Notes under the pieces: model-generated
Databases searched by the model: none
Seen by the model: the letters and a program-made list of their open reading frames with translations, nothing else
Told to the model about the DNA's origin: nothing
In this document: positions 1 through 64,000 of the stretch, one piece after another
Position numbering within the stretch: the stretch's first letter is position 1
How the letters are laid out: every line of letters starts with the position of its first letter
Translations under genes and position numbers: made by a program
Origin: an uncultured virus (IMG/VR IMGVR_UViG_2061766007_000322)
Lineage: Duplodnaviria > Heunggongvirae > Uroviricota > Caudoviricetes
Virus record (IMG/VR): IMGVR_UViG_2061766007_000322
Direction: 5' to 3' (one strand)
Length of the DNA stretch: 64,000 bases

Positions 1-645
1 GCTGCTAAAAATGAATATGTAATGCTTGAGTATAATACATATGTCTTTACATGCGTTGAAGCAACAACTACACTCATTTATGAATTCGTTGATTTTGTTA
101 AGAGACCTGATAAGCCTACATATGTAATCACTCTTAAAGATACAAAATTCAGAGCTAATACTTTCTATTTTGAGCAACTTAATGCATTCAATAATGTAAA
201 TAAAAATATGTATACAAACTATCGTAAGATGCTTGAAACAATGATTTCATCTGGTAGAAACAACTTTACTGGAGCAGAAGTTATTGGTATTGCAGCAGTT
301 TCTATGGCAGCTCTTGCTGTAGTTCCTATTACAAGGTCACTTATTTATCATTTATATAATCTTCGTTCAAGTATTTCCTCAGAACTTGATCTTCAGGCAG
401 CATTTCTCGAAATGAATAAAACGTGTATTGAAGCAAATGATGCTTTTACAGAAGATAAGAAAAAGAAAATTATTTCTAAGCAGGAAAGTATACGTAAATT
501 TATGTCAGCCCTTTCTGATAAAATTCGTATTAAAGAATCAAAGAGTGTAAAAGTTACTGATAAGGAGATTGAGAATGATAATAAGACTATGTCTGTAAAT
601 AAAATCAGAAAAGATATTTCTGACTCTCCTTTAAGTATTTTATAG
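1..645 (+). CDS. Partial (5'-truncated) phage protein, probably virion structural
   Basis: Frame is open from base 1 to TAG at 645; lies in a cluster of probable head-protein genes. Confidence 0.55.
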   Translation, partial: AAKNEYVMLEYNTYVFTCVEATTTLIYEFVDFVKRPDKPTYVITLKDTKFRANTFYFEQLNAFNNVNKNMYTNYRKMLETMISSGRNNFTGAEVIGIAAVSMAALAVVPITRSLIYHLYNLRSSISSELDLQAAFLEMNKTCIEANDAFTEDKKKKIISKQESIRKFMSALSDKIRIKESKSVKVTDKEIENDNKTMSVNKIRKDISDSPLSIL

Positions 646-664
646 TATGAAAGGAGAATGAAAT

Positions 665-1381
665 ATGGATAAAGTAAAAGATAGAGTTGAAGATACAGAA
701 CGTCGTATTTCACAGTCTATTGAAGAGGCAACTGATAGCGAAACAATTGTAAACTCTATGTGCCTTGGTATTGAAGAATATAAAAATACTATTCGTAATT
801 TCTTTACTGATAGTAGTGGTAAGGAAATCAAAGAGGTTTATGGTAAATTAAAATCTCTTGATTATGCAAGAGATACATTAATTAATACTATAGATGTAAA
901 TTACGGATCAAGTATTTATTTTGAATATTATGATGGCATGAAATTATTTATAATTAAGCTATCAGAATCTGTTAAGAAAGCTGATTATAATAATATAGCT
1001 GACTGCTCATGTAAGATTGATACAGCATTTGATGCTGATAAAAAATTTATTGATTCCTTATTCGGCGGTAAGAATAATGCTGTAAAAGAAGAAGCTTTAA
1101 CAGAAGCAGTTAAGAATTTTGAATATATGATTGACTTCAATGACATACTTTCAAATATGTCCCATGATCTTAAGACTCTTATAAGAGAAAATTTAGATCA
1201 GGATGGTAGTCCTAAAAATGAGACTGTTGTTAAAGCTATGAAGCTTTTAGCAGGATCGATGAATACATTTATAAGTAAAACAATAAGCTCTATGCTTAAC
1301 ACATATAGTCATATATTGGATGCTGTTAGCGGTAATCCTACGGCACCATATCTTGAATCTACAAAATTTGTACTTATCTAA
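665..1381 (+). CDS. Hypothetical phage protein (238 aa)
   Basis: AAAGGAG RBS upstream of ATG; helical protein. Confidence 0.7.
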   Translation: MDKVKDRVEDTERRISQSIEEATDSETIVNSMCLGIEEYKNTIRNFFTDSSGKEIKEVYGKLKSLDYARDTLINTIDVNYGSSIYFEYYDGMKLFIIKLSESVKKADYNNIADCSCKIDTAFDADKKFIDSLFGGKNNAVKEEALTEAVKNFEYMIDFNDILSNMSHDLKTLIRENLDQDGSPKNETVVKAMKLLAGSMNTFISKTISSMLNTYSHILDAVSGNPTAPYLESTKFVLI

Positions 1382-1455
1382 TTTCTCAAATTGTATTAAA
1401 AACATTTGATTAATCAATAAAAGATAAGTCAAATAATAAAGAAAGGAGAGTATTT

Positions 1456-2433
1456 ATGGTCTTTTCTTTCGACATATCTAATTTTAAATATGAATGTGAA
1501 GAAGTACAATCTTTAATAAAAGCAAATTTAGAATCAGATATTATGACAGAACGAGCGTTTAAAGATTATTTTATTGAGTCATCATTAATATATATTAATG
1601 AAGCGTATGATCTCGATATGAATAAAACCGAAAAACCACAGAGTAATAATCCTATTGTAAAGCTCTTAAGAGGTGTTTGGAATGCAATTTCTAAATTATT
1701 TGAAACCATGAAAGATGGCTTTACAGGATTATTTAAAGATAAAATGACTATCGATGATTATATGTCAAGTAACTCTGGTAAAGAAAAATTTGAGTCTGAT
1801 GTCATACAAATAAATGATTCTATAGATGCTGATATAAGTAAAGGTTGTAAACTATTACAGATGATATCTTCGAAAACAGGTCTTCCTGACCAGATATTAA
1901 GCGAATGGATATTAGCTGGTGCAAATCACATAGAACAAATTGCACCCGGGATGATTCAGGGAGCGATTCAAAAAAATGTGTATAAAAAAGTTTATGATAA
2001 ACTCAATACAGATCAGAGACAGGTTCAAAAAGCATTTGAAGATGCTACGCAATTAGCTGCAAGTGAAACTGATCCAGATAAAAAGAAACAATATGAACAA
2101 GTAGCAGCACAGATGCAAAAGTTAATGTCTGCTAAAACAAAATTATCTACACAGCTTATTAAAGCAGCTAAATCTGCTGGTTCTAAGATAAAACATGTAT
2201 TCACAACTGATGTAAATGATCTAAATCAGGAAATGAAAGAGAAAGGTGCACAGAGGCGTGAAGAAAAAAGGCAAGAAAGAGCTAAGAAAAAAGCTCAAGC
2301 TAATCCTGAACCAATTAAAGCGTCACAAGCTGCTAAAGCTACTGGTAGATTCGTTGGAAAATCATTTAAACATGTCTTCACTGACCAAATCAAAATTGGT
2401 AAGAAAAAGGAAGATGATGTTACTTATATCTAA
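1456..2433 (+). CDS. Putative internal head protein, paralogous family
   Basis: AAAGGAG RBS; AACA-N6-TA motif at 1401; hydrophobic-X-E-[SA] motifs (FIES, INEA) followed by an amphipathic helix shared with neighbours. Confidence 0.55.
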   Translation: MVFSFDISNFKYECEEVQSLIKANLESDIMTERAFKDYFIESSLIYINEAYDLDMNKTEKPQSNNPIVKLLRGVWNAISKLFETMKDGFTGLFKDKMTIDDYMSSNSGKEKFESDVIQINDSIDADISKGCKLLQMISSKTGLPDQILSEWILAGANHIEQIAPGMIQGAIQKNVYKKVYDKLNTDQRQVQKAFEDATQLAASETDPDKKKQYEQVAAQMQKLMSAKTKLSTQLIKAAKSAGSKIKHVFTTDVNDLNQEMKEKGAQRREEKRQERAKKKAQANPEPIKASQAAKATGRFVGKSFKHVFTDQIKIGKKKEDDVTYI

Positions 2434-3970
2434 CTAAATATTTAGGAGATAATTAACCATGATAAATACATTATACTTAGATGAAACCCTTACGGGTTTT
2501 GAAAGAGAAATTGCTATTGAAAGTGCAAAGACAGATATTGCTTTTCAGAAGCTTGACGCTTTATATGAAGCAGTTGATGCAACTCTGAAGGCTAACTATA
2601 TGGAAGCTGAACTTAAGGTATATGCTGAAAATGGTACGTATGATGACCTTGCTACACTTTACACTGAAGCAGAAAGTGAGGCTGCTAAGAAGAAGGGTGG
2701 TATCCTTTCATCTCTGTTTAATGCCATTGAGAGCTTCTGTAGTTCAATTATTAATGGTATTAAAAATATCTTTAAGAAAAGTAGTGAAAACAAATCAGTT
2801 CCGCAGGATACTGTTCTTGATGTAGCGACGGATGATATTAAAAAGCTTGATACTGCAGATAAAATTGTAAGTAAAGCTACAGGTTTCCTTCATGGTATTA
2901 AAAGTACCACAAAAGATAGTTGTGAAGATTTTGTAAAATTTGTTAAGGACAATATTGGTTTTGTTGTTGTTACTGGTACTGCAGTAGTTGGAACAACACA
3001 TGTAATTACAAAGAAAGTTACAAAGGCTTCATTTGAGAAAAAAATTGCCAAAGTAACTGAAGAGCTTAATGACCTTAAATTCCAAGGTTCTAATGCAAAA
3101 AGAATCTTTGAAAGGGGATATATTGATACTGCTGAAGAAATTGTATTTTCACTCTTTGATACATCCTATTATGACCAGAGATATGCAGAAATGGAAGCGG
3201 AACAGAGGGGTAAGAAGAAGAAAGGCTCTAAAATCTTAGATGCTATTAAAACAGCATTAAAATGGATCTGTGATGCTATTAAAAAGATTGGTACATTCGT
3301 ATCAGGCATCTGGAATAAGTATATTGGTTCATTATTTAAGAAGAACAAGAATACTGAAGCTAAGTAAAGCGTCACAAGCTGCTAAAGCTACTGGTAGATT
3401 CGTTTGAAAATCATTTAAACATGTCTTCATTAACCAAATCAAAATTGGTAAGAAAAAGGAAGATGATGTTACTTAAATATAACTAAATATTTAGGAGGTA
3501 ATTTATTATGTCAAATACATTATACTTAGATGAAACCCTTACGGGTTTTGAAAGAGAAATTGCTATTGAAAGTGCAAAGATGGATATTTCTATGCAGAAG
3601 CTTGATGCTTTATATGAAGCTGTTGATGCGAATCTTCAGGCTAATTATAAAGAAGCTGAACTTAAGGTATATGCTGAAAATGGTACGTATGATGATCTTG
3701 CTATGCTTTATATGGAAGCTGAGAATGATGCAGCTGATAAGAAGGGCGGTATCCTTTCATCTTTGTTTAATGCTATTGTGAGCTTCTGTAGTTCAATTAT
3801 TAATGGTATTAAAAATATTTTTAAGAAAAGTAGTGAAAACAAATCAGTTCCGCAGGATACTGTTCTTGAGGTAGAGACCGAGGATACTAAAAAGCTTGAT
3901 ACTGCAGGTAAAATTGTAGGTAAAGCTACAGGTTTCCTTCATGGTATTAAAAGTACCACAAAAGATAGTN
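2318..3970 (+). repeat. Tandem duplication of about 1.05 kb period (2318 onward repeated from 3366)
   Basis: AAAGCGTCACAAGCTGCTAAAGCTACTGGTAGATTCG and the following 130 bp plus gene start occur at 2318 and 3366. Confidence 0.9.
2459..3367 (+). CDS. Putative internal head protein, paralogue A of a tandem duplication
   Basis: AGGAG RBS; AIES/YTEA motifs; near-identical N-terminal half to the gene at 3508. Confidence 0.6.
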   Translation: MINTLYLDETLTGFEREIAIESAKTDIAFQKLDALYEAVDATLKANYMEAELKVYAENGTYDDLATLYTEAESEAAKKKGGILSSLFNAIESFCSSIINGIKNIFKKSSENKSVPQDTVLDVATDDIKKLDTADKIVSKATGFLHGIKSTTKDSCEDFVKFVKDNIGFVVVTGTAVVGTTHVITKKVTKASFEKKIAKVTEELNDLKFQGSNAKRIFERGYIDTAEEIVFSLFDTSYYDQRYAEMEAEQRGKKKKGSKILDAIKTALKWICDAIKKIGTFVSGIWNKYIGSLFKKNKNTEAK

Positions 3971-4595
3971 NNNNNNNNNNNNNNNNNNNNNNNNNNNNNN
4001 NNNNNNNNNNCAACAGGTGCAGTGGTTGGTACAACACATGTAATTACAAAGAAAGTTACAAAGGCTTCATTTGAGAAAAAAATTGCTGAGTTAACTAATC
4101 AGGTTGATGAACTTAGAAAAGCTGTTAATGGTGCAAAAGTCGCAGTTAAAGCTGGAGAAATTCTCACAAGTTCTGGTGGAAATAGTGGTGAACAGAAACC
4201 CGCAGAGCAGAAACCTGCAGAGCAGAAACCTGCAGAGAAACCAGCTGCATCTAACGATAATAAATCAGGTGCTGCAACACCGGCTGAACAGAAACCACAG
4301 GCTACTACGCAGGAATCTGCCGATAAGAAGAAAGGTTCTAAAATCTTAGATGCTATTAAAACAGCATTAAGATGGATCGGTGATGGTATCAAAAAGATTG
4401 GTACATTCGTATCAGGCATCTGGAATAAGTATATTGGTTCNNNNNNNNNNAACTAAACAGGCTGATGATTCTGGTGACGGTAAGTCGGATGGAAAATCTG
4501 ATAAAACTGAAACAAAACCTGAAACAAAACCTGAAACAAAGCCTGAAGAAACCAAAACCGAATCAGCAATCGATTTTCTTCTCTATTTAATCTAA
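3508..4595 (+). CDS. Putative internal head protein, paralogue B (one gene broken by two N gaps)
   Basis: ORF pieces 3508-4074, 3941-4456 and 4380-4595 align collinearly with paralogue A; frame changes coincide with the N runs. Confidence 0.6.
4191..4243 (+). repeat. 15-bp coding tandem repeat (EQKPA x3)
   Basis: GAGCAGAAACCTGCA-like units. Confidence 0.85.
4509..4546 (+). repeat. 12-bp coding tandem repeat (ETKP x3)
   Basis: GAAACAAAACCT units. Confidence 0.85.
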
Positions 4596-4631
4596 AAATA
4601 TAAATAATTTATATAGAAAGGATGATATGTA

Positions 4632-5687
4632 ATGTCTACAATATATAAGTTTGCATCAGAGATATATACAGAATATATGGATACATCTATCAAGTTTGAT
4701 AAAATTTCATTATTTACTGAGGCATCTCGTACTGAGTACAATATTAATCGCAAAGAAGCATTGTTAAGAACTCTTAAGGAATCGGCTACTGATGAAGAAT
4801 ATTATAGTTTTCTGAAAGAAGCTGAAGAGTCTTTTGTTGAACGTGCTAAAAATACAATTAAGAAATTTATTGATACGGTTAAGCAGTTTATTGATAAGTG
4901 TAAACAGCGTATCATTAAACTCATTGCAGATCTTAAGACAAGCAAGCTCATTCAGAAGATTAAGAATGTATTTAGCAAACATCCTGAAATTAAGAATGAG
5001 ACAATTGAGTATACCGAAACAGATGACGCTATTAAGACACTTGATAATGGTATTTCTAAGCTTAATATTAAAGCAACAAAAGTTGGTGCTGTTGGAGCTT
5101 CCGATGACGACGATGATGAAATCAGAGATATTTTTGAAAAGACCATGCAGGAAGTTAGCAATAAGGTAAAAAATGCTGTAGAGATGACTCTTGAAACTGC
5201 TACAAAATATCTCGAAGGGCTCAGTTCTGAAACAGAAGTGGATAATGAAATCGGCGGGCTCCCCAACAATGACCCTCTTAATACAATGGTTGGTAAGGTT
5301 GACGATGCTCCTGATAGCGAATCTGCAAATACAATGGTTACTGCAGCAAGCTATATGAGTAAGGCTAAGAAAGAGCGTTTCTCACTTAAGACCATCAAAT
5401 TTACATCTATTCTTCAGGGTATTCGTGATTGCTTTGCAAAGATTAAAGCTAAGTTTAAGGCAGAAGAAGATTCTACATCTGAAGAGACTGATGATAAGAA
5501 GGAAACTACTACAGAAGAGTCTGTATATGATATTCCTCTTTTCAATCCGATTTTCTACTATGAAACTTTCGTAGGAGATTTTTTAAGTGAAGATGAAACT
5601 GAAACGGTAACCGAATCAGAATTTCTCGGTATGTCTGAAGGTCTCGACCTTGATACATATTTTACAGAAATTTACAATTCTATTTAA
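4632..5687 (+). CDS. Putative internal head protein, paralogous family
   Basis: RBS; FTEA/LKES/LKEA motifs then helix 'SFVERAKNTIKKFIDTVKQFIDK' resembling paralogues. Confidence 0.55.
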   Translation: MSTIYKFASEIYTEYMDTSIKFDKISLFTEASRTEYNINRKEALLRTLKESATDEEYYSFLKEAEESFVERAKNTIKKFIDTVKQFIDKCKQRIIKLIADLKTSKLIQKIKNVFSKHPEIKNETIEYTETDDAIKTLDNGISKLNIKATKVGAVGASDDDDDEIRDIFEKTMQEVSNKVKNAVEMTLETATKYLEGLSSETEVDNEIGGLPNNDPLNTMVGKVDDAPDSESANTMVTAASYMSKAKKERFSLKTIKFTSILQGIRDCFAKIKAKFKAEEDSTSEETDDKKETTTEESVYDIPLFNPIFYYETFVGDFLSEDETETVTESEFLGMSEGLDLDTYFTEIYNSI

Positions 5688-5694
5688 TTAAAAT

Positions 5695-5738
5695 AAGATA
5701 GAGTGGGTGGAAATTTATCCACTTCACTCTATCTTTTA
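5695..5738 (+). terminator. Intrinsic terminator-like hairpin
   Basis: AAGATAGAGTG...CACTCTATCTT inverted repeat followed by T run. Confidence 0.6.
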
Positions 5739-5765
5739 AAATATATAATGAAAGGAGTTTACACT

Positions 5766-6842
5766 ATGGTTGATACTTCATTAGACAAGTTATACTATGA
5801 AGGTGTTTATGAGTATAAACTTGGTTCTGAATTATATAAGAGATGCTTACCAATTGATGAATATTCATTAATATTTGAAACAGAAGACCCTGTTATTGCT
5901 GAAAAAAATAAGCGAATTGAAAAAGCTCAGGATAGATCACAAAGTGGTGTATCTAAAATCATTTCAGCAGTAAAAAAGATGATTTCAAATCTTATTGATT
6001 CTATCAAAGACTTTTTTGACCGTCTTGGTCTTAAAGGTGACGAAAAAGCACAGTTTGAAGCATATAGAAAACAGATGGCTGAAAATCCTGCTTTAAAGAA
6101 TAAGAGAATTACTGTTAAGGATTTCAGAGCTGTAAATCAACAGTATGAAGCATTAATTGGTGATGTTGAGCGTGATATACGTGCTGAAAGAGATGGCGAA
6201 CAGCATCCTATTGATGCTAAGATTCATGAATATGAAGAACGCTTAAAGAATATAGGTTTAGCTCAAGGTAGTATCGTTGCTGCAGATGTTGCTATTAAAA
6301 TGGCAGAATCTAATGTTAATGTAGCTAAAATGATTCAAACTGCATTAAGAAAAGATAATGGTATAATGGATCGGTTAGTTGCATCTCTTGGAGCTAAAGA
6401 AGCAGGTAAAGTAAAGAAATCCATAGATGCTGCTGCAAGAAACTCTATCTTTACTCGTCTTAAAGTTAAAATTAGAGGTAAGCAGTATCATGACGCTGAA
6501 GAATGCATAAATGCTACCATTACAGAATTAAAGAATGGTGGTTTTGCTAATCCGTTTACATTCCTTGGTAGAAATCAGCTTAATAACCAATACACTAAGG
6601 GGTATACTCGTGCTGCTATTAAATCTGGTGTTGTTGGAGCAAAAAATGCTGCTGGAGATACAGCTAAGAAAAAAGGCGGAGATTTTGTTCATAAGTTATT
6701 TACTGGTAAAAGTAAAACTGAAAAGAAGGGAAATCAGGAAGCCGAATATACCGCAGCTGGAGACTTTTTATTTGGTGGTGCTAAGAGGAGAAAAGAATCT
6801 CAACAAGCACCTCCTGAACCAGATAAAGACCCCAATAAATAA
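5766..6842 (+). CDS. Putative internal head protein, paralogous family
   Basis: AAAGGAG RBS places the start at ATG 5766; helix 'KIISAVKKMISNLIDSIKDFF' matches the family. Confidence 0.55.
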   Translation: MVDTSLDKLYYEGVYEYKLGSELYKRCLPIDEYSLIFETEDPVIAEKNKRIEKAQDRSQSGVSKIISAVKKMISNLIDSIKDFFDRLGLKGDEKAQFEAYRKQMAENPALKNKRITVKDFRAVNQQYEALIGDVERDIRAERDGEQHPIDAKIHEYEERLKNIGLAQGSIVAADVAIKMAESNVNVAKMIQTALRKDNGIMDRLVASLGAKEAGKVKKSIDAAARNSIFTRLKVKIRGKQYHDAEECINATITELKNGGFANPFTFLGRNQLNNQYTKGYTRAAIKSGVVGAKNAAGDTAKKKGGDFVHKLFTGKSKTEKKGNQEAEYTAAGDFLFGGAKRRKESQQAPPEPDKDPNK

Positions 6843-6849
6843 AATAAGA

Positions 6850-6890
6850 AATATGCATATAGTATTTAACGATACTATATGCATATTTTT
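6850..6890 (+). terminator. Intrinsic terminator
   Basis: AATATGCATATAGTAT/ATACTATATGCATATT stem plus T run. Confidence 0.7.
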
Positions 6891-6917
6891 GAATCCGTAT
6901 TTTAGTATTAAATAATG

Positions 6918-6930
6918 ATATATTATTTTT
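6918..6930 (+). promoter_or_regulatory. Early-type promoter motif (ATATATTATTTTT, one mismatch to TATATATTAT)
   Basis: Member of a 12-site intergenic motif family. Confidence 0.6.
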
Positions 6931-7044
6931 GTAGGAAAGACCAAGAAACACGAACTAACACAAAAATAATTTACTTGGTGCAACAGGTTTGTGTGTATGG
7001 GTCAGACTGGATCCAAATACAAAATACATAGGGAGGTCATTATT

Positions 7045-7278
7045 ATGACACATGATCAATTCGAAGCTACAGTTACCCGTGACGTAGCAATTCAAGAACG
7101 CTGCCGTACTATACGTACTGTATGTTGGACAACAATTGTAGCCGGTATTGCCGCAACTACTGTTGTAAGTGTAATCGCAGGCTTCAAAGGGCTTGTTGAC
7201 GAAAAGAAGACGTCAAGGCAGACCGCTCAGCACGTAGGTCAGTACGTAGGCACATATGATGATTCTGAAAGCATCTAA
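7045..7278 (+). CDS. Small single-pass membrane protein (77 aa)
   Basis: GGAGG RBS before ATG 7045; hydrophobic stretch VCWTTIVAGIAATTVVSVIAGF. Confidence 0.7.
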   Translation: MTHDQFEATVTRDVAIQERCRTIRTVCWTTIVAGIAATTVVSVIAGFKGLVDEKKTSRQTAQHVGQYVGTYDDSESI

Positions 7279-7290
7279 TCTATAAGCACA

Positions 7291-7330
7291 ATACGGTGGT
7301 GAGTTATCCACACTCACCACCGTATTTTTT
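7291..7330. terminator. Terminator between convergent genes
   Basis: ATACGGTGGTGAGT/ACTCACCACCGTAT perfect stem plus T run. Confidence 0.8.
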
Positions 7331-8532
7331 TATTTTTTATTAATGAATTTATTTACAACTTCTTTGATTATATACATAATGATTGGTGTAAAGAAGAATA
7401 CTTCTAAATTACCATCAAGCTGTAATAGTTCATCATTTAATGTTAATGGAATATCACTTATTTCAAGTGTATCATTTCTTACAAATTTTTTTATTAATGT
7501 TGCATAGTCATGCTTTGTTTCACCATTATATTTAATTGCATCAACATATTCATCACTAAATATCTTCTTTGCTTTATCAGATAATTCTCCAGGAATATCT
7601 ACATAATAAATATTTCTTTCAAGATATCTATAAAAAGATGTTTCGTGATTTTTAACTCCTGCAATTATATCATATCCAAAGTTCTTTACAAGAGTATGAT
7701 CTCTTCTTTCAATAAATCTATATAAAGAACGCTCATATTTAATTCTTCTTTTAGGATCAGTAAACTCATCAGTAAGCATTAAACAAGATAAATCATTTTT
7801 TTTATTAAACAACTGATGGTCATTAATAAACTGAGATTGGAAAGGATCATATAAATATAACCCAGGTCCCATTTCTCCTAAGAAGCAATTATGACGTTCA
7901 TTATAAAATACACTCTTATATGTAGAAGCAATATCGTTATACATATTATCAATTTTATCAAGCAATTCCTTTGATTTTAACTCGATGATACAATTATTTT
8001 CAGTGCCAATGTTTTCAAGGATGCATGTATACTCCTCTTTAACTTGATTCTTCATATTAATAACTTTATCTTCATCGAGCCATTCAAGTTTATATGATAT
8101 TTTATAATAGTTATCAGGCATTATATTATCATAATTAACTTCTGTTACACGGAATATGTATGGTTCTTTAAGATATGGTATCATGAATAAATCATTTGGT
8201 AATGGTTTAATTGAACCTGGAACTATAACAGCTTCTCCTTCATAACCACTATCTAAACCTTGATCCTGTTCTGATAATTGAAGTGTGATTTGTTCTATAC
8301 CATAAAGAGGAAATGATTCTATTTTATTAAAACGAATTGGTGAACGGAAACCTAAAATAGATGCAACGTCTTTAAAACCAGTATCTGTAGTTGTTTCATT
8401 ATTATTAATATGATAATAGTTTACAAAAGTGGGGGTTGTTTCAAGAAATCTTGAAACAGAAGATTTTAATCTATTTTCATATTTGAAAAAATTATCTTCT
8501 ACCATTCTTTTTTCATCTATAATCATAGCCAT
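7330..8532 (-). CDS. Probable jumbo-phage virion structural protein (400 aa)
   Basis: AAGGTGA RBS; late-type promoter at 8568-8579; beta-rich N-terminal region (GEAVIVPGSIKPLPND, IFRVTEV) of the kind seen in phiKZ-like structural proteins. Confidence 0.55.
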   Translation of the reverse strand: MAMIIDEKRMVEDNFFKYENRLKSSVSRFLETTPTFVNYYHINNNETTTDTGFKDVASILGFRSPIRFNKIESFPLYGIEQITLQLSEQDQGLDSGYEGEAVIVPGSIKPLPNDLFMIPYLKEPYIFRVTEVNYDNIMPDNYYKISYKLEWLDEDKVINMKNQVKEEYTCILENIGTENNCIIELKSKELLDKIDNMYNDIASTYKSVFYNERHNCFLGEMGPGLYLYDPFQSQFINDHQLFNKKNDLSCLMLTDEFTDPKRRIKYERSLYRFIERRDHTLVKNFGYDIIAGVKNHETSFYRYLERNIYYVDIPGELSDKAKKIFSDEYVDAIKYNGETKHDYATLIKKFVRNDTLEISDIPLTLNDELLQLDGNLEVFFFTPIIMYIIKEVVNKFINKK

Positions 8533-8567
8533 TTATAATCACCTTCTTAATTAATAATCATAGCAAT

Positions 8568-8579
8568 TATTATTTTGTT
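8568..8579 (-). promoter_or_regulatory. Late-type promoter AACA-N6-TA
   Basis: AACAAAATAATA on the minus strand upstream of 8532. Confidence 0.6.
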
Positions 8580-8620
8580 TTCAACAGGATTTATAAATCA
8601 GTATTTTGGTTTTTTGTATA

Positions 8621-8630
8621 TATATATTAT
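8621..8630 (+). promoter_or_regulatory. Early-type promoter motif TATATATTAT
   Basis: Exact motif followed by T run. Confidence 0.65.
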
Positions 8631-8679
8631 TTTTGTAGCAAAATATAAAATATATTATATAACGAAAGGATGTTTTAGT

Positions 8680-8961
8680 ATGACTTTTACCGTTGCATAC
8701 AATATGGATATGAGAACGGAAAACACCGACTGGATATTTCAGAATAACAATGGAGACCACAACCTGAGAACCATGAAATGCGAAGCGAATACCACTGACG
8801 ATGCTATAGCATCGACAATATCCAAATTAATGGCAGAATTGCAGGAAAATGGTGCTATAATCACCGCAAAGAATCTCAATAACTCCAACTCTATTGAATT
8901 TAGATTCTGCGGAATGGATTACAGAGCATCTAATTTCAGAGCTCTTGGGTTAATTAGTTAA
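8680..8961 (+). CDS. Hypothetical early protein (93 aa)
   Basis: GAAAGGA RBS supports ATG 8680. Confidence 0.7.
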   Translation: MTFTVAYNMDMRTENTDWIFQNNNGDHNLRTMKCEANTTDDAIASTISKLMAELQENGAIITAKNLNNSNSIEFRFCGMDYRASNFRALGLIS

Positions 8962-9001
8962 GAGTGAGAGATGTTTATAAACTCTGACATATCCATGTGT
9001 T

Positions 9002-9038
9002 GGGCTGTATTATTGCCAAGTACAGCCCTTCTTTTTTA
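9002..9038 (+). terminator. Hairpin of the TATTGCCAA-loop family
   Basis: GGGCTGTAT-TATTGCCAA-GTACAGCCC followed by T run; same loop as the hairpins after the LRR genes. Confidence 0.75.
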
Positions 9039-9093
9039 TATATTTATGGACTTTTATAATAACAAAAATACATATGAAAAGGATTGGTATAAT

Positions 9094-9423
9094 ATGGCTA
9101 TATCTATAAAAAGGCTTGGATGGAATGGAATCTCAACGAGTAAAGATAGTGAACTTAATGATATTACTACTATTGAGACTTGGGGTTTAGAAAAGTGCAA
9201 TGAATTCATCAATATGTATGAAAAAATTCCTCGTGAGATTATATATGCAAAAATAAATGATATTAAGAAAAAGTGGAAAAACAACTCTTATGAAATTCAT
9301 CCAAGTGTTAGGTCTAAATGGAAATCTCTTACTGGAGATAAAGACCCTGTAACACAAGGATTTTTTATATTAAAAGAAGAAAATGGTTCACAACATCCGC
9401 TTGTTATTGCTATGACAGAGTAA
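9094..9423 (+). CDS. Hypothetical protein (109 aa)
   Basis: AAAAGGA RBS supports ATG 9094; the longer ORF runs through a terminator. Confidence 0.65.
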   Translation: MAISIKRLGWNGISTSKDSELNDITTIETWGLEKCNEFINMYEKIPREIIYAKINDIKKKWKNNSYEIHPSVRSKWKSLTGDKDPVTQGFFILKEENGSQHPLVIAMTE

Positions 9424-9450
9424 TCATTTTCTTAATTTATTTCCATTAAT

Positions 9451-9460
9451 TATATATTAT
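9451..9460 (+). promoter_or_regulatory. Early-type promoter motif TATATATTAT
   Basis: Exact motif. Confidence 0.65.
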
Positions 9461-9513
9461 ATTTTTGAATATGAAACCATATATAATACTAAATACGAAA
9501 GAGGTGATTCTAT

Positions 9514-9789
9514 ATGTCAAAACACAATCGTCATAAGGATTATGATTATTCAGATATTCATTACGACGGAGATATCAAGAAACTCCTTGAAGACATGGCT
9601 GATGTTATTGAAAATTTTGCAGCATACATGGAGACATATGCAATATACTCATGTTCTGAAGAGGAGTGGATTGAAAATAAGAAGCTGATAAAAAAGCTTA
9701 TAAAGAAATTGAAGAAAGGAGATCCTTCATGTCTGGATATAGATAGAATGAATGAGATTCTGGATTCCGGACATAGTGTGCTTGTATGA
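9514..9789 (+). CDS. Hypothetical protein (91 aa)
   Basis: GAGGTG RBS. Confidence 0.7.
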   Translation: MSKHNRHKDYDYSDIHYDGDIKKLLEDMADVIENFAAYMETYAIYSCSEEEWIENKKLIKKLIKKLKKGDPSCLDIDRMNEILDSGHSVLV

Positions 9790-10316
9790 AAGTGCACTTA
9801 CTTTATTTGAAAAAAACAAAATTACTGTATGGGATTAGTATTCAAAAAAATGTCATAGACAGGTTTTTATCTGAAAGAAATCATAAATCTTTCATCCATA
9901 AAATTAAAAAGATTAGTAAAGAAAAATACGATAAATTTCTGAAAATTAACAATAACAGAAATAGAATTTTGTCTGAATATCCGTTAACAGATAATAATGG
10001 TTCCTATACAATTATTGCAACAGCAATTGAAGATGAAATACTCTCAGAAGCGTGTGATATTATAAATAAAAGAATGTATGAGATTAAAAAGAATTTCTCA
10101 ACGTACATTCATCTTAAAGAACCATTTAATACCGCAATTGATAATTTAACAGATTGCTATATTTCAGATGAACAGCAGCCTATTGTTGTCATAGATACGG
10201 TAAAATTATTCTACAGATTATTTCAGGACACGTTTATACCCGTGTGTGAATTGGAATTTCTGGAAAAAGATGAATCATTTGATTATCTTTTTAATAAAAT
10301 TATAATTAGGAGGTAA
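9786..10316 (+). CDS. Hypothetical protein (176 aa)
   Basis: ATGA overlap with the previous gene. Confidence 0.7.
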   Translation: MKVHLLYLKKTKLLYGISIQKNVIDRFLSERNHKSFIHKIKKISKEKYDKFLKINNNRNRILSEYPLTDNNGSYTIIATAIEDEILSEACDIINKRMYEIKKNFSTYIHLKEPFNTAIDNLTDCYISDEQQPIVVIDTVKLFYRLFQDTFIPVCELEFLEKDESFDYLFNKIIIRR

Positions 10317-10322
10317 AACAAA

Positions 10323-11156
10323 ATGGGTAAAAAGAAAACAAATTGCTTCGGTAGTGTTTTTGAGACAATACTGAATGCTATGGTACGTGGTAATGGAACT
10401 ATGCTTGATTTTAGTAACGCTGTTAATAAAACCATTAATAGTTGTGTAATGGGTAAGCTTAGTCTGTTGCCGACAAGAGAAGATATTGTTATCGATAGTG
10501 AAGGATTTACAACAGAACTGAATCTGCATAAGATAAGTGCCCATTACGATGTCTATTCTGGTAAAAGGGTTTATAATGAAAGAGATATTACCGATATCAT
10601 AACGAGCAGTAGTACGATTGTAATTCCTATGAAGAAAAAAGACATGCGTGTAACAGATATATTGAGTACAAAAGATGGGCTTCTTGGATATTTGAATGCG
10701 GTATCCATTTGGAGTAGTGTTTGGAATAACAGTGTTGACAGTATAGATAATGCCTGGGAAAACCTCAATATGGGAGATAGAAGTAGCGACAGTAATGTTT
10801 TATATCTTCCAGGAGTGGTTATTCCTTTTGCAGACTATTATGGTCACATTCTCAAAGAAACAAAAATTGTTGATGTTATTATTGTTGCGTTACCCTCAAT
10901 TAAAAATGCTGCTGAAGGTATTGAAGAAATGAGTATTGTTGACTATAACAAGAAATGCATAAACGACGTTCTTGAATCCGCAATACATTTCAACAGCAAG
11001 AATATTGTAACAACTCCGGTATGGTGTAAACAAACAAACTGTACGGCTAATCAGGACTTATGGGGTTTTGCTTCACAAAGTAAAAGAGTAACAGATAATA
11101 TAAGGAAGATTGATTTAATTATACCAAAATCTGGTATTGATGTCAGATATTTCTAA
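10323..11156 (+). CDS. Divergent macrodomain protein resembling bacterial PARG/TIGR02452 (DUF2263), catalytic loop apparently degenerate
   Basis: VLYLPGVVIPFADYYGHILKETKIVDVIIVALP resembles the family IYSP.V.vfrd..g.ll..p..vdVIt.aAP segment; no GGG...QEE motif. Confidence 0.45.
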   Translation: MGKKKTNCFGSVFETILNAMVRGNGTMLDFSNAVNKTINSCVMGKLSLLPTREDIVIDSEGFTTELNLHKISAHYDVYSGKRVYNERDITDIITSSSTIVIPMKKKDMRVTDILSTKDGLLGYLNAVSIWSSVWNNSVDSIDNAWENLNMGDRSSDSNVLYLPGVVIPFADYYGHILKETKIVDVIIVALPSIKNAAEGIEEMSIVDYNKKCINDVLESAIHFNSKNIVTTPVWCKQTNCTANQDLWGFASQSKRVTDNIRKIDLIIPKSGIDVRYF

Positions 11157-11196
11157 CTTAAAAATTCATATAATATTAATTGTTGCTCCTTTTCAA

Positions 11197-11240
11197 AACG
11201 TGGATGATGTATAAAAGCATCATCCACGTTATTTTTTAAT
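11197..11240 (+). terminator. Intrinsic terminator
   Basis: AACGTGGATGATG/CATCATCCACGTT stem plus T run. Confidence 0.75.
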
Positions 11241-11277
11241 TTAAAACTAAATTTAATGTATTTTAGATATACTTATT

Positions 11278-11287
11278 TATATATTAT
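11278..11287 (+). promoter_or_regulatory. Early-type promoter motif TATATATTAT with no long downstream ORF
   Basis: Exact motif. Confidence 0.6.
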
Positions 11288-11359
11288 TCTGTTAGATAAG
11301 TCATTGGTGTATACCATTGATCTTATATAGAAACACCCATATGGAATGAGGTGATAAAT

Positions 11360-11401
11360 ATGGGTAGTGATATATTCACCGGTGATACAACACTTCTGTA
11401 A
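11360..11401 (+). CDS. Candidate 13-aa micro-peptide MGSDIFTGDTTLL (or part of a small RNA)
   Basis: GAGGTGA RBS at normal spacing; sits between a promoter motif and a terminator. Confidence 0.35.
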   Translation: MGSDIFTGDTTLL

Positions 11402-11429
11402 CATTACAGAAGTGTTGTATAAAAAAATT

Positions 11430-11470
11430 GACTGTGTTGCAAAATCAAATCGGCAACACAGTCTTTTTTA
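11430..11470. terminator. Terminator, probably bidirectional
   Basis: GACTGTGTTGC/GCAACACAGTC stem with flanking A and T runs. Confidence 0.7.
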
Positions 11471-11474
11471 TATT

Positions 11475-12197
11475 TTATGCAAAATACATTGGTGTCATAT
11501 CTAAATGATATGTATCAGACCACTTTTCAATTAAATCTTTTCGTTCGCTTTCAGCATTTTCCCATGTATCAATCTTTAAATCAATATTACCATACACTGT
11601 ACTGAGGTTAGTATAGTTTTTGAATATAGGATAAAGATTTTCTTTAACATCTAATAATGCAAGTTCATAAAAAGATGTTCTACATGTTTCAGGAATACTT
11701 GCTAAAGAAATATCATGTTGAAAACCAAGTTCAAATACAAGTTTCGATTCCGAATACTGATTATGTATACGAACCCTTCTTGGATGAATATATTCAAAAG
11801 TTAATTTAGGCATAACCAATGAATACATATGTGATGCAGCATTACTTAAAAGAATTTGATGTAACATATTACTTCCAATCATGGGAAGAGCGCCACCATA
11901 ATGACCAAATCCAGATAATGACGAATCATCATAATAAACATTAAATACATACAGTAATGTTTTATTATTAAACTCTGGTAAGAGGTATTCATCATATGAA
12001 TTTGTGTGTTCAAGGCGTTCCAGATCCTTTAAATCTAATCGGACTTTTAATTTATCAGGATAAAAAACTGAAAAATCTGGAATTGTTATATCTTTAATAA
12101 TGGTATAAATCATTCCATCAAGATTCCTTACTGGAGCTGCTATATTCATAATACCAAGCTTTAACTTTATTCGTGTTACGATTTGGGATAAATTCAT
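11475..12197 (-). CDS. Probable virion structural protein (neck/head-completion-like, 240 aa)
   Basis: GAGGTGA RBS; late operon context; 'IVTRIKLKLG' N-terminus recalls myovirus neck proteins. Confidence 0.45.
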   Translation of the reverse strand: MNLSQIVTRIKLKLGIMNIAAPVRNLDGMIYTIIKDITIPDFSVFYPDKLKVRLDLKDLERLEHTNSYDEYLLPEFNNKTLLYVFNVYYDDSSLSGFGHYGGALPMIGSNMLHQILLSNAASHMYSLVMPKLTFEYIHPRRVRIHNQYSESKLVFELGFQHDISLASIPETCRTSFYELALLDVKENLYPIFKNYTNLSTVYGNIDLKIDTWENAESERKDLIEKWSDTYHLDMTPMYFA

Positions 12198-12203
12198 TTA
12201 GTA

Positions 12204-13880
12204 TCACCTCTTTACAGAAGATAATAACTTTTGAGCTTCACCAGTCTTATTATCAATAGCATCACTAAAGTATCTTCCACCAAGAATACTTTTAGTCTTG
12301 TGCCAATCGGTTTTCGTTTTAAATATATTCATAGGTACAACAAGTGAAATACTATTTGGTTTAAACTGATTCTTGACATCTGTAAGCTTATATTTTTTAT
12401 TTAAGTCAATATTTCTTATAGTATAAACAGTAACTGATGTTGACCCATTGAATCCTTTAACAGAAGCAATTTTCTTAGCTAAATCTGATTTAATTTCATC
12501 GGTGATTTCTGTTTCATTCTTAGCATAATCTTCTATAAGATAATCATCATTCTTATAAAATCTTTCAAAATCAACAGAACCTGCTTTAGAAATTTTAATT
12601 TCAGGGATTACAGATTTCTTAAACTTATCAAATACACCTTCAGTTGTAACAGATTCTTCTTTAGTTTCTGTATTACCAGATGATTTAGTAAGTTCTTTAC
12701 TTGCATCAGAAACTAATTTAGTTAAAGATTCAAATGCATTTTCTGGTGATTTAGAATCTTTTTCAATATCAGCATCAACAGATTCTCTTAACGCATGAAC
12801 ATTGGCTGTATAATTTTTATCAGGAGCAACATCCCATTTATCTTTATGATATTTATTCATCTGGGCGTTTGCTCGTCCTTCAGGAGTATACCAGAATATG
12901 CTGCAAATTTTATTAAATAACTTTTTAAGAAATTTATTATGATGCGTTACTTTATCTACGGTTAAATCCATATCAATTTTCATTTTTGTAGTATTTATTT
13001 TATAGATTCTATCATACGCAGACTCGATATTATCTCTTTCAATCTTAAATTCAGAAGCAGTCTTCTGTTTTCTAATATATGCTGCAGCATTATTATCAAA
13101 TGCTGTTTTAAATGTATCTCTATAGTGCTTTAAATCAGCTTCTGATTTTGATTCGATTTCTTTATATGCAGAGTTAACTCGCCCAATATCAAAACATAAT
13201 TTAGCAGCTGCGGCAATTGTTAATGTAATAGCACCAATTTTAATAACGTTTTTTATATTATCTTCATATTTCTTTTTTATTTTTTCACAGTCGTCGACGG
13301 ATTTTGCATTTTTTATTTCTTGTCTTGCTTGATCATTATAATTATTTATTTTATAAATATCAGGAAGTTCTATACTGGTATTTGCAAATGATTTATTTGT
13401 ACTTAAAGCATGTTTGATGTCTTGTTCAAGTTTTTTATTTTCTGATTTAGTAAAGAACTCTTTAATCTTTGTTAAACAAGTAAAAATAAATGTACGAATT
13501 TTTTCTATACATTCTTCGAAAAGTTCAACAACTTTACTTAAAGCACCCTCAGTATATACTAATTCATTTTCAAGAACTGGATTATTTTCCATAAGAAGTT
13601 TATCTTTTGCTTTTAAAATAAGTTCTTCCCTTTGTTCAAAAGTAATCTTACCGTTTTTCCAATCAGTATATAAACGGTTTTTAATATCATCAAATTTTTC
13701 TTTACGTTCTTTCATACCCATAGACGGTTCTTTAGTAGACTCCATAAAAGATGAAATATCTATTTCACTATTTACTTTAGTAATTAAAAGTTCTCTTTGA
13801 TTAATAGAAATTTCACCATTAGAACATCTATTATAAAATTCATCTACGAGTCTATCTCGTTCAACTTTAGTTAAACTCAT
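12204..13880 (-). CDS. Putative internal head protein, paralogous family, with two N-terminal helical repeats
   Basis: AAAGGTGG RBS supports ATG 13880; FMES/YTEG/LRES/TTEG motifs; NGEISINQRELLI and NGKITFEQREELI repeats. Confidence 0.55.
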   Translation of the reverse strand: MSLTKVERDRLVDEFYNRCSNGEISINQRELLITKVNSEIDISSFMESTKEPSMGMKERKEKFDDIKNRLYTDWKNGKITFEQREELILKAKDKLLMENNPVLENELVYTEGALSKVVELFEECIEKIRTFIFTCLTKIKEFFTKSENKKLEQDIKHALSTNKSFANTSIELPDIYKINNYNDQARQEIKNAKSVDDCEKIKKKYEDNIKNVIKIGAITLTIAAAAKLCFDIGRVNSAYKEIESKSEADLKHYRDTFKTAFDNNAAAYIRKQKTASEFKIERDNIESAYDRIYKINTTKMKIDMDLTVDKVTHHNKFLKKLFNKICSIFWYTPEGRANAQMNKYHKDKWDVAPDKNYTANVHALRESVDADIEKDSKSPENAFESLTKLVSDASKELTKSSGNTETKEESVTTEGVFDKFKKSVIPEIKISKAGSVDFERFYKNDDYLIEDYAKNETEITDEIKSDLAKKIASVKGFNGSTSVTVYTIRNIDLNKKYKLTDVKNQFKPNSISLVVPMNIFKTKTDWHKTKSILGGRYFSDAIDNKTGEAQKLLSSVKR

Positions 13881-13913
13881 AAGACTACCACCTTTCTTAT
13901 TAATTTTAAGCTT

Positions 13914-13925
13914 TAACTCAATGTT
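13914..13925 (-). promoter_or_regulatory. Late-type promoter AACA-N6-TA
   Basis: AACATTGAGTTA. Confidence 0.6.
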
Positions 13926-13979
13926 TTTAGATAAAGAAATGAGTGTCATAATAATTTATGACACTCATTTCAATTATTA

Positions 13980-14813
13980 TTATATAATACGTATACGAGA
14001 ATTTTTCATTCCAAGTTCTCCAATGTTATATGCTCTTTCAACATTATATCTGAATGATGAAATTTCAAGCTTAACATCTCTAAGTTGGTAGCTCAGCAGT
14101 CTTCGTACATAATTTAAGTAATTTGTATACATTCTCTTCTTTTCCGTATCAGATTCATCAATTTTTTTAATTTCAGAATTTATACCATTGATTAAATTTG
14201 TATTTGTTTTTCTTAAAAAAGGTAATACATAATTTTTATAATTATCTATAGTTACGCATTTTAAAAAATCAGAAATTGTATACTGTTTAATAGATTCACC
14301 AGAATCAATCAATTTTTTACGAGCCTCTTCATATTTTTTAAAAATATCCGCAGAGTGTTCTTTATCACGTTCCATCTTCATGAGATAATCTTCTACTAAA
14401 TCAAAAAGTTCACTTGAGTCTATTGATGTAAACATTTTATTCGCATAAGGAGAAGTCATTCCAAAAGTATCCGCCTGATAGGATGTTTTAAGTCCGGTTT
14501 TGTTTACTATATCATTTATTCTTTTAATATTCAATACAATTGTTTTATCAGTAAAAAACTCTGTAAAATAAGACTGAGCTTTATTTATAATATCGCTGAT
14601 AAAGTCGATAACTGAGTCAACAAATTTCCTAAACTTACTTGGACCCTTACTCATTTCTTTTTCAGTTGTAGAAGGAGCACAACCTGTATTATTTGTTGAT
14701 TCATCTGATTCAGTGATTAAGTAAATGAGAACATCTTTATACATTTTATCAAACTGAATCTCAGATTCAAGTGACTCAATAGTAATTTCCGATTCAACCA
14801 TTAAATCAAACAT
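13980..14813 (-). CDS. Putative internal head protein, paralogous family
   Basis: MVES/ITES motifs then 'KFRKFVDSVIDFISDII' helix; late-type promoter at 14854-14865. Confidence 0.55.
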   Translation of the reverse strand: MFDLMVESEITIESLESEIQFDKMYKDVLIYLITESDESTNNTGCAPSTTEKEMSKGPSKFRKFVDSVIDFISDIINKAQSYFTEFFTDKTIVLNIKRINDIVNKTGLKTSYQADTFGMTSPYANKMFTSIDSSELFDLVEDYLMKMERDKEHSADIFKKYEEARKKLIDSGESIKQYTISDFLKCVTIDNYKNYVLPFLRKTNTNLINGINSEIKKIDESDTEKKRMYTNYLNYVRRLLSYQLRDVKLEISSFRYNVERAYNIGELGMKNSRIRII

Positions 14814-14870
14814 TTATATTCCGCCTTTCATTTTTATTTCAAAATAAATGCTTTATTTTTATGTTTTATA

Positions 14871-14900
14871 TGGAGATATGTAGCTATCCACATATCTCCA
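14871..14900 (-). terminator. Terminator-like hairpin
   Basis: TGGAGATATGT/ACATATCTCCA stem. Confidence 0.65.
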
Positions 14901-15145
14901 TTTTATTAAAATATATTTAATTCTTTACATCTTTTGTAAATAAGATTAGCTATAACACTATTTGTGCCATCAGTATATCCTGGTATTTTTGTAGTTATAG
15001 TTTCATTATTATAAAGAGTATATTCAATATCTTTTATTGTAAAAAGTGGATGTGGAACTATACCACGTTCAATTTCTTCTTTTACAGTAAATTCGTTTGA
15101 ATCACTCTTGTTATAATAATTGGTTAAACTATTAATACCATTAAC

Positions 15146-16222
15146 TTATGAATTGGTTAAACTATCTCTAATAATATCATCAACTTGCGACTTTGTATAA
15201 TAATTGGTTGAAATATCTTTAGCTAAAATATTTCTAATCATATGGACAATTTGTGTATTTGTGCAATAATAATTTGATAAAATGTCCGATAAATTTTCAC
15301 TTATATCAACATTTTCGAAATATTCTATATTCATAAAAATATTACCACCAATAAGTTTTTTTCCATTATTAAAATGAGAAATTACAAACTTTAAATAATA
15401 CTCATTAGATTCAAAACTTACTGTAATACTGCTTAAATCAATATAATAATAATAATAACTGGAATCTTCATAGAAATATGTATCTACTATATCTGACACA
15501 TTACTGTAATTAATATAACCATCAGTTATTACAAAAGGAATTGACTCATTATGGTTAATAATAGTATTTAAATATTCTGATGAATACATGTTTCCAGACT
15601 TGGGTATACATATTCTCATGCCTATATCTTTATTTATATTTTCTGTTATATTTATATACATATTTAAACGTGTTTCAATATTATTATCAAAAATATCATT
15701 TCCATCAATTTTATCTGGAAAAGTATAATCCAAAAAATTAAGAGTATAAGGATCATCCGTAATACGTGGTGGTTCAACATAAGCGACAGAATGGTCAATT
15801 TCATTAGTAAAACCATTATCTGTAAGTTCATATTCAAAATACCCTATACACGACCATTCATATGATCTGCACATCCTCCATATAGTGCCAGTTTTTATAA
15901 AATCACTATCTTCAATAGCCGTTATTCTATCATTAAGTGTTTTAACTACACGAGCATCAACAATTTTACCAGGTTCTGTTATATTCATACTTGTTGTAAT
16001 AACATCTGTGTCAAAATCAGTTGCATTTATTTTAGATTTAAGGGCAAGTGAACCCATTTTATTCACAATATGTTGGAGATTTGCAACATCACTTGGAATT
16101 ACAGATGAATTGGAACCTCTATCTATAAGAACCTTATCTCCAGATGTTTCTGGGTAAACAGTTTGGACATCGCCATTTTTATTGACAATATTCATTTTCC
16201 CTTTTACAATACTATTTGCCAT
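15146..16222 (-). CDS. Tail-fibre-like protein; frame continues 79 codons past the TAA to 14906
   Basis: YPETSGDKV and DARVVKTLNDRI motifs typical of Firmicute phage fibre stalks; NYYTKSQVD motif; late-type promoter at 16268-16279. Confidence 0.5.
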   Translation of the reverse strand: MANSIVKGKMNIVNKNGDVQTVYPETSGDKVLIDRGSNSSVIPSDVANLQHIVNKMGSLALKSKINATDFDTDVITTSMNITEPGKIVDARVVKTLNDRITAIEDSDFIKTGTIWRMCRSYEWSCIGYFEYELTDNGFTNEIDHSVAYVEPPRITDDPYTLNFLDYTFPDKIDGNDIFDNNIETRLNMYINITENINKDIGMRICIPKSGNMYSSEYLNTIINHNESIPFVITDGYINYSNVSDIVDTYFYEDSSYYYYYIDLSSITVSFESNEYYLKFVISHFNNGKKLIGGNIFMNIEYFENVDISENLSDILSNYYCTNTQIVHMIRNILAKDISTNYYTKSQVDDIIRDSLTNS

Positions 16223-16265
16223 AAATAAAAACCTACCTTTCTTTAATAATTTTTATTATTAAATA
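15895..16265 (-). repeat. Direct repeat copy 1 (about 370 bp), partner at 20222-20592
   Basis: Near-identical sequence at offset 4327, covering RBS and the first ~108 codons. Confidence 0.9.
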
Positions 16266-16338
16266 TTTAACTTAGTGTTTTTTACAAGGATTTTCTTTTA
16301 ATTAAAATTATAATAATATGCTTAATTTTTAATTTCTT

Positions 16339-16348
16339 TATATATTAT
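16339..16348 (+). promoter_or_regulatory. Early-type promoter motif upstream of RNAP beta'
   Basis: TATATATTAT. Confidence 0.65.
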
Positions 16349-16444
16349 TATTTTGGTGTTTGAGAAATTATGTTGCTAAAGACAGCAATATAACTCTAAA
16401 ATATTTTTAGCACTATAAAATATAAGAAAGGAAGAAAAATTTTT

Positions 16445-19400
16445 ATGGGTAAGCAACGCGTAAGAATTGTCCGTCTTGATTGGGACATCGAATACTATGT
16501 CGATATTCAAACAGGTAATGGTTTTACTATTATTGAACCATCCGGCGTTTCAATTGACGGTGTAAAGAAAAAATCTATGTATGGTTCATTGTCACCACTT
16601 TACGGTACTTCATATGATGATGAACAAGCATTCATTGAAAGGTATAGATGTGAATGCGGAACTTTAATGGGTAGAATGTTTGAAGGAGAAACCTGCCCTA
16701 ACTGTAAAACAGTTGTTGAATACAAAGACATGAACATCAATATGACTGGATGGATTTCTCTTGGAGAAAACAGAATAATATCTCCGTACTACTATGAGCT
16801 TCTTCAGTCAATTATTGGTAAAAAAGTTTTTGCCGAAATCGTTTTAAGTAAGACAAAGATTACAACCGATGGTCAGAAGTCAAATATTACACCAAACGAT
16901 ATTGACAAACCACCTGAGAGCCCGTATTCATTTATTGGAATCGACCAGTTCTACGAAAGATATGATGAGGTTCTCGAATACTTTAAGAATAAGAAAAAGA
17001 ATAAAATGAAGCAAATAGATACTCTGTTAAGAGAGAAGAAAAAAGTATTTGTTTCACACATTCCAATCTATTCAACTATGCTTAGACCACAGAGTATTAC
17101 ATCAGACACATATTATTATTCAGGTATAGATAAAGATATAAATACTCTTTATAATTTGTCTGAGCAAATTAAGACTTGTGAAGATATGGAAAGAGACTGT
17201 ATTCTTTCACGTATTCAGGAAAGAGTAAATAATATTTGGAACATTAACTATGGAATTATTTCAGGTAAAGAAGGTCTTATTCGTGACCAACTTCTTGGTG
17301 GTAATATAAATTACTCATCAAGAAATGTAATTATTCCAGATCCGACTCTTCACGATAATGAAGTAGATGTTTCTTATAACACTTTTCTTGAACTTTACAA
17401 GTTCACAATTATCAATGAGATAATGAGAGAAGAAGACATATCGCTTCATAAAGCATATGAAATTTGGAAACATGCAAGAATCTTTAATGAGAAAGTATAT
17501 CTTATAATGATGAATATTATTAATGAAAAACAACCGAAACTTCTCATTAATAGAAATCCGACTCTTAACTACTATTCTATGCTGCTTATGTCACCAAGAT
17601 GTGTAAAGAAATGTGATGATGACTATACGTTATCAGTACCACTTTCAATACTCCCTGGTCTTAATGCAGACTTTGATGGTGACATTCTGAATATAATTGG
17701 ATTTATGGATGATTCTCTTGCATTTATGTTCCGTGGATATAGCCCCGTTGAAAAAATGATTATTTCTCGTGATACAGGATATATTAACGAATATTTCAGT
17801 ATTACAAAAGGACAACTTATAGACCTTTATGCATTTGCATCTTATGAAGGCGATGACGATTGTAATACTCCTGAGACATTCCCAGAAACTCCTACAGAAC
17901 AAATCTCACGATTTAATCTGTTACACGATGTTCCTTATATATATAATGAAAAGGAATTAAGACAATGGCTTCGTCCTATGTATATCATTGAAGATTATAT
18001 AGCTGATGAAGACACATATGAAGATTTCCGTATCCGCTTATATAATATTCTTCAGGGATGCTTTACAATAAAAGCTTGCAGAAATACACCTATAAGATTT
18101 AAGTTTACGAAAACGAGTTCAGAAACGTACACTATTCCATTAAGAATGTTTATTATAAACACGATACTGTGGTACCCATTCTGTAAACTTAATGATATAG
18201 ATTTTATTGATGAAAGATTTGTTATGTCTGATTATAATAATATTCCGAATATAGAAGATTATATCAATAAAAATCTTATTAAGATTCTCAGAGATAATCA
18301 TGTTCATCCAAGTGTAACAAACGTTGCTATTTCTGAAGTTCTCTATAATCTCAGAAAAATCTCTGAAGATTATAGTATAATTATGGGTTTGGATTTTTCA
18401 ATTCCAATGTTTATAGAGCTGTATGAGAAAGACCCTGAAATAAGAGAAATTATGGAATGTACTTTCCCAGAAACAGCACAACCACACGAAATTGAGCAAC
18501 GTCTTGCTGAATATGAAAAGCGATTTATTAGTATTATCGAAAAAGAACCAAATAACCCGTTGGCTGTTGCACTTAGAGCTCATACTGGTATTAAGCACAA
18601 GCAGCTTGCAGAATTTGCTATCTCTGAAGGACTGAAACCTGACCTGAATGGTCAGACAATTCCTATCCCGATTCAGAATAGTACTCTTATTAAAGGTACA
18701 GATAAACCATCTACTCAATATATTGATGGTACTGCAGCTCGTAAATCTCTTGTTATGAATAAGAAAGTTATGGGTAATGCTGGACACTTTGGTAAGAAAA
18801 CTCTTATGGCTACAAGAACGCTTCACATGTCACAGGAAATTACAGATTGTGGCTCAAAACATCTTGTTGCATATGATATTAAGACTAAAAGTCATCTTAA
18901 GAAACTTGCAGGTAAGTGGTATAAAATCAATCCATCTGATGATGATTATGAACTTCTTACAACATATGATACAGATTTAATTGGTTCTACTATTTATGTA
19001 AGAAGTGCTGTCACATGTGCTCTTCATGATCCAAATTGCGTTTGTGCAAGATGTGTTGGTGAAACAGCAAGTACAAATGCAGATATTGCTGATGGTATCG
19101 GTGCATTTGAGAGTGAAGAAATCACAAAAGTTGTTAATCAAAATATCCTTTCTGCAAAACATCTTCTTACAACAAATTCAGAAGAAATCCGATTCAATGA
19201 TGTTTTCTACAAATTCTTCAATATTATGGGTGGAGAAATATCACCTAAAGTAGATAATAATATGGATATACCAAATATTGAAGACTACGCAATAGTTATA
19301 AATCCTGAAGATATATCTAAAATTGAAGAGTTTGATGAGGATAGTTTGTATAACAACGTAATTGATAACGGGATATTCTATATCAGAAATCTTGCAGATC

Positions 19401-20002
19401 CCGATGAAGATGATATAGCTATTCAAATTGAAGGAGAGAAAGAAATCTATATTTATAAAGATACTACTGAACTCCTTAAAGATGGTAACTATATGATTAA
19501 GTTCAGTGACCTTGATGATTCTATCAATCTGTTTGAAGTTATAATTTATAATAATGAACTTACAAAGCCTCTTTATAGTCTTATGCATCTTATAGATAAA
19601 AAGGCAGACGATGGTCTTGAAGAAACGATTGATACTATGTGTAATAAAATGCTTGATCTTATAATAGAAGCAAAAATAGCTGCATCCGCAATTGCATGTG
19701 AACTTATAATCAATCGTCTTATTCGTTCAAGAAGAGATATATTTATTCGTCCAGATTTCTCTAAAGACGAACTTGAACCATATCAGATTATTACAATTCG
19801 TAAATCTTTGGAAAAGAATAGGAGTCCTCTTATGGGTCTTGCATTCCAGGATATCAAACGTCAATTATTGTCAGACGAGTTATTTGATGAGAGAGACGAC
19901 ACAAGTTATATTGATCCGTTCTTTAATCCTATCGTTGATGCAAAAAATATCAAGAGATACAGAGAATTTATGAAAGAATTAAGGTCAAGAAACAAAAAGT
20001 AA
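16445..20002 (+). CDS. Phage multisubunit RNA polymerase beta'-like subunit, full length (N and C halves in one ORF), probably the non-virion RNAP
   Basis: N-terminal Zn finger (CECG...CPNC); NRNPTL; catalytic NADFDGD at 17663-17683; bridge-helix-like ARKSLVMNKKVMGNAGH; RSAVTC...CARCVG Zn site; trigger-loop-like NQNILSAKH. Confidence 0.93.
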   Translation: MGKQRVRIVRLDWDIEYYVDIQTGNGFTIIEPSGVSIDGVKKKSMYGSLSPLYGTSYDDEQAFIERYRCECGTLMGRMFEGETCPNCKTVVEYKDMNINMTGWISLGENRIISPYYYELLQSIIGKKVFAEIVLSKTKITTDGQKSNITPNDIDKPPESPYSFIGIDQFYERYDEVLEYFKNKKKNKMKQIDTLLREKKKVFVSHIPIYSTMLRPQSITSDTYYYSGIDKDINTLYNLSEQIKTCEDMERDCILSRIQERVNNIWNINYGIISGKEGLIRDQLLGGNINYSSRNVIIPDPTLHDNEVDVSYNTFLELYKFTIINEIMREEDISLHKAYEIWKHARIFNEKVYLIMMNIINEKQPKLLINRNPTLNYYSMLLMSPRCVKKCDDDYTLSVPLSILPGLNADFDGDILNIIGFMDDSLAFMFRGYSPVEKMIISRDTGYINEYFSITKGQLIDLYAFASYEGDDDCNTPETFPETPTEQISRFNLLHDVPYIYNEKELRQWLRPMYIIEDYIADEDTYEDFRIRLYNILQGCFTIKACRNTPIRFKFTKTSSETYTIPLRMFIINTILWYPFCKLNDIDFIDERFVMSDYNNIPNIEDYINKNLIKILRDNHVHPSVTNVAISEVLYNLRKISEDYSIIMGLDFSIPMFIELYEKDPEIREIMECTFPETAQPHEIEQRLAEYEKRFISIIEKEPNNPLAVALRAHTGIKHKQLAEFAISEGLKPDLNGQTIPIPIQNSTLIKGTDKPSTQYIDGTAARKSLVMNKKVMGNAGHFGKKTLMATRTLHMSQEITDCGSKHLVAYDIKTKSHLKKLAGKWYKINPSDDDYELLTTYDTDLIGSTIYVRSAVTCALHDPNCVCARCVGETASTNADIADGIGAFESEEITKVVNQNILSAKHLLTTNSEEIRFNDVFYKFFNIMGGEISPKVDNNMDIPNIEDYAIVINPEDISKIEEFDEDSLYNNVIDNGIFYIRNLADPDEDDIAIQIEGEKEIYIYKDTTELLKDGNYMIKFSDLDDSINLFEVIIYNNELTKPLYSLMHLIDKKADDGLEETIDTMCNKMLDLIIEAKIAASAIACELIINRLIRSRRDIFIRPDFSKDELEPYQIITIRKSLEKNRSPLMGLAFQDIKRQLLSDELFDERDDTSYIDPFFNPIVDAKNIKRYREFMKELRSRNKK

Positions 20003-20010
20003 AAAAAATC

Positions 20011-20050
20011 GTGTGGAAGCGAATAAAAATTCGCTTCCACACTTTTTTAT
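20011..20050. terminator. Bidirectional terminator
   Basis: GTGTGGAAGCGAAT/ATTCGCTTCCACAC stem between convergent genes. Confidence 0.8.
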
Positions 20051-20051
20051 A

Positions 20052-20549
20052 TTATGATGTAATAGAATCTAAACGAGATTTTAATGATTCATAATTACTA
20101 TTAATAGTTGTAATATAATCACTTATTTTTTTACTCGACCATGTTAGAAATGTACTTGTAATAGAATCATCTATTTGCGTATCTGGTTTTGTAGCAAGTC
20201 CAGCATCCATTTGTTCAACCGTTATAAAATCACTATCCTCAATAGCCGTTATTCTATCATTAAGTGTTTTAACTACACGAGCATCAACAATTTTACCAGG
20301 TTCTGTTATATCCATACTTGTTGTAATAACATCTGTGTCAAAATCAGTTACATTTATTTTAGATTTAAGGGCAAGTGAACCCATTTTATTCACAATATGC
20401 TGAAGATTTGCAACATCACTTGGAATTACAGACACATTGGAATTTCTGTCTATAATAACCTTATCTCCACTTGTCTCTGGGTAAATAGTTTGAACATCAT
20501 TATTGTCGTCAATAACATTAAGTTTCCCTTTTATAATACTACTTGCCAT
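20052..20549 (-). CDS. Short tail-fibre-like protein, paralogue of 15146-16222
   Basis: Shared ~108-aa N-terminus; IDDSITSTFLTWSSKKI motif common in phage fibres. Confidence 0.55.
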   Translation of the reverse strand: MASSIIKGKLNVIDDNNDVQTIYPETSGDKVIIDRNSNVSVIPSDVANLQHIVNKMGSLALKSKINVTDFDTDVITTSMDITEPGKIVDARVVKTLNDRITAIEDSDFITVEQMDAGLATKPDTQIDDSITSTFLTWSSKKISDYITTINSNYESLKSRLDSITS

Positions 20550-20592
20550 AAATAAAAACCTACCTTTCTTTAATAATTTTTATTATTAAATA
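20222..20592 (-). repeat. Direct repeat copy 2
   Basis: Matches 15895-16265; ends at an N gap. Confidence 0.9.
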
Positions 20593-20803
20593 NNNNNNNN
20601 NNTACTAATTTACTTAAAAGGATGTGTTTACCATGTCAAAATATGAATATAATCAACTTGTTGAAAAATTTGATTTTATATGTTATAAAAATAATAAAAT
20701 CACATCCTTATAAAAAGGATGTGATTTTATAATGTTATTAAACAATTTTCGAGATACCCATTTATCAAAAGTAGAATACTAACAACATTACTATTTTGTT
20801 ATA

Positions 20804-21985
20804 TTAATTATTTTTTATTATTTCACTTAATGGACTATTTAAATATATCTTTATTCTCTCAGGTTTTATATCTCTTTTATATTCAACGCTGATAAAATAT
20901 GATACCTTTTCTTCTATAGATTTATTTGGGTCTAATAAAGGAGCATTTTCTATGTTCCATTGCTCTAATTCTTTTTTATCTTTTTCCCTCTTTTCATCCA
21001 TATACCCATTGACAATATTTATTTTTACGTTTTGATTAAATTTATATTTATCATTTATTACTTTTATAATATACTCTGGATTATCTATATCTGGTGGAAT
21101 ATTAAATTCAAATCTTACCTTATTTATTACACCATCTTTAACCATATCGTTAATTTGTGATAGTTTATTATTAAGTAAAACCATGTCTTTAAATATCCTA
21201 TTATCATATCCAAAGTATATAGTCTTATATATCTCAGCATATTCATTTTCTATAAATATATTATCATATTCATCATTTTTCTTTTCAATATAATACATTC
21301 CTTTTGGATCTTCTTCACCAAATATCCATCTATTCAAAGAACCACAATAAATTACGTCATCATTTATATTTGTATTAATATGATAATGACCAAAATATGT
21401 TTGTCCTTTACAAGCATACATAAGTTCTCCTGTACTAAATACAGGAACTTTCTTTCTTTTTGATTCATCTTTATCACTGTTTAAAGCAGCTTCTTTCATT
21501 ACTTCTCTTATTACTCCATGCCCAAAGATGTAATCATATTTTTTTGCATTAGATAAATATTTACTATAATATTCGCTTTTATTATAGACATGCTCTTCAG
21601 GAATATATAATACATTAAAATCGGGGAACAGTTCTTCATCTTCACAATAATGAATTACTTTTATATCAAAATTAGTTTTAGCTGTTTCAATGATTTTATA
21701 TTGTTTCCATTCATGACTTTCTGTACCATATACAAATCTTATTTTTGGACTTATACCAATTTCTTCACATATAGAAATAATTTTTGTAAATACCAAAAAG
21801 CTATAATAACTTAAAGAATCATTAAGTGATGCTTTATGATCAAAGAAATCACCCAATGAAATAATGAAATCTGGTTTATATTTTTTAATACTTGCAAATA
21901 ATACATTTTCAATTTCACTATATTGTTGTGTTAAATTCATAGCTCCAATGTGTAAATCTGCAAATATCAATCCTTTTATTTTCAT
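20804..21985 (-). CDS. sbcD: SbcD/Mre11-like metallophosphoesterase nuclease
   Basis: ADLHIG, LGDFFD, GTESHE, GHG, GHYH, YCGS motifs. Confidence 0.85.
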   Translation of the reverse strand: MKIKGLIFADLHIGAMNLTQQYSEIENVLFASIKKYKPDFIISLGDFFDHKASLNDSLSYYSFLVFTKIISICEEIGISPKIRFVYGTESHEWKQYKIIETAKTNFDIKVIHYCEDEELFPDFNVLYIPEEHVYNKSEYYSKYLSNAKKYDYIFGHGVIREVMKEAALNSDKDESKRKKVPVFSTGELMYACKGQTYFGHYHINTNINDDVIYCGSLNRWIFGEEDPKGMYYIEKKNDEYDNIFIENEYAEIYKTIYFGYDNRIFKDMVLLNNKLSQINDMVKDGVINKVRFEFNIPPDIDNPEYIIKVINDKYKFNQNVKINIVNGYMDEKREKDKKELEQWNIENAPLLDPNKSIEEKVSYFISVEYKRDIKPERIKIYLNSPLSEIIKNN

Positions 21986-22064
21986 ATAATCACCTCATTA
22001 AACAAAAGTCTTTTTAGTTATAAAAATAAAAAATATAAATTATATTTTAGAATTTTCTCTTAGT

Positions 22065-22074
22065 TATATATTAT
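22065..22074 (+). promoter_or_regulatory. Early-type promoter motif
   Basis: TATATATTAT. Confidence 0.65.
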
Positions 22075-22249
22075 TTTATAGTATCAGTAGACCTTATATG
22101 TGAAAATCAAGGACATTAAATTATATATTAAGTTACTATAAAAATTTAATCATCACATAACTTTAATATAAAATTGTCAATCCTTGTAATTCATTAGAAT
22201 TAGGTTGACGGATATAAAATATTATATTATGGAAAGGGTTGTTAGACTT

Positions 22250-23044
22250 ATGGCAAATAACAACAACACAAACATTGAAACACGTGGTGGATTGTTCCCT
22301 GATGTAAATAATCTGAGGTACAACATCACAACTGAGCAGTGCGAAGCATACTTACAGAAGAAGTTCAACACAACGCTCGCACTTATGAAAGCAGGTAAAT
22401 GCAAAGATAAAAACGGTAATCCGATACCTGCAGTTGACTTGGGAGAAATTACTATTCAGTTAAAAACTGCATCAGCTCTCCACTCAAAAAGAATGTTTCC
22501 GTTTATGCTTCTGATGCCTCCTGCGGTTCTTGTAGATTGGGAGAATAACGAGAAACAGACAAAAAGAACAGGTCTGTCTTGCTTTTATCAGAATCAGGCA
22601 GATGGATATGATCAGAAAAGTACACTTCACCAGCCAATAGCCGAACTTATTAAATCAATCGGTTTCGATGAAACGAATCGTAATTGGTTGCTTGGTAAAG
22701 ATGGAGTGCATCACCGTAAAGAATACGATCTTACAGAACACGATGCGAGGCTTATAACGATAGAATATGCAAAGCCTAAACTCATGACGGCAGGTCGTGG
22801 TAAAGACACTACAAGAATGGTTACTCTTTATGTTGACCCGTTCAAAATCTTCAAGGATATGTTGGTTATGGATGATCCTAAAATGAAGGCGAAAAATTTT
22901 GAACCTGTCTTGCTCGGTACGCCGACAAAAATAAAAGATGGAAACTATTCATATTATGTTCAGAGAAAGGTTTCATCTGGTAAGCACGGTAAAAACAGCG
23001 GTGATATTAATAGCATTGAAGCAAAGATGCAGCGTGGACATTGA
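22250..23044 (+). CDS. Hypothetical early protein (264 aa)
   Basis: GAAAGGG RBS supports ATG 22250; own promoter motif and terminator. Confidence 0.7.
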   Translation: MANNNNTNIETRGGLFPDVNNLRYNITTEQCEAYLQKKFNTTLALMKAGKCKDKNGNPIPAVDLGEITIQLKTASALHSKRMFPFMLLMPPAVLVDWENNEKQTKRTGLSCFYQNQADGYDQKSTLHQPIAELIKSIGFDETNRNWLLGKDGVHHRKEYDLTEHDARLITIEYAKPKLMTAGRGKDTTRMVTLYVDPFKIFKDMLVMDDPKMKAKNFEPVLLGTPTKIKDGNYSYYVQRKVSSGKHGKNSGDINSIEAKMQRGH

Positions 23045-23086
23045 TTTTGCAGCACATTTGCTTTAATATAAACATCATATAATTAT

Positions 23087-23136
23087 AAGGAGAATCTGTT
23101 GATATGACCCCGTCAACAGATTCTCCTTGGCTTTTA
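23087..23136 (+). terminator. Intrinsic terminator
   Basis: AAGGAGAATCTGTTGA/TCAACAGATTCTCCTT perfect stem. Confidence 0.7.
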
Positions 23137-23182
23137 TATATGCTATATAACACTTTCTGATATATCCAAATAAAAAATTAAA

Positions 23183-23226
23183 TGAGCTCGTGGGATTACA
23201 TATTCCACGAGCTCAATCTTTTTTTT
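23183..23226 (+). terminator. Second intrinsic terminator
   Basis: TGAGCTCGTGG/CCACGAGCTCA stem plus T run. Confidence 0.7.
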
Positions 23227-23285
23227 ATAATACTTAGAACTTTGAATTAACAATTCCAAAAATAAAAGAAAGGGGGTAATTTCGC

Positions 23286-24383
23286 ATGGCATTATATGAT
23301 ATCACTGATCCGTTTTCAGTATGTTTTAATATGATGAAAATTAAGTATTCAGACTATGATGAATACCTTACAAATGCGAACTTCCTCAAAATTCATGATA
23401 AAGTAAATATTTTTATAAATCTTGAAACGGTATTTAAATACCTTTCAATGATTAATGACTTGGAAAAAAAGCTTATATTGCAGAAGAAATTTGATGTAAT
23501 ACTTGTAAGCAATATAATTAATTTAGCGGCTCATTATAAACGATTTTTTATGAACAATGGGTTTGATACGAGGGTTTATTTGTATCATACGGATTTTAAC
23601 AGTAAAAGGTTTAGTCAAAGAAAATATAATGAAGACTATAGACTTTATTATCTTCTTAAGTATAATGACAATCCAAAGTTTGTATATTTAACAGATTCTC
23701 TTAAATCAAGAATACTTAAAGAAGTTAAAGCTATATGCGAATTTATTCCTCGTGTATATTATATTTCTGGACTTGATATAGAGGGTTCGGAAATTCCGTA
23801 TATTATCGGTAATGAAGACCCAACAAGAAAAAATATTATTCTTTCAGGAGAATTTTATGATACTCAGTATTCTCTTATTCCTAATTATTTTATAAGTTAT
23901 TTTCATAGCTCAATCGGATATAGAGCCATATGTAATAATATAAAGGATTGTCTTAAAGAAATTACAAAAAGAAAAGATTCTGAACTTGATTCCTTTGTAA
24001 GTACTTATAATAATTACGGAATGTATTGTTCACTTCTTTCTGTACTTGGAGATAGGTCACGTTCTATAGATGGGTTAACAGGTATCGGACCAAAAATTCT
24101 TGAAAAAACAATTCTTCAAGGACTTAGTAGAAATGAACTCAAACTTACAACAAATAATCCAGAACTCATAGGAAATATATTTCACGATAATAAAGTAAAG
24201 ACTGAATTTATTAATAATTATTATTGTAGTAGCATAATTTCTGGTTATGATGAGTTGATGGATAGCTATAAAATCGGTATATTCAACCAAAGAAAAGACA
24301 GATTAGATATTGATTCTCTTGTAAAATTAAATGCTACAAGATTTAATTCATATCCTTTAATACTTGAAATACTTACACAATAA
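23286..24383 (+). CDS. Flap endonuclease / 5'-3' exonuclease (T4 RNase H-like fold)
   Basis: H3TH-like motif LGDRSRSIDGLTGIGPK; N-terminal PIN-like strand; acidic active-site residues look partly divergent. Confidence 0.65.
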   Translation: MALYDITDPFSVCFNMMKIKYSDYDEYLTNANFLKIHDKVNIFINLETVFKYLSMINDLEKKLILQKKFDVILVSNIINLAAHYKRFFMNNGFDTRVYLYHTDFNSKRFSQRKYNEDYRLYYLLKYNDNPKFVYLTDSLKSRILKEVKAICEFIPRVYYISGLDIEGSEIPYIIGNEDPTRKNIILSGEFYDTQYSLIPNYFISYFHSSIGYRAICNNIKDCLKEITKRKDSELDSFVSTYNNYGMYCSLLSVLGDRSRSIDGLTGIGPKILEKTILQGLSRNELKLTTNNPELIGNIFHDNKVKTEFINNYYCSSIISGYDELMDSYKIGIFNQRKDRLDIDSLVKLNATRFNSYPLILEILTQ

Positions 24384-24401
24384 TAAAGGAGATGAGTTTA
24401 T

Positions 24402-25688
24402 ATGGCATTTATTAGCAGTACAGATATAATGCAATTATGGCAATATAGAATTTCTGAATTTAAATTATTTATTAATGATGGAAAAACGAATATAAAAGAA
24501 TATGATTTGAAAGAGAGACTTCGTTCTATTATTATAACAAATGATTATGAGGGTAATTTATATCCATTATTCAGAGTAGGTTGCGTTATGGAAGCTGATG
24601 TGTATTATGATATGATACGATACAAAAATAACAGTCAAATACACATCAGAATACAAAAGTTTTATAGAAAAGTCGGTGAAGAGACTACAAGTCTTGTGAG
24701 AGATTACATCAATGATAAATTTAATTTAATTCTTGAAGATTCTGATTTTGATACTGGTAAAGCTACAAGAGAACATCGTGATAAAAATAATTATAAACAA
24801 AGATCGGAAAGCACATATAATGACTTAGTATATGTAGATAATGATGTTGAATTATTCTTATATAAAAAGGAATTTAATGAAAAACTCAATATTCTTGTAA
24901 ATGCAATTTTACAAGATGCAAACACGTTCGATGCTCTTTTATATTTATTTGATAAAGCAAAATTGAAAAATATTCTTATATCAAGACCTGATAATTCTAA
25001 TAACTATAAAGAATTAGTTATACCACCTATGAAGATAAAAGATGCTATTAAATGGGTTGATACCTATTATGGATTATATAATACAGCTATGATGTTTTAT
25101 GTTGATATTATTAAGGGAATTACTTATATTCTTAAATATAATGGTCAATGTACTGCATATAGACATAATGAACCTCAAAATACATGTATTATGATACCAA
25201 AAGATAAAGGTATTAATCATATGATACCGTGCAATCTTAAAAAAGAAGATAACGATACTGATTATATTGTTGTGAACAATGAAACGGTTCATATAAGAAA
25301 TGAATCTATAACTCATAATATGTTAAATGAGTCTGATATTATATCCATTGATAGCTATTCTGGTAATATAAATACTTTAAAAAGTGATATAAATATAGGT
25401 GAACAAAGAAGTGTTAAGGTAATAGAAAATAATACAGAGAATCCTTTTTTTGGAAATATTTATGTAAGTAAAATCGGGACAAAAGATACGGTTGTTGAAT
25501 TAACTTTGAGTGATTTTGATATTGATAGTATAACTCCAAACAGAAAATTCAAGTTATTGTTTGAAGATTCTGAACTTGCAAATAAATATAATGGAAATTA
25601 CAAAATAACATCTATAGCGCATACGTTTTTAAGAAATGGAAGAGATTTTAAAATTAATAGTATTGCTATAATGAAAAAAATAAAATAA
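24402..25688 (+). CDS. Probable baseplate/tail hub-like virion protein (428 aa)
   Basis: Beta-rich; C-terminal YNGNYKITSIAHTF resembles baseplate hub proteins. Confidence 0.45.
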   Translation: MAFISSTDIMQLWQYRISEFKLFINDGKTNIKEYDLKERLRSIIITNDYEGNLYPLFRVGCVMEADVYYDMIRYKNNSQIHIRIQKFYRKVGEETTSLVRDYINDKFNLILEDSDFDTGKATREHRDKNNYKQRSESTYNDLVYVDNDVELFLYKKEFNEKLNILVNAILQDANTFDALLYLFDKAKLKNILISRPDNSNNYKELVIPPMKIKDAIKWVDTYYGLYNTAMMFYVDIIKGITYILKYNGQCTAYRHNEPQNTCIMIPKDKGINHMIPCNLKKEDNDTDYIVVNNETVHIRNESITHNMLNESDIISIDSYSGNINTLKSDINIGEQRSVKVIENNTENPFFGNIYVSKIGTKDTVVELTLSDFDIDSITPNRKFKLLFEDSELANKYNGNYKITSIAHTFLRNGRDFKINSIAIMKKIK

Positions 25689-25689
25689 T

Positions 25690-25726
25690 AAAGAGAGATA
25701 TATGGATATCCATATATCTCTCTTTA
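25690..25726. terminator. Bidirectional terminator
   Basis: AAAGAGAGATATATGG/CCATATATCTCTCTTT palindrome between convergent genes. Confidence 0.8.
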
Positions 25727-25730
25727 ATAA

Positions 25731-28505
25731 TTACTGAGTGTTGGGATTTGTCTCAGAAGTATTATTGGTGTTTTTATTATCAGCTGTATCTGTATTTTTT
25801 ATTTTAGGTGCTAAACCAAACAAAACTTTCAAATAGTCATTGTTCCTATCACGAATTGCAGTGAGAATACAACCAATGTAGTTTCTTACACATGTCTGAA
25901 TCCATGTTGTTTTTTGTGTAATATCTGCACCAGCATTATTATTTTGATTTGTACTGGTTGTACCTGTCGTTGATACAGTAGGTGTAGTGGTTGTATTTGT
26001 AGAAGGTTGTGTATTATTTTGGTTACCTTCTTCATAGAAAATTGAACAATTTGTAGCCAAGTCAGTAAACGCTTCAGTAGTATAAGTCTTAATAATATTT
26101 TCCATACTATTTTCGACATCTTTAAGTTTTTTATTTAAAGAATCATAATATGTGGTATAAAATACTTCACAATATGGAATCATATGCTGTGATACATATG
26201 TTTTTATTTCGTTATTAGAATATTTAACTGTTTCAAGTTTATTATTACCAACTTTATAATATCTTGTAATTGTTGTTTTTTCATCTTCATTTGCATTAAA
26301 CGTAATACCAGTAATAAGCTTAGTTCTAAGCTCTTCATATGTATTAATTTTTGTAATATTATCCTTATTCATAGTATTTATATTTGTAACAAATGATGTG
26401 ATGTCCTGATCAATTTTCTGAGTTGTAGGACCTCTATCATACGGAAGAATATTAATTTGAACATTGGTGTAGCTTCTATTTAAAAGCCCATCTTTATGTT
26501 TTGCAATCCAATCTGTATTTTTTGCTTTATATTTATTAATCATATTTGTAAATGCATCAACCATCTTTTTAAACCATTCAGCAGTAGATTTAAGAATATC
26601 ATTAAGCTTATTGCTATCAAGTTTAGTAGATGTTGTTGAATTTTTTGATTCTTTATTATCATTTACAACAACACGCGTATCTGGTTTATTTTCATTATTT
26701 GTATTAGTATCTCCATCAGCTTCATAAACAAGTCGAACACCTTTTTCAAGATATTCTCTTTCAGAATAGTATTCTTTCATATATATATCCATATACAAGT
26801 CAGTTAAATCATTATGTATATCAATAATATCAAGAGCCGCTTCACCCATAAAATTTCTATTAGGTGTTGGTATAAGTTCTTCAATATTAGTTTTATCCTC
26901 AGAGCCAACGTTATCAAGGCACTGCTCTGCTTTTTCAGAAAGAAGCTTTAACCTAAGATACATATTATCTGTAATTGATTTTGTTATACTTTTATATTGC
27001 TCTTTAAGAGATTCTAAAAGAATCTTAAGTTCATTCATTGTCTCTGAATATCCAAGTTCACCATTAGCCCTTGATGTGAAAAGATTATCTACATATTCGA
27101 ACTTCTGCCATATATCACAAACGGTTTTAGCAATAGTTTCCATATTTTTAGGATAATCAATTATTTCTGATAATATTCTAAAATATACATCAGTTTTTTC
27201 ACCACCATTACCAATAGATAACGCCGAAATTCCATAATTACTTATTTCTTTAATTCTGTCAATTTCGGTTTTAAATCTTTCCTGAAGAGGGATTATAAAA
27301 CCGGATTTGTTTTTGAGGTCATCAAATACCATCAAATAGTCGTCACTATTTTGTGCAAGAATATCGAGACCATTTCCAATCTCAATATATAATTTGGTAA
27401 TATCTTCATATACTTTTTTGTCATAATTATTATCTTCAATAATCTTAGCTATAATTGTGTTACTATCAGATTTATCCATTCCAAACTTATCAAAAATATA
27501 TCCTTTGTGATATTCAATAATACTATTTGAGAGTTCAATAAATGCATCTATCTGACCATTAAATATAGCTTCGATTAAATTATTACCATCTGCAGCAGTA
27601 ATAATTCTTGTATCATATGCCCCAGCTTCTACAAGACTCATTTCAGTAGAGAATATAAGTGTGAGTTTATTATAAACTTCTTGAATTGCTGTGATATTTT
27701 CTTCAATAATATGAATTTTACGCATCTGGCAATATACTGTATACTTGATTACTTCAAGAATACTTCTTACCGTATTATAACAATAATTAAGAATAATACT
27801 CATTTTGTCATCAGGAATATTAACTGTATTAAGAGCCTTCATTGTAAGAGAAATTTCATTAATATCATTATTTATTTCTCTGATAATAAGATTTGTTTCC
27901 GTAGTAATTGAGGTTTTGATTTTCTGGAAATTCTTAATATATGGAATTACAACAGAGTTAATATACTGAAGTGTAACAGGAACTGAAATATATGATGAAT
28001 TAGTAATAAATTCTTTAGGATTATCAATATAAGGAATATTATATATTTCAACAACACGCTGTTTAAGCTTATCCTTATATGATGATGCATTCATAGTTTT
28101 AAGATTAACTATAATATTATCAGCGTCAATCTTACCACTAAGAAGATCATTAATATTCATCTTTAAATTAGTAACAGATTCTTTTAAATACTGAGGTTTT
28201 ACAAAAATCTTACCAGTATTAGTAATATCTTTCATCATTAATCCTGAACGTTCTACTTTAGTCGAACCAAGAACTTTTGTCATGAATTCAGTCATAGCCA
28301 CAGAATCAACATCAATATTATTTAAATTTCTAATAGCAGATTCTAATAAAATAGTAGACTCCGAATTCTTAATGAATACAAGAAAATCTGCAATCTTTTT
28401 ATTAAGTACACTATTAGAAATCATAATGAAACTTGACGAATCATACTCATTAAAAAATGTTGATTCATCAAATACATATTTATCAAGTAAATCCAATGAG
28501 CCCAT
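25731..28505 (-). CDS. Large helical putative head protein (924 aa)
   Basis: LLES/LVEA/VYEA/TTEA motifs separating domains; C-terminal region resembles the paralogous family. Confidence 0.55.
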   Translation of the reverse strand: MGSLDLLDKYVFDESTFFNEYDSSSFIMISNSVLNKKIADFLVFIKNSESTILLESAIRNLNNIDVDSVAMTEFMTKVLGSTKVERSGLMMKDITNTGKIFVKPQYLKESVTNLKMNINDLLSGKIDADNIIVNLKTMNASSYKDKLKQRVVEIYNIPYIDNPKEFITNSSYISVPVTLQYINSVVIPYIKNFQKIKTSITTETNLIIREINNDINEISLTMKALNTVNIPDDKMSIILNYCYNTVRSILEVIKYTVYCQMRKIHIIEENITAIQEVYNKLTLIFSTEMSLVEAGAYDTRIITAADGNNLIEAIFNGQIDAFIELSNSIIEYHKGYIFDKFGMDKSDSNTIIAKIIEDNNYDKKVYEDITKLYIEIGNGLDILAQNSDDYLMVFDDLKNKSGFIIPLQERFKTEIDRIKEISNYGISALSIGNGGEKTDVYFRILSEIIDYPKNMETIAKTVCDIWQKFEYVDNLFTSRANGELGYSETMNELKILLESLKEQYKSITKSITDNMYLRLKLLSEKAEQCLDNVGSEDKTNIEELIPTPNRNFMGEAALDIIDIHNDLTDLYMDIYMKEYYSEREYLEKGVRLVYEADGDTNTNNENKPDTRVVVNDNKESKNSTTSTKLDSNKLNDILKSTAEWFKKMVDAFTNMINKYKAKNTDWIAKHKDGLLNRSYTNVQINILPYDRGPTTQKIDQDITSFVTNINTMNKDNITKINTYEELRTKLITGITFNANEDEKTTITRYYKVGNNKLETVKYSNNEIKTYVSQHMIPYCEVFYTTYYDSLNKKLKDVENSMENIIKTYTTEAFTDLATNCSIFYEEGNQNNTQPSTNTTTTPTVSTTGTTSTNQNNNAGADITQKTTWIQTCVRNYIGCILTAIRDRNNDYLKVLFGLAPKIKNTDTADNKNTNNTSETNPNTQ

Positions 28506-28528
28506 TTATGATTTCACTCCTTATTAAT

Positions 28529-29809
28529 TTATTTTATATTTTTCAGAGTTTTAAAATGTCTCTGATATGTATCGGCAATGGTATTATTAGCTGTTGAATC
28601 AGCACCATCGTCTGCATCATGTTGAGCAATTCTTTTTATAAATGCATCATCATATGTAGTCTTATCATAATCTGATTCTTTATCTTTTTTATGCTGAAGT
28701 GTTCCAGACGCTCTTGCATAAGCTTCATCCTTTGTTACCTTATCATACTCTGATTTATTATCAAGTTTATGCTGAAGTGTTCCAGACGCTCTTGCATAAG
28801 CTTCATCCTTTGCTTTATTTTTATTTTCAAGATTTTCAAGCACTCTTTTTGTATCTCTATTTACAAGTTCTTGTCTATAGTCATTATATAATCTATTGGT
28901 TTTACTTTTTGGTGTAAATTTATCTAAAAATTTTGCAATACCATTTTGTATATGTTCAATTAAAGTTAAATTTTTCATTCTTGCAGCGTCATGAAAACCA
29001 TTTCTTTCACGTAAAATTTGTAACATAGCAGTATGATAACCAACTTTAACGTCTTTAGGGAATCCATTTTTATCTTTTTTAGATAAAGCCCCTTCACAAG
29101 ATAACCTATCTGCAATTTCAGCTTCAAGTTCTTTATTTTTTGCATTACTTTCTTGAAGTACGTCCCTATTTTTTCTAAGAACACCATTTAACGTTGCAAC
29201 TGCTTGTATTGCTTTAATAACGGTTACAGTAGCAGCACCAACTTTTACTATTTTCCAAGTCTTTTCATCTTCGTTAAACTTTTTCTTTGCTTTTTCCCAT
29301 TTACCTTTTAAAGTATTAGGATCAACATCCTTCTCTTTAGACATACGGATAATTTCTTCAAAAGCAGTATCAAGCTCTTTTAAAGACTTAATATCTTTCA
29401 TTTCAAGAGCTCCACTATTAAAAGCACATACAGCCTCATTCTTAAGTTCAGGATGCTTTTTAATAAGAGCATCTAATTTTTGTAAATCGCTCTTACTTCC
29501 AAAAGCAATTTCCTTAATTTTATCTATAGCTGACTGAATGGCAGCACGTACTTTTTCAAAAATAGCAATAACCGTTTCACCAATTTTCTGAAAGAAATTC
29601 TTTTTCTTCTCTTCATACTCTAACATAAGAGTTTCATCTACGGAACCAGTTATTTCTTGTTCAATACTAACCCTCTCTTCAAGTAATGACATTTCATAAC
29701 AAATACTATCTGTATTATCATAAATACCATTAATTTCATCAGAATATTCTCTGAAAAGCATGTCTGTCATAGGGGTTAATGTGTTATTTACATATCCTAT
29801 ACTAATCAT
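28529..29809 (-). CDS. Putative internal head protein, paralogous family
   Basis: 'NFFQKIGETVIAIFEKV' helix and KKHPELKNE shared with 4632 (SKHPEIKNE); late-type promoter at 29851-29862. Confidence 0.6.
   Translation of the reverse strand: MISIGYVNNTLTPMTDMLFREYSDEINGIYDNTDSICYEMSLLEERVSIEQEITGSVDETLMLEYEEKKKNFFQKIGETVIAIFEKVRAAIQSAIDKIKEIAFGSKSDLQKLDALIKKHPELKNEAVCAFNSGALEMKDIKSLKELDTAFEEIIRMSKEKDVDPNTLKGKWEKAKKKFNEDEKTWKIVKVGAATVTVIKAIQAVATLNGVLRKNRDVLQESNAKNKELEAEIADRLSCEGALSKKDKNGFPKDVKVGYHTAMLQILRERNGFHDAARMKNLTLIEHIQNGIAKFLDKFTPKSKTNRLYNDYRQELVNRDTKRVLENLENKNKAKDEAYARASGTLQHKLDNKSEYDKVTKDEAYARASGTLQHKKDKESDYDKTTYDDAFIKRIAQHDADDGADSTANNTIADTYQRHFKTLKNIK
28689..28811 (-). repeat. Coding repeat with 78-bp period (KDEAYARASGTLQHK x2)
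   Basis: Identical ~45-bp blocks at 28689 and 28767. Confidence 0.85.
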
Positions 29810-29873
29810 AATAAATCTCCTTTCATTAGTAAATCTTAATGTTAAGACATTATATCTATGTTTTCAAGCTTAT

Positions 29874-30341
29874 TTACGGTACAACTATATACGTTGCATT
29901 TGTAACTTTTTTATTAATTTCTCTAACGTCTTTTAAGTCATTATATCTTTTTAATAAGCTATTTTTATACGCGGTTAATTCATCTGTAAAAACCTTATCA
30001 TAATTAATTTCATCAAAGCGTATATCTACAGTATTATTTCTTTTAATATTTTTCTGTAAGTTTATTTTTCTATCTATATCAATTATTTCCACGAGTAATT
30101 CTTTCTGCTTTATTGTATTTTTATATTCATCAGAATCGTTAAGTATTTCTTTAACAGCAGAATCAAATGATTCTCTATCTGAAATAAGACCGATACCTAT
30201 TAATATACGGATAATTACTTCTATAGATGCTGTTGAAATGTATGATTCTAATGCAAAATTAAATTTATTTATAAATTCCATAGTTTCTGGACTTATATAG
30301 TCACAATCTTTTGAAGATAGATTTATTTTATTATTATCCAT
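29874..30341 (-). CDS. Hypothetical protein, divergent member of a three-gene paralogue cluster
   Basis: SIEVIIRILIGIGLISDRESF aligns loosely with neighbours. Confidence 0.6.
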   Translation of the reverse strand: MDNNKINLSSKDCDYISPETMEFINKFNFALESYISTASIEVIIRILIGIGLISDRESFDSAVKEILNDSDEYKNTIKQKELLVEIIDIDRKINLQKNIKRNNTVDIRFDEINYDKVFTDELTAYKNSLLKRYNDLKDVREINKKVTNATYIVVP

Positions 30342-30395
30342 AATTAAATTTCTCTCCTTTCATCATTGTAGATTATATCTTTGTCTTGCACATAA

Positions 30396-30437
30396 AAAAT
30401 CCATCTGAACTTGAAATACAGTTCAGATGGATTTTTA
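30396..30437 (-). terminator. Intrinsic terminator
   Basis: AAAATCCATCTGAACT/AGTTCAGATGGATTTT stem. Confidence 0.7.
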
Positions 30438-30438
30438 A

Positions 30439-30864
30439 TTACTGAGTATTATTATCGGAATTTTCAATTTTTATAACATTATCTGTTTGTTCCTGTTCAA
30501 TTGAATCAACGTCATTACTATCGTCATTTTCTGTATTATTTTTATTAGAATTAATTAAACATATAGATTCTTTTATAGATTCACCATTAGCAGCAAATGC
30601 TTCAATAGTTTTTCTATCGTTAATAAGTTGTGTAAATAATACAGTTTGGTATTCACTTTTATCCAAATATCTCATTTTAGACATTAATTCTATAAGACTC
30701 TTAATATTGAGATTGCTTAAATATAACGATAATTCCAAATTATGAATACGAATATTTGTTTGCATATCTTGTGGAAGACTACTAACCTCTTCCGAAGAAA
30801 GATTTATATTCGCAGCATTGATTAATTCATTTGTCGCGTTTATAAGAACTTCTTGTAATCCCAT
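30439..30864 (-). CDS. Hypothetical protein, paralogue of 30905-31288
   Basis: HNLEL motif shared; GGAGG RBS. Confidence 0.7.
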   Translation of the reverse strand: MGLQEVLINATNELINAANINLSSEEVSSLPQDMQTNIRIHNLELSLYLSNLNIKSLIELMSKMRYLDKSEYQTVLFTQLINDRKTIEAFAANGESIKESICLINSNKNNTENDDSNDVDSIEQEQTDNVIKIENSDNNTQ

Positions 30865-30904
30865 TTTTTGTTTCCTCCAAATTATTATTTATTATAGTTT
30901 TGTC

Positions 30905-31288
30905 TTACATATGATTTTTAGTAGAAAGATCTTCTGTATTTGTATTATCTGTAGGCTCTCCATTAGGATATATCACAGATTTTAATGCGGCAGCTCTTAA
31001 TGCAACATCCTTAACCAAATCTGCATTACCTAAGAGTTTTAAATACATAGCATTTTTATACTCTTCTTCTGTAATAATACCTTTTTCAATAAGAAGTTCG
31101 GCAATAGCATCTACTGAAACCGTATGGATTAATGAACCTAATTCCAAATTATGGACAGCTACATCTGTAGCAATGTCGGGTTCTAATCTTTCTTCAGTTT
31201 CATCATCTATATCTATAGATGATGATTCTATAAGATCATACATTGCAGCCTTGATGTTTTCTGGTACAATATTATTTTTTTCACTCAT
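30905..31288 (-). CDS. Hypothetical protein with SHOCT-like helix pair
   Basis: ELLIEKGIITEEEYK; HNLEL motif. Confidence 0.7.
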   Translation of the reverse strand: MSEKNNIVPENIKAAMYDLIESSSIDIDDETEERLEPDIATDVAVHNLELGSLIHTVSVDAIAELLIEKGIITEEEYKNAMYLKLLGNADLVKDVALRAAALKSVIYPNGEPTDNTNTEDLSTKNHM

Positions 31289-31704
31289 TTTATATCCTCC
31301 ATAAATTTAATAAATTCTTTGTCTGTATCAGTTTCTTCTTTTCCATTATTACATACGAAATAAAAGTCATTTTCTGACCAAAATTTTTTCAAATCAGACT
31401 TATACACCAAAATAACTTTCTTACCACTTTTAGTTGTCATAATATTAAGTGTACGCTGAATTAACGTCGTAAGATCAATGGAAAAGAATAACGCATTATT
31501 TGTAATTTTATTATGACAATTAAAAAATCCAGTATCATATTTATGCGGTACACTGATATTTAAAATCATTATATTTTTATGCTTTTCATGTGGTTTAAAC
31601 GATATTATAGTAATACCATATTTACACATATCCTGAAATAACGATTTTGGGTCTTTAAAACTCACATCATCAATTTCGTTATTTTCAATAACCATATTAA
31701 TCAC
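31285..31704 (-). CDS. Hypothetical protein
   Basis: ORF in operon downstream of the DNA polymerase. Confidence 0.65.
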   Translation of the reverse strand: MINMVIENNEIDDVSFKDPKSLFQDMCKYGITIISFKPHEKHKNIMILNISVPHKYDTGFFNCHNKITNNALFFSIDLTTLIQRTLNIMTTKSGKKVILVYKSDLKKFWSENDFYFVCNNGKEETDTDKEFIKFMEDIK

Positions 31705-31711
31705 CTCTATT

Positions 31712-33934
31712 CTAAAATTTAACTATATTAGTAAGTTTTTCTGTTTTTCTATTAACACCACCACGGGTTTTTCCTTCAAATGTAAATTTACTACTGAACA
31801 ATTCAAGAACAGGCTTGAATGGTGATATAATATTATTCACCATAGTATTTATATCTATATACGGAATAGCCCATTGTGGTATTTTTTCATTAGATGGGAT
31901 TGCCAATACCTGTAAACCACGTTTTTTAATTGTAGTTTTTTTATAATTACAATCTTTTCCAGCATTAATACAATTATCAACAAAAGCATTCCAGTCATTA
32001 GCCGTTTTATCTGCAAAAAGTTTTTTATATTTTTTTGGAATTTTATCAATCCAATTTTTACCACTAACATATCTAATGCTTTCATCATCTACTTTTGTTT
32101 CTACAAATATTCCAGTTTTATCATTAAATATTTTTTCCATTATATATTCATAGATAGTAGGATTTTTATATTTGAGCTCTTCTATATCACTTTCATCAAA
32201 AATATTCATTTTTACAAGACTTACTTTAGATGGAAGTTCTATAGGTTTATCTGGTTCTACTATATTCCAAGCCATTACACCACGTACACTCTGTTCTGAT
32301 GCAGGATTTTTGTATGCGGCAAGTTCTTTAGCTGAACCATTTGGAAGAAACTGAATTTCTCCACTTAAAATACTCTGACGAATTTCTTCTTCAAATTCAC
32401 GAATATCGGAAATCATTCCTTTTAAATCAATCTCTTCAGAATTGATTATTCTATTTTTAATAATACTCATAAACTTCTTTTCAGAGTAATCGCTACATGT
32501 TGCCTTTTTAAAGTCAAAACCTTTAATATCAACTTTATTTGGTTGTAAATAGTTTCCTTCACGAAGGACTTGCCTTGAAATATATCTTTTTTTAGCTTTA
32601 CCTATGACCAGTAAGTCCAAAAAGAATTCATTTTTCATGCTATATTTTGGACGAAACTCTTTTGGTATATTAGAACTTTTACCATAAAATAACATTATCT
32701 GTTCTATTGCCGCTGTTATAACATAAACTATTGTGTTTACAATAATAAATGTGTTATGGTTTTTATCTCTACCAAAAGTTCTTCCTCTAACAACTTCGTC
32801 GAGCAACCAGTTTACAAGAATATCCATAGATAAGAAATTAGAGTCAGTGTCAATAGTTGTAACAACTCTTCTTTTAAAATTTCTTAATCTATATATTCTA
32901 TCAAAAGACATATATCTTGTAAATACATATTTCATGATATAAGTTTTAAATAAATCCAAATCATCTTTAATATTTTCAGGAACGCTATTTGGATTAATAA
33001 AAGCTTTTTCCTGAACATAATGATTATATTCTTTTACACTCATACCATGTAAATCAATACCATCATGACCATTCGACTCAGGAAGAACATCTACTTTTAC
33101 CATTATATTTATGAATATATCCTGAATAATCTGATGATTTTTAATAAATTCTATCATATTATTTTTATAATAAAGAATTGTAATTTCACGTGGTTTTAAA
33201 CTATCTACAAAATCACGTAGCATTTCTTTATCATTACTTTTTATATCAATGATTTTACTGCATAATCTTTCAACGAGAGTTTCTTCATCAATCATATGAA
33301 TAAACTCATCAAGTTCAATATCTTCCGAATCTTTTAACATTACATTTATCCAATGAATACATTCAGAAGAATTTAAAAATGGATAATTATCAGCTAAAAA
33401 GCCTTCAAAGAAATTCTTTGCTGTACTAATAACAGATTGTGCTGATAGTGTAGTGGCAGGACCAGAATATGCACTATAAAAAGCAGAAGATGGTGCACCG
33501 CTTGCACCATAATAAGAGTTTGCATTTATCTTCCAGTTTCCTTGTTGTCTATCCTTATCTTTATATTCTCTTGACTCAGGATCATCTATTTTAAACATTT
33601 CTTTTTTAACTTTTTTTCTTGTAGTTAAAAAGAAATTAAGCATGTCTGCAATAGGATTTTCTGCTTCATACTGGTTTTGATAAAATGTACCATTACCAGC
33701 AATAATAGGTTCTCTTTCAAGAACCCAGTCAAACACACTTAAAAGAGAACGTTCACTTTTTTCTCCAGTATAGTTATTATCAAGAGTAACCTCTGGATTT
33801 TTACATCTCTCTTTAATCATATTATCAATAACTTTTTCAATTTTATCTTCATCCCAATTTGGATTCATACGCTTCATATTTTCAAGCATTTCTTTTTTAT
33901 AAGTTTGAATATATTTACTGTCTAATACTGACAT
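31712..33934 (-). CDS. Family B DNA polymerase, C-terminal (fingers/palm/thumb) subunit of a split enzyme
   Basis: KINANSYYG (motif B), IDTDS (motif C), KKRY and KGFDFKK; no exonuclease domain or motif A visible. Confidence 0.88.
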   Translation of the reverse strand: MSVLDSKYIQTYKKEMLENMKRMNPNWDEDKIEKVIDNMIKERCKNPEVTLDNNYTGEKSERSLLSVFDWVLEREPIIAGNGTFYQNQYEAENPIADMLNFFLTTRKKVKKEMFKIDDPESREYKDKDRQQGNWKINANSYYGASGAPSSAFYSAYSGPATTLSAQSVISTAKNFFEGFLADNYPFLNSSECIHWINVMLKDSEDIELDEFIHMIDEETLVERLCSKIIDIKSNDKEMLRDFVDSLKPREITILYYKNNMIEFIKNHQIIQDIFINIMVKVDVLPESNGHDGIDLHGMSVKEYNHYVQEKAFINPNSVPENIKDDLDLFKTYIMKYVFTRYMSFDRIYRLRNFKRRVVTTIDTDSNFLSMDILVNWLLDEVVRGRTFGRDKNHNTFIIVNTIVYVITAAIEQIMLFYGKSSNIPKEFRPKYSMKNEFFLDLLVIGKAKKRYISRQVLREGNYLQPNKVDIKGFDFKKATCSDYSEKKFMSIIKNRIINSEEIDLKGMISDIREFEEEIRQSILSGEIQFLPNGSAKELAAYKNPASEQSVRGVMAWNIVEPDKPIELPSKVSLVKMNIFDESDIEELKYKNPTIYEYIMEKIFNDKTGIFVETKVDDESIRYVSGKNWIDKIPKKYKKLFADKTANDWNAFVDNCINAGKDCNYKKTTIKKRGLQVLAIPSNEKIPQWAIPYIDINTMVNNIISPFKPVLELFSSKFTFEGKTRGGVNRKTEKLTNIVKF

Positions 33935-34088
33935 TTATACATCACTCTTTCTATTTTGTGTTATTCATCTGTATCAAACATTATGAATATTCAAATGAAT
34001 AAGAATTACAATATAATAAAAACTTCAAAGATAAAACTCTTTTATTTTATATTAATTTTTTAGTTTCAAAGAAAGGTGGTTAACTAAA

Positions 34089-34919
34089 ATGAGTTTTGCT
34101 GATTTATTAAATATGCCGCTTCCTTCAAAGGTATATACAGAAAATAGTGATGAGCCTGGTGATAACCTTAGCACAGAAGAATTTTCTAACACATCATCTA
34201 ATTCAATGAATTTTAATCCAGTTGATTCTAAAACAACAGGTTCTGTGCAGGAGTCTGATGAAGATGAAAGTGAGCTTGATGCTGCTGATTTAGAAGGCTT
34301 TGAGGATGACCTCGATGATATCGATCTGTCAGAATTATCTGATGAAGAACTTTCTAAGCTTGAAGAGGATATTTCTGATTCAGATATTGACGATATTGTC
34401 GGTGATGAACCGGAGGTTTCTCTTAGTCCTGAAGAGGAAAGAGAAGCTGATGATATGATGGGCGTTGCTGCTACAACAGAACTTATTAAGTCTGAACTTT
34501 CCGCTGAAGATCAGCAGAAGTTCTATGAGTCTGTAGATGCAAAGATCGCCGTTTTTGAGAACCTGCTTATGGAATCCGATCTTTATAACAGAAGTGGAGA
34601 TGTTGTTACCGAGGGTACAAGAAGAATCTTCCAGAAGACCAGAGTTCAGTTCTCTAAGAAGGATAGACTGGCTCAACTCTTTGCTGTTGCAGTTAATGTA
34701 TCCGCTAAGGCTCACAATGATCCGTTGTATACTAAGTATCAGAAAATTCTTAGAATCAGAAGAATTACAAGAGCTAAACTTCGTAAGAAGTATCGTAGTG
34801 AAGCAATCCGCCGTATGAAGGTTTATTACCAGAGACTTAAGAATAGTAAGTCTCCTGTACTTAACAAGGTTGCTAAGAGTGTTGCTCCCAGTGTAACTGG
34901 TACACCCGATAAAAAGTAA
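34089..34919 (+). CDS. Probable virion protein with acidic N-terminal propeptide and basic C-terminal domain
   Basis: D/E-rich first half; YTEN/VQES/FYES/LMES/VTEG motifs; TACA-N6-TA at 34007-34018. Confidence 0.55.
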   Translation: MSFADLLNMPLPSKVYTENSDEPGDNLSTEEFSNTSSNSMNFNPVDSKTTGSVQESDEDESELDAADLEGFEDDLDDIDLSELSDEELSKLEEDISDSDIDDIVGDEPEVSLSPEEEREADDMMGVAATTELIKSELSAEDQQKFYESVDAKIAVFENLLMESDLYNRSGDVVTEGTRRIFQKTRVQFSKKDRLAQLFAVAVNVSAKAHNDPLYTKYQKILRIRRITRAKLRKKYRSEAIRRMKVYYQRLKNSKSPVLNKVAKSVAPSVTGTPDKK

Positions 34920-34944
34920 TAAAATTGAATATTGTGAGAATAAA

Positions 34945-34985
34945 TATAGAGTGGAGTAGTGTGTATCACTACTCCACTCTATATT
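34945..34985 (+). terminator. Terminator-like hairpin
   Basis: TATAGAGTGGAGTAGTG/CACTACTCCACTCTATA stem. Confidence 0.7.
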
Positions 34986-35075
34986 AATATATAAAAAGAA
35001 AGGCTAAAAAATGAATCTTTTTTAAAATACTGTATCTAATTATATTTTTAAAAGCGTAGATTAGTAACCTCCATT

Positions 35076-35085
35076 TATATATTAT
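35076..35085 (+). promoter_or_regulatory. Early-type promoter motif
   Basis: TATATATTAT. Confidence 0.65.
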
Positions 35086-35134
35086 TTTTACAGTAAAGCC
35101 ATAAAGAAAATAATAAAAAAAAGGAGGTTATATT

Positions 35135-35590
35135 ATGGCTATTAACATTAAGGATGAATTGATTAAGGGTAGTATCGCCATGGGTACAACAGTCCTTGGT
35201 GGTGCTATATCCGCCATTATTGCGGCAGCAATTAATAAACGTTCTAACCGTGATGAAAAGATTATGGATCTTGCAAAGGCAAAAGCCCTTATTCAGAAAC
35301 TCGAGGGAGTTCAAGACTTAAGTACAAAACAGTCTGTAGAACTTGCTCGTGCAATGAAAAGTGTGCTGATAAATGATGTTGAACAGATCAAAATTTCTGT
35401 AATATCTGCAATCATTATTAGCCCTTGTCAGGACAAAGACAATGCGATCTGTGATGTTGAGCATAGACTTATAGTTCGCGGTCCTGTAACACGCAATACC
35501 ATAAGTGCTCAGAAAACTTGGCTCAAAAATGAACTGGAAGGGCTCAACAGAGCATACGGAATCTCTGTTGCGGCAATTACAAGCATCTGA
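35135..35590 (+). CDS. Early membrane-anchored protein (151 aa)
   Basis: AGGAGG RBS; hydrophobic N-terminal helix. Confidence 0.7.
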   Translation: MAINIKDELIKGSIAMGTTVLGGAISAIIAAAINKRSNRDEKIMDLAKAKALIQKLEGVQDLSTKQSVELARAMKSVLINDVEQIKISVISAIIISPCQDKDNAICDVEHRLIVRGPVTRNTISAQKTWLKNELEGLNRAYGISVAAITSI

Positions 35591-35690
35591 ACAAAGAATG
35601 TGCATATACAGCGGGTACAACAAACAACAGCACACCCGCTGTATCACTTGCACAATATGATAATAATTTTTTTTGAAAGGATGATATAAT

Positions 35691-36194
35691 ATGTCCAGAG
35701 AATTTGCTACGTCAGAAATTATTAGACAGAAGTGTTCTATCTGTGGATCAAAAAATAAGATGTATACAGAATTTAATTACAAAGGTGTTCACTATGGTTA
35801 TCAGTTAACCTGTTGTAATTGTGGTCATGTAGACCAGTTCATGGATGCATATAAGTCCCCTGCAGGTATTGTTATGGGTTCATTCTCAAGAGGAAAAGAA
35901 GTTTGTATTCGTTTTCAGGATTGTACACACTCAGAATGTCCTTACTATAATAAGGGCTCTATTTGGGATGCTGCTACAACAATAGATGATGCATTTAAGA
36001 ATCAGATAGATGGCTCTCTTAATACTTGTGATAATAAATGTAGTACTTGCTCAAGAAAGAATACATGTACAAAATGTAGTGCTGATACACGAACTATAAC
36101 CTTAGGTAATACTGATTATGTTATTAGAAATTTAAATAATGTCCAACTTGATATTAATGCTTGTGAATCTTCTTCTAATCCTAAATTTCATTAA
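35691..36194 (+). CDS. Cysteine-rich zinc-binding protein (167 aa)
   Basis: CSIC...CCNC zinc ribbon plus two further Cys clusters. Confidence 0.7.
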   Translation: MSREFATSEIIRQKCSICGSKNKMYTEFNYKGVHYGYQLTCCNCGHVDQFMDAYKSPAGIVMGSFSRGKEVCIRFQDCTHSECPYYNKGSIWDAATTIDDAFKNQIDGSLNTCDNKCSTCSRKNTCTKCSADTRTITLGNTDYVIRNLNNVQLDINACESSSNPKFH

Positions 36195-36217
36195 AAAATT
36201 AATTAAAAAGAAGAAAG

Positions 36218-37027
36218 GTGGATGATATAATCATGTATCCAGTTGATGAAAGTACAAATGATGAGATTATGTTATCAGAAATTCCGTTAAATATAATTGA
36301 GGAATCAATTAAATCCCAATTTAATAATCCAGAAACTTACCGAAAAAATGATTATGTACAAAAATTTTTAAAGAAATACAATTATTCACTTGATAATTTA
36401 AGAGATGATGAAGAAGAAGATATTTATGAACTGCATGATAGATTTATCTTATTTATCAAGAATATCTTTTATGATAGACTGAATATTGGGTTTCCTGAGA
36501 TTGAAGATTATCCAGAAGATGAGCAGCATAATCTTATACATTTAACATATAAATTTTTTATAAATAATATTAAAAAGAATTTTGTAAATTTTATTTATAA
36601 TATATTGGATACAGATAAAGACATTGTTACTCAAGTGTGTGAAAAAAAGAAAGACGTAATATCATTAAATTTTAAAAATGAGATTGATAACGATTATGAT
36701 ATCTTAGTATTATCTAATCTTAGTAAAATTATAGATTTCATATTAAGTCAGTCTTATACAGTAGATGATTTCTTTAAAAATTGTGAACCTGATTCATTAT
36801 CAGTAGAATATGATTTTGTAAAAGAAAATTTTGAGAATTTCACACTGACGGGAAATTTTGTTTCAAATTATATTGCCATGTTAGATGAATCATTTAAAAT
36901 AGAGATAGAAGGAAAGATTCGGTCTAAAATCTTAAAGAAATATCCTAAAAGAAAAAGACCAGAATTAAAGAAAATAGATGATACAGAATTAGATATTTAT
37001 GACGATGATGATACATCATTCGAATAA
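36218..37027 (+). CDS. Hypothetical acidic helical protein
   Basis: Long ORF; start (GTG 36218 or ATG 36233) uncertain. Confidence 0.7.
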   Translation: MDDIIMYPVDESTNDEIMLSEIPLNIIEESIKSQFNNPETYRKNDYVQKFLKKYNYSLDNLRDDEEEDIYELHDRFILFIKNIFYDRLNIGFPEIEDYPEDEQHNLIHLTYKFFINNIKKNFVNFIYNILDTDKDIVTQVCEKKKDVISLNFKNEIDNDYDILVLSNLSKIIDFILSQSYTVDDFFKNCEPDSLSVEYDFVKENFENFTLTGNFVSNYIAMLDESFKIEIEGKIRSKILKKYPKRKRPELKKIDDTELDIYDDDDTSFE

Positions 37028-37029
37028 AT

Positions 37030-37067
37030 TATATATTATTTTTTTGGTAATATAAAACAATTAATTA
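37030..37067 (+). promoter_or_regulatory. Tandem early-type (37030-37039) and late-type (37056-37067) promoters
   Basis: TATATATTAT then AACAATTAATTA. Confidence 0.6.
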
Positions 37068-37099
37068 CCAAAAATAAATTTATTTAAGGAGACGATAAA

Positions 37100-37795
37100 A
37101 TGTTTTTCGGAAGACAAACAAGACAAGAAATTTCGTTGAACACATCCTTCTTCACATCATACAGTGAAACCTGCTTACTTCAGGTTGGAGGATGGAACAA
37201 ACAATTATCTATCAGCTTTAAACCGTGTACTGGCACCGATGCTAACGGTATAAGAACATATGCTGAAGATAAATCACAGTATGTTATTACTTCTCTTACA
37301 GCAGATAATGCTATTGCCATGATTGAAGGATTTGAAAAATATATTCTTCCTGCAATTAAATCTGGTGATGAAGCATCTATATCCGTTGTAATGGGAGGAA
37401 ATGAACAGAGAAAGGTTATAACACTCAAATATGACGGCACAGATGCTTATATCTCAGTAAGTACTGGTCTTAATGAATCTGGTGTGTCAACGAATACTAT
37501 TACTCATAAGTTCAATAAAAAGAACTATCTCGTTGGGTATAAACCGACAACAGGTGACTATACTGAAGAATCAACCGAATCCGAGCTGCTTATTTTTATG
37601 AATAAAGTTAGAAAAGTCGATGATCTCGTACCTGTTCAGGCTCATGCAAGAAGATATTATGATATGACACATCCTGTTCCGCAACAGCAAACTGGCTATA
37701 ACAATCAAAGACCACAGACACAGAATATAGGAAATTCTTATCAGGCACCTACAACAACATCAGAACCTGATATGCCGTTTCTCCCGTTTGATTAA
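37100..37795 (+). CDS. Putative single-stranded DNA-binding protein
   Basis: Beta-rich core, Q/N/T-rich linker and acidic PF-type tail (EPDMPFLPFD) as in SSBs. Confidence 0.45.
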   Translation: MFFGRQTRQEISLNTSFFTSYSETCLLQVGGWNKQLSISFKPCTGTDANGIRTYAEDKSQYVITSLTADNAIAMIEGFEKYILPAIKSGDEASISVVMGGNEQRKVITLKYDGTDAYISVSTGLNESGVSTNTITHKFNKKNYLVGYKPTTGDYTEESTESELLIFMNKVRKVDDLVPVQAHARRYYDMTHPVPQQQTGYNNQRPQTQNIGNSYQAPTTTSEPDMPFLPFD

Positions 37796-37818
37796 CTATT
37801 AACAATTAAAACTTAAAT

Positions 37819-37861
37819 AAAACCCGTGTGGATTCAATATGAATTCCACACGGGTTTTTTT
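37819..37861. terminator. Bidirectional terminator
   Basis: AAAACCCGTGTGGA/TCCACACGGGTTTT stem. Confidence 0.8.
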
Positions 37862-37862
37862 A

Positions 37863-39302
37863 TTAATTTAACAATTCTTCTGAAAGTGTCATAAACTTTG
37901 TAAGAGCTTCTTCACAACTTATTTCACCATTTTCTAAGGCTATAAGTGTATTATTAGCATCATTTCTCATATTAAAAATTTTATCATCCTTTAAATCAAC
38001 TTCTTCCGCATTTTCACCAATAGTTGTATAGGTATATGCTGGGAATAATTTTGCAATATAATCACTTCTACCATTAAATAATTCTGACAAACATTTTCTA
38101 CAAAATATTGTAAATATAAACTTATTATTCTCACTACAATTGATAAATCCATCATATGTCTTACGTAACTCATCCAATTCTTTTTTAAGTTCGGCAACAA
38201 TTTCAGGAGGATAATTACCGGAATTAATTTCATTTTCAATAAGTTTAAGGTTTCCATAAATACGTGTATCTGTTGAACCATGGTCACCTATGGCTGTATT
38301 AATAAGTTCCCTTTGGGCAAGAGCAATATCCGTTAAAACTTTATTAATAGGATTTTTGACTGTATTTATACGAAGATTAGCATTTTCATATTTTATTAAC
38401 GCTTTAGAAAGTTCATTACCATATCCATAAAATACAGCAAATGAATCTGCAGTTTCTTCAGTTTTTCTTGTAAAGAAAGTTTTTACTTGATATACTGGGC
38501 TAAAAAGTATAAAAACAGGAACTCTTGTAATCATTGTAACTGGTGCTAAAACTTTTTCAACATTCCTCATCCAAAAACTATATAAAGTTCTAATATTATT
38601 CATAAATCTTTTTAATGCTGGAATTAAATCTTTGACCCTTTCAATAAATTTATCTAAAATACCAATAGCGGCATGACCAATTGGTGTTTGAGCTAATAAA
38701 TTTATAACAGCCTGGAAATTAACTTTATATTGAACCTGATACATTCCACCAATATCCGTATATATCGGAATAATAATATTAGCAATATTTGAAATAAGTC
38801 CCCAAGCAAGTTTAATAAGCATATACGGAGACATATCAAAATTATGACCAATCTCATGAAGAAGTAATGCTGTATATTCTGAACCGGTCATTTTAAGTTT
38901 TGATGCTGCATTCACATCCGCATTAATATAAACAATTAAATTATGATTATTATCATAAAAACCATTTTTTGTGGAATTATATTTAACAGAATTATCTACG
39001 AGAGCACCAAAACTTGTAATCGTAAAAGCATTGCTCATAGCTTCAGAATATCTTTTCCATGTAATATAAACTGATTTAAATCCAAACTGCTTTTTAAGAA
39101 GGTCACATAATTGCATATTTTCTCTTGAATTTGTAAAATCTTTTTCTGGCATTTTACGCATTTGATCACTCATTATATCCAAAAGATTATTTATCTTTAT
39201 GAGTGTTTCAGTTCTACCAGAATATGCTTCGCTATATAATTTGGTTACTTCAGATAAATATTCATCTAAACATTTCTCTACATTTATAATATCATTATTC
39301 AT
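37863..39302 (-). CDS. Zinc metallopeptidase (M48-like)
   Basis: LLHEIGH, EETADSFA...GYG..L..AL.K and HGSTDTRI motifs. Confidence 0.75.
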   Translation of the reverse strand: MNNDIINVEKCLDEYLSEVTKLYSEAYSGRTETLIKINNLLDIMSDQMRKMPEKDFTNSRENMQLCDLLKKQFGFKSVYITWKRYSEAMSNAFTITSFGALVDNSVKYNSTKNGFYDNNHNLIVYINADVNAASKLKMTGSEYTALLLHEIGHNFDMSPYMLIKLAWGLISNIANIIIPIYTDIGGMYQVQYKVNFQAVINLLAQTPIGHAAIGILDKFIERVKDLIPALKRFMNNIRTLYSFWMRNVEKVLAPVTMITRVPVFILFSPVYQVKTFFTRKTEETADSFAVFYGYGNELSKALIKYENANLRINTVKNPINKVLTDIALAQRELINTAIGDHGSTDTRIYGNLKLIENEINSGNYPPEIVAELKKELDELRKTYDGFINCSENNKFIFTIFCRKCLSELFNGRSDYIAKLFPAYTYTTIGENAEEVDLKDDKIFNMRNDANNTLIALENGEISCEEALTKFMTLSEELLN

Positions 39303-39406
39303 ATTTTATCACACCTTTTTTATATTTTTAATTTATAAAACTGTATTTATAGTTAGTAATCTTATCTGGGACTTTATATTAATTTTAATAAAAAGAGGTA
39401 ATTATA

Positions 39407-40108
39407 ATGGAAAAAAAAGTATTTAGAACTATCGATAATTTTTTTTATAATTCAGAGTGTTTATTTATAGAATATCATGATATTCTTAATATACCATGGC
39501 TATCTCTTCTTGCATTAATAAAACAATCAAAGATGATAAAAGAATTATTTAACTTAGAAGAAATTGAACATTATAATTTTGATGCGTTATTTGAATGGTA
39601 TAAATATAGGATGCATAGAAATATTTTTGATGAGTTTAAAGCGTGTAAAGAGATTGATAATGATATATTTTTAAATTCATTAATGACGGCATCTAATGCT
39701 AACTATTTTCATAGTTTAAATATAGAAATGCCGTTTTTTAATGCAACAAAAACCATATTAAGTTCTGGGTTTGTTAAAAGAATTGTAGTTTATACAGAAA
39801 ATGAAGAGCCCGGTGTTATGGATTTTATTAAATCAAATTTAAGCATAAATTCTGTAGAATATATGTTTGGAGATTTAACAGAATGCCTTAAAAAAATTCC
39901 AATAGATTCAACCTATGTATTTTCTGATATAATGAAAATAAACAATCTTATCGAAAATGACCATATAAATTATTCATCATTTATAATAGCAAGAGACTTA
40001 AGATATAATTATAAAGAAGATGATAAAACAAAATTAAAAATCGATATTGAAAGCCTTTCAGAGAATTATGTATTCAAACCGGCATTCTTTAATACATTTC
40101 CAAATTAA
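39407..40108 (+). CDS. Hypothetical protein, possibly a degenerate HAD-like fold
   Basis: LFIEYHDIL start and YVFSD motif; weak resemblance only. Confidence 0.5.
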   Translation: MEKKVFRTIDNFFYNSECLFIEYHDILNIPWLSLLALIKQSKMIKELFNLEEIEHYNFDALFEWYKYRMHRNIFDEFKACKEIDNDIFLNSLMTASNANYFHSLNIEMPFFNATKTILSSGFVKRIVVYTENEEPGVMDFIKSNLSINSVEYMFGDLTECLKKIPIDSTYVFSDIMKINNLIENDHINYSSFIIARDLRYNYKEDDKTKLKIDIESLSENYVFKPAFFNTFPN

Positions 40109-40137
40109 TCCAGTATTTTATTCTTTATAATAGTGAA

Positions 40138-40149
40138 AACAGAAACTTA
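40138..40149 (+). promoter_or_regulatory. Late-type promoter AACA-N6-TA
   Basis: AACAGAAACTTA upstream of the chaperonin. Confidence 0.55.
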
Positions 40150-40188
40150 ATTTCAAAACTTAAATTAATTTGAGAGGAGACAGAATAT

Positions 40189-42234
40189 ATGATGACAAAC
40201 AGTTTAAACGAAAGAATGATGACTGATGAAAAAGAGTTTTTTAAAAGCGAACCTCGTATAAATGTTATTTCCAAGGAAATGTATGAAGAGCGAGTTGCTA
40301 AAGTATTTAAACTTCTTTGGTCTGTTCTTTCTAAATCATTTGGTCCGTATGGAGCCCCGACACTTATTAATAATTATCCGTACTCTCATGTAACAAAAGA
40401 TGGGTTTACCATCATGAAAAACTTATCTATGGATGCCAGTGAGCAACTTGTTGATCAGGCTATTGCTAATATGGCATCTGATGTATGTGGCAGACTTAAT
40501 TACGCTGTAGGTGATGGAACAACGTCTGCTGTCATTGCTACATACAGTATTTACAATAATTATCTTAAATATAAAAAAGAACTTGATATGAATATGGTAA
40601 TGCCTCGTGATATAATATATTCAATCAAAAGTCTTAAAAATGATATTATTGTAGAGCTTGATAATTATAGAAAGAGTATTCGTTCTGAAGATCCCGATGA
40701 GCTTTATAATAATATATATAATGTAGTTTATATCTCGTCAAATGGTGATACTGAAATTAGTAACTATATTGCATCTCTTTATAAAGAACTTAAGTTTCCT
40801 GGAATTTCATGTGAACTTGCTACAGATGGTATCACAAAAAAGAGGCTTATTGATGGATTTAAACTTGATCTTGTTCTTAATGACAAGCTCTATATCAATA
40901 GTGATAATGATTCAATGATTGAGTCCTCTTGTGATATTGTAATTCTTAATGTAAGAGTTACAAAAGAAGTATATGAGAAAATTCTCAAACCTCTTAATGA
41001 ACAGTCAAGGGTTAGAGGAAGAAAACTTATTGTATGTGCAGCAACTTATGATGAGACTGCTCTTATGCAGACTATTCGTAGAGACCTCACGAATGAATAT
41101 CAGAAAAATAAAGATATCAATATGGTACTTACAACATATAAAGCAATTAGCGAACATCTTAGAACTAAGATTAACGATTTTGCAGTTCTTTGTAATACCA
41201 TTATTATTGATAGAAGTATCCGTGATGAAATTCTTGAAAAAATTGATTCTGGTAAGAATATTCTTGAAATATTTAATTTTGATAGTCGAGATGATATTCC
41301 TAACCTTATTTGTCTTGGTAAAGATAGAACCGGAGCGGTAAGATGTATAAATTCAGATTTTGCTTCAGGTGTAGTTGGAAAAATCTTTACGTTGGATGAT
41401 TCTGCTATTCGTATTGGATATGCGGGTAATGTGAACATTGGTATGAAAAATTCAACATTTTCAGATTTTTATTATAATAAGAATAATTATGATGCTATTC
41501 TTAAAGATGCTGAAATCACAATGAGAGATGTTGAAGAGAAGTATAAAAAACTTGGCACATTCAATCTTGTAGTAAATCAGGCTCAACAGAGATATTATGC
41601 CCTTAAACTTAAAATGGGTGTAATTGAGGTTGGTGGTGATAGTGAACTTTCACAAAAACTTTTTAAAGATTCTGTAGATGATGCTATTAAAGCCGCTGCT
41701 TCAGCATATGACCATGGAATTATTCTTGGATGTAATGTGTTTCTCATTAACTCCATTAGTAAAATACTTGATGCTGCAGAAAATTTATATAAAACTACAC
41801 CAAGTAAAAAACTCATGACGGAAATCATTGTATTGAAAATTTTAAGAGATGGTTTTATTGATGTATATAAGACCGTTCTTAGTAATGCATTTGATAATTC
41901 TGAATTGAGATTTATGAATAAAGATGATATTAAAGAAAGATTCCTCGAAATATTTCATGAAGATATTCTTCCTGAAAATTTTGATAATTATGCAGATGAT
42001 ATAATCACAAATGTTAAAAAACGTTGCAACTATGCGGTAATAACAGTGCATGATATGATAATCGAAATTTCATCTTTTATGAATCTTGTGTTTGATGTCA
42101 CTACAAAGCGTTTTACCAATAAGGTAATTAATTCAACTCAGACAGATGAAGAGATAGTTACTGCAACCATTGATTTGATCTCCATTCTTATGACTGGCAA
42201 TCAAATGGTTGTTACACAGAAGCATAATTTCTAA
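40189..42234 (+). CDS. groEL: Phage GroEL-like chaperonin (681 aa)
   Basis: FGPYG, TKDGFTI, GDGTTSA, IEVGG, DDAIKA motifs. Confidence 0.9.
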   Translation: MMTNSLNERMMTDEKEFFKSEPRINVISKEMYEERVAKVFKLLWSVLSKSFGPYGAPTLINNYPYSHVTKDGFTIMKNLSMDASEQLVDQAIANMASDVCGRLNYAVGDGTTSAVIATYSIYNNYLKYKKELDMNMVMPRDIIYSIKSLKNDIIVELDNYRKSIRSEDPDELYNNIYNVVYISSNGDTEISNYIASLYKELKFPGISCELATDGITKKRLIDGFKLDLVLNDKLYINSDNDSMIESSCDIVILNVRVTKEVYEKILKPLNEQSRVRGRKLIVCAATYDETALMQTIRRDLTNEYQKNKDINMVLTTYKAISEHLRTKINDFAVLCNTIIIDRSIRDEILEKIDSGKNILEIFNFDSRDDIPNLICLGKDRTGAVRCINSDFASGVVGKIFTLDDSAIRIGYAGNVNIGMKNSTFSDFYYNKNNYDAILKDAEITMRDVEEKYKKLGTFNLVVNQAQQRYYALKLKMGVIEVGGDSELSQKLFKDSVDDAIKAAASAYDHGIILGCNVFLINSISKILDAAENLYKTTPSKKLMTEIIVLKILRDGFIDVYKTVLSNAFDNSELRFMNKDDIKERFLEIFHEDILPENFDNYADDIITNVKKRCNYAVITVHDMIIEISSFMNLVFDVTTKRFTNKVINSTQTDEEIVTATIDLISILMTGNQMVVTQKHNF

Positions 42235-42252
42235 GAACTGAGGTGATGTTGT

Positions 42253-43077
42253 TTGGAACCAACCTATGAATTTCAAACACTATCAGAATTCTTGAGAGAG
42301 CCTTTTGGAAAATCATATGATATGTCTAAAATTCAAAAGTTTATTGCTGGGTATCGTGAAGATAAGTATAAAATAAAATTAAACGCTCATACCAAGATTG
42401 GTAATGCGTATTACTTTCACGTAAAAATCCCTTCAAAATCTCAAGAAGAAAAAAATATGATGTATGATGTTGTTATTAAATTTTTTACTAATAAGGAAAA
42501 CTGTGAAAAATCAAGTCATATTCGTGATTACTATATTCAGTTTTTCTCTAACAGTCCAAGTTTTATTTACAACTATGCAGTACTTTACAAAAAACATGGT
42601 TTTCTTATTGATAATTTATACAATAAACTTGACCCAAGATATTTTGATAAACTACCTGAAAAAACAAATAAAGATTTAGATTTATCTTATGATAAGTCTA
42701 TATATTATGCATGTCAGTATCTTTCAGAGCATAGATTTAAAGCCCTTAATAAATTAGGAATTGCTATGGGTAAAAGCCTTACGCCAGAAGTATTTTTTAA
42801 AGAGATTAAAGATTTCCAAACCGTAAAACTTGAACAGGAATTATTTAGTCTTGAGAAAAAGGAACTTAAAAAACTTGATAGAGAGCTTGACATACGACAC
42901 AAGATGCAAGTAGGTGATAAAAAGCGAGAGCTTGATATTCATAGGAAAAATCCTTCTATGTCAACAGCTGCACATAAACGCAAAATCATAATAGGTAAGC
43001 GTTCTGCAACTACATCTACATTATCAATTAAAAGGGTCACTAAAAAAACTGCAAAAAAATCTACAAGAAAATCATAG
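42253..43077 (+). CDS. Hypothetical phage protein with basic C-terminal tail
   Basis: GAGGTG RBS with TTG start; FFSNSPSFIYNYA segment. Confidence 0.7.
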   Translation: MEPTYEFQTLSEFLREPFGKSYDMSKIQKFIAGYREDKYKIKLNAHTKIGNAYYFHVKIPSKSQEEKNMMYDVVIKFFTNKENCEKSSHIRDYYIQFFSNSPSFIYNYAVLYKKHGFLIDNLYNKLDPRYFDKLPEKTNKDLDLSYDKSIYYACQYLSEHRFKALNKLGIAMGKSLTPEVFFKEIKDFQTVKLEQELFSLEKKELKKLDRELDIRHKMQVGDKKRELDIHRKNPSMSTAAHKRKIIIGKRSATTSTLSIKRVTKKTAKKSTRKS

Positions 43078-43186
43078 ATTTAAATAGGGATGATGGATTA
43101 AATTTCATTTATTTATACATCATCCTTCTGTATATAAAGTTCAAAATATCCGATATACAAAATAAGAAAGAAAGGACTTTTACAAA

Positions 43187-44983
43187 ATGAATAATTCAGT
43201 AGATAAGGGAAGTGTAAAATCTAAAATAAACATATGGAAACCCACATCTAAAAAACAAGTTTTTGTTGAACCTGATGGAAAAATTTTCATATGTTACTTT
43301 GACAGGATATTCCAGCAACCGGAATTGTCAAAATTTAATAGATTTTACATCAAAAAAAATTCGTATGAAAATCAGCTTGATATCATAACCAAGTATATAA
43401 ATTTCTTTATCAATAACTATGATAAAGATAATGAACTGGTTAGTGCATATCTGAAGACAAAATTTGAAGTCGATGACCAAAAGACTTTCAATGAAGAAAA
43501 CATGGATAGCTATATAAGCTTTCTGTATGAAGTTATATTCACAGACACAATCATTGAGAAAATTAATCAACTTGTTGATGATAATTATCTCGATGACATT
43601 GAGGTGAATAACGAAGAGAAAAGAAAAAAGTACCAGAAAAATGAAAAGAAACATCTTGAGTCGCTTGAATTTACAAATCAGCACATCAAAATTCTTCTTC
43701 GTATATCATTCGCTATTAAAATTCTCTGCCCATGCCTTTTTCACTATCACGCTATAAATGGTATGAAGATTGAGAAGGATAGTGATAATATTTTCAGATT
43801 CTATAGACCTCTGTTTGATATTTTCGGTAAAGTAAGAAAAACTACAGATTTAGCCTATGTAGATGAAGAAAATCAATTTGTATATATCTATAATGATACA
43901 ACGAACTACTATGACAAATATGATGAAAACGGTAATTTCATTGTTGCAAACTTTAGTAATACAACAATAGAAAATGATCCTTCACTTATTATCAGTCATG
44001 CCCAAAGAACATATTTTGCTGAATATAATCTCTACAATAAGCTGTACGTATATGTAAAGGCAAAAGTAAATGAGTCATATGCAAACAACAGCCCGATATT
44101 CAATCAGCAAGAAATCTTTGGTATAGATCTGTATTCAGTTATACAGAGTTTTGTTCGTAGGGTTATTATTTCCGAAAACATTGTTAAATATAAATTTAAT
44201 AATGTTTGGGATCCAAAGCTCAAGAAGTACAAAGAAAATATTATAGGTTTTAATAAAACTATTATCAAATATCAGCTTATGTATTTCCTCAAAGAGCAGT
44301 ATAGTAAAAACCTTACAGAAGTAACAAATGTTAAAAACTCGGATGGTTTAAGTGGTCTTGACAAGCTTCTCATGAACTTATCTAAAGTTGATGAAGGTAT
44401 AACCACAATGGCTGATATCAATATACCACTTACCATAGAGTATATTAAAAAGCGTTTTGAAATCAAAATTACAGATGATGAAATCGACTACTACCTTGAT
44501 AATCATAAACCTGATGATATTCAGATATTGTTGGTAAAAAGCTACTTTGCTAAATACTTCGGAAGTTACAGAGACCTTAATCTTCTCAGAAGAAGAGATT
44601 ATATAACTCTTGTTGTTTTATTGCAGAAAAAACTTATGAGAGATTTAGGATATGAAGATGACTCCGATGGTGAAATCAGACCTGTAGCATTGCCGTATAT
44701 TATCAGTGGAAACTCAAAGGATAGAGTCAACACAAGAATTATCCGTAACATTCAGTTCACGCAAAAGGTTGAAGATAGTTACACGTTTCAGCATTTACAG
44801 GATAGTAATCATAAATATCTCAACTTTATTAAACCCGATTTTGATATCGGACTTCTATCTACTCTGATAAATACAAAATATACTTTTGTTTATTACAACA
44901 ATAAGGATTTATTAGGGCAAGAGATTAATTATTCGGACGACAAAATTGCAGACGAGGTTTTATTCTTCTTAACCTCTATCTAA
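43187..44983 (+). CDS. Probable promoter-specificity (sigma-like) subunit of the non-virion RNAP, AR9 gp226/phiKZ gp68-like
   Basis: Large helical protein two genes downstream of the chaperonin, mirroring AR9 gp228 (chaperonin) and gp226; rests mainly on synteny and size. Confidence 0.55.
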   Translation: MNNSVDKGSVKSKINIWKPTSKKQVFVEPDGKIFICYFDRIFQQPELSKFNRFYIKKNSYENQLDIITKYINFFINNYDKDNELVSAYLKTKFEVDDQKTFNEENMDSYISFLYEVIFTDTIIEKINQLVDDNYLDDIEVNNEEKRKKYQKNEKKHLESLEFTNQHIKILLRISFAIKILCPCLFHYHAINGMKIEKDSDNIFRFYRPLFDIFGKVRKTTDLAYVDEENQFVYIYNDTTNYYDKYDENGNFIVANFSNTTIENDPSLIISHAQRTYFAEYNLYNKLYVYVKAKVNESYANNSPIFNQQEIFGIDLYSVIQSFVRRVIISENIVKYKFNNVWDPKLKKYKENIIGFNKTIIKYQLMYFLKEQYSKNLTEVTNVKNSDGLSGLDKLLMNLSKVDEGITTMADINIPLTIEYIKKRFEIKITDDEIDYYLDNHKPDDIQILLVKSYFAKYFGSYRDLNLLRRRDYITLVVLLQKKLMRDLGYEDDSDGEIRPVALPYIISGNSKDRVNTRIIRNIQFTQKVEDSYTFQHLQDSNHKYLNFIKPDFDIGLLSTLINTKYTFVYYNNKDLLGQEINYSDDKIADEVLFFLTSI

Positions 44984-45060
44984 TTAATATATAAACCTGA
45001 GGGGTGCATATTACTAATATTACCCCTCCGATTTTTTTTCAAAAGAAAGGACTGTGTTTT

Positions 45061-45924
45061 ATGTTAAATTCTGAGGAAATATATGTTGTTAGTGGTGGTA
45101 CAAGTAGTCTTGACTTAGATGTTAATGCTGCTAAGAGTATTGCAATCATTAATAAAGAGAATCATAATAATAATAAAACAACATATTCATTATCATTTAT
45201 AGTATTTGCTAAAACGGATAAAGAAGCATTGAATGCTGTTAGACTTATTTTAAACTCAGATTTAAATAAAAGCAAAGGTAAATTTGAGCATGTTAGTTTT
45301 ATTCCTTATAGAATTACTAATTGTACAAATAAATCTATTGTGGATGAATTAGTATATAATCAAAATCATAATAAAACAAAATCTGATAATATTATTAGTA
45401 AACTTATGTCAAAACAACTTCCGGTTGTTTATAAAGATATTACTACAGGTTGTTATAATATATTCTATAAATACATATCACAGCTTAACAGATATAAATC
45501 GATCAAGTCTGTAAAAATATTTACTATTAATCAATGTGATACGTATAGTCATCCTGTAAATAATATAAGTATAGACGAATCTGATATTTCAAGAATGAAT
45601 TATTATTTTCCATTCAAGCACAGTGCTTTTCCTGAAATTGATGAGATTATTGATACTTATAAATTTGGAGAGTTTCAATTTGATGATTTCTTTAAAGAAG
45701 AAATTCATGACGACTTTTCAACTTCAACTCATTATATTTTTATTATCAATTCTGAATGTTCATTTGATTATTTACAGGAATTCACAGACTTTCTCAGTTC
45801 ATATTGTAAGATTAATCATTTATCTATTGATGCATTTGATGTTCTTATTAAAACGATTAATGGTGAATATATCTGCTGTATGGGTATGATGCGAAATGTA
45901 AAAAACAATTGTAAGATAATGTGA
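45061..45924 (+). CDS. Hypothetical protein
   Basis: GAAAGGA RBS supports ATG 45061. Confidence 0.65.
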   Translation: MLNSEEIYVVSGGTSSLDLDVNAAKSIAIINKENHNNNKTTYSLSFIVFAKTDKEALNAVRLILNSDLNKSKGKFEHVSFIPYRITNCTNKSIVDELVYNQNHNKTKSDNIISKLMSKQLPVVYKDITTGCYNIFYKYISQLNRYKSIKSVKIFTINQCDTYSHPVNNISIDESDISRMNYYFPFKHSAFPEIDEIIDTYKFGEFQFDDFFKEEIHDDFSTSTHYIFIINSECSFDYLQEFTDFLSSYCKINHLSIDAFDVLIKTINGEYICCMGMMRNVKNNCKIM

Positions 45925-45985
45925 TTTAAATGGGATGGTTGTATTGTATTACCATCCCATTTTAAATTAGAAAGTGTGTATTAAT

Positions 45986-46303
45986 ATGACTGACAATAGA
46001 ATTCTTTCCTTACTTCATTTAATTATAAATGATTACCGCAAAGACAATAGAGACAGAAAAATCAGGATTATTCTGACTGATAATGATTATACAATAACAT
46101 ACGTTATTCATTACTCTGAAAAGAATAGAAAGTTCTTTGATAAATTCAATGAATTATATGCTGAAGAACTTGCATTAGGCCATGTAAAAGAATATGATAA
46201 AGATGCCCAATCAAAATACATTACTATTGAAAATGTTACAATGAGTCTTAATAGTCAGGATAATTACTTGATATATCATATAGACAATAATTGTGCTGAT
46301 TAA
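45986..46303 (+). CDS. Hypothetical protein (105 aa)
   Basis: ORF; a decayed copy of its 3' end is at about 48893-48936. Confidence 0.6.
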   Translation: MTDNRILSLLHLIINDYRKDNRDRKIRIILTDNDYTITYVIHYSEKNRKFFDKFNELYAEELALGHVKEYDKDAQSKYITIENVTMSLNSQDNYLIYHIDNNCAD

Positions 46304-46354
46304 ATAAATACTGATATACGTACAATATACATATCAGCATTTTCTAAATTTATA

Positions 46355-46364
46355 TATATATTAT
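46355..46364 (+). promoter_or_regulatory. Early-type promoter motif upstream of the LRR array
   Basis: TATATATTAT plus T run. Confidence 0.65.
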
Positions 46365-46445
46365 ATTTTTGAACGTTAATAAATTGATATGTATTGGGAG
46401 GATACATATTTGATGTTCTAATCAAAACGAAAGGAAGTATTTATT

Positions 46446-47834
46446 ATGGAAGAAAATATTTTTACCGTACCTGATGGTACAACTATAATCACAAATGATA
46501 TGATACCAGATGATACTACTATTGTAATAATTCCCGAAGGAGTTACAGAGATCGGTGAGGATGCGTTTTGTGGTTATGACTCACTTAAATCCGTAGTGAT
46601 TCCTAAAGGAGTTACAAAGATCGGCAATGGTGCATTTTATGGTTGCGAATCGCTTAAATCTGTAGTAATTCCTGAAGGGGTTACAGAGATCGGTAATTGT
46701 GTGTTTTGGGGTTGCGATTCACTTAAATCTGTAGTAATTCCTAAAGGAGTTACAAAGATAGGTGAAAAGGTATTTTGTGATTGCAACTCACTTGAATCTA
46801 TAGAGATTCCTGAAGGGGTCACAGAGATCTGCAAAGGTGCGTTTTGGGCTTGCGACTCACTTAAATCTATAGTTATTCCTAAAGGAGTTACAAAGATTTG
46901 TGAGAGAGTATTTTGTTATTGCAAATCACTCGAATCTGTAGTGATTCCTGAAGGGGTCACAAAGATCGGTGTGGGTGCGTTTTGGGCTTGTGACTCGCTT
47001 AAATCTGTAGTGATTCCTAAAGGAGTTACAGAGATTGGCAATTGTGCGTTTTGTGGTTGCGACTCACTTGAATCTATAGAGCTTCCTGAAGGGGTTACAG
47101 AGATCGGTGATGGTGTATTTCGGGATTGTAAATCACTTAAATCTATAGTAATTCCTGAAGGGGTTACAGAGATTGGCGAGAGAGTATTTTGTGGTTGCGA
47201 CTTACTTAAATCTGTAATGATTCCTAAAGGAATTACAAAGATTGGTAAAGATGCGTTTTGCTGTTGCCAATTACTCGAATCTATAGAGCTTCCTGAAGGG
47301 GTTACAGAGATCGGTGAAGCTGCGTTTTGGGGTTGCGTATTGCTTAAATCTGTAGTGATTCCTGAAGGGGTCACAACGATCTGTAATAAGGTATTTTATG
47401 GTTGCGACTCACTCGAATCTGTAGTGATTCCTAAAGGAGTTACAGAGATTGGTGATGGTGTGTTTCAGGGTTGCGACTCACTTAAATCTGTAATGATTCC
47501 TGAAGGGGTTACAAAGATCGGTGTGGGTGTATTTTGTTATTGCAACTCACTCGAATCTGTAGTGATTCCTGAAGGGGTTACAGAGATCGGTGAAGCTGCG
47601 TTTTGGGGTTGCAACTCACTTAAATCTATAGTAATTCCTGAAAGTGTTACAAAGATCGGTGAGAAGGTATTTTGTTATTGCAACTCACTCGAATCTATAG
47701 TAATTCCTGAAAGTGTTACAGAGATCGGTTATAGGGCGTTTTTGGGTTGCGACTCACTTAAATATATAGATATTCCCAAAGGAGTTACAAAGATCGGTGA
47801 TGATGTATTTCTGGGTTGTGACTCGCTTAATTAG
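46446..47834 (+). CDS. BspA-family (LRR_5) leucine-rich repeat protein 1, cap plus about 18 repeats
   Basis: 23-aa SLKSVVIPEGVTEIGxxAFxxCx repeats; no signal peptide or anchor. Confidence 0.93.
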   Translation: MEENIFTVPDGTTIITNDMIPDDTTIVIIPEGVTEIGEDAFCGYDSLKSVVIPKGVTKIGNGAFYGCESLKSVVIPEGVTEIGNCVFWGCDSLKSVVIPKGVTKIGEKVFCDCNSLESIEIPEGVTEICKGAFWACDSLKSIVIPKGVTKICERVFCYCKSLESVVIPEGVTKIGVGAFWACDSLKSVVIPKGVTEIGNCAFCGCDSLESIELPEGVTEIGDGVFRDCKSLKSIVIPEGVTEIGERVFCGCDLLKSVMIPKGITKIGKDAFCCCQLLESIELPEGVTEIGEAAFWGCVLLKSVVIPEGVTTICNKVFYGCDSLESVVIPKGVTEIGDGVFQGCDSLKSVMIPEGVTKIGVGVFCYCNSLESVVIPEGVTEIGEAAFWGCNSLKSIVIPESVTKIGEKVFCYCNSLESIVIPESVTEIGYRAFLGCDSLKYIDIPKGVTKIGDDVFLGCDSLN

Positions 47835-47876
47835 ATAACAAATTTCTGAATGGACAATGATTCATAAATAAAAAAA

Positions 47877-47905
47877 GAGGCTGTACTATTGCCAAGTATA
47901 GCCTC
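47877..47905 (+). terminator. TATTGCCAA-loop hairpin without T tail
   Basis: GAGGCTGTAC-TATTGCCAA-GTATAGCCTC. Confidence 0.6.
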
Positions 47906-47933
47906 TCATTAATACAGAAAGGACGTATTTATT

Positions 47934-48770
47934 ATGAAAGAAAAAATTTTTATTGTACCTGATGGTACAACTATAATCACAAATGGTATGATACCAGACG
48001 ATACCACTATTGTAATAATTCCCGAAGGAGTTACGGAAATCGGTGAAGATGCGTTTTGTGGTTACGGCTCACTCAAATCTATAGTAATTCCTGAAGGGGT
48101 TACAAAGATCGGTGCGGGTGCGTTTTGGAGTTGCGGCTCGCTTAAATCTGTAGTGATTCCTGAAGGGGTTACGGAGATCGGTGAGAAGGCATTTTGTTAT
48201 TGCAAATCACTTAAATCTGTAGTGATTCCTGAAGGAGTTACAGAGATCACTGAGAAGGTATTTTGTGGTTGCGACTCACTTGAGTCTGTAGTAATTCCCA
48301 AAGGTGTTACAAAGATCGGTGAGGGAGCATTTAGCGGTTGTACGTCACTCAAATTTATAGAGATTCCTGAATGGGTTACGGAGATCGGTGATGATGCGTT
48401 TTGGGGTTGTGACTCTCTTAAATCTGTAGTGATTCCCGAAGGAGTTACAAAGATAGGTATGGGTGCGTTTTGGGGTTGCACGTCACTCAAATCTATAGAG
48501 ATTCCTGAAGGGGTTACAGAGATCGGTGAGGATGCGTTTTGGGGTTGCACGTCACTCAAATCTATAGAGATTCATGAAGGGGTTACCGAGATAAGTGAGA
48601 GAGTATTTTGTGATTGCAAATCACTCGAGTCTATCGTAATTCCCAAAGGAGTTACAAAAATCGGCGATGGTGCATTTAAAGGCTGTAAATCACTCAAATC
48701 TATAGTAATTCCTGAAGGGGTTACGGAGATCGGTAATGATGTATTTCTGGGTTGCGACTCTCTCAATTAA
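47934..48770 (+). CDS. BspA-family LRR protein 2, cap plus about 10 repeats
   Basis: Same cap and repeat consensus. Confidence 0.93.
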   Translation: MKEKIFIVPDGTTIITNGMIPDDTTIVIIPEGVTEIGEDAFCGYGSLKSIVIPEGVTKIGAGAFWSCGSLKSVVIPEGVTEIGEKAFCYCKSLKSVVIPEGVTEITEKVFCGCDSLESVVIPKGVTKIGEGAFSGCTSLKFIEIPEWVTEIGDDAFWGCDSLKSVVIPEGVTKIGMGAFWGCTSLKSIEIPEGVTEIGEDAFWGCTSLKSIEIHEGVTEISERVFCDCKSLESIVIPKGVTKIGDGAFKGCKSLKSIVIPEGVTEIGNDVFLGCDSLN

Positions 48771-48812
48771 ATATAAAATTTCTAAATTGACAATGATTCA
48801 TAAATAAAAAAT

Positions 48813-48850
48813 GAGGTTGTACTATTGCCAAGTACAACCTCTTTTTTATT
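48813..48850 (+). terminator. TATTGCCAA-loop terminator
   Basis: GAGGTTGTAC-TATTGCCAA-GTACAACCTC plus T run. Confidence 0.75.
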
Positions 48851-48996
48851 TTTATTTCGTAGATTACACATTTATAATCCAATACGTTCTATCGAAAATA
48901 TTACAATGAGTTTTAATAGTCATTGTGCTGATTAAATAGAAATGTATTGAGCAATATATATTTGATGTTCTAATCAAAATGAAAGGAAGTAATATT

Positions 48997-50563
48997 GTGG
49001 AAGAAAAAATTTTTAATATACAATCAGGTACAACTATAATCACAAAAGGTATGGTACCAGACGATACTACTATTGTAATAATTCCTGAAGGGGTTGCGGA
49101 GATCTGTGAAGATGCGTTTTGGGGTTGCGACTCGCTTAAATCTGTAGTAATTCCCAAAGGGGTTACAAAGATCAGCGATGGNNNNNNNNNNAGAAATCGG
49201 TAGGAAGGTATTTTGTGGTTGCGATTCACTCGAGTCTATCGTAATTCCCAAAGGAGTTACAAAGATCGGTGTGGGGGCATTTAGCGGTTGTACGTCACTC
49301 AAATCTATAGAGATTCCTGAAGGGGTTACAGAGATATGTATGGGTGCGTTTTGTGATTGCAAATCACTCGAATCTATAGAGATTCCTAAAGGAGTTACAG
49401 AGATCGGTGAGGATGCGTTTCGGGAGTGTACATCGCTTAAATCTGTAGTAATTCCCAAAGGGGTTACAAAGATCAGCGATGGTGCATTTTATGGTTGCGA
49501 CTCGCTTAAATCTGTAATGATTCCTGAAGGGGTTACGGAGATCGGCGAGAGGGTATTTTGTGATTGCAAATCACTCGAGTCTATAGTAATTCCCAAAGGA
49601 GTTACAAAGATATGTGACGGTGCATTTAAAGGATGTAAATCACTCAAATCTATAGTAATTCCTGAAGAGGTTACGGAGATCGGTGAGGGTGCATTTTACG
49701 ATTGTGACTCACTTAAATCTATAGTGATTCCCGAAGGAGTTACAAAGATCTGTAAGGAAGCGTTTTGGCATTGTAAATCGCTTAAATCTGTAGTGATTCC
49801 TGAAGGGGTTACGGAGATCGGTGAGGATGCGTTTTGGCATTGCACATCGCTTAAATCTGTAGTGATTCCTGAAGGGGTTACAGAGATCGGCGAGCGTGCG
49901 TTTTGGCATTGCACATCGCTTAAATCTGTAGTGATTTCTGAAGGAGTTACAGAGATCGGTGAGTATGCGTTTTCCTGTTGTACGTCGCTTAAATCTATAG
50001 AGATTCCCGAAGGAGTTACAAAGATTGGTGTGGGTGTGTTTTGGCATTGCACATCGCTTAAATCTATAGAGATTCCCGAAGGGGTTACAGAGATCGGTGA
50101 GCGTGCGTTTTGTGGTTGTGTGTCGCTTAAATCTATAGAGATTCCTGAAGGGGTTACAAAGATCGGTGAGCGTGCGTTTCAAGAGTGTATGTCACTTGAA
50201 TCTGTAGTGATTCCTGAAGGGGTTACAGAGATCGGTAAATATGCGTTTTGCTGTTGTAAGTCGCTTAAATCTATAGAGATTTCCGAAGGGGTTACAGAGA
50301 TCAGTGCGTATGTGTTTTTCTGTTGTACGTCGCTTAAATCTATAGTAATTCCTGAAGGAGTTACAAAGATTGGTGTGGGTGTGTTTTGGGGTTGTACGTC
50401 GCTTGAATCTGTAGTACTTCCTGAAGGGGTTACAGAGATTGGTGAGGGAGCGTTTCGAGAGTGTACGTCGCTTAAATCTGTAATGATTCCTGAAGTAGTG
50501 ATTCCAGAAGGGGTTACAAAGATATGTGAGGATGTGTTTCTGGGTTGCGACTCACACAATTAG
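48997..50563 (+). CDS. BspA-family LRR protein 3, about 20 or more repeats (N gap near 49182-49191)
   Basis: GTG start after AAAGGA; same cap; frame break coincides with the N gap. Confidence 0.85.
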
Positions 50564-50604
50564 ATATCAAATTTCTGAATTGACAACTATTTATAAATAA
50601 AAAT

Positions 50605-50642
50605 GAGGCTGTACTTGGCAATAGTACAGCCTCATTTTTTTA
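50605..50642 (+). terminator. Same hairpin family with inverted loop
   Basis: GAGGCTGTAC-TTGGCAATA-GTACAGCCTC plus T run. Confidence 0.75.
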
Positions 50643-50696
50643 TTTTTATTTCATAGATTACACATTTATAATCCAAAATGATAAAGGTGATAAAAA

Positions 50697-51752
50697 ATGA
50701 ATAAAGATACAAAAGAAGCGTTTATAGACGCATTAATGTCAAGACCTGGTATTTATACAAAAAAGGTTAACGACAATGAATATAGAACAAGATGTCCTTT
50801 ATGTGGTGATTCTAAAAAGAATGAAAATACAGGACATATGTATATAAAAGTAAATGTAAACGATAACTCTCCAATTCAATTTCATTGTTTTCTTTGTGAA
50901 GAAGGTGGAGTATTAAAACCATCAATGTTGTCAATGCTCGAAATAGATGATATTAATTTAAAATCATCATTAACTGTTTTAAATAAGTCTGCAGATAAAA
51001 TTGATAAAAAAGGAATAATTGATGGTGGGACTTTAAAAATTTTTGATTATGAACTTCCCGAAATAAAACGGTCAGATAAAACTAAATATATAGAAAATCG
51101 TCTTGGAATTAAATTACCAGATTCTGCATTTAAAAAGATGAAAGTAATTACATCATTAAGAGAATTTCTTATTCATAACAAGATAAAAAAACTTACATGC
51201 TCTGATAAAATAGCATATAATATAGAGAAGAATTATGTGGGATTCTTATCATATGGAAACTCACATATTTTATTCCGTGACATTACAGAAAAACAAGAAA
51301 TATCTTGGTTTAAATATCCTATAACAAAAGATAGTTCTGTTAATAGAATATTCTATTCTATGGACGCTGAAATTGATTTATTTACTTCTGATGAAATTAT
51401 AATAAATATTGCAGAAGGAGTTATGGATACAATATCAGCACATTATAATCTTGGATATGATGGAGAAAATGTTCTTAACTTATGTGTATCTGGAAGATAT
51501 TATAGTAGCTTAATTCTATTTTTAATATCCATGGGTTTTATTGGTAGTAATATTACAATAAATATTTTTGCTGATAATGATTATATGTTCAATAACAAGA
51601 ATAATGTAAATACTACAACACTTGGATATTATAAAAAGATATTATCTGATTATAAACATCTCTTTGGAAAAATATATGTCTGGTATAACTTAAAGAGTAA
51701 AGACATAGGAGTTCCAAGAGATATGATAGAACTTAAAAAATATATTATATAA
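50697..51752 (+). CDS. DNA primase (DnaG/T4 gp61-like)
   Basis: RCPLCGDS...HCFLC Zn finger; TOPRIM motifs AEGVMD, ADND, KDIG. Confidence 0.85.
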   Translation: MNKDTKEAFIDALMSRPGIYTKKVNDNEYRTRCPLCGDSKKNENTGHMYIKVNVNDNSPIQFHCFLCEEGGVLKPSMLSMLEIDDINLKSSLTVLNKSADKIDKKGIIDGGTLKIFDYELPEIKRSDKTKYIENRLGIKLPDSAFKKMKVITSLREFLIHNKIKKLTCSDKIAYNIEKNYVGFLSYGNSHILFRDITEKQEISWFKYPITKDSSVNRIFYSMDAEIDLFTSDEIIINIAEGVMDTISAHYNLGYDGENVLNLCVSGRYYSSLILFLISMGFIGSNITINIFADNDYMFNNKNNVNTTTLGYYKKILSDYKHLFGKIYVWYNLKSKDIGVPRDMIELKKYII

Positions 51753-51769
51753 AGCGAGGAAAATAAAAT

Positions 51770-52300
51770 ATGAAATACTATGTAAATGCTTATGTTAAAA
51801 TCGACCATGTTAAAAATGGAAATAGGAAAGTTTTTCGAGCACCTACCACAGGTACACAAATTTATGGATTTGATAATCTCGAAAAGCACATTAGATTATT
51901 ATGCAAAACCAGTAGTAAAACCTTTAGAAACGCACTAATTTGTGATGATAATGACTGTGTAATTGAAAGTATGCATAATGATGAAAACAGATATGATTAT
52001 GTAAAGCATATTAATAATACAGAAATATCTCCATTAGAAAAATTATTTCTTGAATTATTTTATAATGATAAGAGAACTTCTGACACAGCATTATCTACAT
52101 ATGACGAAATAGAAAAGTTTCTTGATAGTAGGAATTTACATGCTAAACCTATAGAAATAAAATCATTTGTTTCCGCAGTTTATCCATGCCTTTTGGGTAA
52201 TGATTATAAATTTATGCTTTTAAAAGAAACAAAAGATTTTTATACATTAGAATTAGAAAATAGTGGATGGATATTTAAAAGATTAAATGTATATAGATAA
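51770..52300 (+). CDS. Hypothetical protein
   Basis: GAGG RBS. Confidence 0.65.
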   Translation: MKYYVNAYVKIDHVKNGNRKVFRAPTTGTQIYGFDNLEKHIRLLCKTSSKTFRNALICDDNDCVIESMHNDENRYDYVKHINNTEISPLEKLFLELFYNDKRTSDTALSTYDEIEKFLDSRNLHAKPIEIKSFVSAVYPCLLGNDYKFMLLKETKDFYTLELENSGWIFKRLNVYR

Positions 52301-52368
52301 AATGAAGAACGTGATAACTACATATTATCACGTTCTTATTGATTATCAGTATTTTATATATAGATATT

Positions 52369-52378
52369 TATATATTAT
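52369..52378 (+). promoter_or_regulatory. Early-type promoter motif
   Basis: TATATATTAT. Confidence 0.65.
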
Positions 52379-52388
52379 TTTTGTAGTA

Positions 52389-52502
52389 AATGAGAGATGC
52401 TTATATAAGGCGTTTATATCTCTCATTACATATTATGGTCCGTACAGCCAGTAAATGTACCACCCATGCTCGGGTGACTGGACGAAAGTCTGGGGAAAGG
52501 AG
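52389..52502 (+). ncRNA. Candidate structured 5' leader (hairpin plus pseudoknot-like element)
   Basis: GC-rich island with complementary pairs GTACA/TGTAC, CCAGT/ACTGG, CACCC/GGGTG and a GAAA tetraloop hairpin before the RBS. Confidence 0.35.
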
Positions 52503-52507
52503 CATTT

Positions 52508-52891
52508 ATGACAAATGAAATTAAAACAGATGGAACGTCAGTTGATCTCGTGTTCTCAGCTTTTGCAGCACTCAAGCATCTTCATAGTATGTTTAACACA
52601 GTCTCAGAAACAGCACGTCCGGAAGCTGAGTGGCTTGAAAACGATGTTGTAAGAAAAGTGATCCGTATATCAATATCAACAGCTGTAGAAGAAGCAAACT
52701 GCATATCAAAAGAGATAAAGGCTGCAATTGACAAACTTCAGACGGCGAGTGTCTTGAATGAAAATGAAGAGGATAGTATGAGAGAAGCACTGATGCACAT
52801 ATCAGCAGAGGTAGAATTCATTAAAAACCAGCTTATCAATAAACAAACAATGATTCATGAAATTGATGTATACTATGACGAAACTGAATAA
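52508..52891 (+). CDS. Hypothetical early helical protein (127 aa)
   Basis: AAAGGAG RBS. Confidence 0.75.
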   Translation: MTNEIKTDGTSVDLVFSAFAALKHLHSMFNTVSETARPEAEWLENDVVRKVIRISISTAVEEANCISKEIKAAIDKLQTASVLNENEEDSMREALMHISAEVEFIKNQLINKQTMIHEIDVYYDETE

Positions 52892-52914
52892 CGAGCATAG
52901 CAATCTGATCACAG

Positions 52915-52960
52915 CAGAACTCGGCATCGACACTCAAGTTGGTGTCGGGTTCTTTTTTTA
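52915..52960 (+). terminator. Intrinsic terminator
   Basis: AGAACTCGGCATCGAC/GTTGGTGTCGGGTTCT stem with G-U pairs plus T run. Confidence 0.75.
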
Positions 52961-53012
52961 TTATTTTTTAGCTAACTTAGTAATAAACTATTATTAAGGA
53001 GGCTTTTTAATT

Positions 53013-54290
53013 ATGCTTTATGAAATTATAAGTAAAGATGAAACCCCGATTTCACAAATGCATATCTATTTGAAAAACAAAACTAATGATGATGGTGGAA
53101 ATCTTCCTGAGATATTACATGATTTAGCTGTTGCAGAAAGTGTTAATCCTCTTTACGCATTTGCTGTATATTGTGTAATTACTGATAATATTACAAAAGA
53201 ACCGAAAAATGCTAATAAATATCCTACAAAAGAAGTTATGCTATTAGCGTTTATCCAATATCTTAAAGGTATGGCAACTACTATTGGGTTAAATAAAAAA
53301 CAGGTGAGTATATTATATGACAATCTTAAAGAATCGCAGCTTATTGGTCATTCACCAACTCTATTAAATCTTGATGGTGATTTATTCACATCACATTATG
53401 ATAATAATAAATACTATAGTAAAGAGGCTGCAGATGAGGCAGAGGATTCATTTCCGTATTGGGTAATAAATATAGTTAAAGAAATAAAAAATAGTAATGA
53501 ACTTATTACGCCAAAAAAGAATGTTGTATATGAACTTCCCTATTATATCCAGAATATTTCTGGTACTTCTATACCCATTTATGATTCATTAGATAAAGAA
53601 AAAAGAAATGTAATTGGTAATATTCCACCAACTGGTCTTGAACCTGTATTCAAAATTGAAAGAAACTGTGCAAGATTACTTTCATCCGTGTATGCATATG
53701 TTGATTTAAATGACAAAATGATTATTCCTGTAAAACATCTTGAAGATTATTCTGAACTCGAATTGGCTAATGTTGATGAAGTTATATTCCCTAAATTACC
53801 ATTTGATATAATTGTAAAAGATTCTATTATTGGTAGGTATGGAATTAATAATCACTATAATACAGATGGTGACCATGAATATAAAACAGATGATAAAATA
53901 TGTATAATAAACGTATATATGAATACGTATGGTGTTACTGAAGATGGATTTTTTATTCCATTTGACTTTTCGCATATAAAATTCTATGAAGAGCAAAAAA
54001 TAGAAGAGTCTGTATCTATTTCTCAGGAACATACAAAACTGACAGATGGTTTTAATGTTAAAGAAAGATATGTAGTATGTGTAAAATGTACAAATGAACA
54101 GACAAAAATTAAAACATTAGATATACTCAGAAAACATGTAAAAGAAACAGAACCATATGTATATGAAAATACAATGGGTATATTTGTTATTATAGGTTCA
54201 TATAACACATTCGATAAAGCATGTTCAATGAGAAAATCATCTCTTAAATTTGGTTGTAAAGCATCTATTATTGATACAGAAAATTTATAA
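53013..54290 (+). CDS. Protein with C-terminal SPOR-like peptidoglycan-binding domain and possible degenerate SH3-like modules
   Basis: C-terminal YVVCV...FVIIGSYNTFDKA...GCKASII pattern. Confidence 0.45.
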   Translation: MLYEIISKDETPISQMHIYLKNKTNDDGGNLPEILHDLAVAESVNPLYAFAVYCVITDNITKEPKNANKYPTKEVMLLAFIQYLKGMATTIGLNKKQVSILYDNLKESQLIGHSPTLLNLDGDLFTSHYDNNKYYSKEAADEAEDSFPYWVINIVKEIKNSNELITPKKNVVYELPYYIQNISGTSIPIYDSLDKEKRNVIGNIPPTGLEPVFKIERNCARLLSSVYAYVDLNDKMIIPVKHLEDYSELELANVDEVIFPKLPFDIIVKDSIIGRYGINNHYNTDGDHEYKTDDKICIINVYMNTYGVTEDGFFIPFDFSHIKFYEEQKIEESVSISQEHTKLTDGFNVKERYVVCVKCTNEQTKIKTLDILRKHVKETEPYVYENTMGIFVIIGSYNTFDKACSMRKSSLKFGCKASIIDTENL

Positions 54291-54296
54291 AAAATA

Positions 54297-54337
54297 TAGA
54301 TAGAGCAATAGTATATTTTATCTATTGCTCTATCTAT
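54297..54337. terminator. Hairpin between convergent genes
   Basis: TAGATAGAGCAATAG/CTATTGCTCTATCTA stem. Confidence 0.75.
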
Positions 54338-55020
54338 TATACTCTTGGTAAATGTTGATATTTACCATGACATATGTCAAGCATCAGTGTTGTTGTTTTA
54401 TTTATATCATACAATTCATTACGAATAAAAACAATATCAGTATTGTCTACATTTGATACAAAACATGGTACGTGTATAGAAATTTCTGTATTATTTTCAA
54501 TAACTTTTTCAAATGCACGAAATTGTTCGTATTGTTCATATAATCTTCTAAACATTTCACGGTAGTTTTGAGTTTTATTAACATATTCTCGTTCACACGC
54601 TCTATCTGTAATAATTTTGTTACTTGCATAAATATATATAAATGTCATATTTTTTTCATCGAACGCATCTTTAAATGCCTGAATTGTATCCTTTGTTCCA
54701 ATTGAGATATATTCTCGTTTGCTACTCATATTTTCTGGTTTGCCTGTACCATAGTAGACAATATCATTATCAGAACCACTAAGATGTGATTTATAGGTTC
54801 TATATTCAAATATAATACCAGAGTTATACAACTCCATAAATTCTTTATCTGTAACAAAATTATATGCTGACTCTGGTTCATTCGGACGTTGAGAGCGAGT
54901 TGTATATAATGGGAGGTACATTAACTTCTCTTCATCATAATTGCATATTTTTAATGCATTATTAAGCATTGTATCCTTACCACTACAACTTCGCCCCATT
55001 AACGAAATAACTTTACACAT
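54337..55020 (-). CDS. gmk: Guanylate kinase-like nucleoside monophosphate kinase
   Basis: P-loop GRSCSGKDT; YTTRSQRPNE; YNFVT; YYGT. Confidence 0.82.
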   Translation of the reverse strand: MCKVISLMGRSCSGKDTMLNNALKICNYDEEKLMYLPLYTTRSQRPNEPESAYNFVTDKEFMELYNSGIIFEYRTYKSHLSGSDNDIVYYGTGKPENMSSKREYISIGTKDTIQAFKDAFDEKNMTFIYIYASNKIITDRACEREYVNKTQNYREMFRRLYEQYEQFRAFEKVIENNTEISIHVPCFVSNVDNTDIVFIRNELYDINKTTTLMLDICHGKYQHLPRV

Positions 55021-55027
55021 CTTTTTA

Positions 55028-56521
55028 TCATACCTCCATATTTAACATAATAATTTCTTTACACTTCTTTTCAAATACTGGTCTGTGACGTTTAAACATT
55101 TGATATACATAATCTATACCCAAATCTACTAAATAAAATAAATAGGTGTCATCAGTGTCTGAGTATGGTCTAAGACGACCTCGTAATTGATCCGCCAATG
55201 CTTTTGAACCTATCGGTTCTGTATTAATAAGGACTCTTAATCCTTTTATATCATCTCCTTCACCAATACTTTTAATGGTTGCTATTATAATATCACAATT
55301 CATAGCAGCTTCTTTTTCTTCATCAGATTTTCTACTGTGTACTATACCAATAGATTTGTTTGTACAATCTTTAATATAATCAGCAATAATATCTAATGAA
55401 TCTATTTTTGGTGCGATAATTAAAATTTTACCTTTGAGACGATTAACTTTTATAAGAATACTTTCAATAACTCTTAACATAGAATTTCTTTCATTATGTT
55501 TCAATTCATAATCAATATATTTGAAAGTATTAAATCCATATCTTCCACCAACTATTTGGGTTACAGTGTATATCGATGGCCTTGACTGAAATGTTGTACA
55601 TATAAGATTTATATGTTTTCTTACTCCATCATATTGTAATGTTTCCTCACCAAATCTATAAAGAGAAGCATACGCTCTTTCAAAGATTCTTATTTCCTTT
55701 GGATCACTACGGGTAAATGTTGCTGTAAGATAATAATTTCTTTTTACATTTGAAAAATAGTCTATCATTAATGAATTCTCAAAAAATCTATGAGCCTCGT
55801 CTACTACTTTAACACCAACTCTTATCTTTTTAAAGAAATCATGTAATGCCTCCCATGAATTCATTCTTGCATATGATGCCAATGTCTGGTGGTTTACAAG
55901 ATATATATCACCTTCAAGCTCGTTATTCATGATTTTATTCATTTCATTAGAACTATCTATAACAACAACCCTATCTTCAGTAATATTGGACTTGTTAATA
56001 AATTCTAAATACCATTGGTCCCTTAACCTTGTTTTATGAGTTATAACTATTGCTTTAAGATTTAAATCAGCAATCGCAGCAATCATACAATAGGTTTTAC
56101 CAGCACCAGTATCAAGATTTAATCCATATTGATTATAGTAATTTCCTTTTGTAAATCTTCCTTTGGATGTTAGGAAATCAATACTATCTTCTTGAATTAC
56201 ATCTCTTGGTTTATAATTCATATCAATTTTATTTTTTATATTTTCACATCTATCAACATAATCAATACTAATCTTATTAGGAGTTGCATTGAATTCGTTG
56301 GCTAATAAATTAAGCGATGTACCTCTTGGTAAATAAAGTATATTATTTTCTATATAATAACCAATTGGTATATATTGATGTGTCACGTCGTCCCATTTAG
56401 AAAACATTTTTTCCACTTTTGGAGAATCATTTTTCATATATGGGAATACTTCAATATGCGTACTATATATTCTAATAGAATAGTCTTTATCTATTAGTAG
56501 TTTATTTATCATTTTATTCAC
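55028..56521 (-). CDS. Superfamily 2 DExH helicase (UvsW-like)
   Basis: TGAGKT, DEAH, TAT, GEGDDIKGL, QLRGRLR motifs; true start may be the ATG at 56512. Confidence 0.88.
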   Translation of the reverse strand: MNKMINKLLIDKDYSIRIYSTHIEVFPYMKNDSPKVEKMFSKWDDVTHQYIPIGYYIENNILYLPRGTSLNLLANEFNATPNKISIDYVDRCENIKNKIDMNYKPRDVIQEDSIDFLTSKGRFTKGNYYNQYGLNLDTGAGKTYCMIAAIADLNLKAIVITHKTRLRDQWYLEFINKSNITEDRVVVIDSSNEMNKIMNNELEGDIYLVNHQTLASYARMNSWEALHDFFKKIRVGVKVVDEAHRFFENSLMIDYFSNVKRNYYLTATFTRSDPKEIRIFERAYASLYRFGEETLQYDGVRKHINLICTTFQSRPSIYTVTQIVGGRYGFNTFKYIDYELKHNERNSMLRVIESILIKVNRLKGKILIIAPKIDSLDIIADYIKDCTNKSIGIVHSRKSDEEKEAAMNCDIIIATIKSIGEGDDIKGLRVLINTEPIGSKALADQLRGRLRPYSDTDDTYLFYLVDLGIDYVYQMFKRHRPVFEKKCKEIIMLNMEV

Positions 56522-56603
56522 CTCTTAGTATAAAAAATAACCGGATCAGAACGAATCTTAATCCGGTTACCTTTTTTATTTAATTGTGTTCGGGTTTTTA
56601 TTA

Positions 56604-56879
56604 TTAGAAAATAGAACCGCTTCTTCTGGTGTTAGCTCTGTTATTTGTACCACTAAAACCAGATACAGAAACAAGAGCCTCTGTGAGAATTGCAACTCTT
56701 TCTTCATTGCTGAAGTCTTTCAGCATATTTGTAATATCCTGTTTTGTTCTGTCGTCAAGACGGCCAGAGTTGGCACGAGTCTTAACCGCATCGGCAATAA
56801 TACCTGCGGCTTTCTTAATAATCTGATTTCTTTTTGTTACCAGGTCCTGAATTTCCTGACTTGCTGTAGTAAAGTCCAT
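56604..56879 (-). CDS. Small hypothetical protein (91 aa)
   Basis: GAAAGGA RBS; GACA-N6-TA upstream. Confidence 0.7.
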   Translation of the reverse strand: MDFTTASQEIQDLVTKRNQIIKKAAGIIADAVKTRANSGRLDDRTKQDITNMLKDFSNEERVAILTEALVSVSGFSGTNNRANTRRSGSIF

Positions 56880-57003
56880 AATATGACTTCCTTTCTTATC
56901 TTATTATTTTTTTTATTATCATGTCCGCAAGCATATAACAATTTATAATAGGTTATGAGAAGTTTGTTAAAACTTGCGGTTATGACCTTTTTAAACAGTT
57001 ACA

Positions 57004-57753
57004 TTATTCACTGGCTTCAGGGATTTTTGACTTGAGAAATTCAATAATATCAATTCCCTCTTCTCTAAGCTCTGATACTGTCATCGCACTATCCTTCTCC
57101 GTTAAATATACAATCGGTTCAGGAAGCTTATCGTCCGCGGTATCTTTTGAATAGGCAATAATAACTGTTTCATACTGTAAGAGTTCTGCCCATGAATTGT
57201 AATACGGAACAGACATCTTGGTTGATTTATTAAGCCCACTCTGCATATTGGACAATCTGTGTGGTTGTCCCGTAGGAAGTTTAGGCTTAATTTTTGCCAT
57301 ACTAATGCTGAGAACATTAAGTATGGTCTTCGTGATTTTTTTCAGAAAATCATCATTTGCATAAACTACAGGACGATATTTTTCCGATTGAGCATTAAGC
57401 CCGTCAATAAACATCTTATCGTAATCTGCATCAGGGTTTTCCTTTGCCATGTTGATGATGTCATTTACAGATCTGGCTACAAGTTTATCTGGGTCAAAAT
57501 ATTTTTTGTACTCAATATCAAATCTGGATTTTTCAATAGCATTATTAGACTTCCAAAAGTAAGGATACAGCGTCCTTACATCATCAGGTTTATTTTTTTT
57601 ATATATCCATACCTGATTATCATAGCTGTCAATGTATCCTTTACCATCAACAAAATTCATCTCTTGGCTATCTTTATCCTTTGAGTTAAAGTAGCCAAGG
57701 ACAGAAAAGGTATCTTTTGGCGTGAAAATAAACGCTGGAAAAGATTTGACCAT
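57004..57753 (-). CDS. Hypothetical protein, possible HTH-like C-terminal region
   Basis: Long ORF with RBS. Confidence 0.7.
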   Translation of the reverse strand: MVKSFPAFIFTPKDTFSVLGYFNSKDKDSQEMNFVDGKGYIDSYDNQVWIYKKNKPDDVRTLYPYFWKSNNAIEKSRFDIEYKKYFDPDKLVARSVNDIINMAKENPDADYDKMFIDGLNAQSEKYRPVVYANDDFLKKITKTILNVLSISMAKIKPKLPTGQPHRLSNMQSGLNKSTKMSVPYYNSWAELLQYETVIIAYSKDTADDKLPEPIVYLTEKDSAMTVSELREEGIDIIEFLKSKIPEASE

Positions 57754-57782
57754 TTCCGCCTTCGCCTCCTTGTTTTTTATTT

Positions 57783-58442
57783 TTAAATGAACACGTTCTC
57801 GTCGTATTTGTGTTTAATGAGAGCGTTCAAATAAAATTCAACTATATCACATGTTACGGGTGAATAATTGTTGGCGTCAACACCAACATTAAGACCATAT
57901 TTTGTTATTTTCCTAAGACCGTGTATATGACCAAAAAGATTATAAACAGGATTTGTGATAGAATCCGTAAGGGAATCAAATTCGCATACAAATGGTTGTG
58001 ACGGATGTCTTCTTGATTCATCACACACAACGTCGCCATTAGCCGTCATCACACAATCAATTGGTTTATGAACAAGATTGACAAGTCCAATAAAACCAAA
58101 TAAGGTATTTGTATCTACTTGATTAAAGCAATAATGACTAAGACACATGCCTTCAAAGCCGTCGACTATACTTCCCTTTACCTCAGAGTCATAGTTGCCA
58201 CAAATAAGGATGTGCTTACCATTAAGATATTTAACCGTTTCCAAATCACCAAAATCGCCTATATGAAATGTAAGTGTATCATTATCAGCAATCTGGTTGA
58301 ACCTATTTATAATAGTTTCGTCTGCTTCTGCGACTGAACAGAACGGTCTTTTATTCAGGAACAGATGGCGTTCGCTACCATAATGTTCATCTGAAGTAAA
58401 CAAAACTTTTCTGTGCATTACATATTCATTTATATTAAACAT
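57783..58442 (-). CDS. Calcineurin-like metallophosphoesterase
   Basis: TSDEHYG, IGDF, GNYD, GHIH, NVGVD motifs. Confidence 0.85.
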   Translation of the reverse strand: MFNINEYVMHRKVLFTSDEHYGSERHLFLNKRPFCSVAEADETIINRFNQIADNDTLTFHIGDFGDLETVKYLNGKHILICGNYDSEVKGSIVDGFEGMCLSHYCFNQVDTNTLFGFIGLVNLVHKPIDCVMTANGDVVCDESRRHPSQPFVCEFDSLTDSITNPVYNLFGHIHGLRKITKYGLNVGVDANNYSPVTCDIVEFYLNALIKHKYDENVFI

Positions 58443-58476
58443 ATTTATTTCTCCTTTATCGTTTATTTACCATTAT

Positions 58477-59175
58477 TTACCATCCGACATATACATCGAT
58501 GACATAGTCATTCCCTGTACCATAATCATATATTACTCCAAGCCCCCACGGTGTATAAACCGCAGAGAATCTGTCCATCGTATCAGGCGTATTAGAAGCA
58601 AGGCAGAGATTACCGTTACCATCACGCACAAATCCATACTCATCAGTCCAGCGACCAGGAATATACAATCCATCGCCAGGAAGAACACGTTCGGAGTAAT
58701 ATGTAAAATAGTAGCCATCATATTCGATGACTCCATTTTCTTTAAAGTAACCTGGAGAATACATCATATAACTTGGATAAGTATCGTATCCAAATCCATC
58801 AATAGAGTATTTTTCAGGAACATAAACGTCTCCAGCTACTGTAGTATCTTCAACAGGTTTTACCATAGTAAGCCAATCGCTATGCATGTAATAGTTGTGA
58901 TTATCATACTGTATCTGAACCCAACCATTGTATCTATCAGTAACATCGGTTGCGACAACTTCAGTACCAGGTTTATAAACATCAATAATTCTGGCATCAA
59001 GACTGGGTTCTTCTCTTACTCTTAACCAATCGGTCGTGTAAAGAATCATCCGGTCATATTCTTTCTCGATAACAACATCATTGTTTGCATCAAGTACTAT
59101 AGATGTTGAATTTGTACATGCTACGCTAAACAACATAGTCGATACCATTGCAGCAATTCTATTTTTAGCTTTCAT
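58477..59175 (-). CDS. Exported SH3b plus 3D-like domain cell-wall protein
   Basis: Signal or lipoprotein-like N-terminus ending SVAC; SH3b LRVREEPS...GWVQI; C-terminal TPWGLGVIYDYG...IDVYV. Confidence 0.65.
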   Translation of the reverse strand: MKAKNRIAAMVSTMLFSVACTNSTSIVLDANNDVVIEKEYDRMILYTTDWLRVREEPSLDARIIDVYKPGTEVVATDVTDRYNGWVQIQYDNHNYYMHSDWLTMVKPVEDTTVAGDVYVPEKYSIDGFGYDTYPSYMMYSPGYFKENGVIEYDGYYFTYYSERVLPGDGLYIPGRWTDEYGFVRDGNGNLCLASNTPDTMDRFSAVYTPWGLGVIYDYGTGNDYVIDVYVGW

Positions 59176-59764
59176 TTGTTATACCTCTATTTCTTGTATT
59201 TTGTATTGTAGCCATCTTAATAGCTTCTAATGATAATTGAGTCATATCTATTTTACTGAGCTCACTTATTAAATATTCTAACTCAGTGTATGTTAAATAC
59301 GTATATGAACTCAACGAGTTAATATAAAGTATTACACCTTCATATGCTTTACCGTTACTATCAGTAACTACCGATGGCTTTAATTTAATCTTTTTTGATG
59401 AGGATGATAACGCAGTAAATGTTTCAACATTCTCATTCACCATAAGTTCATTATTCATATAGAAAAATAAATCCTTATTATTGGTAAAATACATTGCACA
59501 TTTTTTTAACATTTTTATCAATAAATAAAGATAATATCTATTGAAGGTTATTGATGAGTTGTAGTTATATCCACCATCCTCAAAAATCTCTAATGTTACA
59601 TAGGGGTGTGGAGCTATTTTTACATACTCGTTCCCATCAACAGTAAACTTAGAAATTATTGGTTGCATTTGTACAGCTGGCGAAACTACATCTTGACGTA
59701 ATACTATACCAAATTTTACTTTGAGAGTATTTATCTTGAATAATTCAATTATCGCCCTATACAT
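59165..59764 (-). CDS. Hypothetical phage protein (199 aa)
   Basis: GGAGGTG RBS. Confidence 0.7.
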   Translation of the reverse strand: MYRAIIELFKINTLKVKFGIVLRQDVVSPAVQMQPIISKFTVDGNEYVKIAPHPYVTLEIFEDGGYNYNSSITFNRYYLYLLIKMLKKCAMYFTNNKDLFFYMNNELMVNENVETFTALSSSSKKIKLKPSVVTDSNGKAYEGVILYINSLSSYTYLTYTELEYLISELSKIDMTQLSLEAIKMATIQNTRNRGITNES

Positions 59765-59915
59765 GAAGCACCACCTCCATTAATTTCAAAGTTACCACGA
59801 TTATAAAAATATAAAAATCGTATGTAACATTTTGAACGGTCATCAAGGTGCGCGATGTATAACATCAAGCACATCGCACACCTAATAACCACGCCTATTT
59901 TACAAGCACGCCATA

Positions 59916-60401
59916 TTAAATTTCGTTGATTGCCTCCATAAGACGTTCATACGATTCCTTCAGAAACGCGACGTTCTTTTCACAAACATTGATCTTTGAG
60001 AGTATGACTCCGCGGTCATTCTCACTAAGATATTCATCGTTGACTATGTCTTTAAGTATATTCAAAAGGTTCGTATATTCACCAGACGTTTTTTTGGCGG
60101 TTTCACAATCTCTGTACAACCTTGTTATGGTTGCACTATCAACACGATGTTTGTTTTCCATATTGAACTTTTCTGCAAGAATCTTCTGGTTGTTGTCATA
60201 GGGTTTATTCTTACCATCATCAGAGTTATCAACACCGATAGAACAATTCAATATATCGGTAACCTGTTCGCCTTTTGCCGACGACGCCATGATAATTTTT
60301 TCTATCTGTTCCATCAAGTTTTTGTTGCCTGATTCAGGGATACTACCATCCTCAATAATCATAATTATTTTTCCTGCAAATGAATTTTCTCCGTTTTTCA
60401 T
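59916..60401 (-). CDS. Hypothetical protein
   Basis: AAAGGAG RBS. Confidence 0.65.
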   Translation of the reverse strand: MKNGENSFAGKIIMIIEDGSIPESGNKNLMEQIEKIIMASSAKGEQVTDILNCSIGVDNSDDGKNKPYDNNQKILAEKFNMENKHRVDSATITRLYRDCETAKKTSGEYTNLLNILKDIVNDEYLSENDRGVILSKINVCEKNVAFLKESYERLMEAINEI

Positions 60402-60406
60402 AGTAA

Positions 60407-60664
60407 TTAATCTCCTTTTTCTGTCATTGGTTTTTTCGTAAAGAGCTCAACATGATGTCCTTCACTGTCGATATAGTACTTAACAACAGTACCACAAGTC
60501 TTACACCAGTTGATCGTTACCGTCATTTCTCCGAATTTCTGTTCATGAACACATACGAATGTATGGTTATGATTATAGAAATCAGAGGGGTCTTTGTTCT
60601 TCTGCTGAACTGCAGACGTATGACCTTCGCTTATTTCTTCAAGCGGTTCATCATAATAGTACAT
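60407..60664 (-). CDS. Small putative zinc-ribbon protein
   Basis: CVH...CKTCG; directly downstream of an early-type promoter. Confidence 0.6.
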   Translation of the reverse strand: MYYYDEPLEEISEGHTSAVQQKNKDPSDFYNHNHTFVCVHEQKFGEMTVTINWCKTCGTVVKYYIDSEGHHVELFTKKPMTEKGD

Positions 60665-60756
60665 GCAAATTCATCCTTCCTGTATTTTGTATTTTTTAGA
60701 AATGCATTATGCTGATATGTATAAATACAGATAGCACATATTACAAATCTACTATA

Positions 60757-60766
60757 ATAATATATA
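60757..60766 (-). promoter_or_regulatory. Early-type promoter motif
   Basis: TATATATTAT on the minus strand. Confidence 0.65.
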
Positions 60767-60824
60767 ACTAAAATTATATAGTGAAATTCGGGAATAATAT
60801 GATATTATTCCCGAATTCTTTTAG

Positions 60825-62711
60825 TTATTCTTCATCATCAAATTCATCTTCATCAGGTAAGTCTTCACTATATACAAGATCATCAACATTACCTTTTTTC
60901 TTCTTCTTTCTTTTAAGCATATTAGATGCTGCAGAAGCTTCGGATTCGGTATCATCATTGTCTATTTCATCTTCAACAACTACTTCACAATGACCCTCTT
61001 TTGAAGTACCGTATACCTTAATATCAAGATTGCTTGTTTGAAGTGTCATTATAGCATCATAAAAATCTGATTCAGAGTCGAAATCAAGTTTTATATACTG
61101 CACACCTTTTTTCTTAAGAATCTCCGCAAGATCTTTTTGAAACTCATACATGAAATTATCTTTTTCAGGACTATCATCAAAATAAGCACCTTTGATTTTA
61201 CCATATGGTGTTAGCAAACCAGATGTTCCTGGGTCAGAGTTTCCGCACACAAGTATATCAAGATTTCCAAGAAATGATGGGTGAATTCCTCTATATTTAA
61301 GCCCAATATTATTAGCATTTTTACCTCCAAGTGAATGTGGTCCCTTGTTAGTAAATTTGAACTTAGAAAAGAATGTCATATCATTAACCGCCTCGTCAAA
61401 TCTGAGAATACCAGAATTATGCATTTTCTGAATAAGAATATCACCAGAAAATCTGAAAAACTCTCTGTAGTTATCAATTGTTGCTTTTTCACCAAGAGAA
61501 ATAATTCTATTAAGCCTTGATGAGAATTCCAAAGTAAGAAGTGATGAAATAACTTCATTACAACGAAGCCTCTTATTCTTAAGAGAAAGATTATCTTTAG
61601 TTCTGAGGAACGTAAATTCTTGACACATCCAACGAAGAACTGTATATATATCCTGTCTATGATAAGGATGTGTTTTAACTATCTTCTTTGTGGTTTCATC
61701 AAGAAGTCGTCCAAGAAAATTAAGAGTTGATTCACCTTTTTCGTAGTTGTTTGTACCAGAAATTTTCTTAATCCAAACTTTCGGATCGTCAAACGATGCT
61801 ATTGTTGTTCGATTATTGCATACATGAAGAATACCACCAACAATGGATTGAAGATAAATATACTTATTAAAAAGTGTCCTATTTACTGAAAGAAAACACT
61901 TATTAGAAATAGGAAAGTATATTGTATCTGGTTCATGAATGTCAGGAAGTTTCTCAAGAAGTTCAATGGCACCGTTTACACCAAGAAAGTCCATAGCACT
62001 ACGGAATCCATCCTTAAGATAGAAAAGAATAACTGGAACTTCTTTCTTGAATACAAATACGTTATAGTATGGAAGTGTGTATTGTTTACCATAACAATCT
62101 TCAATATTCACATTATCAGATTCCATCTTTTCGTCTGTAAGTGGTGTATCTTCAATATCATCTTTAACATCAATTTCGTTAATACCTGTACTTTCAAGAA
62201 TACCTCTTTTAACAGCAACCGGCATAAGAGATTTAAGAGTAACACTCTGATTTGATGTGTACGTAGATTTTTCCACCATCTGGTAAATAAGATAATACTT
62301 CTTTCCATGGATGTAATAATAACCTTTTTCATCTTGAATAGGAATAAGCATTTCTTTCTTTACAGGATAAACATGCTTGTACATCTCTCCAGTGTGTTCA
62401 TTCTTTTCCATAAGATGAATTTCAAGATGTACTGTAAGTTTACCAAAACGGTCATCTGCGATAAACTTATAATCCTTTTTATCCCTTTTCTTCTTTTTCT
62501 TTTCACGCTTGAAAATATACTTGTTGACATCTATATCATATTCGTTGGTGTCAAATTCATAACCAATAAACTTAATATTAGGTACAACTTCAAGCGATTT
62601 CCATGAGTCAACTATATAGTCTACAAGTGGGGCATCAAAATCTTTGGTCATAAGACCTGAATTGAGCCTTGGCTCAAATTCACTTGGGTAATCATGAATC
62701 AGTGATATCAT
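60825..62711 (-). CDS. Phage RNA polymerase beta-like subunit, N-terminal half (non-virion RNAP)
   Basis: IPIQDEKGYYYIHGKKYYLIYQ (beta region B-like); RGIHPSFLGNLDI...SDPGTSGLL (like RDVHPTHYGRVCP...PNIGL); acidic tail. Confidence 0.85.
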   Translation of the reverse strand: MISLIHDYPSEFEPRLNSGLMTKDFDAPLVDYIVDSWKSLEVVPNIKFIGYEFDTNEYDIDVNKYIFKREKKKKKRDKKDYKFIADDRFGKLTVHLEIHLMEKNEHTGEMYKHVYPVKKEMLIPIQDEKGYYYIHGKKYYLIYQMVEKSTYTSNQSVTLKSLMPVAVKRGILESTGINEIDVKDDIEDTPLTDEKMESDNVNIEDCYGKQYTLPYYNVFVFKKEVPVILFYLKDGFRSAMDFLGVNGAIELLEKLPDIHEPDTIYFPISNKCFLSVNRTLFNKYIYLQSIVGGILHVCNNRTTIASFDDPKVWIKKISGTNNYEKGESTLNFLGRLLDETTKKIVKTHPYHRQDIYTVLRWMCQEFTFLRTKDNLSLKNKRLRCNEVISSLLTLEFSSRLNRIISLGEKATIDNYREFFRFSGDILIQKMHNSGILRFDEAVNDMTFFSKFKFTNKGPHSLGGKNANNIGLKYRGIHPSFLGNLDILVCGNSDPGTSGLLTPYGKIKGAYFDDSPEKDNFMYEFQKDLAEILKKKGVQYIKLDFDSESDFYDAIMTLQTSNLDIKVYGTSKEGHCEVVVEDEIDNDDTESEASAASNMLKRKKKKKGNVDDLVYSEDLPDEDEFDDEE

Positions 62712-62754
62712 AATTAAACCTCTCCTTTCTTTTTATATTTTTCAATGCAAAAAT

Positions 62755-62764
62755 ATAATATATA
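62755..62764 (-). promoter_or_regulatory. Early-type promoter motif upstream of RNAP beta-N
   Basis: TATATATTAT on the minus strand. Confidence 0.65.
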
Positions 62765-62843
62765 AATTTGCTAAAAAATACGAAGTGATGGTATTTATTC
62801 AACACTCCGTATTTTTTGTTATGGTTTATATTCGTACAATGAC

Positions 62844-63683
62844 TTATTCGTTTGCGGATGACGCGAGTTTATCGTCTTTAATGTTAAGCTTACCAGCAAT
62901 ATCTGGTTTGAGTTCGACTATGTCTCTACCATCTGGACCTTCTTTAATAACTACTCTAAGAAGTCCAAGGTTAACTTCAAGTTTCGGAACATCTCTGTCT
63001 TTTCTTACGAGCTTGCAAACAGTGATTGCAGCATCATAATAATTTATGAACATCGGAAAAACCGCCTCACTGTTTGAAACCGAAATATTTACTTTATTAA
63101 AGTAGTCTACTGCAAGTAAGCCCATTTGTCTTGTAAGTTCTGGCTGCTTCTTAGAAACACCGTCATCGATTTTGCTGATCAAATTATCTTTATTCCAATC
63201 AGCCAATCTTGTTAAGATTGTATCAGTCGGATCAACAAAGGCATTTTTAACAGTTTCGCCGCCGATATGACGAAGATAAATCATGAAGTTACCGTTTTTT
63301 TCATCCTCATCATTAAGGTTTGAATTAAATGAAACAATAAACCTGTTCATGAAATTAACGGCAAAAGAACTGTAATTTGCTTCTTTTGATTTGAGCATTG
63401 CACATATGCTCTCAAAAGTTTTCAAGAAGATAGCCGTGCTCAATGCCCAACTATCAATTTTAATCTTATATTTCTCATAGAGAGCTCTGTTAGCGGTATC
63501 TGCAATACTCTCTATAATATCAAAGTCCTCACAAAGAGAGTCCTTCAAAAATACAACCCACGGTTCATTTTTTGCAAGAATTTTAACTTCACCACTGTCA
63601 AGCTCTACATCACCGCGGATATAACTTTCCCACAGACCGTCTTTATTTTTCAAAAGATAGTCAAAATCGTTATTATTTGCCAT
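62844..63683 (-). CDS. Hypothetical phage protein (279 aa), possibly tandem HU-like fold
   Basis: Long ORF with RBS; two helix-helix-strand halves. Confidence 0.65.
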   Translation of the reverse strand: MANNNDFDYLLKNKDGLWESYIRGDVELDSGEVKILAKNEPWVVFLKDSLCEDFDIIESIADTANRALYEKYKIKIDSWALSTAIFLKTFESICAMLKSKEANYSSFAVNFMNRFIVSFNSNLNDEDEKNGNFMIYLRHIGGETVKNAFVDPTDTILTRLADWNKDNLISKIDDGVSKKQPELTRQMGLLAVDYFNKVNISVSNSEAVFPMFINYYDAAITVCKLVRKDRDVPKLEVNLGLLRVVIKEGPDGRDIVELKPDIAGKLNIKDDKLASSANE

Positions 63684-63726
63684 AGAAAATTACCTACTTT
63701 CTTAAATTTTTAGAGTTATTTTCCTG

Positions 63727-63999
63727 TTATGCTATAGCTACTTTTTTATTACTAAGCATATTTTTCGTACTTGTGATTATATTCGGAAGATATTTTTTCA
63801 GTCCAGCAATAGGACTTCTCGAAATATTTCTATACAGGATTTTATGTCCTCCATCATCACCACTTGTTACAAAGATGGAAAATATACCTTTCACAGTATC
63901 GTGTGCTGCCAAAATGAGTATTGATTTTTCATCAAACTCATCAACAATTGATACTGTCATGGATAATGTGTCTCTATCAAGTTTTGTATTGACGACTAT
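63727..63999 (-). CDS. Partial hypothetical protein (frame open to the window edge)
   Basis: No stop upstream of ATG 63960 within the window. Confidence 0.55.
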   Translation of the reverse strand: MVVNTKLDRDTLSMTVSIVDEFDEKSILILAAHDTVKGIFSIFVTSGDDGGHKILYRNISRSPIAGLKKYLPNIITSTKNMLSNKKVAIA

Positions 64000-64000
64000 A

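What the first reader, a model, noticed from the sequence alone, without database searches (positions are those of the whole stretch)
46300..50680. Phage-encoded array of anchorless, module-diversified LRR proteins: candidate variable binder repertoire
Seen: three tandem genes share an N-cap (xPDGTTIITxxMIPDDTTIVIIPEGV) and C-cap (DVFLGCDSxN). Between the caps sit about 18, 10 and 20 or more copies of a 69-bp module. The framework (SL[KE]S[VI]xIP[EK]GVT[EK]I) is almost invariant at DNA level, while a few fixed positions ([GCST]-x-x-[AV]F-x-x-C-x) vary freely and are rich in Cys, Trp and Tyr. There is no signal peptide, TM helix or wall anchor, and the locus follows an early-type promoter. Known: BspA/LRR_5 proteins are usually surface adhesins of bacteria and protists; lamprey VLRs obtain binding diversity by assembling LRR modules. 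Inference: this is an early, cytoplasmic, recombination-diversified binding repertoire, for example against host defence proteins or competing phages.
Basis: partly seen in the sequence, partly recalled or inferred. Interest (0 to 1): 0.82.

Follow-up and report, generated by a model that had tools for sequence, protein, structure and literature searches.

The report
Tandem LRR genes in rumen jumbo phage
An uncultured giant phage from ruminant guts carries three neighbouring genes for soluble leucine-rich-repeat proteins behind an early-type promoter, but their pattern of variation is the normal one for this protein family and shows no special diversity-generating mechanism.

Summary
Three tandem genes (46446-47834, 47934-48770, 48997-50563) are strong Pfam LRR_5 (BspA/TpLRR-type) hits built from 23-aa/69-bp modules (19, 11 and at least 21-22), with shared caps and no export or anchor signal. 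They lie in a low-GC, AR9-like jumbo phage found in ruminant gut metagenomes.

Two points fail. The framework is not near-invariant at DNA level (mean module identity 77%, framework pS 0.35). The third gene holds a 10-N scaffold gap, and short-read contigs break up inside the array in all four runs laid, so module number and order are unverified.

Five positions (10, 11, 14, 15, 17) are hypervariable, with dN/dS 1.21 (bootstrap 0.88-1.66). The same five are the variable ones in 27 unrelated LRR_5 proteins (Spearman 0.81), and they lie outside the beta-strands of the predicted solenoid.

g1 sits 91 nt behind a motif matching the published AR9 virion-RNA-polymerase early promoter; g2 and g3 have none. 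A distant relative lacks the whole 5.7-kb stretch; another carries dispersed LRR_5 genes.

Best reading: an accessory family of early-made, cytoplasmic LRR binders, diversified by ordinary duplication and recombination. The target is unknown. The scan flagged similar phage LRR families before on other DNA.

The parts
45004..50680 (+). Accessory stretch between the RNAP-like gene (43187-44983) and the primase (50697-51752). It holds two ORFs of unknown function (45004-45924, 45974-46303) and the LRR cassettes.
   Evidence: In the distant relative L002 the homologues of the RNAP-like gene and the primase are adjacent, 164 bp apart, with nothing between them. GC3 of the LRR genes is 0.29-0.36, against 0.226 +/- 0.072 for 58 other ORFs.
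46355..46371 (+). Early (virion-RNAP type) promoter-like motif TATATATTAT-ATTTTT-G, 91 nt before the g1 start.
   Evidence: and the AR9 consensus in PMC5312081. No copy within 2 mismatches lies before g2 or g3.
46406..46427 (+). Leader ATATTTGATGTTCTAATCAAAA, which contains the dyad TTTGAT/ATCAAA and is followed by the RBS GAAAGGAAG. This is copy 1; copy 2 is at 48958-48979 before g3.
   Evidence: There are exactly two matches in the window, against 0.02 expected. Predicted RNA structure is weak: z -2.06 for g1 and -0.61 for g3.
46446..47834 (+). g1: 462-aa LRR_5 protein with a 28-aa N-cap, 18 full modules and a 20-aa terminal module.
47877..47905 (+). Degenerate copy of the cassette terminator hairpin. 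It has one stem mismatch and no T-run, so read-through into g2 is likely.
   Evidence: The RNA fold gives -18.8 kcal/mol, z -4.39. The terminator scan did not call it.
47934..48770 (+). g2: 278-aa LRR_5 protein with an N-cap, 10 full modules and a terminal module.
   Evidence: The AlphaFold2 model has pLDDT 96.1 and pTM 0.90.
48813..48841 (+). Intrinsic-terminator-like hairpin after g2 (11-bp stem followed by a T-run).
48997..49181 (+). g3 5' part: GTG start homologous to the g1 ATG, N-cap, 1 full module and 11 residues of a second module, running into the gap.
49182..49191 (.). 10-N scaffold gap of unknown true length. It may hide further modules or a gene boundary.
   Evidence: In run X1, contigs at single-copy depth show junctions that are absent from the window.
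49193..50563 (+). g3 3' part: partial module, 18 full modules, a 15-bp (IPEVV) insertion at 50486-50500, and a terminal module ending DSHN.
50599..50639 (+). Terminator-like hairpin after g3 (17 pairs). Its loop is inverted relative to the copies after g1 and g2.

Best explanation
The locus is a small paralogous family of soluble LRR_5 (TpLRR/BspA-class) beta-solenoid proteins. It sits in an accessory stretch of an AR9-like jumbo phage of ruminant gut bacteria.

Proposed mechanism:
- g1, and by read-through g2, is transcribed by the injected virion RNA polymerase from an early promoter.
- The proteins have no export signal, so they stay in the infected cell's cytoplasm.
- There they act as binding scaffolds for host or competitor macromolecules, in host take-over or counter-defence.
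- The differences between the genes arose by ordinary whole-cassette duplication (promoter/leader, gene, terminator).
- Modules were then gained and lost by unequal recombination between 69-bp units.
- Five surface positions of the 'variable segment' evolved near-neutrally or under weak positive selection, while the framework was kept by purifying selection.

Shown: family membership, fold, tandem cassette structure, absence of hydrophobic export or anchor segments, the promoter motif, the accessory status of the stretch, and the selection pattern.

Inferred: early transcription (by analogy with AR9), cytoplasmic action, binding function, and the kind of target.
For: - Family and fold: LRR_5 at E 1e-120 to 1e-165. 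PDB sequence hits are 4fs7 (1.8e-63), 4gt6, 4h09, 6mlx (TpLRR) and 4cp6 (PcpA). The model has pLDDT 96.1, and Foldseek's top hits are the same entries.
- Phage context: PHROG and Pfam hits to split RNAP subunits, divergent PolB, GroEL, primase and helicase. The best RNAP beta' matches are Bacillus (BpSp, AR9, PBS1) and Staphylococcus jumbo phages at 24-27% identity.
- Early promoter: the motif is enriched at 13 vs 2.25 expected, and 7 vs 0.31 with the 6N-G extension. Ten of its 13 copies are intergenic. It matches the AR9 early consensus (PMC5312081).
- Cassette duplication: the leader occurs only at 46406 and 48958. The hairpin core occurs only after the three genes. Caps and UTRs are 83-92% identical between genes.
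- No export signal.
- Selection: framework dN/dS is 0.23 (0.19-0.28); the five variable positions give 1.21 (0.88-1.66).
- Accessory status: L002 lacks the stretch. The complete 292-kb relative G001 has 9 LRR_5 matches in at least 5 dispersed ORFs, while G002 has none.
- Real in nature: 20 of 24 listed runs, from 13 studies, hold part of the stretch. Flanks are 97-100% alike in the four runs laid.
Against: - No expression data: no listed run holding the stretch is on record as RNA.
- g2 has no promoter motif. g3 has none either and follows an intact terminator, so its timing is unknown.
- The promoter assignment rests on analogy with a phage whose RNAP is only about 27% identical.
- Lack of a signal peptide is also expected for virion proteins.
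- LRR domains in other jumbo phages are linked to virion or host-recognition proteins (Goslar preprint 10.64898/2026.04.21.720040, passages). A Klebsiella phage hit is annotated as a tail protein.
- The LRR ORFs of G001 carry extra N-terminal regions, unlike these genes.
- No target is known, and PADLOC gave nothing.
- The interior of the array is not confirmed by any contig longer than about 460 nt.
Confidence: 0.45

Rival explanations
1. The proteins are virion-associated adhesins: fibre, decoration or host-recognition proteins displayed on the particle. This is how LRR domains are read in other giant phages.
For: - Goslar virion-linked DUF7941 proteins carry LRR/beta-helix domains (preprint passages).
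- A Klebsiella phage tblastn hit lies under a 'tail protein' annotation.
- Solved LRR_5 relatives are annotated as cell-surface proteins or adhesins (4gt6, 4fdw, PcpA).
- Virion proteins need no signal peptide.
Against: - There is only a 28-aa LRR cap and no N-terminal attachment domain.
- The genes sit between an RNAP-like gene and the primase, not in a structural block.
- g1 has an early-type promoter.
- The only structural hit in the window, a head-tail joining protein, is about 38 kb away at 7330-8529.
Confidence: 0.2
2. The proteins are packaged in the capsid and injected with the DNA, like internal proteins, so that the binders act before any phage gene is expressed.
For: Only a lead from an earlier AI note on another phage (e1-5856917). 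AR9-like phages do package proteins such as the virion RNAP (PMC5312081).
Against: - No recognisable targeting or cleavage leader was identified here; the N-terminus is an LRR cap.
- An early promoter would be unnecessary for a packaged protein.
- This reading was not tested further.
Confidence: 0.08
3. The locus is a programmed diversity-generating system. It would work either by VLR-like cassette assembly or by DGR-like targeted mutagenesis, producing variable binders within a phage population.
For: - Module numbers differ between paralogues (19, 11 and at least 21) and collinearity is lost.
- Many alternative junctions appear in short-read contigs of four runs.
- Among the 20 strain differences listed inside the array, 5 of the 7 in-module non-synonymous ones fall at positions 10, 11 or 14. 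This is a subset of 235 differences and cross-mapping is possible.
Against: - No reverse transcriptase, deaminase or recombinase hit among the 55 ORFs scanned in the 64-kb window.
- Synonymous divergence between modules is 0.35-0.43, so the modules are old.
- The variable positions are the family-wide ones and lie off the beta-sheet face.
- dN/dS is not significantly above 1.
- The array holds 150 repeated 31-mers, which is enough to tangle a short-read graph.
Confidence: 0.04
4. The array as written is partly an assembly artefact: the genes are real, but the order and number of modules, and even the number of genes, are wrong.
For: - There is a 10-N gap inside g3.
- In the likely source run X1, long contigs stop at 46400 and resume at 50360, and only 190-420-nt pieces lie between them.
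- Junctions at about single-copy depth are absent from the window, for example 46756 to 47866 with 5 extra letters at depth 31.2 against a flank depth of about 32.
Against: - The short X1 pieces match the window with 0 differences.
- A 458-nt contig from an independent study (X5) spans the end of g1 and the start of g2 with 3 differences.
- All ORFs are open, with regular caps.
Confidence: 0.35

Closest known systems
BspA / TpLRR-class LRR proteins (Pfam LRR_5, PF13306; solved examples 4fs7, 4gt6, 4h09, 6mlx TpLRR, 4cp6 PcpA)
   Same: - The same 23-residue repeat, IPxGVTxIGxxAFxxCxSLxSxx.
- The same predicted solenoid fold.
- The same five variable positions per repeat.
   Different: - No signal peptide, lipobox, anchor or extra domain.
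- Encoded by a lytic-type jumbo phage behind an early-type promoter.
- The framework is more uniform than in controls, and Cys/Trp are enriched at position 14: W+C in 28 of 44 modules vs 29 of 222 in controls.
Phage LRR families of unknown function: phrog_35892 and phrog_18805, and LRR-annotated proteins of uncultured gut phages in BFVD/GenBank
   Same: - Strong profile hits (E 4.9e-119 and 3.8e-82 for g1).
- tblastn hits in 55 phage records, often with several places per record.
- Foldseek hits to uncultured Caudovirales LRR proteins.
   Different: - None is above 60% identical.
- None of the 120 listed homologues shares the N-cap.
- None of the 55 matched records is a cultured Bacillus or Staphylococcus AR9-like phage.
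- No function is known for any of them.
Expanded LRR/FNIP repeat gene families of giant eukaryotic viruses (CroV Crov588, mimivirus F-box/FNIP proteins; PMC9525666, abstract seen in the listing)
   Same: - Large viruses carrying many paralogous, anchorless LRR solenoid genes of unknown target.
- The best viral structural hit is a Mimiviridae ChoanoV1 LRR protein (41% identity, TMq 0.78).
   Different: - Most belong to a different repeat class (FGxxFN).
- Their hosts are eukaryotes.
- They are often fused to F-box domains, and no such domain is present here.
Lamprey variable lymphocyte receptors
   Same: LRR modules of fixed framework with variable residues, and modules that vary in number.
   Different: - VLR diversity lies on the concave beta-sheet and is made by somatic cassette copying with a cytidine deaminase (recalled knowledge, not from a call).
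- Here the variable residues lie outside the strands.
- No donor cassettes or deaminase were found.
- The modules are old.

Membership tests
Pfam LRR_5 (BspA-type LRR) family | Score above the curated Pfam gathering threshold (27.7 bits) | tested here: met
   489, 395 and 541 bits for g1, g2 and the g3 3' part.
Pfam LRR_5 (BspA-type LRR) family | A repeat of about 23 residues with the consensus IPxxVxxIGxxAFxxCxxLxSIxI | tested here: met
   47 full modules were segmented. The consensus of a 35-sequence alignment is the same.
Pfam LRR_5 (BspA-type LRR) family | Solenoid fold like solved LRR_5 structures | tested here: met
   The model has pLDDT 96.1. Foldseek gives 4gt6 (9.8e-15), 4fs7 (1.4e-14, TMq 0.75), 4h09, 4cp6 and 6mlx.
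BspA-like surface adhesins (functional class) | Export signal and surface anchoring (signal peptide or lipobox, plus TM, wall anchor, choline-binding or other anchoring domain) | tested here: not met
   No hydrophobic N-terminal or TM-like segment by a crude Kyte-Doolittle rule. Pfam finds only LRR-type families above threshold. No dedicated signal-peptide predictor was available.
AR9-type virion-RNAP early transcription unit | Promoter matching AAATATATATTAT-(6N)-G upstream of the gene | tested here: met
   g1 has ATATATATATTAT-ATTTTT-G at 46352-46371. The motif is enriched in the window, and the consensus comes from PMC5312081. It is met for g1 only, not for g2 or g3.
AR9-type virion-RNAP early transcription unit | Transcript present early and independent of protein synthesis | not testable with these tools
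   No listed run holding the stretch is on record as RNA.
VLR-like assembled LRR receptor | Diversity concentrated on the concave beta-sheet face | tested here: not met
   DSSP strands of the model fall at module positions 21-23 and 7-8. The hypervariable positions are 10, 11, 14, 15 and 17. Coordinates could not be inspected, so exposure is inferred from secondary structure.
VLR-like assembled LRR receptor | Silent donor cassettes and a deaminase or recombination enzyme | tested here: not met
   No LRR sequence lies elsewhere in the window. No deaminase hit among the 55 ORFs scanned. The rest of the phage genome is not available.
Diversity-generating retroelement target | Reverse transcriptase and template repeat nearby | tested here: not met
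   No RT family among the 55 ORFs scanned in 64 kb. The rest of the genome was not seen.
Jumbo-phage virion LRR fibre or host-recognition proteins | N-terminal virion-attachment module (e.g. DUF7941) or large multi-domain fibre architecture | tested here: not met
   There are only 28 aa before the first module and 0 aa after the last, and no other Pfam domain.

The most novel reading that the evidence does not exclude
The genes are a previously unrecognised class of early, cytoplasmic phage effectors. In this reading, free LRR_5 solenoids expressed from a virion-RNAP promoter bind and neutralise host defence or takeover targets. The phage keeps several paralogues, with different module numbers and surface residues, as an arms-race repertoire. 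The Cys/Trp-rich ladder at position 14, with a CxC motif in 14 of 47 modules, could form the binding or metal-binding surface.
Probability: 0.2. Interest if true: 0.7.

Novelty: new member of a known kind. Interest (0 to 1): 0.38.

Why it matters
LRR_5 proteins are abundant in gut and rumen phage contigs, and none has a known role. This locus offers a compact, testable case. It has three small soluble paralogues, a recognisable early promoter of the AR9 type, and clear accessory status.

If the proteins act inside the host early in infection, LRR solenoids would join the classes of phage host-takeover or counter-defence proteins. The many phage 'BspA-like surface protein' annotations would then need to be read differently.

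If they are virion adhesins instead, they are ordinary.

Tried and rejected
- **Nucleotide search of phages.** Searching 43000-54300 against the phage collection gave no match.
- **Relatives via flanking genes.** In viral contigs each flank gave only one distant locus, at 37% and 30% identity. The primase found no relative in metagenome contigs.
- **N-cap 20-mer.** Zero matches in viral contigs and in metagenome contigs. No assembled close relative was therefore available to compare module number or order.
- **Whole genome.** None is held for this window.
- **RNA evidence.** No RNA holder was listed among the sequencing runs.
- **Contig cover.** Parts of the array without long-contig cover in the four laid runs are not taken as absence.
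- **Collinear blocks between genes.** None was found. The best 3-module runs are 0.83-0.87 identical, against a background of 0.77.
- **Coupling of V12 with C14.** Not significant (Fisher p = 0.097).
- **PADLOC.** Scanning the three LRR proteins and the two neighbouring ORFs gave one hit at E 0.0091, treated as noise.
- **Earlier-notes lookup with the leader sequence.** Nothing found, so the leader here is not shown to be the element described in note e1-5658411.
- **RNA structure of the leader.** Weak (z -2.06 and -0.61).
- **Literature searches.** Four searches were run: BspA + phage + leucine-rich repeat; leucine-rich repeat + jumbo phage; LRR/bacteriophage/rumen/virome/leucine-rich; TpLRR + leucine-rich repeat + concave. 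None found a paper describing early-expressed anchorless LRR_5 gene arrays in AR9-like phages.

Full report
**1. What is there**

The window is AT-rich, with 25-36% GC per 2-kb bin outside the locus. It encodes hallmarks of a phiKZ/AR9-type jumbo phage:
- split multisubunit RNA-polymerase subunits (phrog_2987/3015, PF00623);
- a divergent family B DNA polymerase (PF20286);
- a GroEL-like chaperonin, a primase (phrog_19847) and a helicase;
- a head-tail joining protein and a guanylate kinase.

The RNAP beta'-like protein finds Bacillus phages BpSp, AR9 and PBS1 and Staphylococcus jumbo phages as its best-covering matches, at 24-27% identity. No whole genome is held for the window.

Between an RNAP-like gene (43187-44983) and the primase (50697-51752) lie two ORFs of unknown function, followed by three same-strand LRR genes:
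- g1, 46446-47834;
- g2, 47934-48770;
- g3, 48997-50563.

No further LRR sequence occurs elsewhere in the 64 kb.

**2. Check of the observation**

All three genes hit Pfam LRR_5 at E 1e-120 to 1e-165. TRF reports 69-bp arrays of 19.0, 10.9 and 18.3 copies.

Segmented by hand:
- g1 has a 28-aa cap, 18 full 23-aa modules and a 20-aa terminal module.
- g2 has the cap, 10 full modules and a terminal module.
- g3 has the cap, one full module and 11 residues of the next. A run of 10 N follows (49182-49191). After it come the last 17 residues of a module, 18 full modules, a 15-bp insertion and the terminal module.

g3's N-cap is the most diverged.

The gap is a scaffold join of unknown length. The sequences on its two sides cannot be the same module, so g3 has at least 21-22 modules if it is one gene. 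It could also be two genes.

**3. Variation between modules**

These figures come from 47 full modules.
- Mean pairwise nucleotide identity is 0.767, with a maximum of 0.942. It is almost the same within genes (0.776) and between genes (0.763).
- Five positions (10, 11, 14, 15, 17) carry 2.3-2.5 bits of amino-acid entropy. The other 18 carry 0-1.3 bits.
- Framework codons have pS 0.35 and pN 0.10. Their Jukes-Cantor dN/dS is 0.23 (bootstrap 0.19-0.28).
- The five variable codons have pS 0.43 and pN 0.49. Their dN/dS is 1.21 (bootstrap 0.88-1.66).

So the framework is held by purifying selection at the protein level and is not 'almost invariant at DNA level'. The modules are old. The variable sites evolve about as fast as synonymous sites, which fits unconstrained surface positions or mild positive selection and cannot separate the two.

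**4. Control against the family**

I extracted 222 modules from 27 unrelated LRR_5 proteins, taken from the 32 non-window rows of alignment A2 and keeping those with at least 6 modules.
- The same five positions are the most variable within those proteins (mean within-protein entropy 1.9-2.5 bits).
- The entropy profiles correlate with Spearman 0.81.

Two things are particular here:
- The semi-variable positions (3, 4, 6, 7, 18, 20, 21) are much more uniform than in controls.
- Position 14 is dominated by Trp and Cys (28 of 44 modules, against 29 of 222 in controls), giving a CxC motif in 14 of 47 modules.

Tyr is not enriched.

**5. Structure**

AlphaFold2 on g2 with a 35-row alignment gives pLDDT 96.1 and pTM 0.90.
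- Foldseek finds the solved LRR_5 proteins first: 4gt6, 4fs7, 4h09, PcpA (4cp6) and TpLRR (6mlx).
- In the viral library it finds a Mimiviridae ChoanoV1 LRR protein (41% identity, TMq 0.78) and many uncultured-phage LRR proteins.
- DSSP places the strands at module positions 21-23 and 7-8.
- The hypervariable positions 10-17 fall in the non-strand 'variable segment', not on the concave sheet that canonical LRR receptors and VLRs use. That role of the concave sheet is recalled knowledge, not from a call.

I could not read coordinates, so exposure is inferred and not computed.

**6. Cassette anatomy and expression signals**

- *Terminators.* Each gene is followed by a related 3' region with the hairpin core GAGGYTGTACT, which occurs nowhere else in the window.
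  - After g1 the hairpin has a mismatch and no T-run.
  - After g2 and g3 it is an intact terminator-like site.
- *Leader.* g1 and g3 share a 22-nt leader found only at these two places. It precedes the RBS.
- *Identity of the ends.* Caps and UTRs are 83-92% identical between genes.
- *Interior.* No collinear block of modules exceeds about 0.87 identity.

This points to moderately old whole-cassette duplication, followed by module gain, loss and divergence.

*The promoter motif.*
- The motif TATATATTAT occurs 13 times against 2.25 expected. With the 6N-G extension it occurs 7 times against 0.31 expected.
- Ten of the 13 copies are intergenic, typically 50-140 nt before a gene.
- It matches the AR9 early promoter consensus AAATATATATTAT-(6N)-G(+1), which that study showed to be used by the injected virion RNAP without new protein synthesis (PMC5312081; passages read).
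- One copy lies 91 nt before g1. There is none within 2 mismatches before g2 or g3.

By analogy, g1, and probably g2 by read-through, is early. The timing of g3 is open.

**7. Localisation signals**

A crude hydropathy scan finds no signal-peptide-like or TM-like segment, and the proteins are acidic.

Anchorless relatives are common. By the same crude rule, 71 of the 120 listed homologues lack such segments. Only 4 of 120 are LRR-only, and none shares this N-cap. Some of the 120 may be partial sequences.

**8. Relatives and population data**

The protein family is very large: 7434 of 7999 scored candidates reach E <= 1e-10, and the best are 49-61% identical.

No close relative of the phage was found in the collections searched. 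Two distant jumbo-phage contigs were informative:
- In L002 the RNAP-like gene and the primase are adjacent, so the 5.7-kb stretch is accessory.
- The complete 292-kb record G001 has 9 LRR_5 matches in at least five dispersed ORFs. The two ORFs I looked at carry additional N-terminal regions.
- G002, which is 79% complete, has none.

The LRR genes have higher GC3 (0.29-0.36) than the other 58 ORFs (0.226 +/- 0.072) and a shifted codon choice. This is compatible with horizontal acquisition, but repeats are not independent samples.

Public runs:
- 20 of 24 listed rows, from 13 studies and mostly bovine or sheep gut, hold part of the stretch.
- I laid four of them, from four studies. The flanks are covered at 97-100% identity.
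- The array is covered only by 150-460-nt contigs in every run, including the likely source X1. X1's long contigs end at 46400 and restart at 50360.
- Several junctions occur that the window lacks, some at single-copy depth.
- The array contains 150 repeated 31-mers, which is enough to explain graph tangles.

The genes are therefore real and recur in independent samples. The interior order, the module counts and the gene count are not verified, and real structural heterogeneity can be neither shown nor excluded.

Of the 20 differences listed inside the array (out of 235 in all), 11 are synonymous. Five of the 7 in-module non-synonymous ones fall at positions 10, 11 or 14. This is a small, selected subset and cross-mapping is possible.

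**9. Interpretation**

The best-supported reading is an accessory family of soluble LRR_5 solenoids. At least g1 is made early from a virion-RNAP promoter, and the proteins act as binders in the infected cell. They diversified by ordinary duplication, unequal recombination and relaxed or weakly positive selection on the family's usual variable segment.

- The target and the 'anti-defence' role are speculation, and PADLOC gave nothing.
- The main rival is a virion-associated adhesin role, which is how LRR domains are read in Goslar (preprint passages) and in a Klebsiella phage annotation. Against it stand the absence of any attachment domain, the genomic position and the early promoter.
- A programmed VLR- or DGR-like mechanism is unlikely: no RT or deaminase in 55 scanned ORFs, old modules, and variable sites off the sheet.

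**10. Novelty**

- LRR_5 proteins in phages are already catalogued (phrog_35892 and phrog_18805, both of unknown function; UniProt entries).
- Expanded LRR families are known in giant eukaryotic viruses (PMC9525666, abstract in the listing; PMC12592517, passages).
- Earlier AI notes of this scan flagged LRR gene families in other giant gut and rumen phages several times. These notes were used as leads only.
- The literature searches found no paper on early-promoter, anchorless LRR_5 arrays in AR9-like phages.

This is a new member of a known kind, with one useful twist, the early promoter, that makes an intracellular role testable.

Noticed in passing
window 8621, 9451, 11278, 16339, 22065, 35076, 37030, 40718(-), 42699, 46355, 52369, 60766(-), 62764(-): A strongly enriched motif, tTATATATTATtTTTtG (13 found vs 2.25 expected), matches the AR9 virion-RNAP early promoter consensus. 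It marks candidate early genes of this uncultured phage, including the 1185-aa RNAP beta'-like gene at 16445 and the polymerase-like gene at 60825-62711(-).
   Followed up: partly
window 50599-50639 vs 47877-47905 and 48813-48841: The terminator hairpin after g3 has the same stem as those after g1 and g2, but its 7-nt loop is the reverse complement (TGGCAAT vs ATTGCCA). It looks as if the hairpin had been inverted.
   Followed up: no
window 46311-46338: An inverted repeat, CTGATAT...ATATCAG, lies just after the stop of ORF 45974-46303 and just before the g1 promoter motif. The roughly 75-nt segment holding both is missing from the otherwise homologous region upstream of g3 (alignment A1). g3 therefore looks like a promoter-less copy of the cassette.
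   Followed up: partly
window 46530-47300 (g1 modules 1-9): In the first half of g1, Glu and Lys alternate from module to module at positions 3 and 7, and less strictly at position 20. Module identity is higher at lag 2 (0.803) than at lag 1 (0.754). Together these indicate a 46-residue super-repeat and possibly salt-bridge ladders.
   Followed up: no
window 3970-4010, 4441-4450, 20593-20602: Three further N runs (41, 10 and 10 bases) show that the window is a scaffold and not a finished sequence.
   Followed up: no
L003 604-2964 and L005 1219-1998 (record G001): Two LRR_5 proteins of a 292-kb relative share an N-terminal motif (…KF.P..LEKFHP.EG…) and a C-terminal motif (VNYTGTEE.WNAI…ATKVYNY). 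The larger one has WEDGTTDP-containing repeats before the LRR block. This architecture looks more like a displayed or attached protein than the genes studied here.
   Followed up: partly
proteins P0008, P0014, P0023, P0036, P0060, P0062: This group of LRR_5 homologues shares a conserved N-terminal domain of about 170 aa (starting MKYIRTYETEEKF…) and a C-terminal tail ending …GWTIVEDL. The contigs that carry them are up to 185 kb long, so this may be another phage-borne LRR family.
   Followed up: no
window 45004-45924 and 45974-46303: Two ORFs in the same accessory stretch as the LRR genes have no Pfam, PHROG or PADLOC hit. They are absent between the RNAP-like gene and the primase in L002.
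   Followed up: partly
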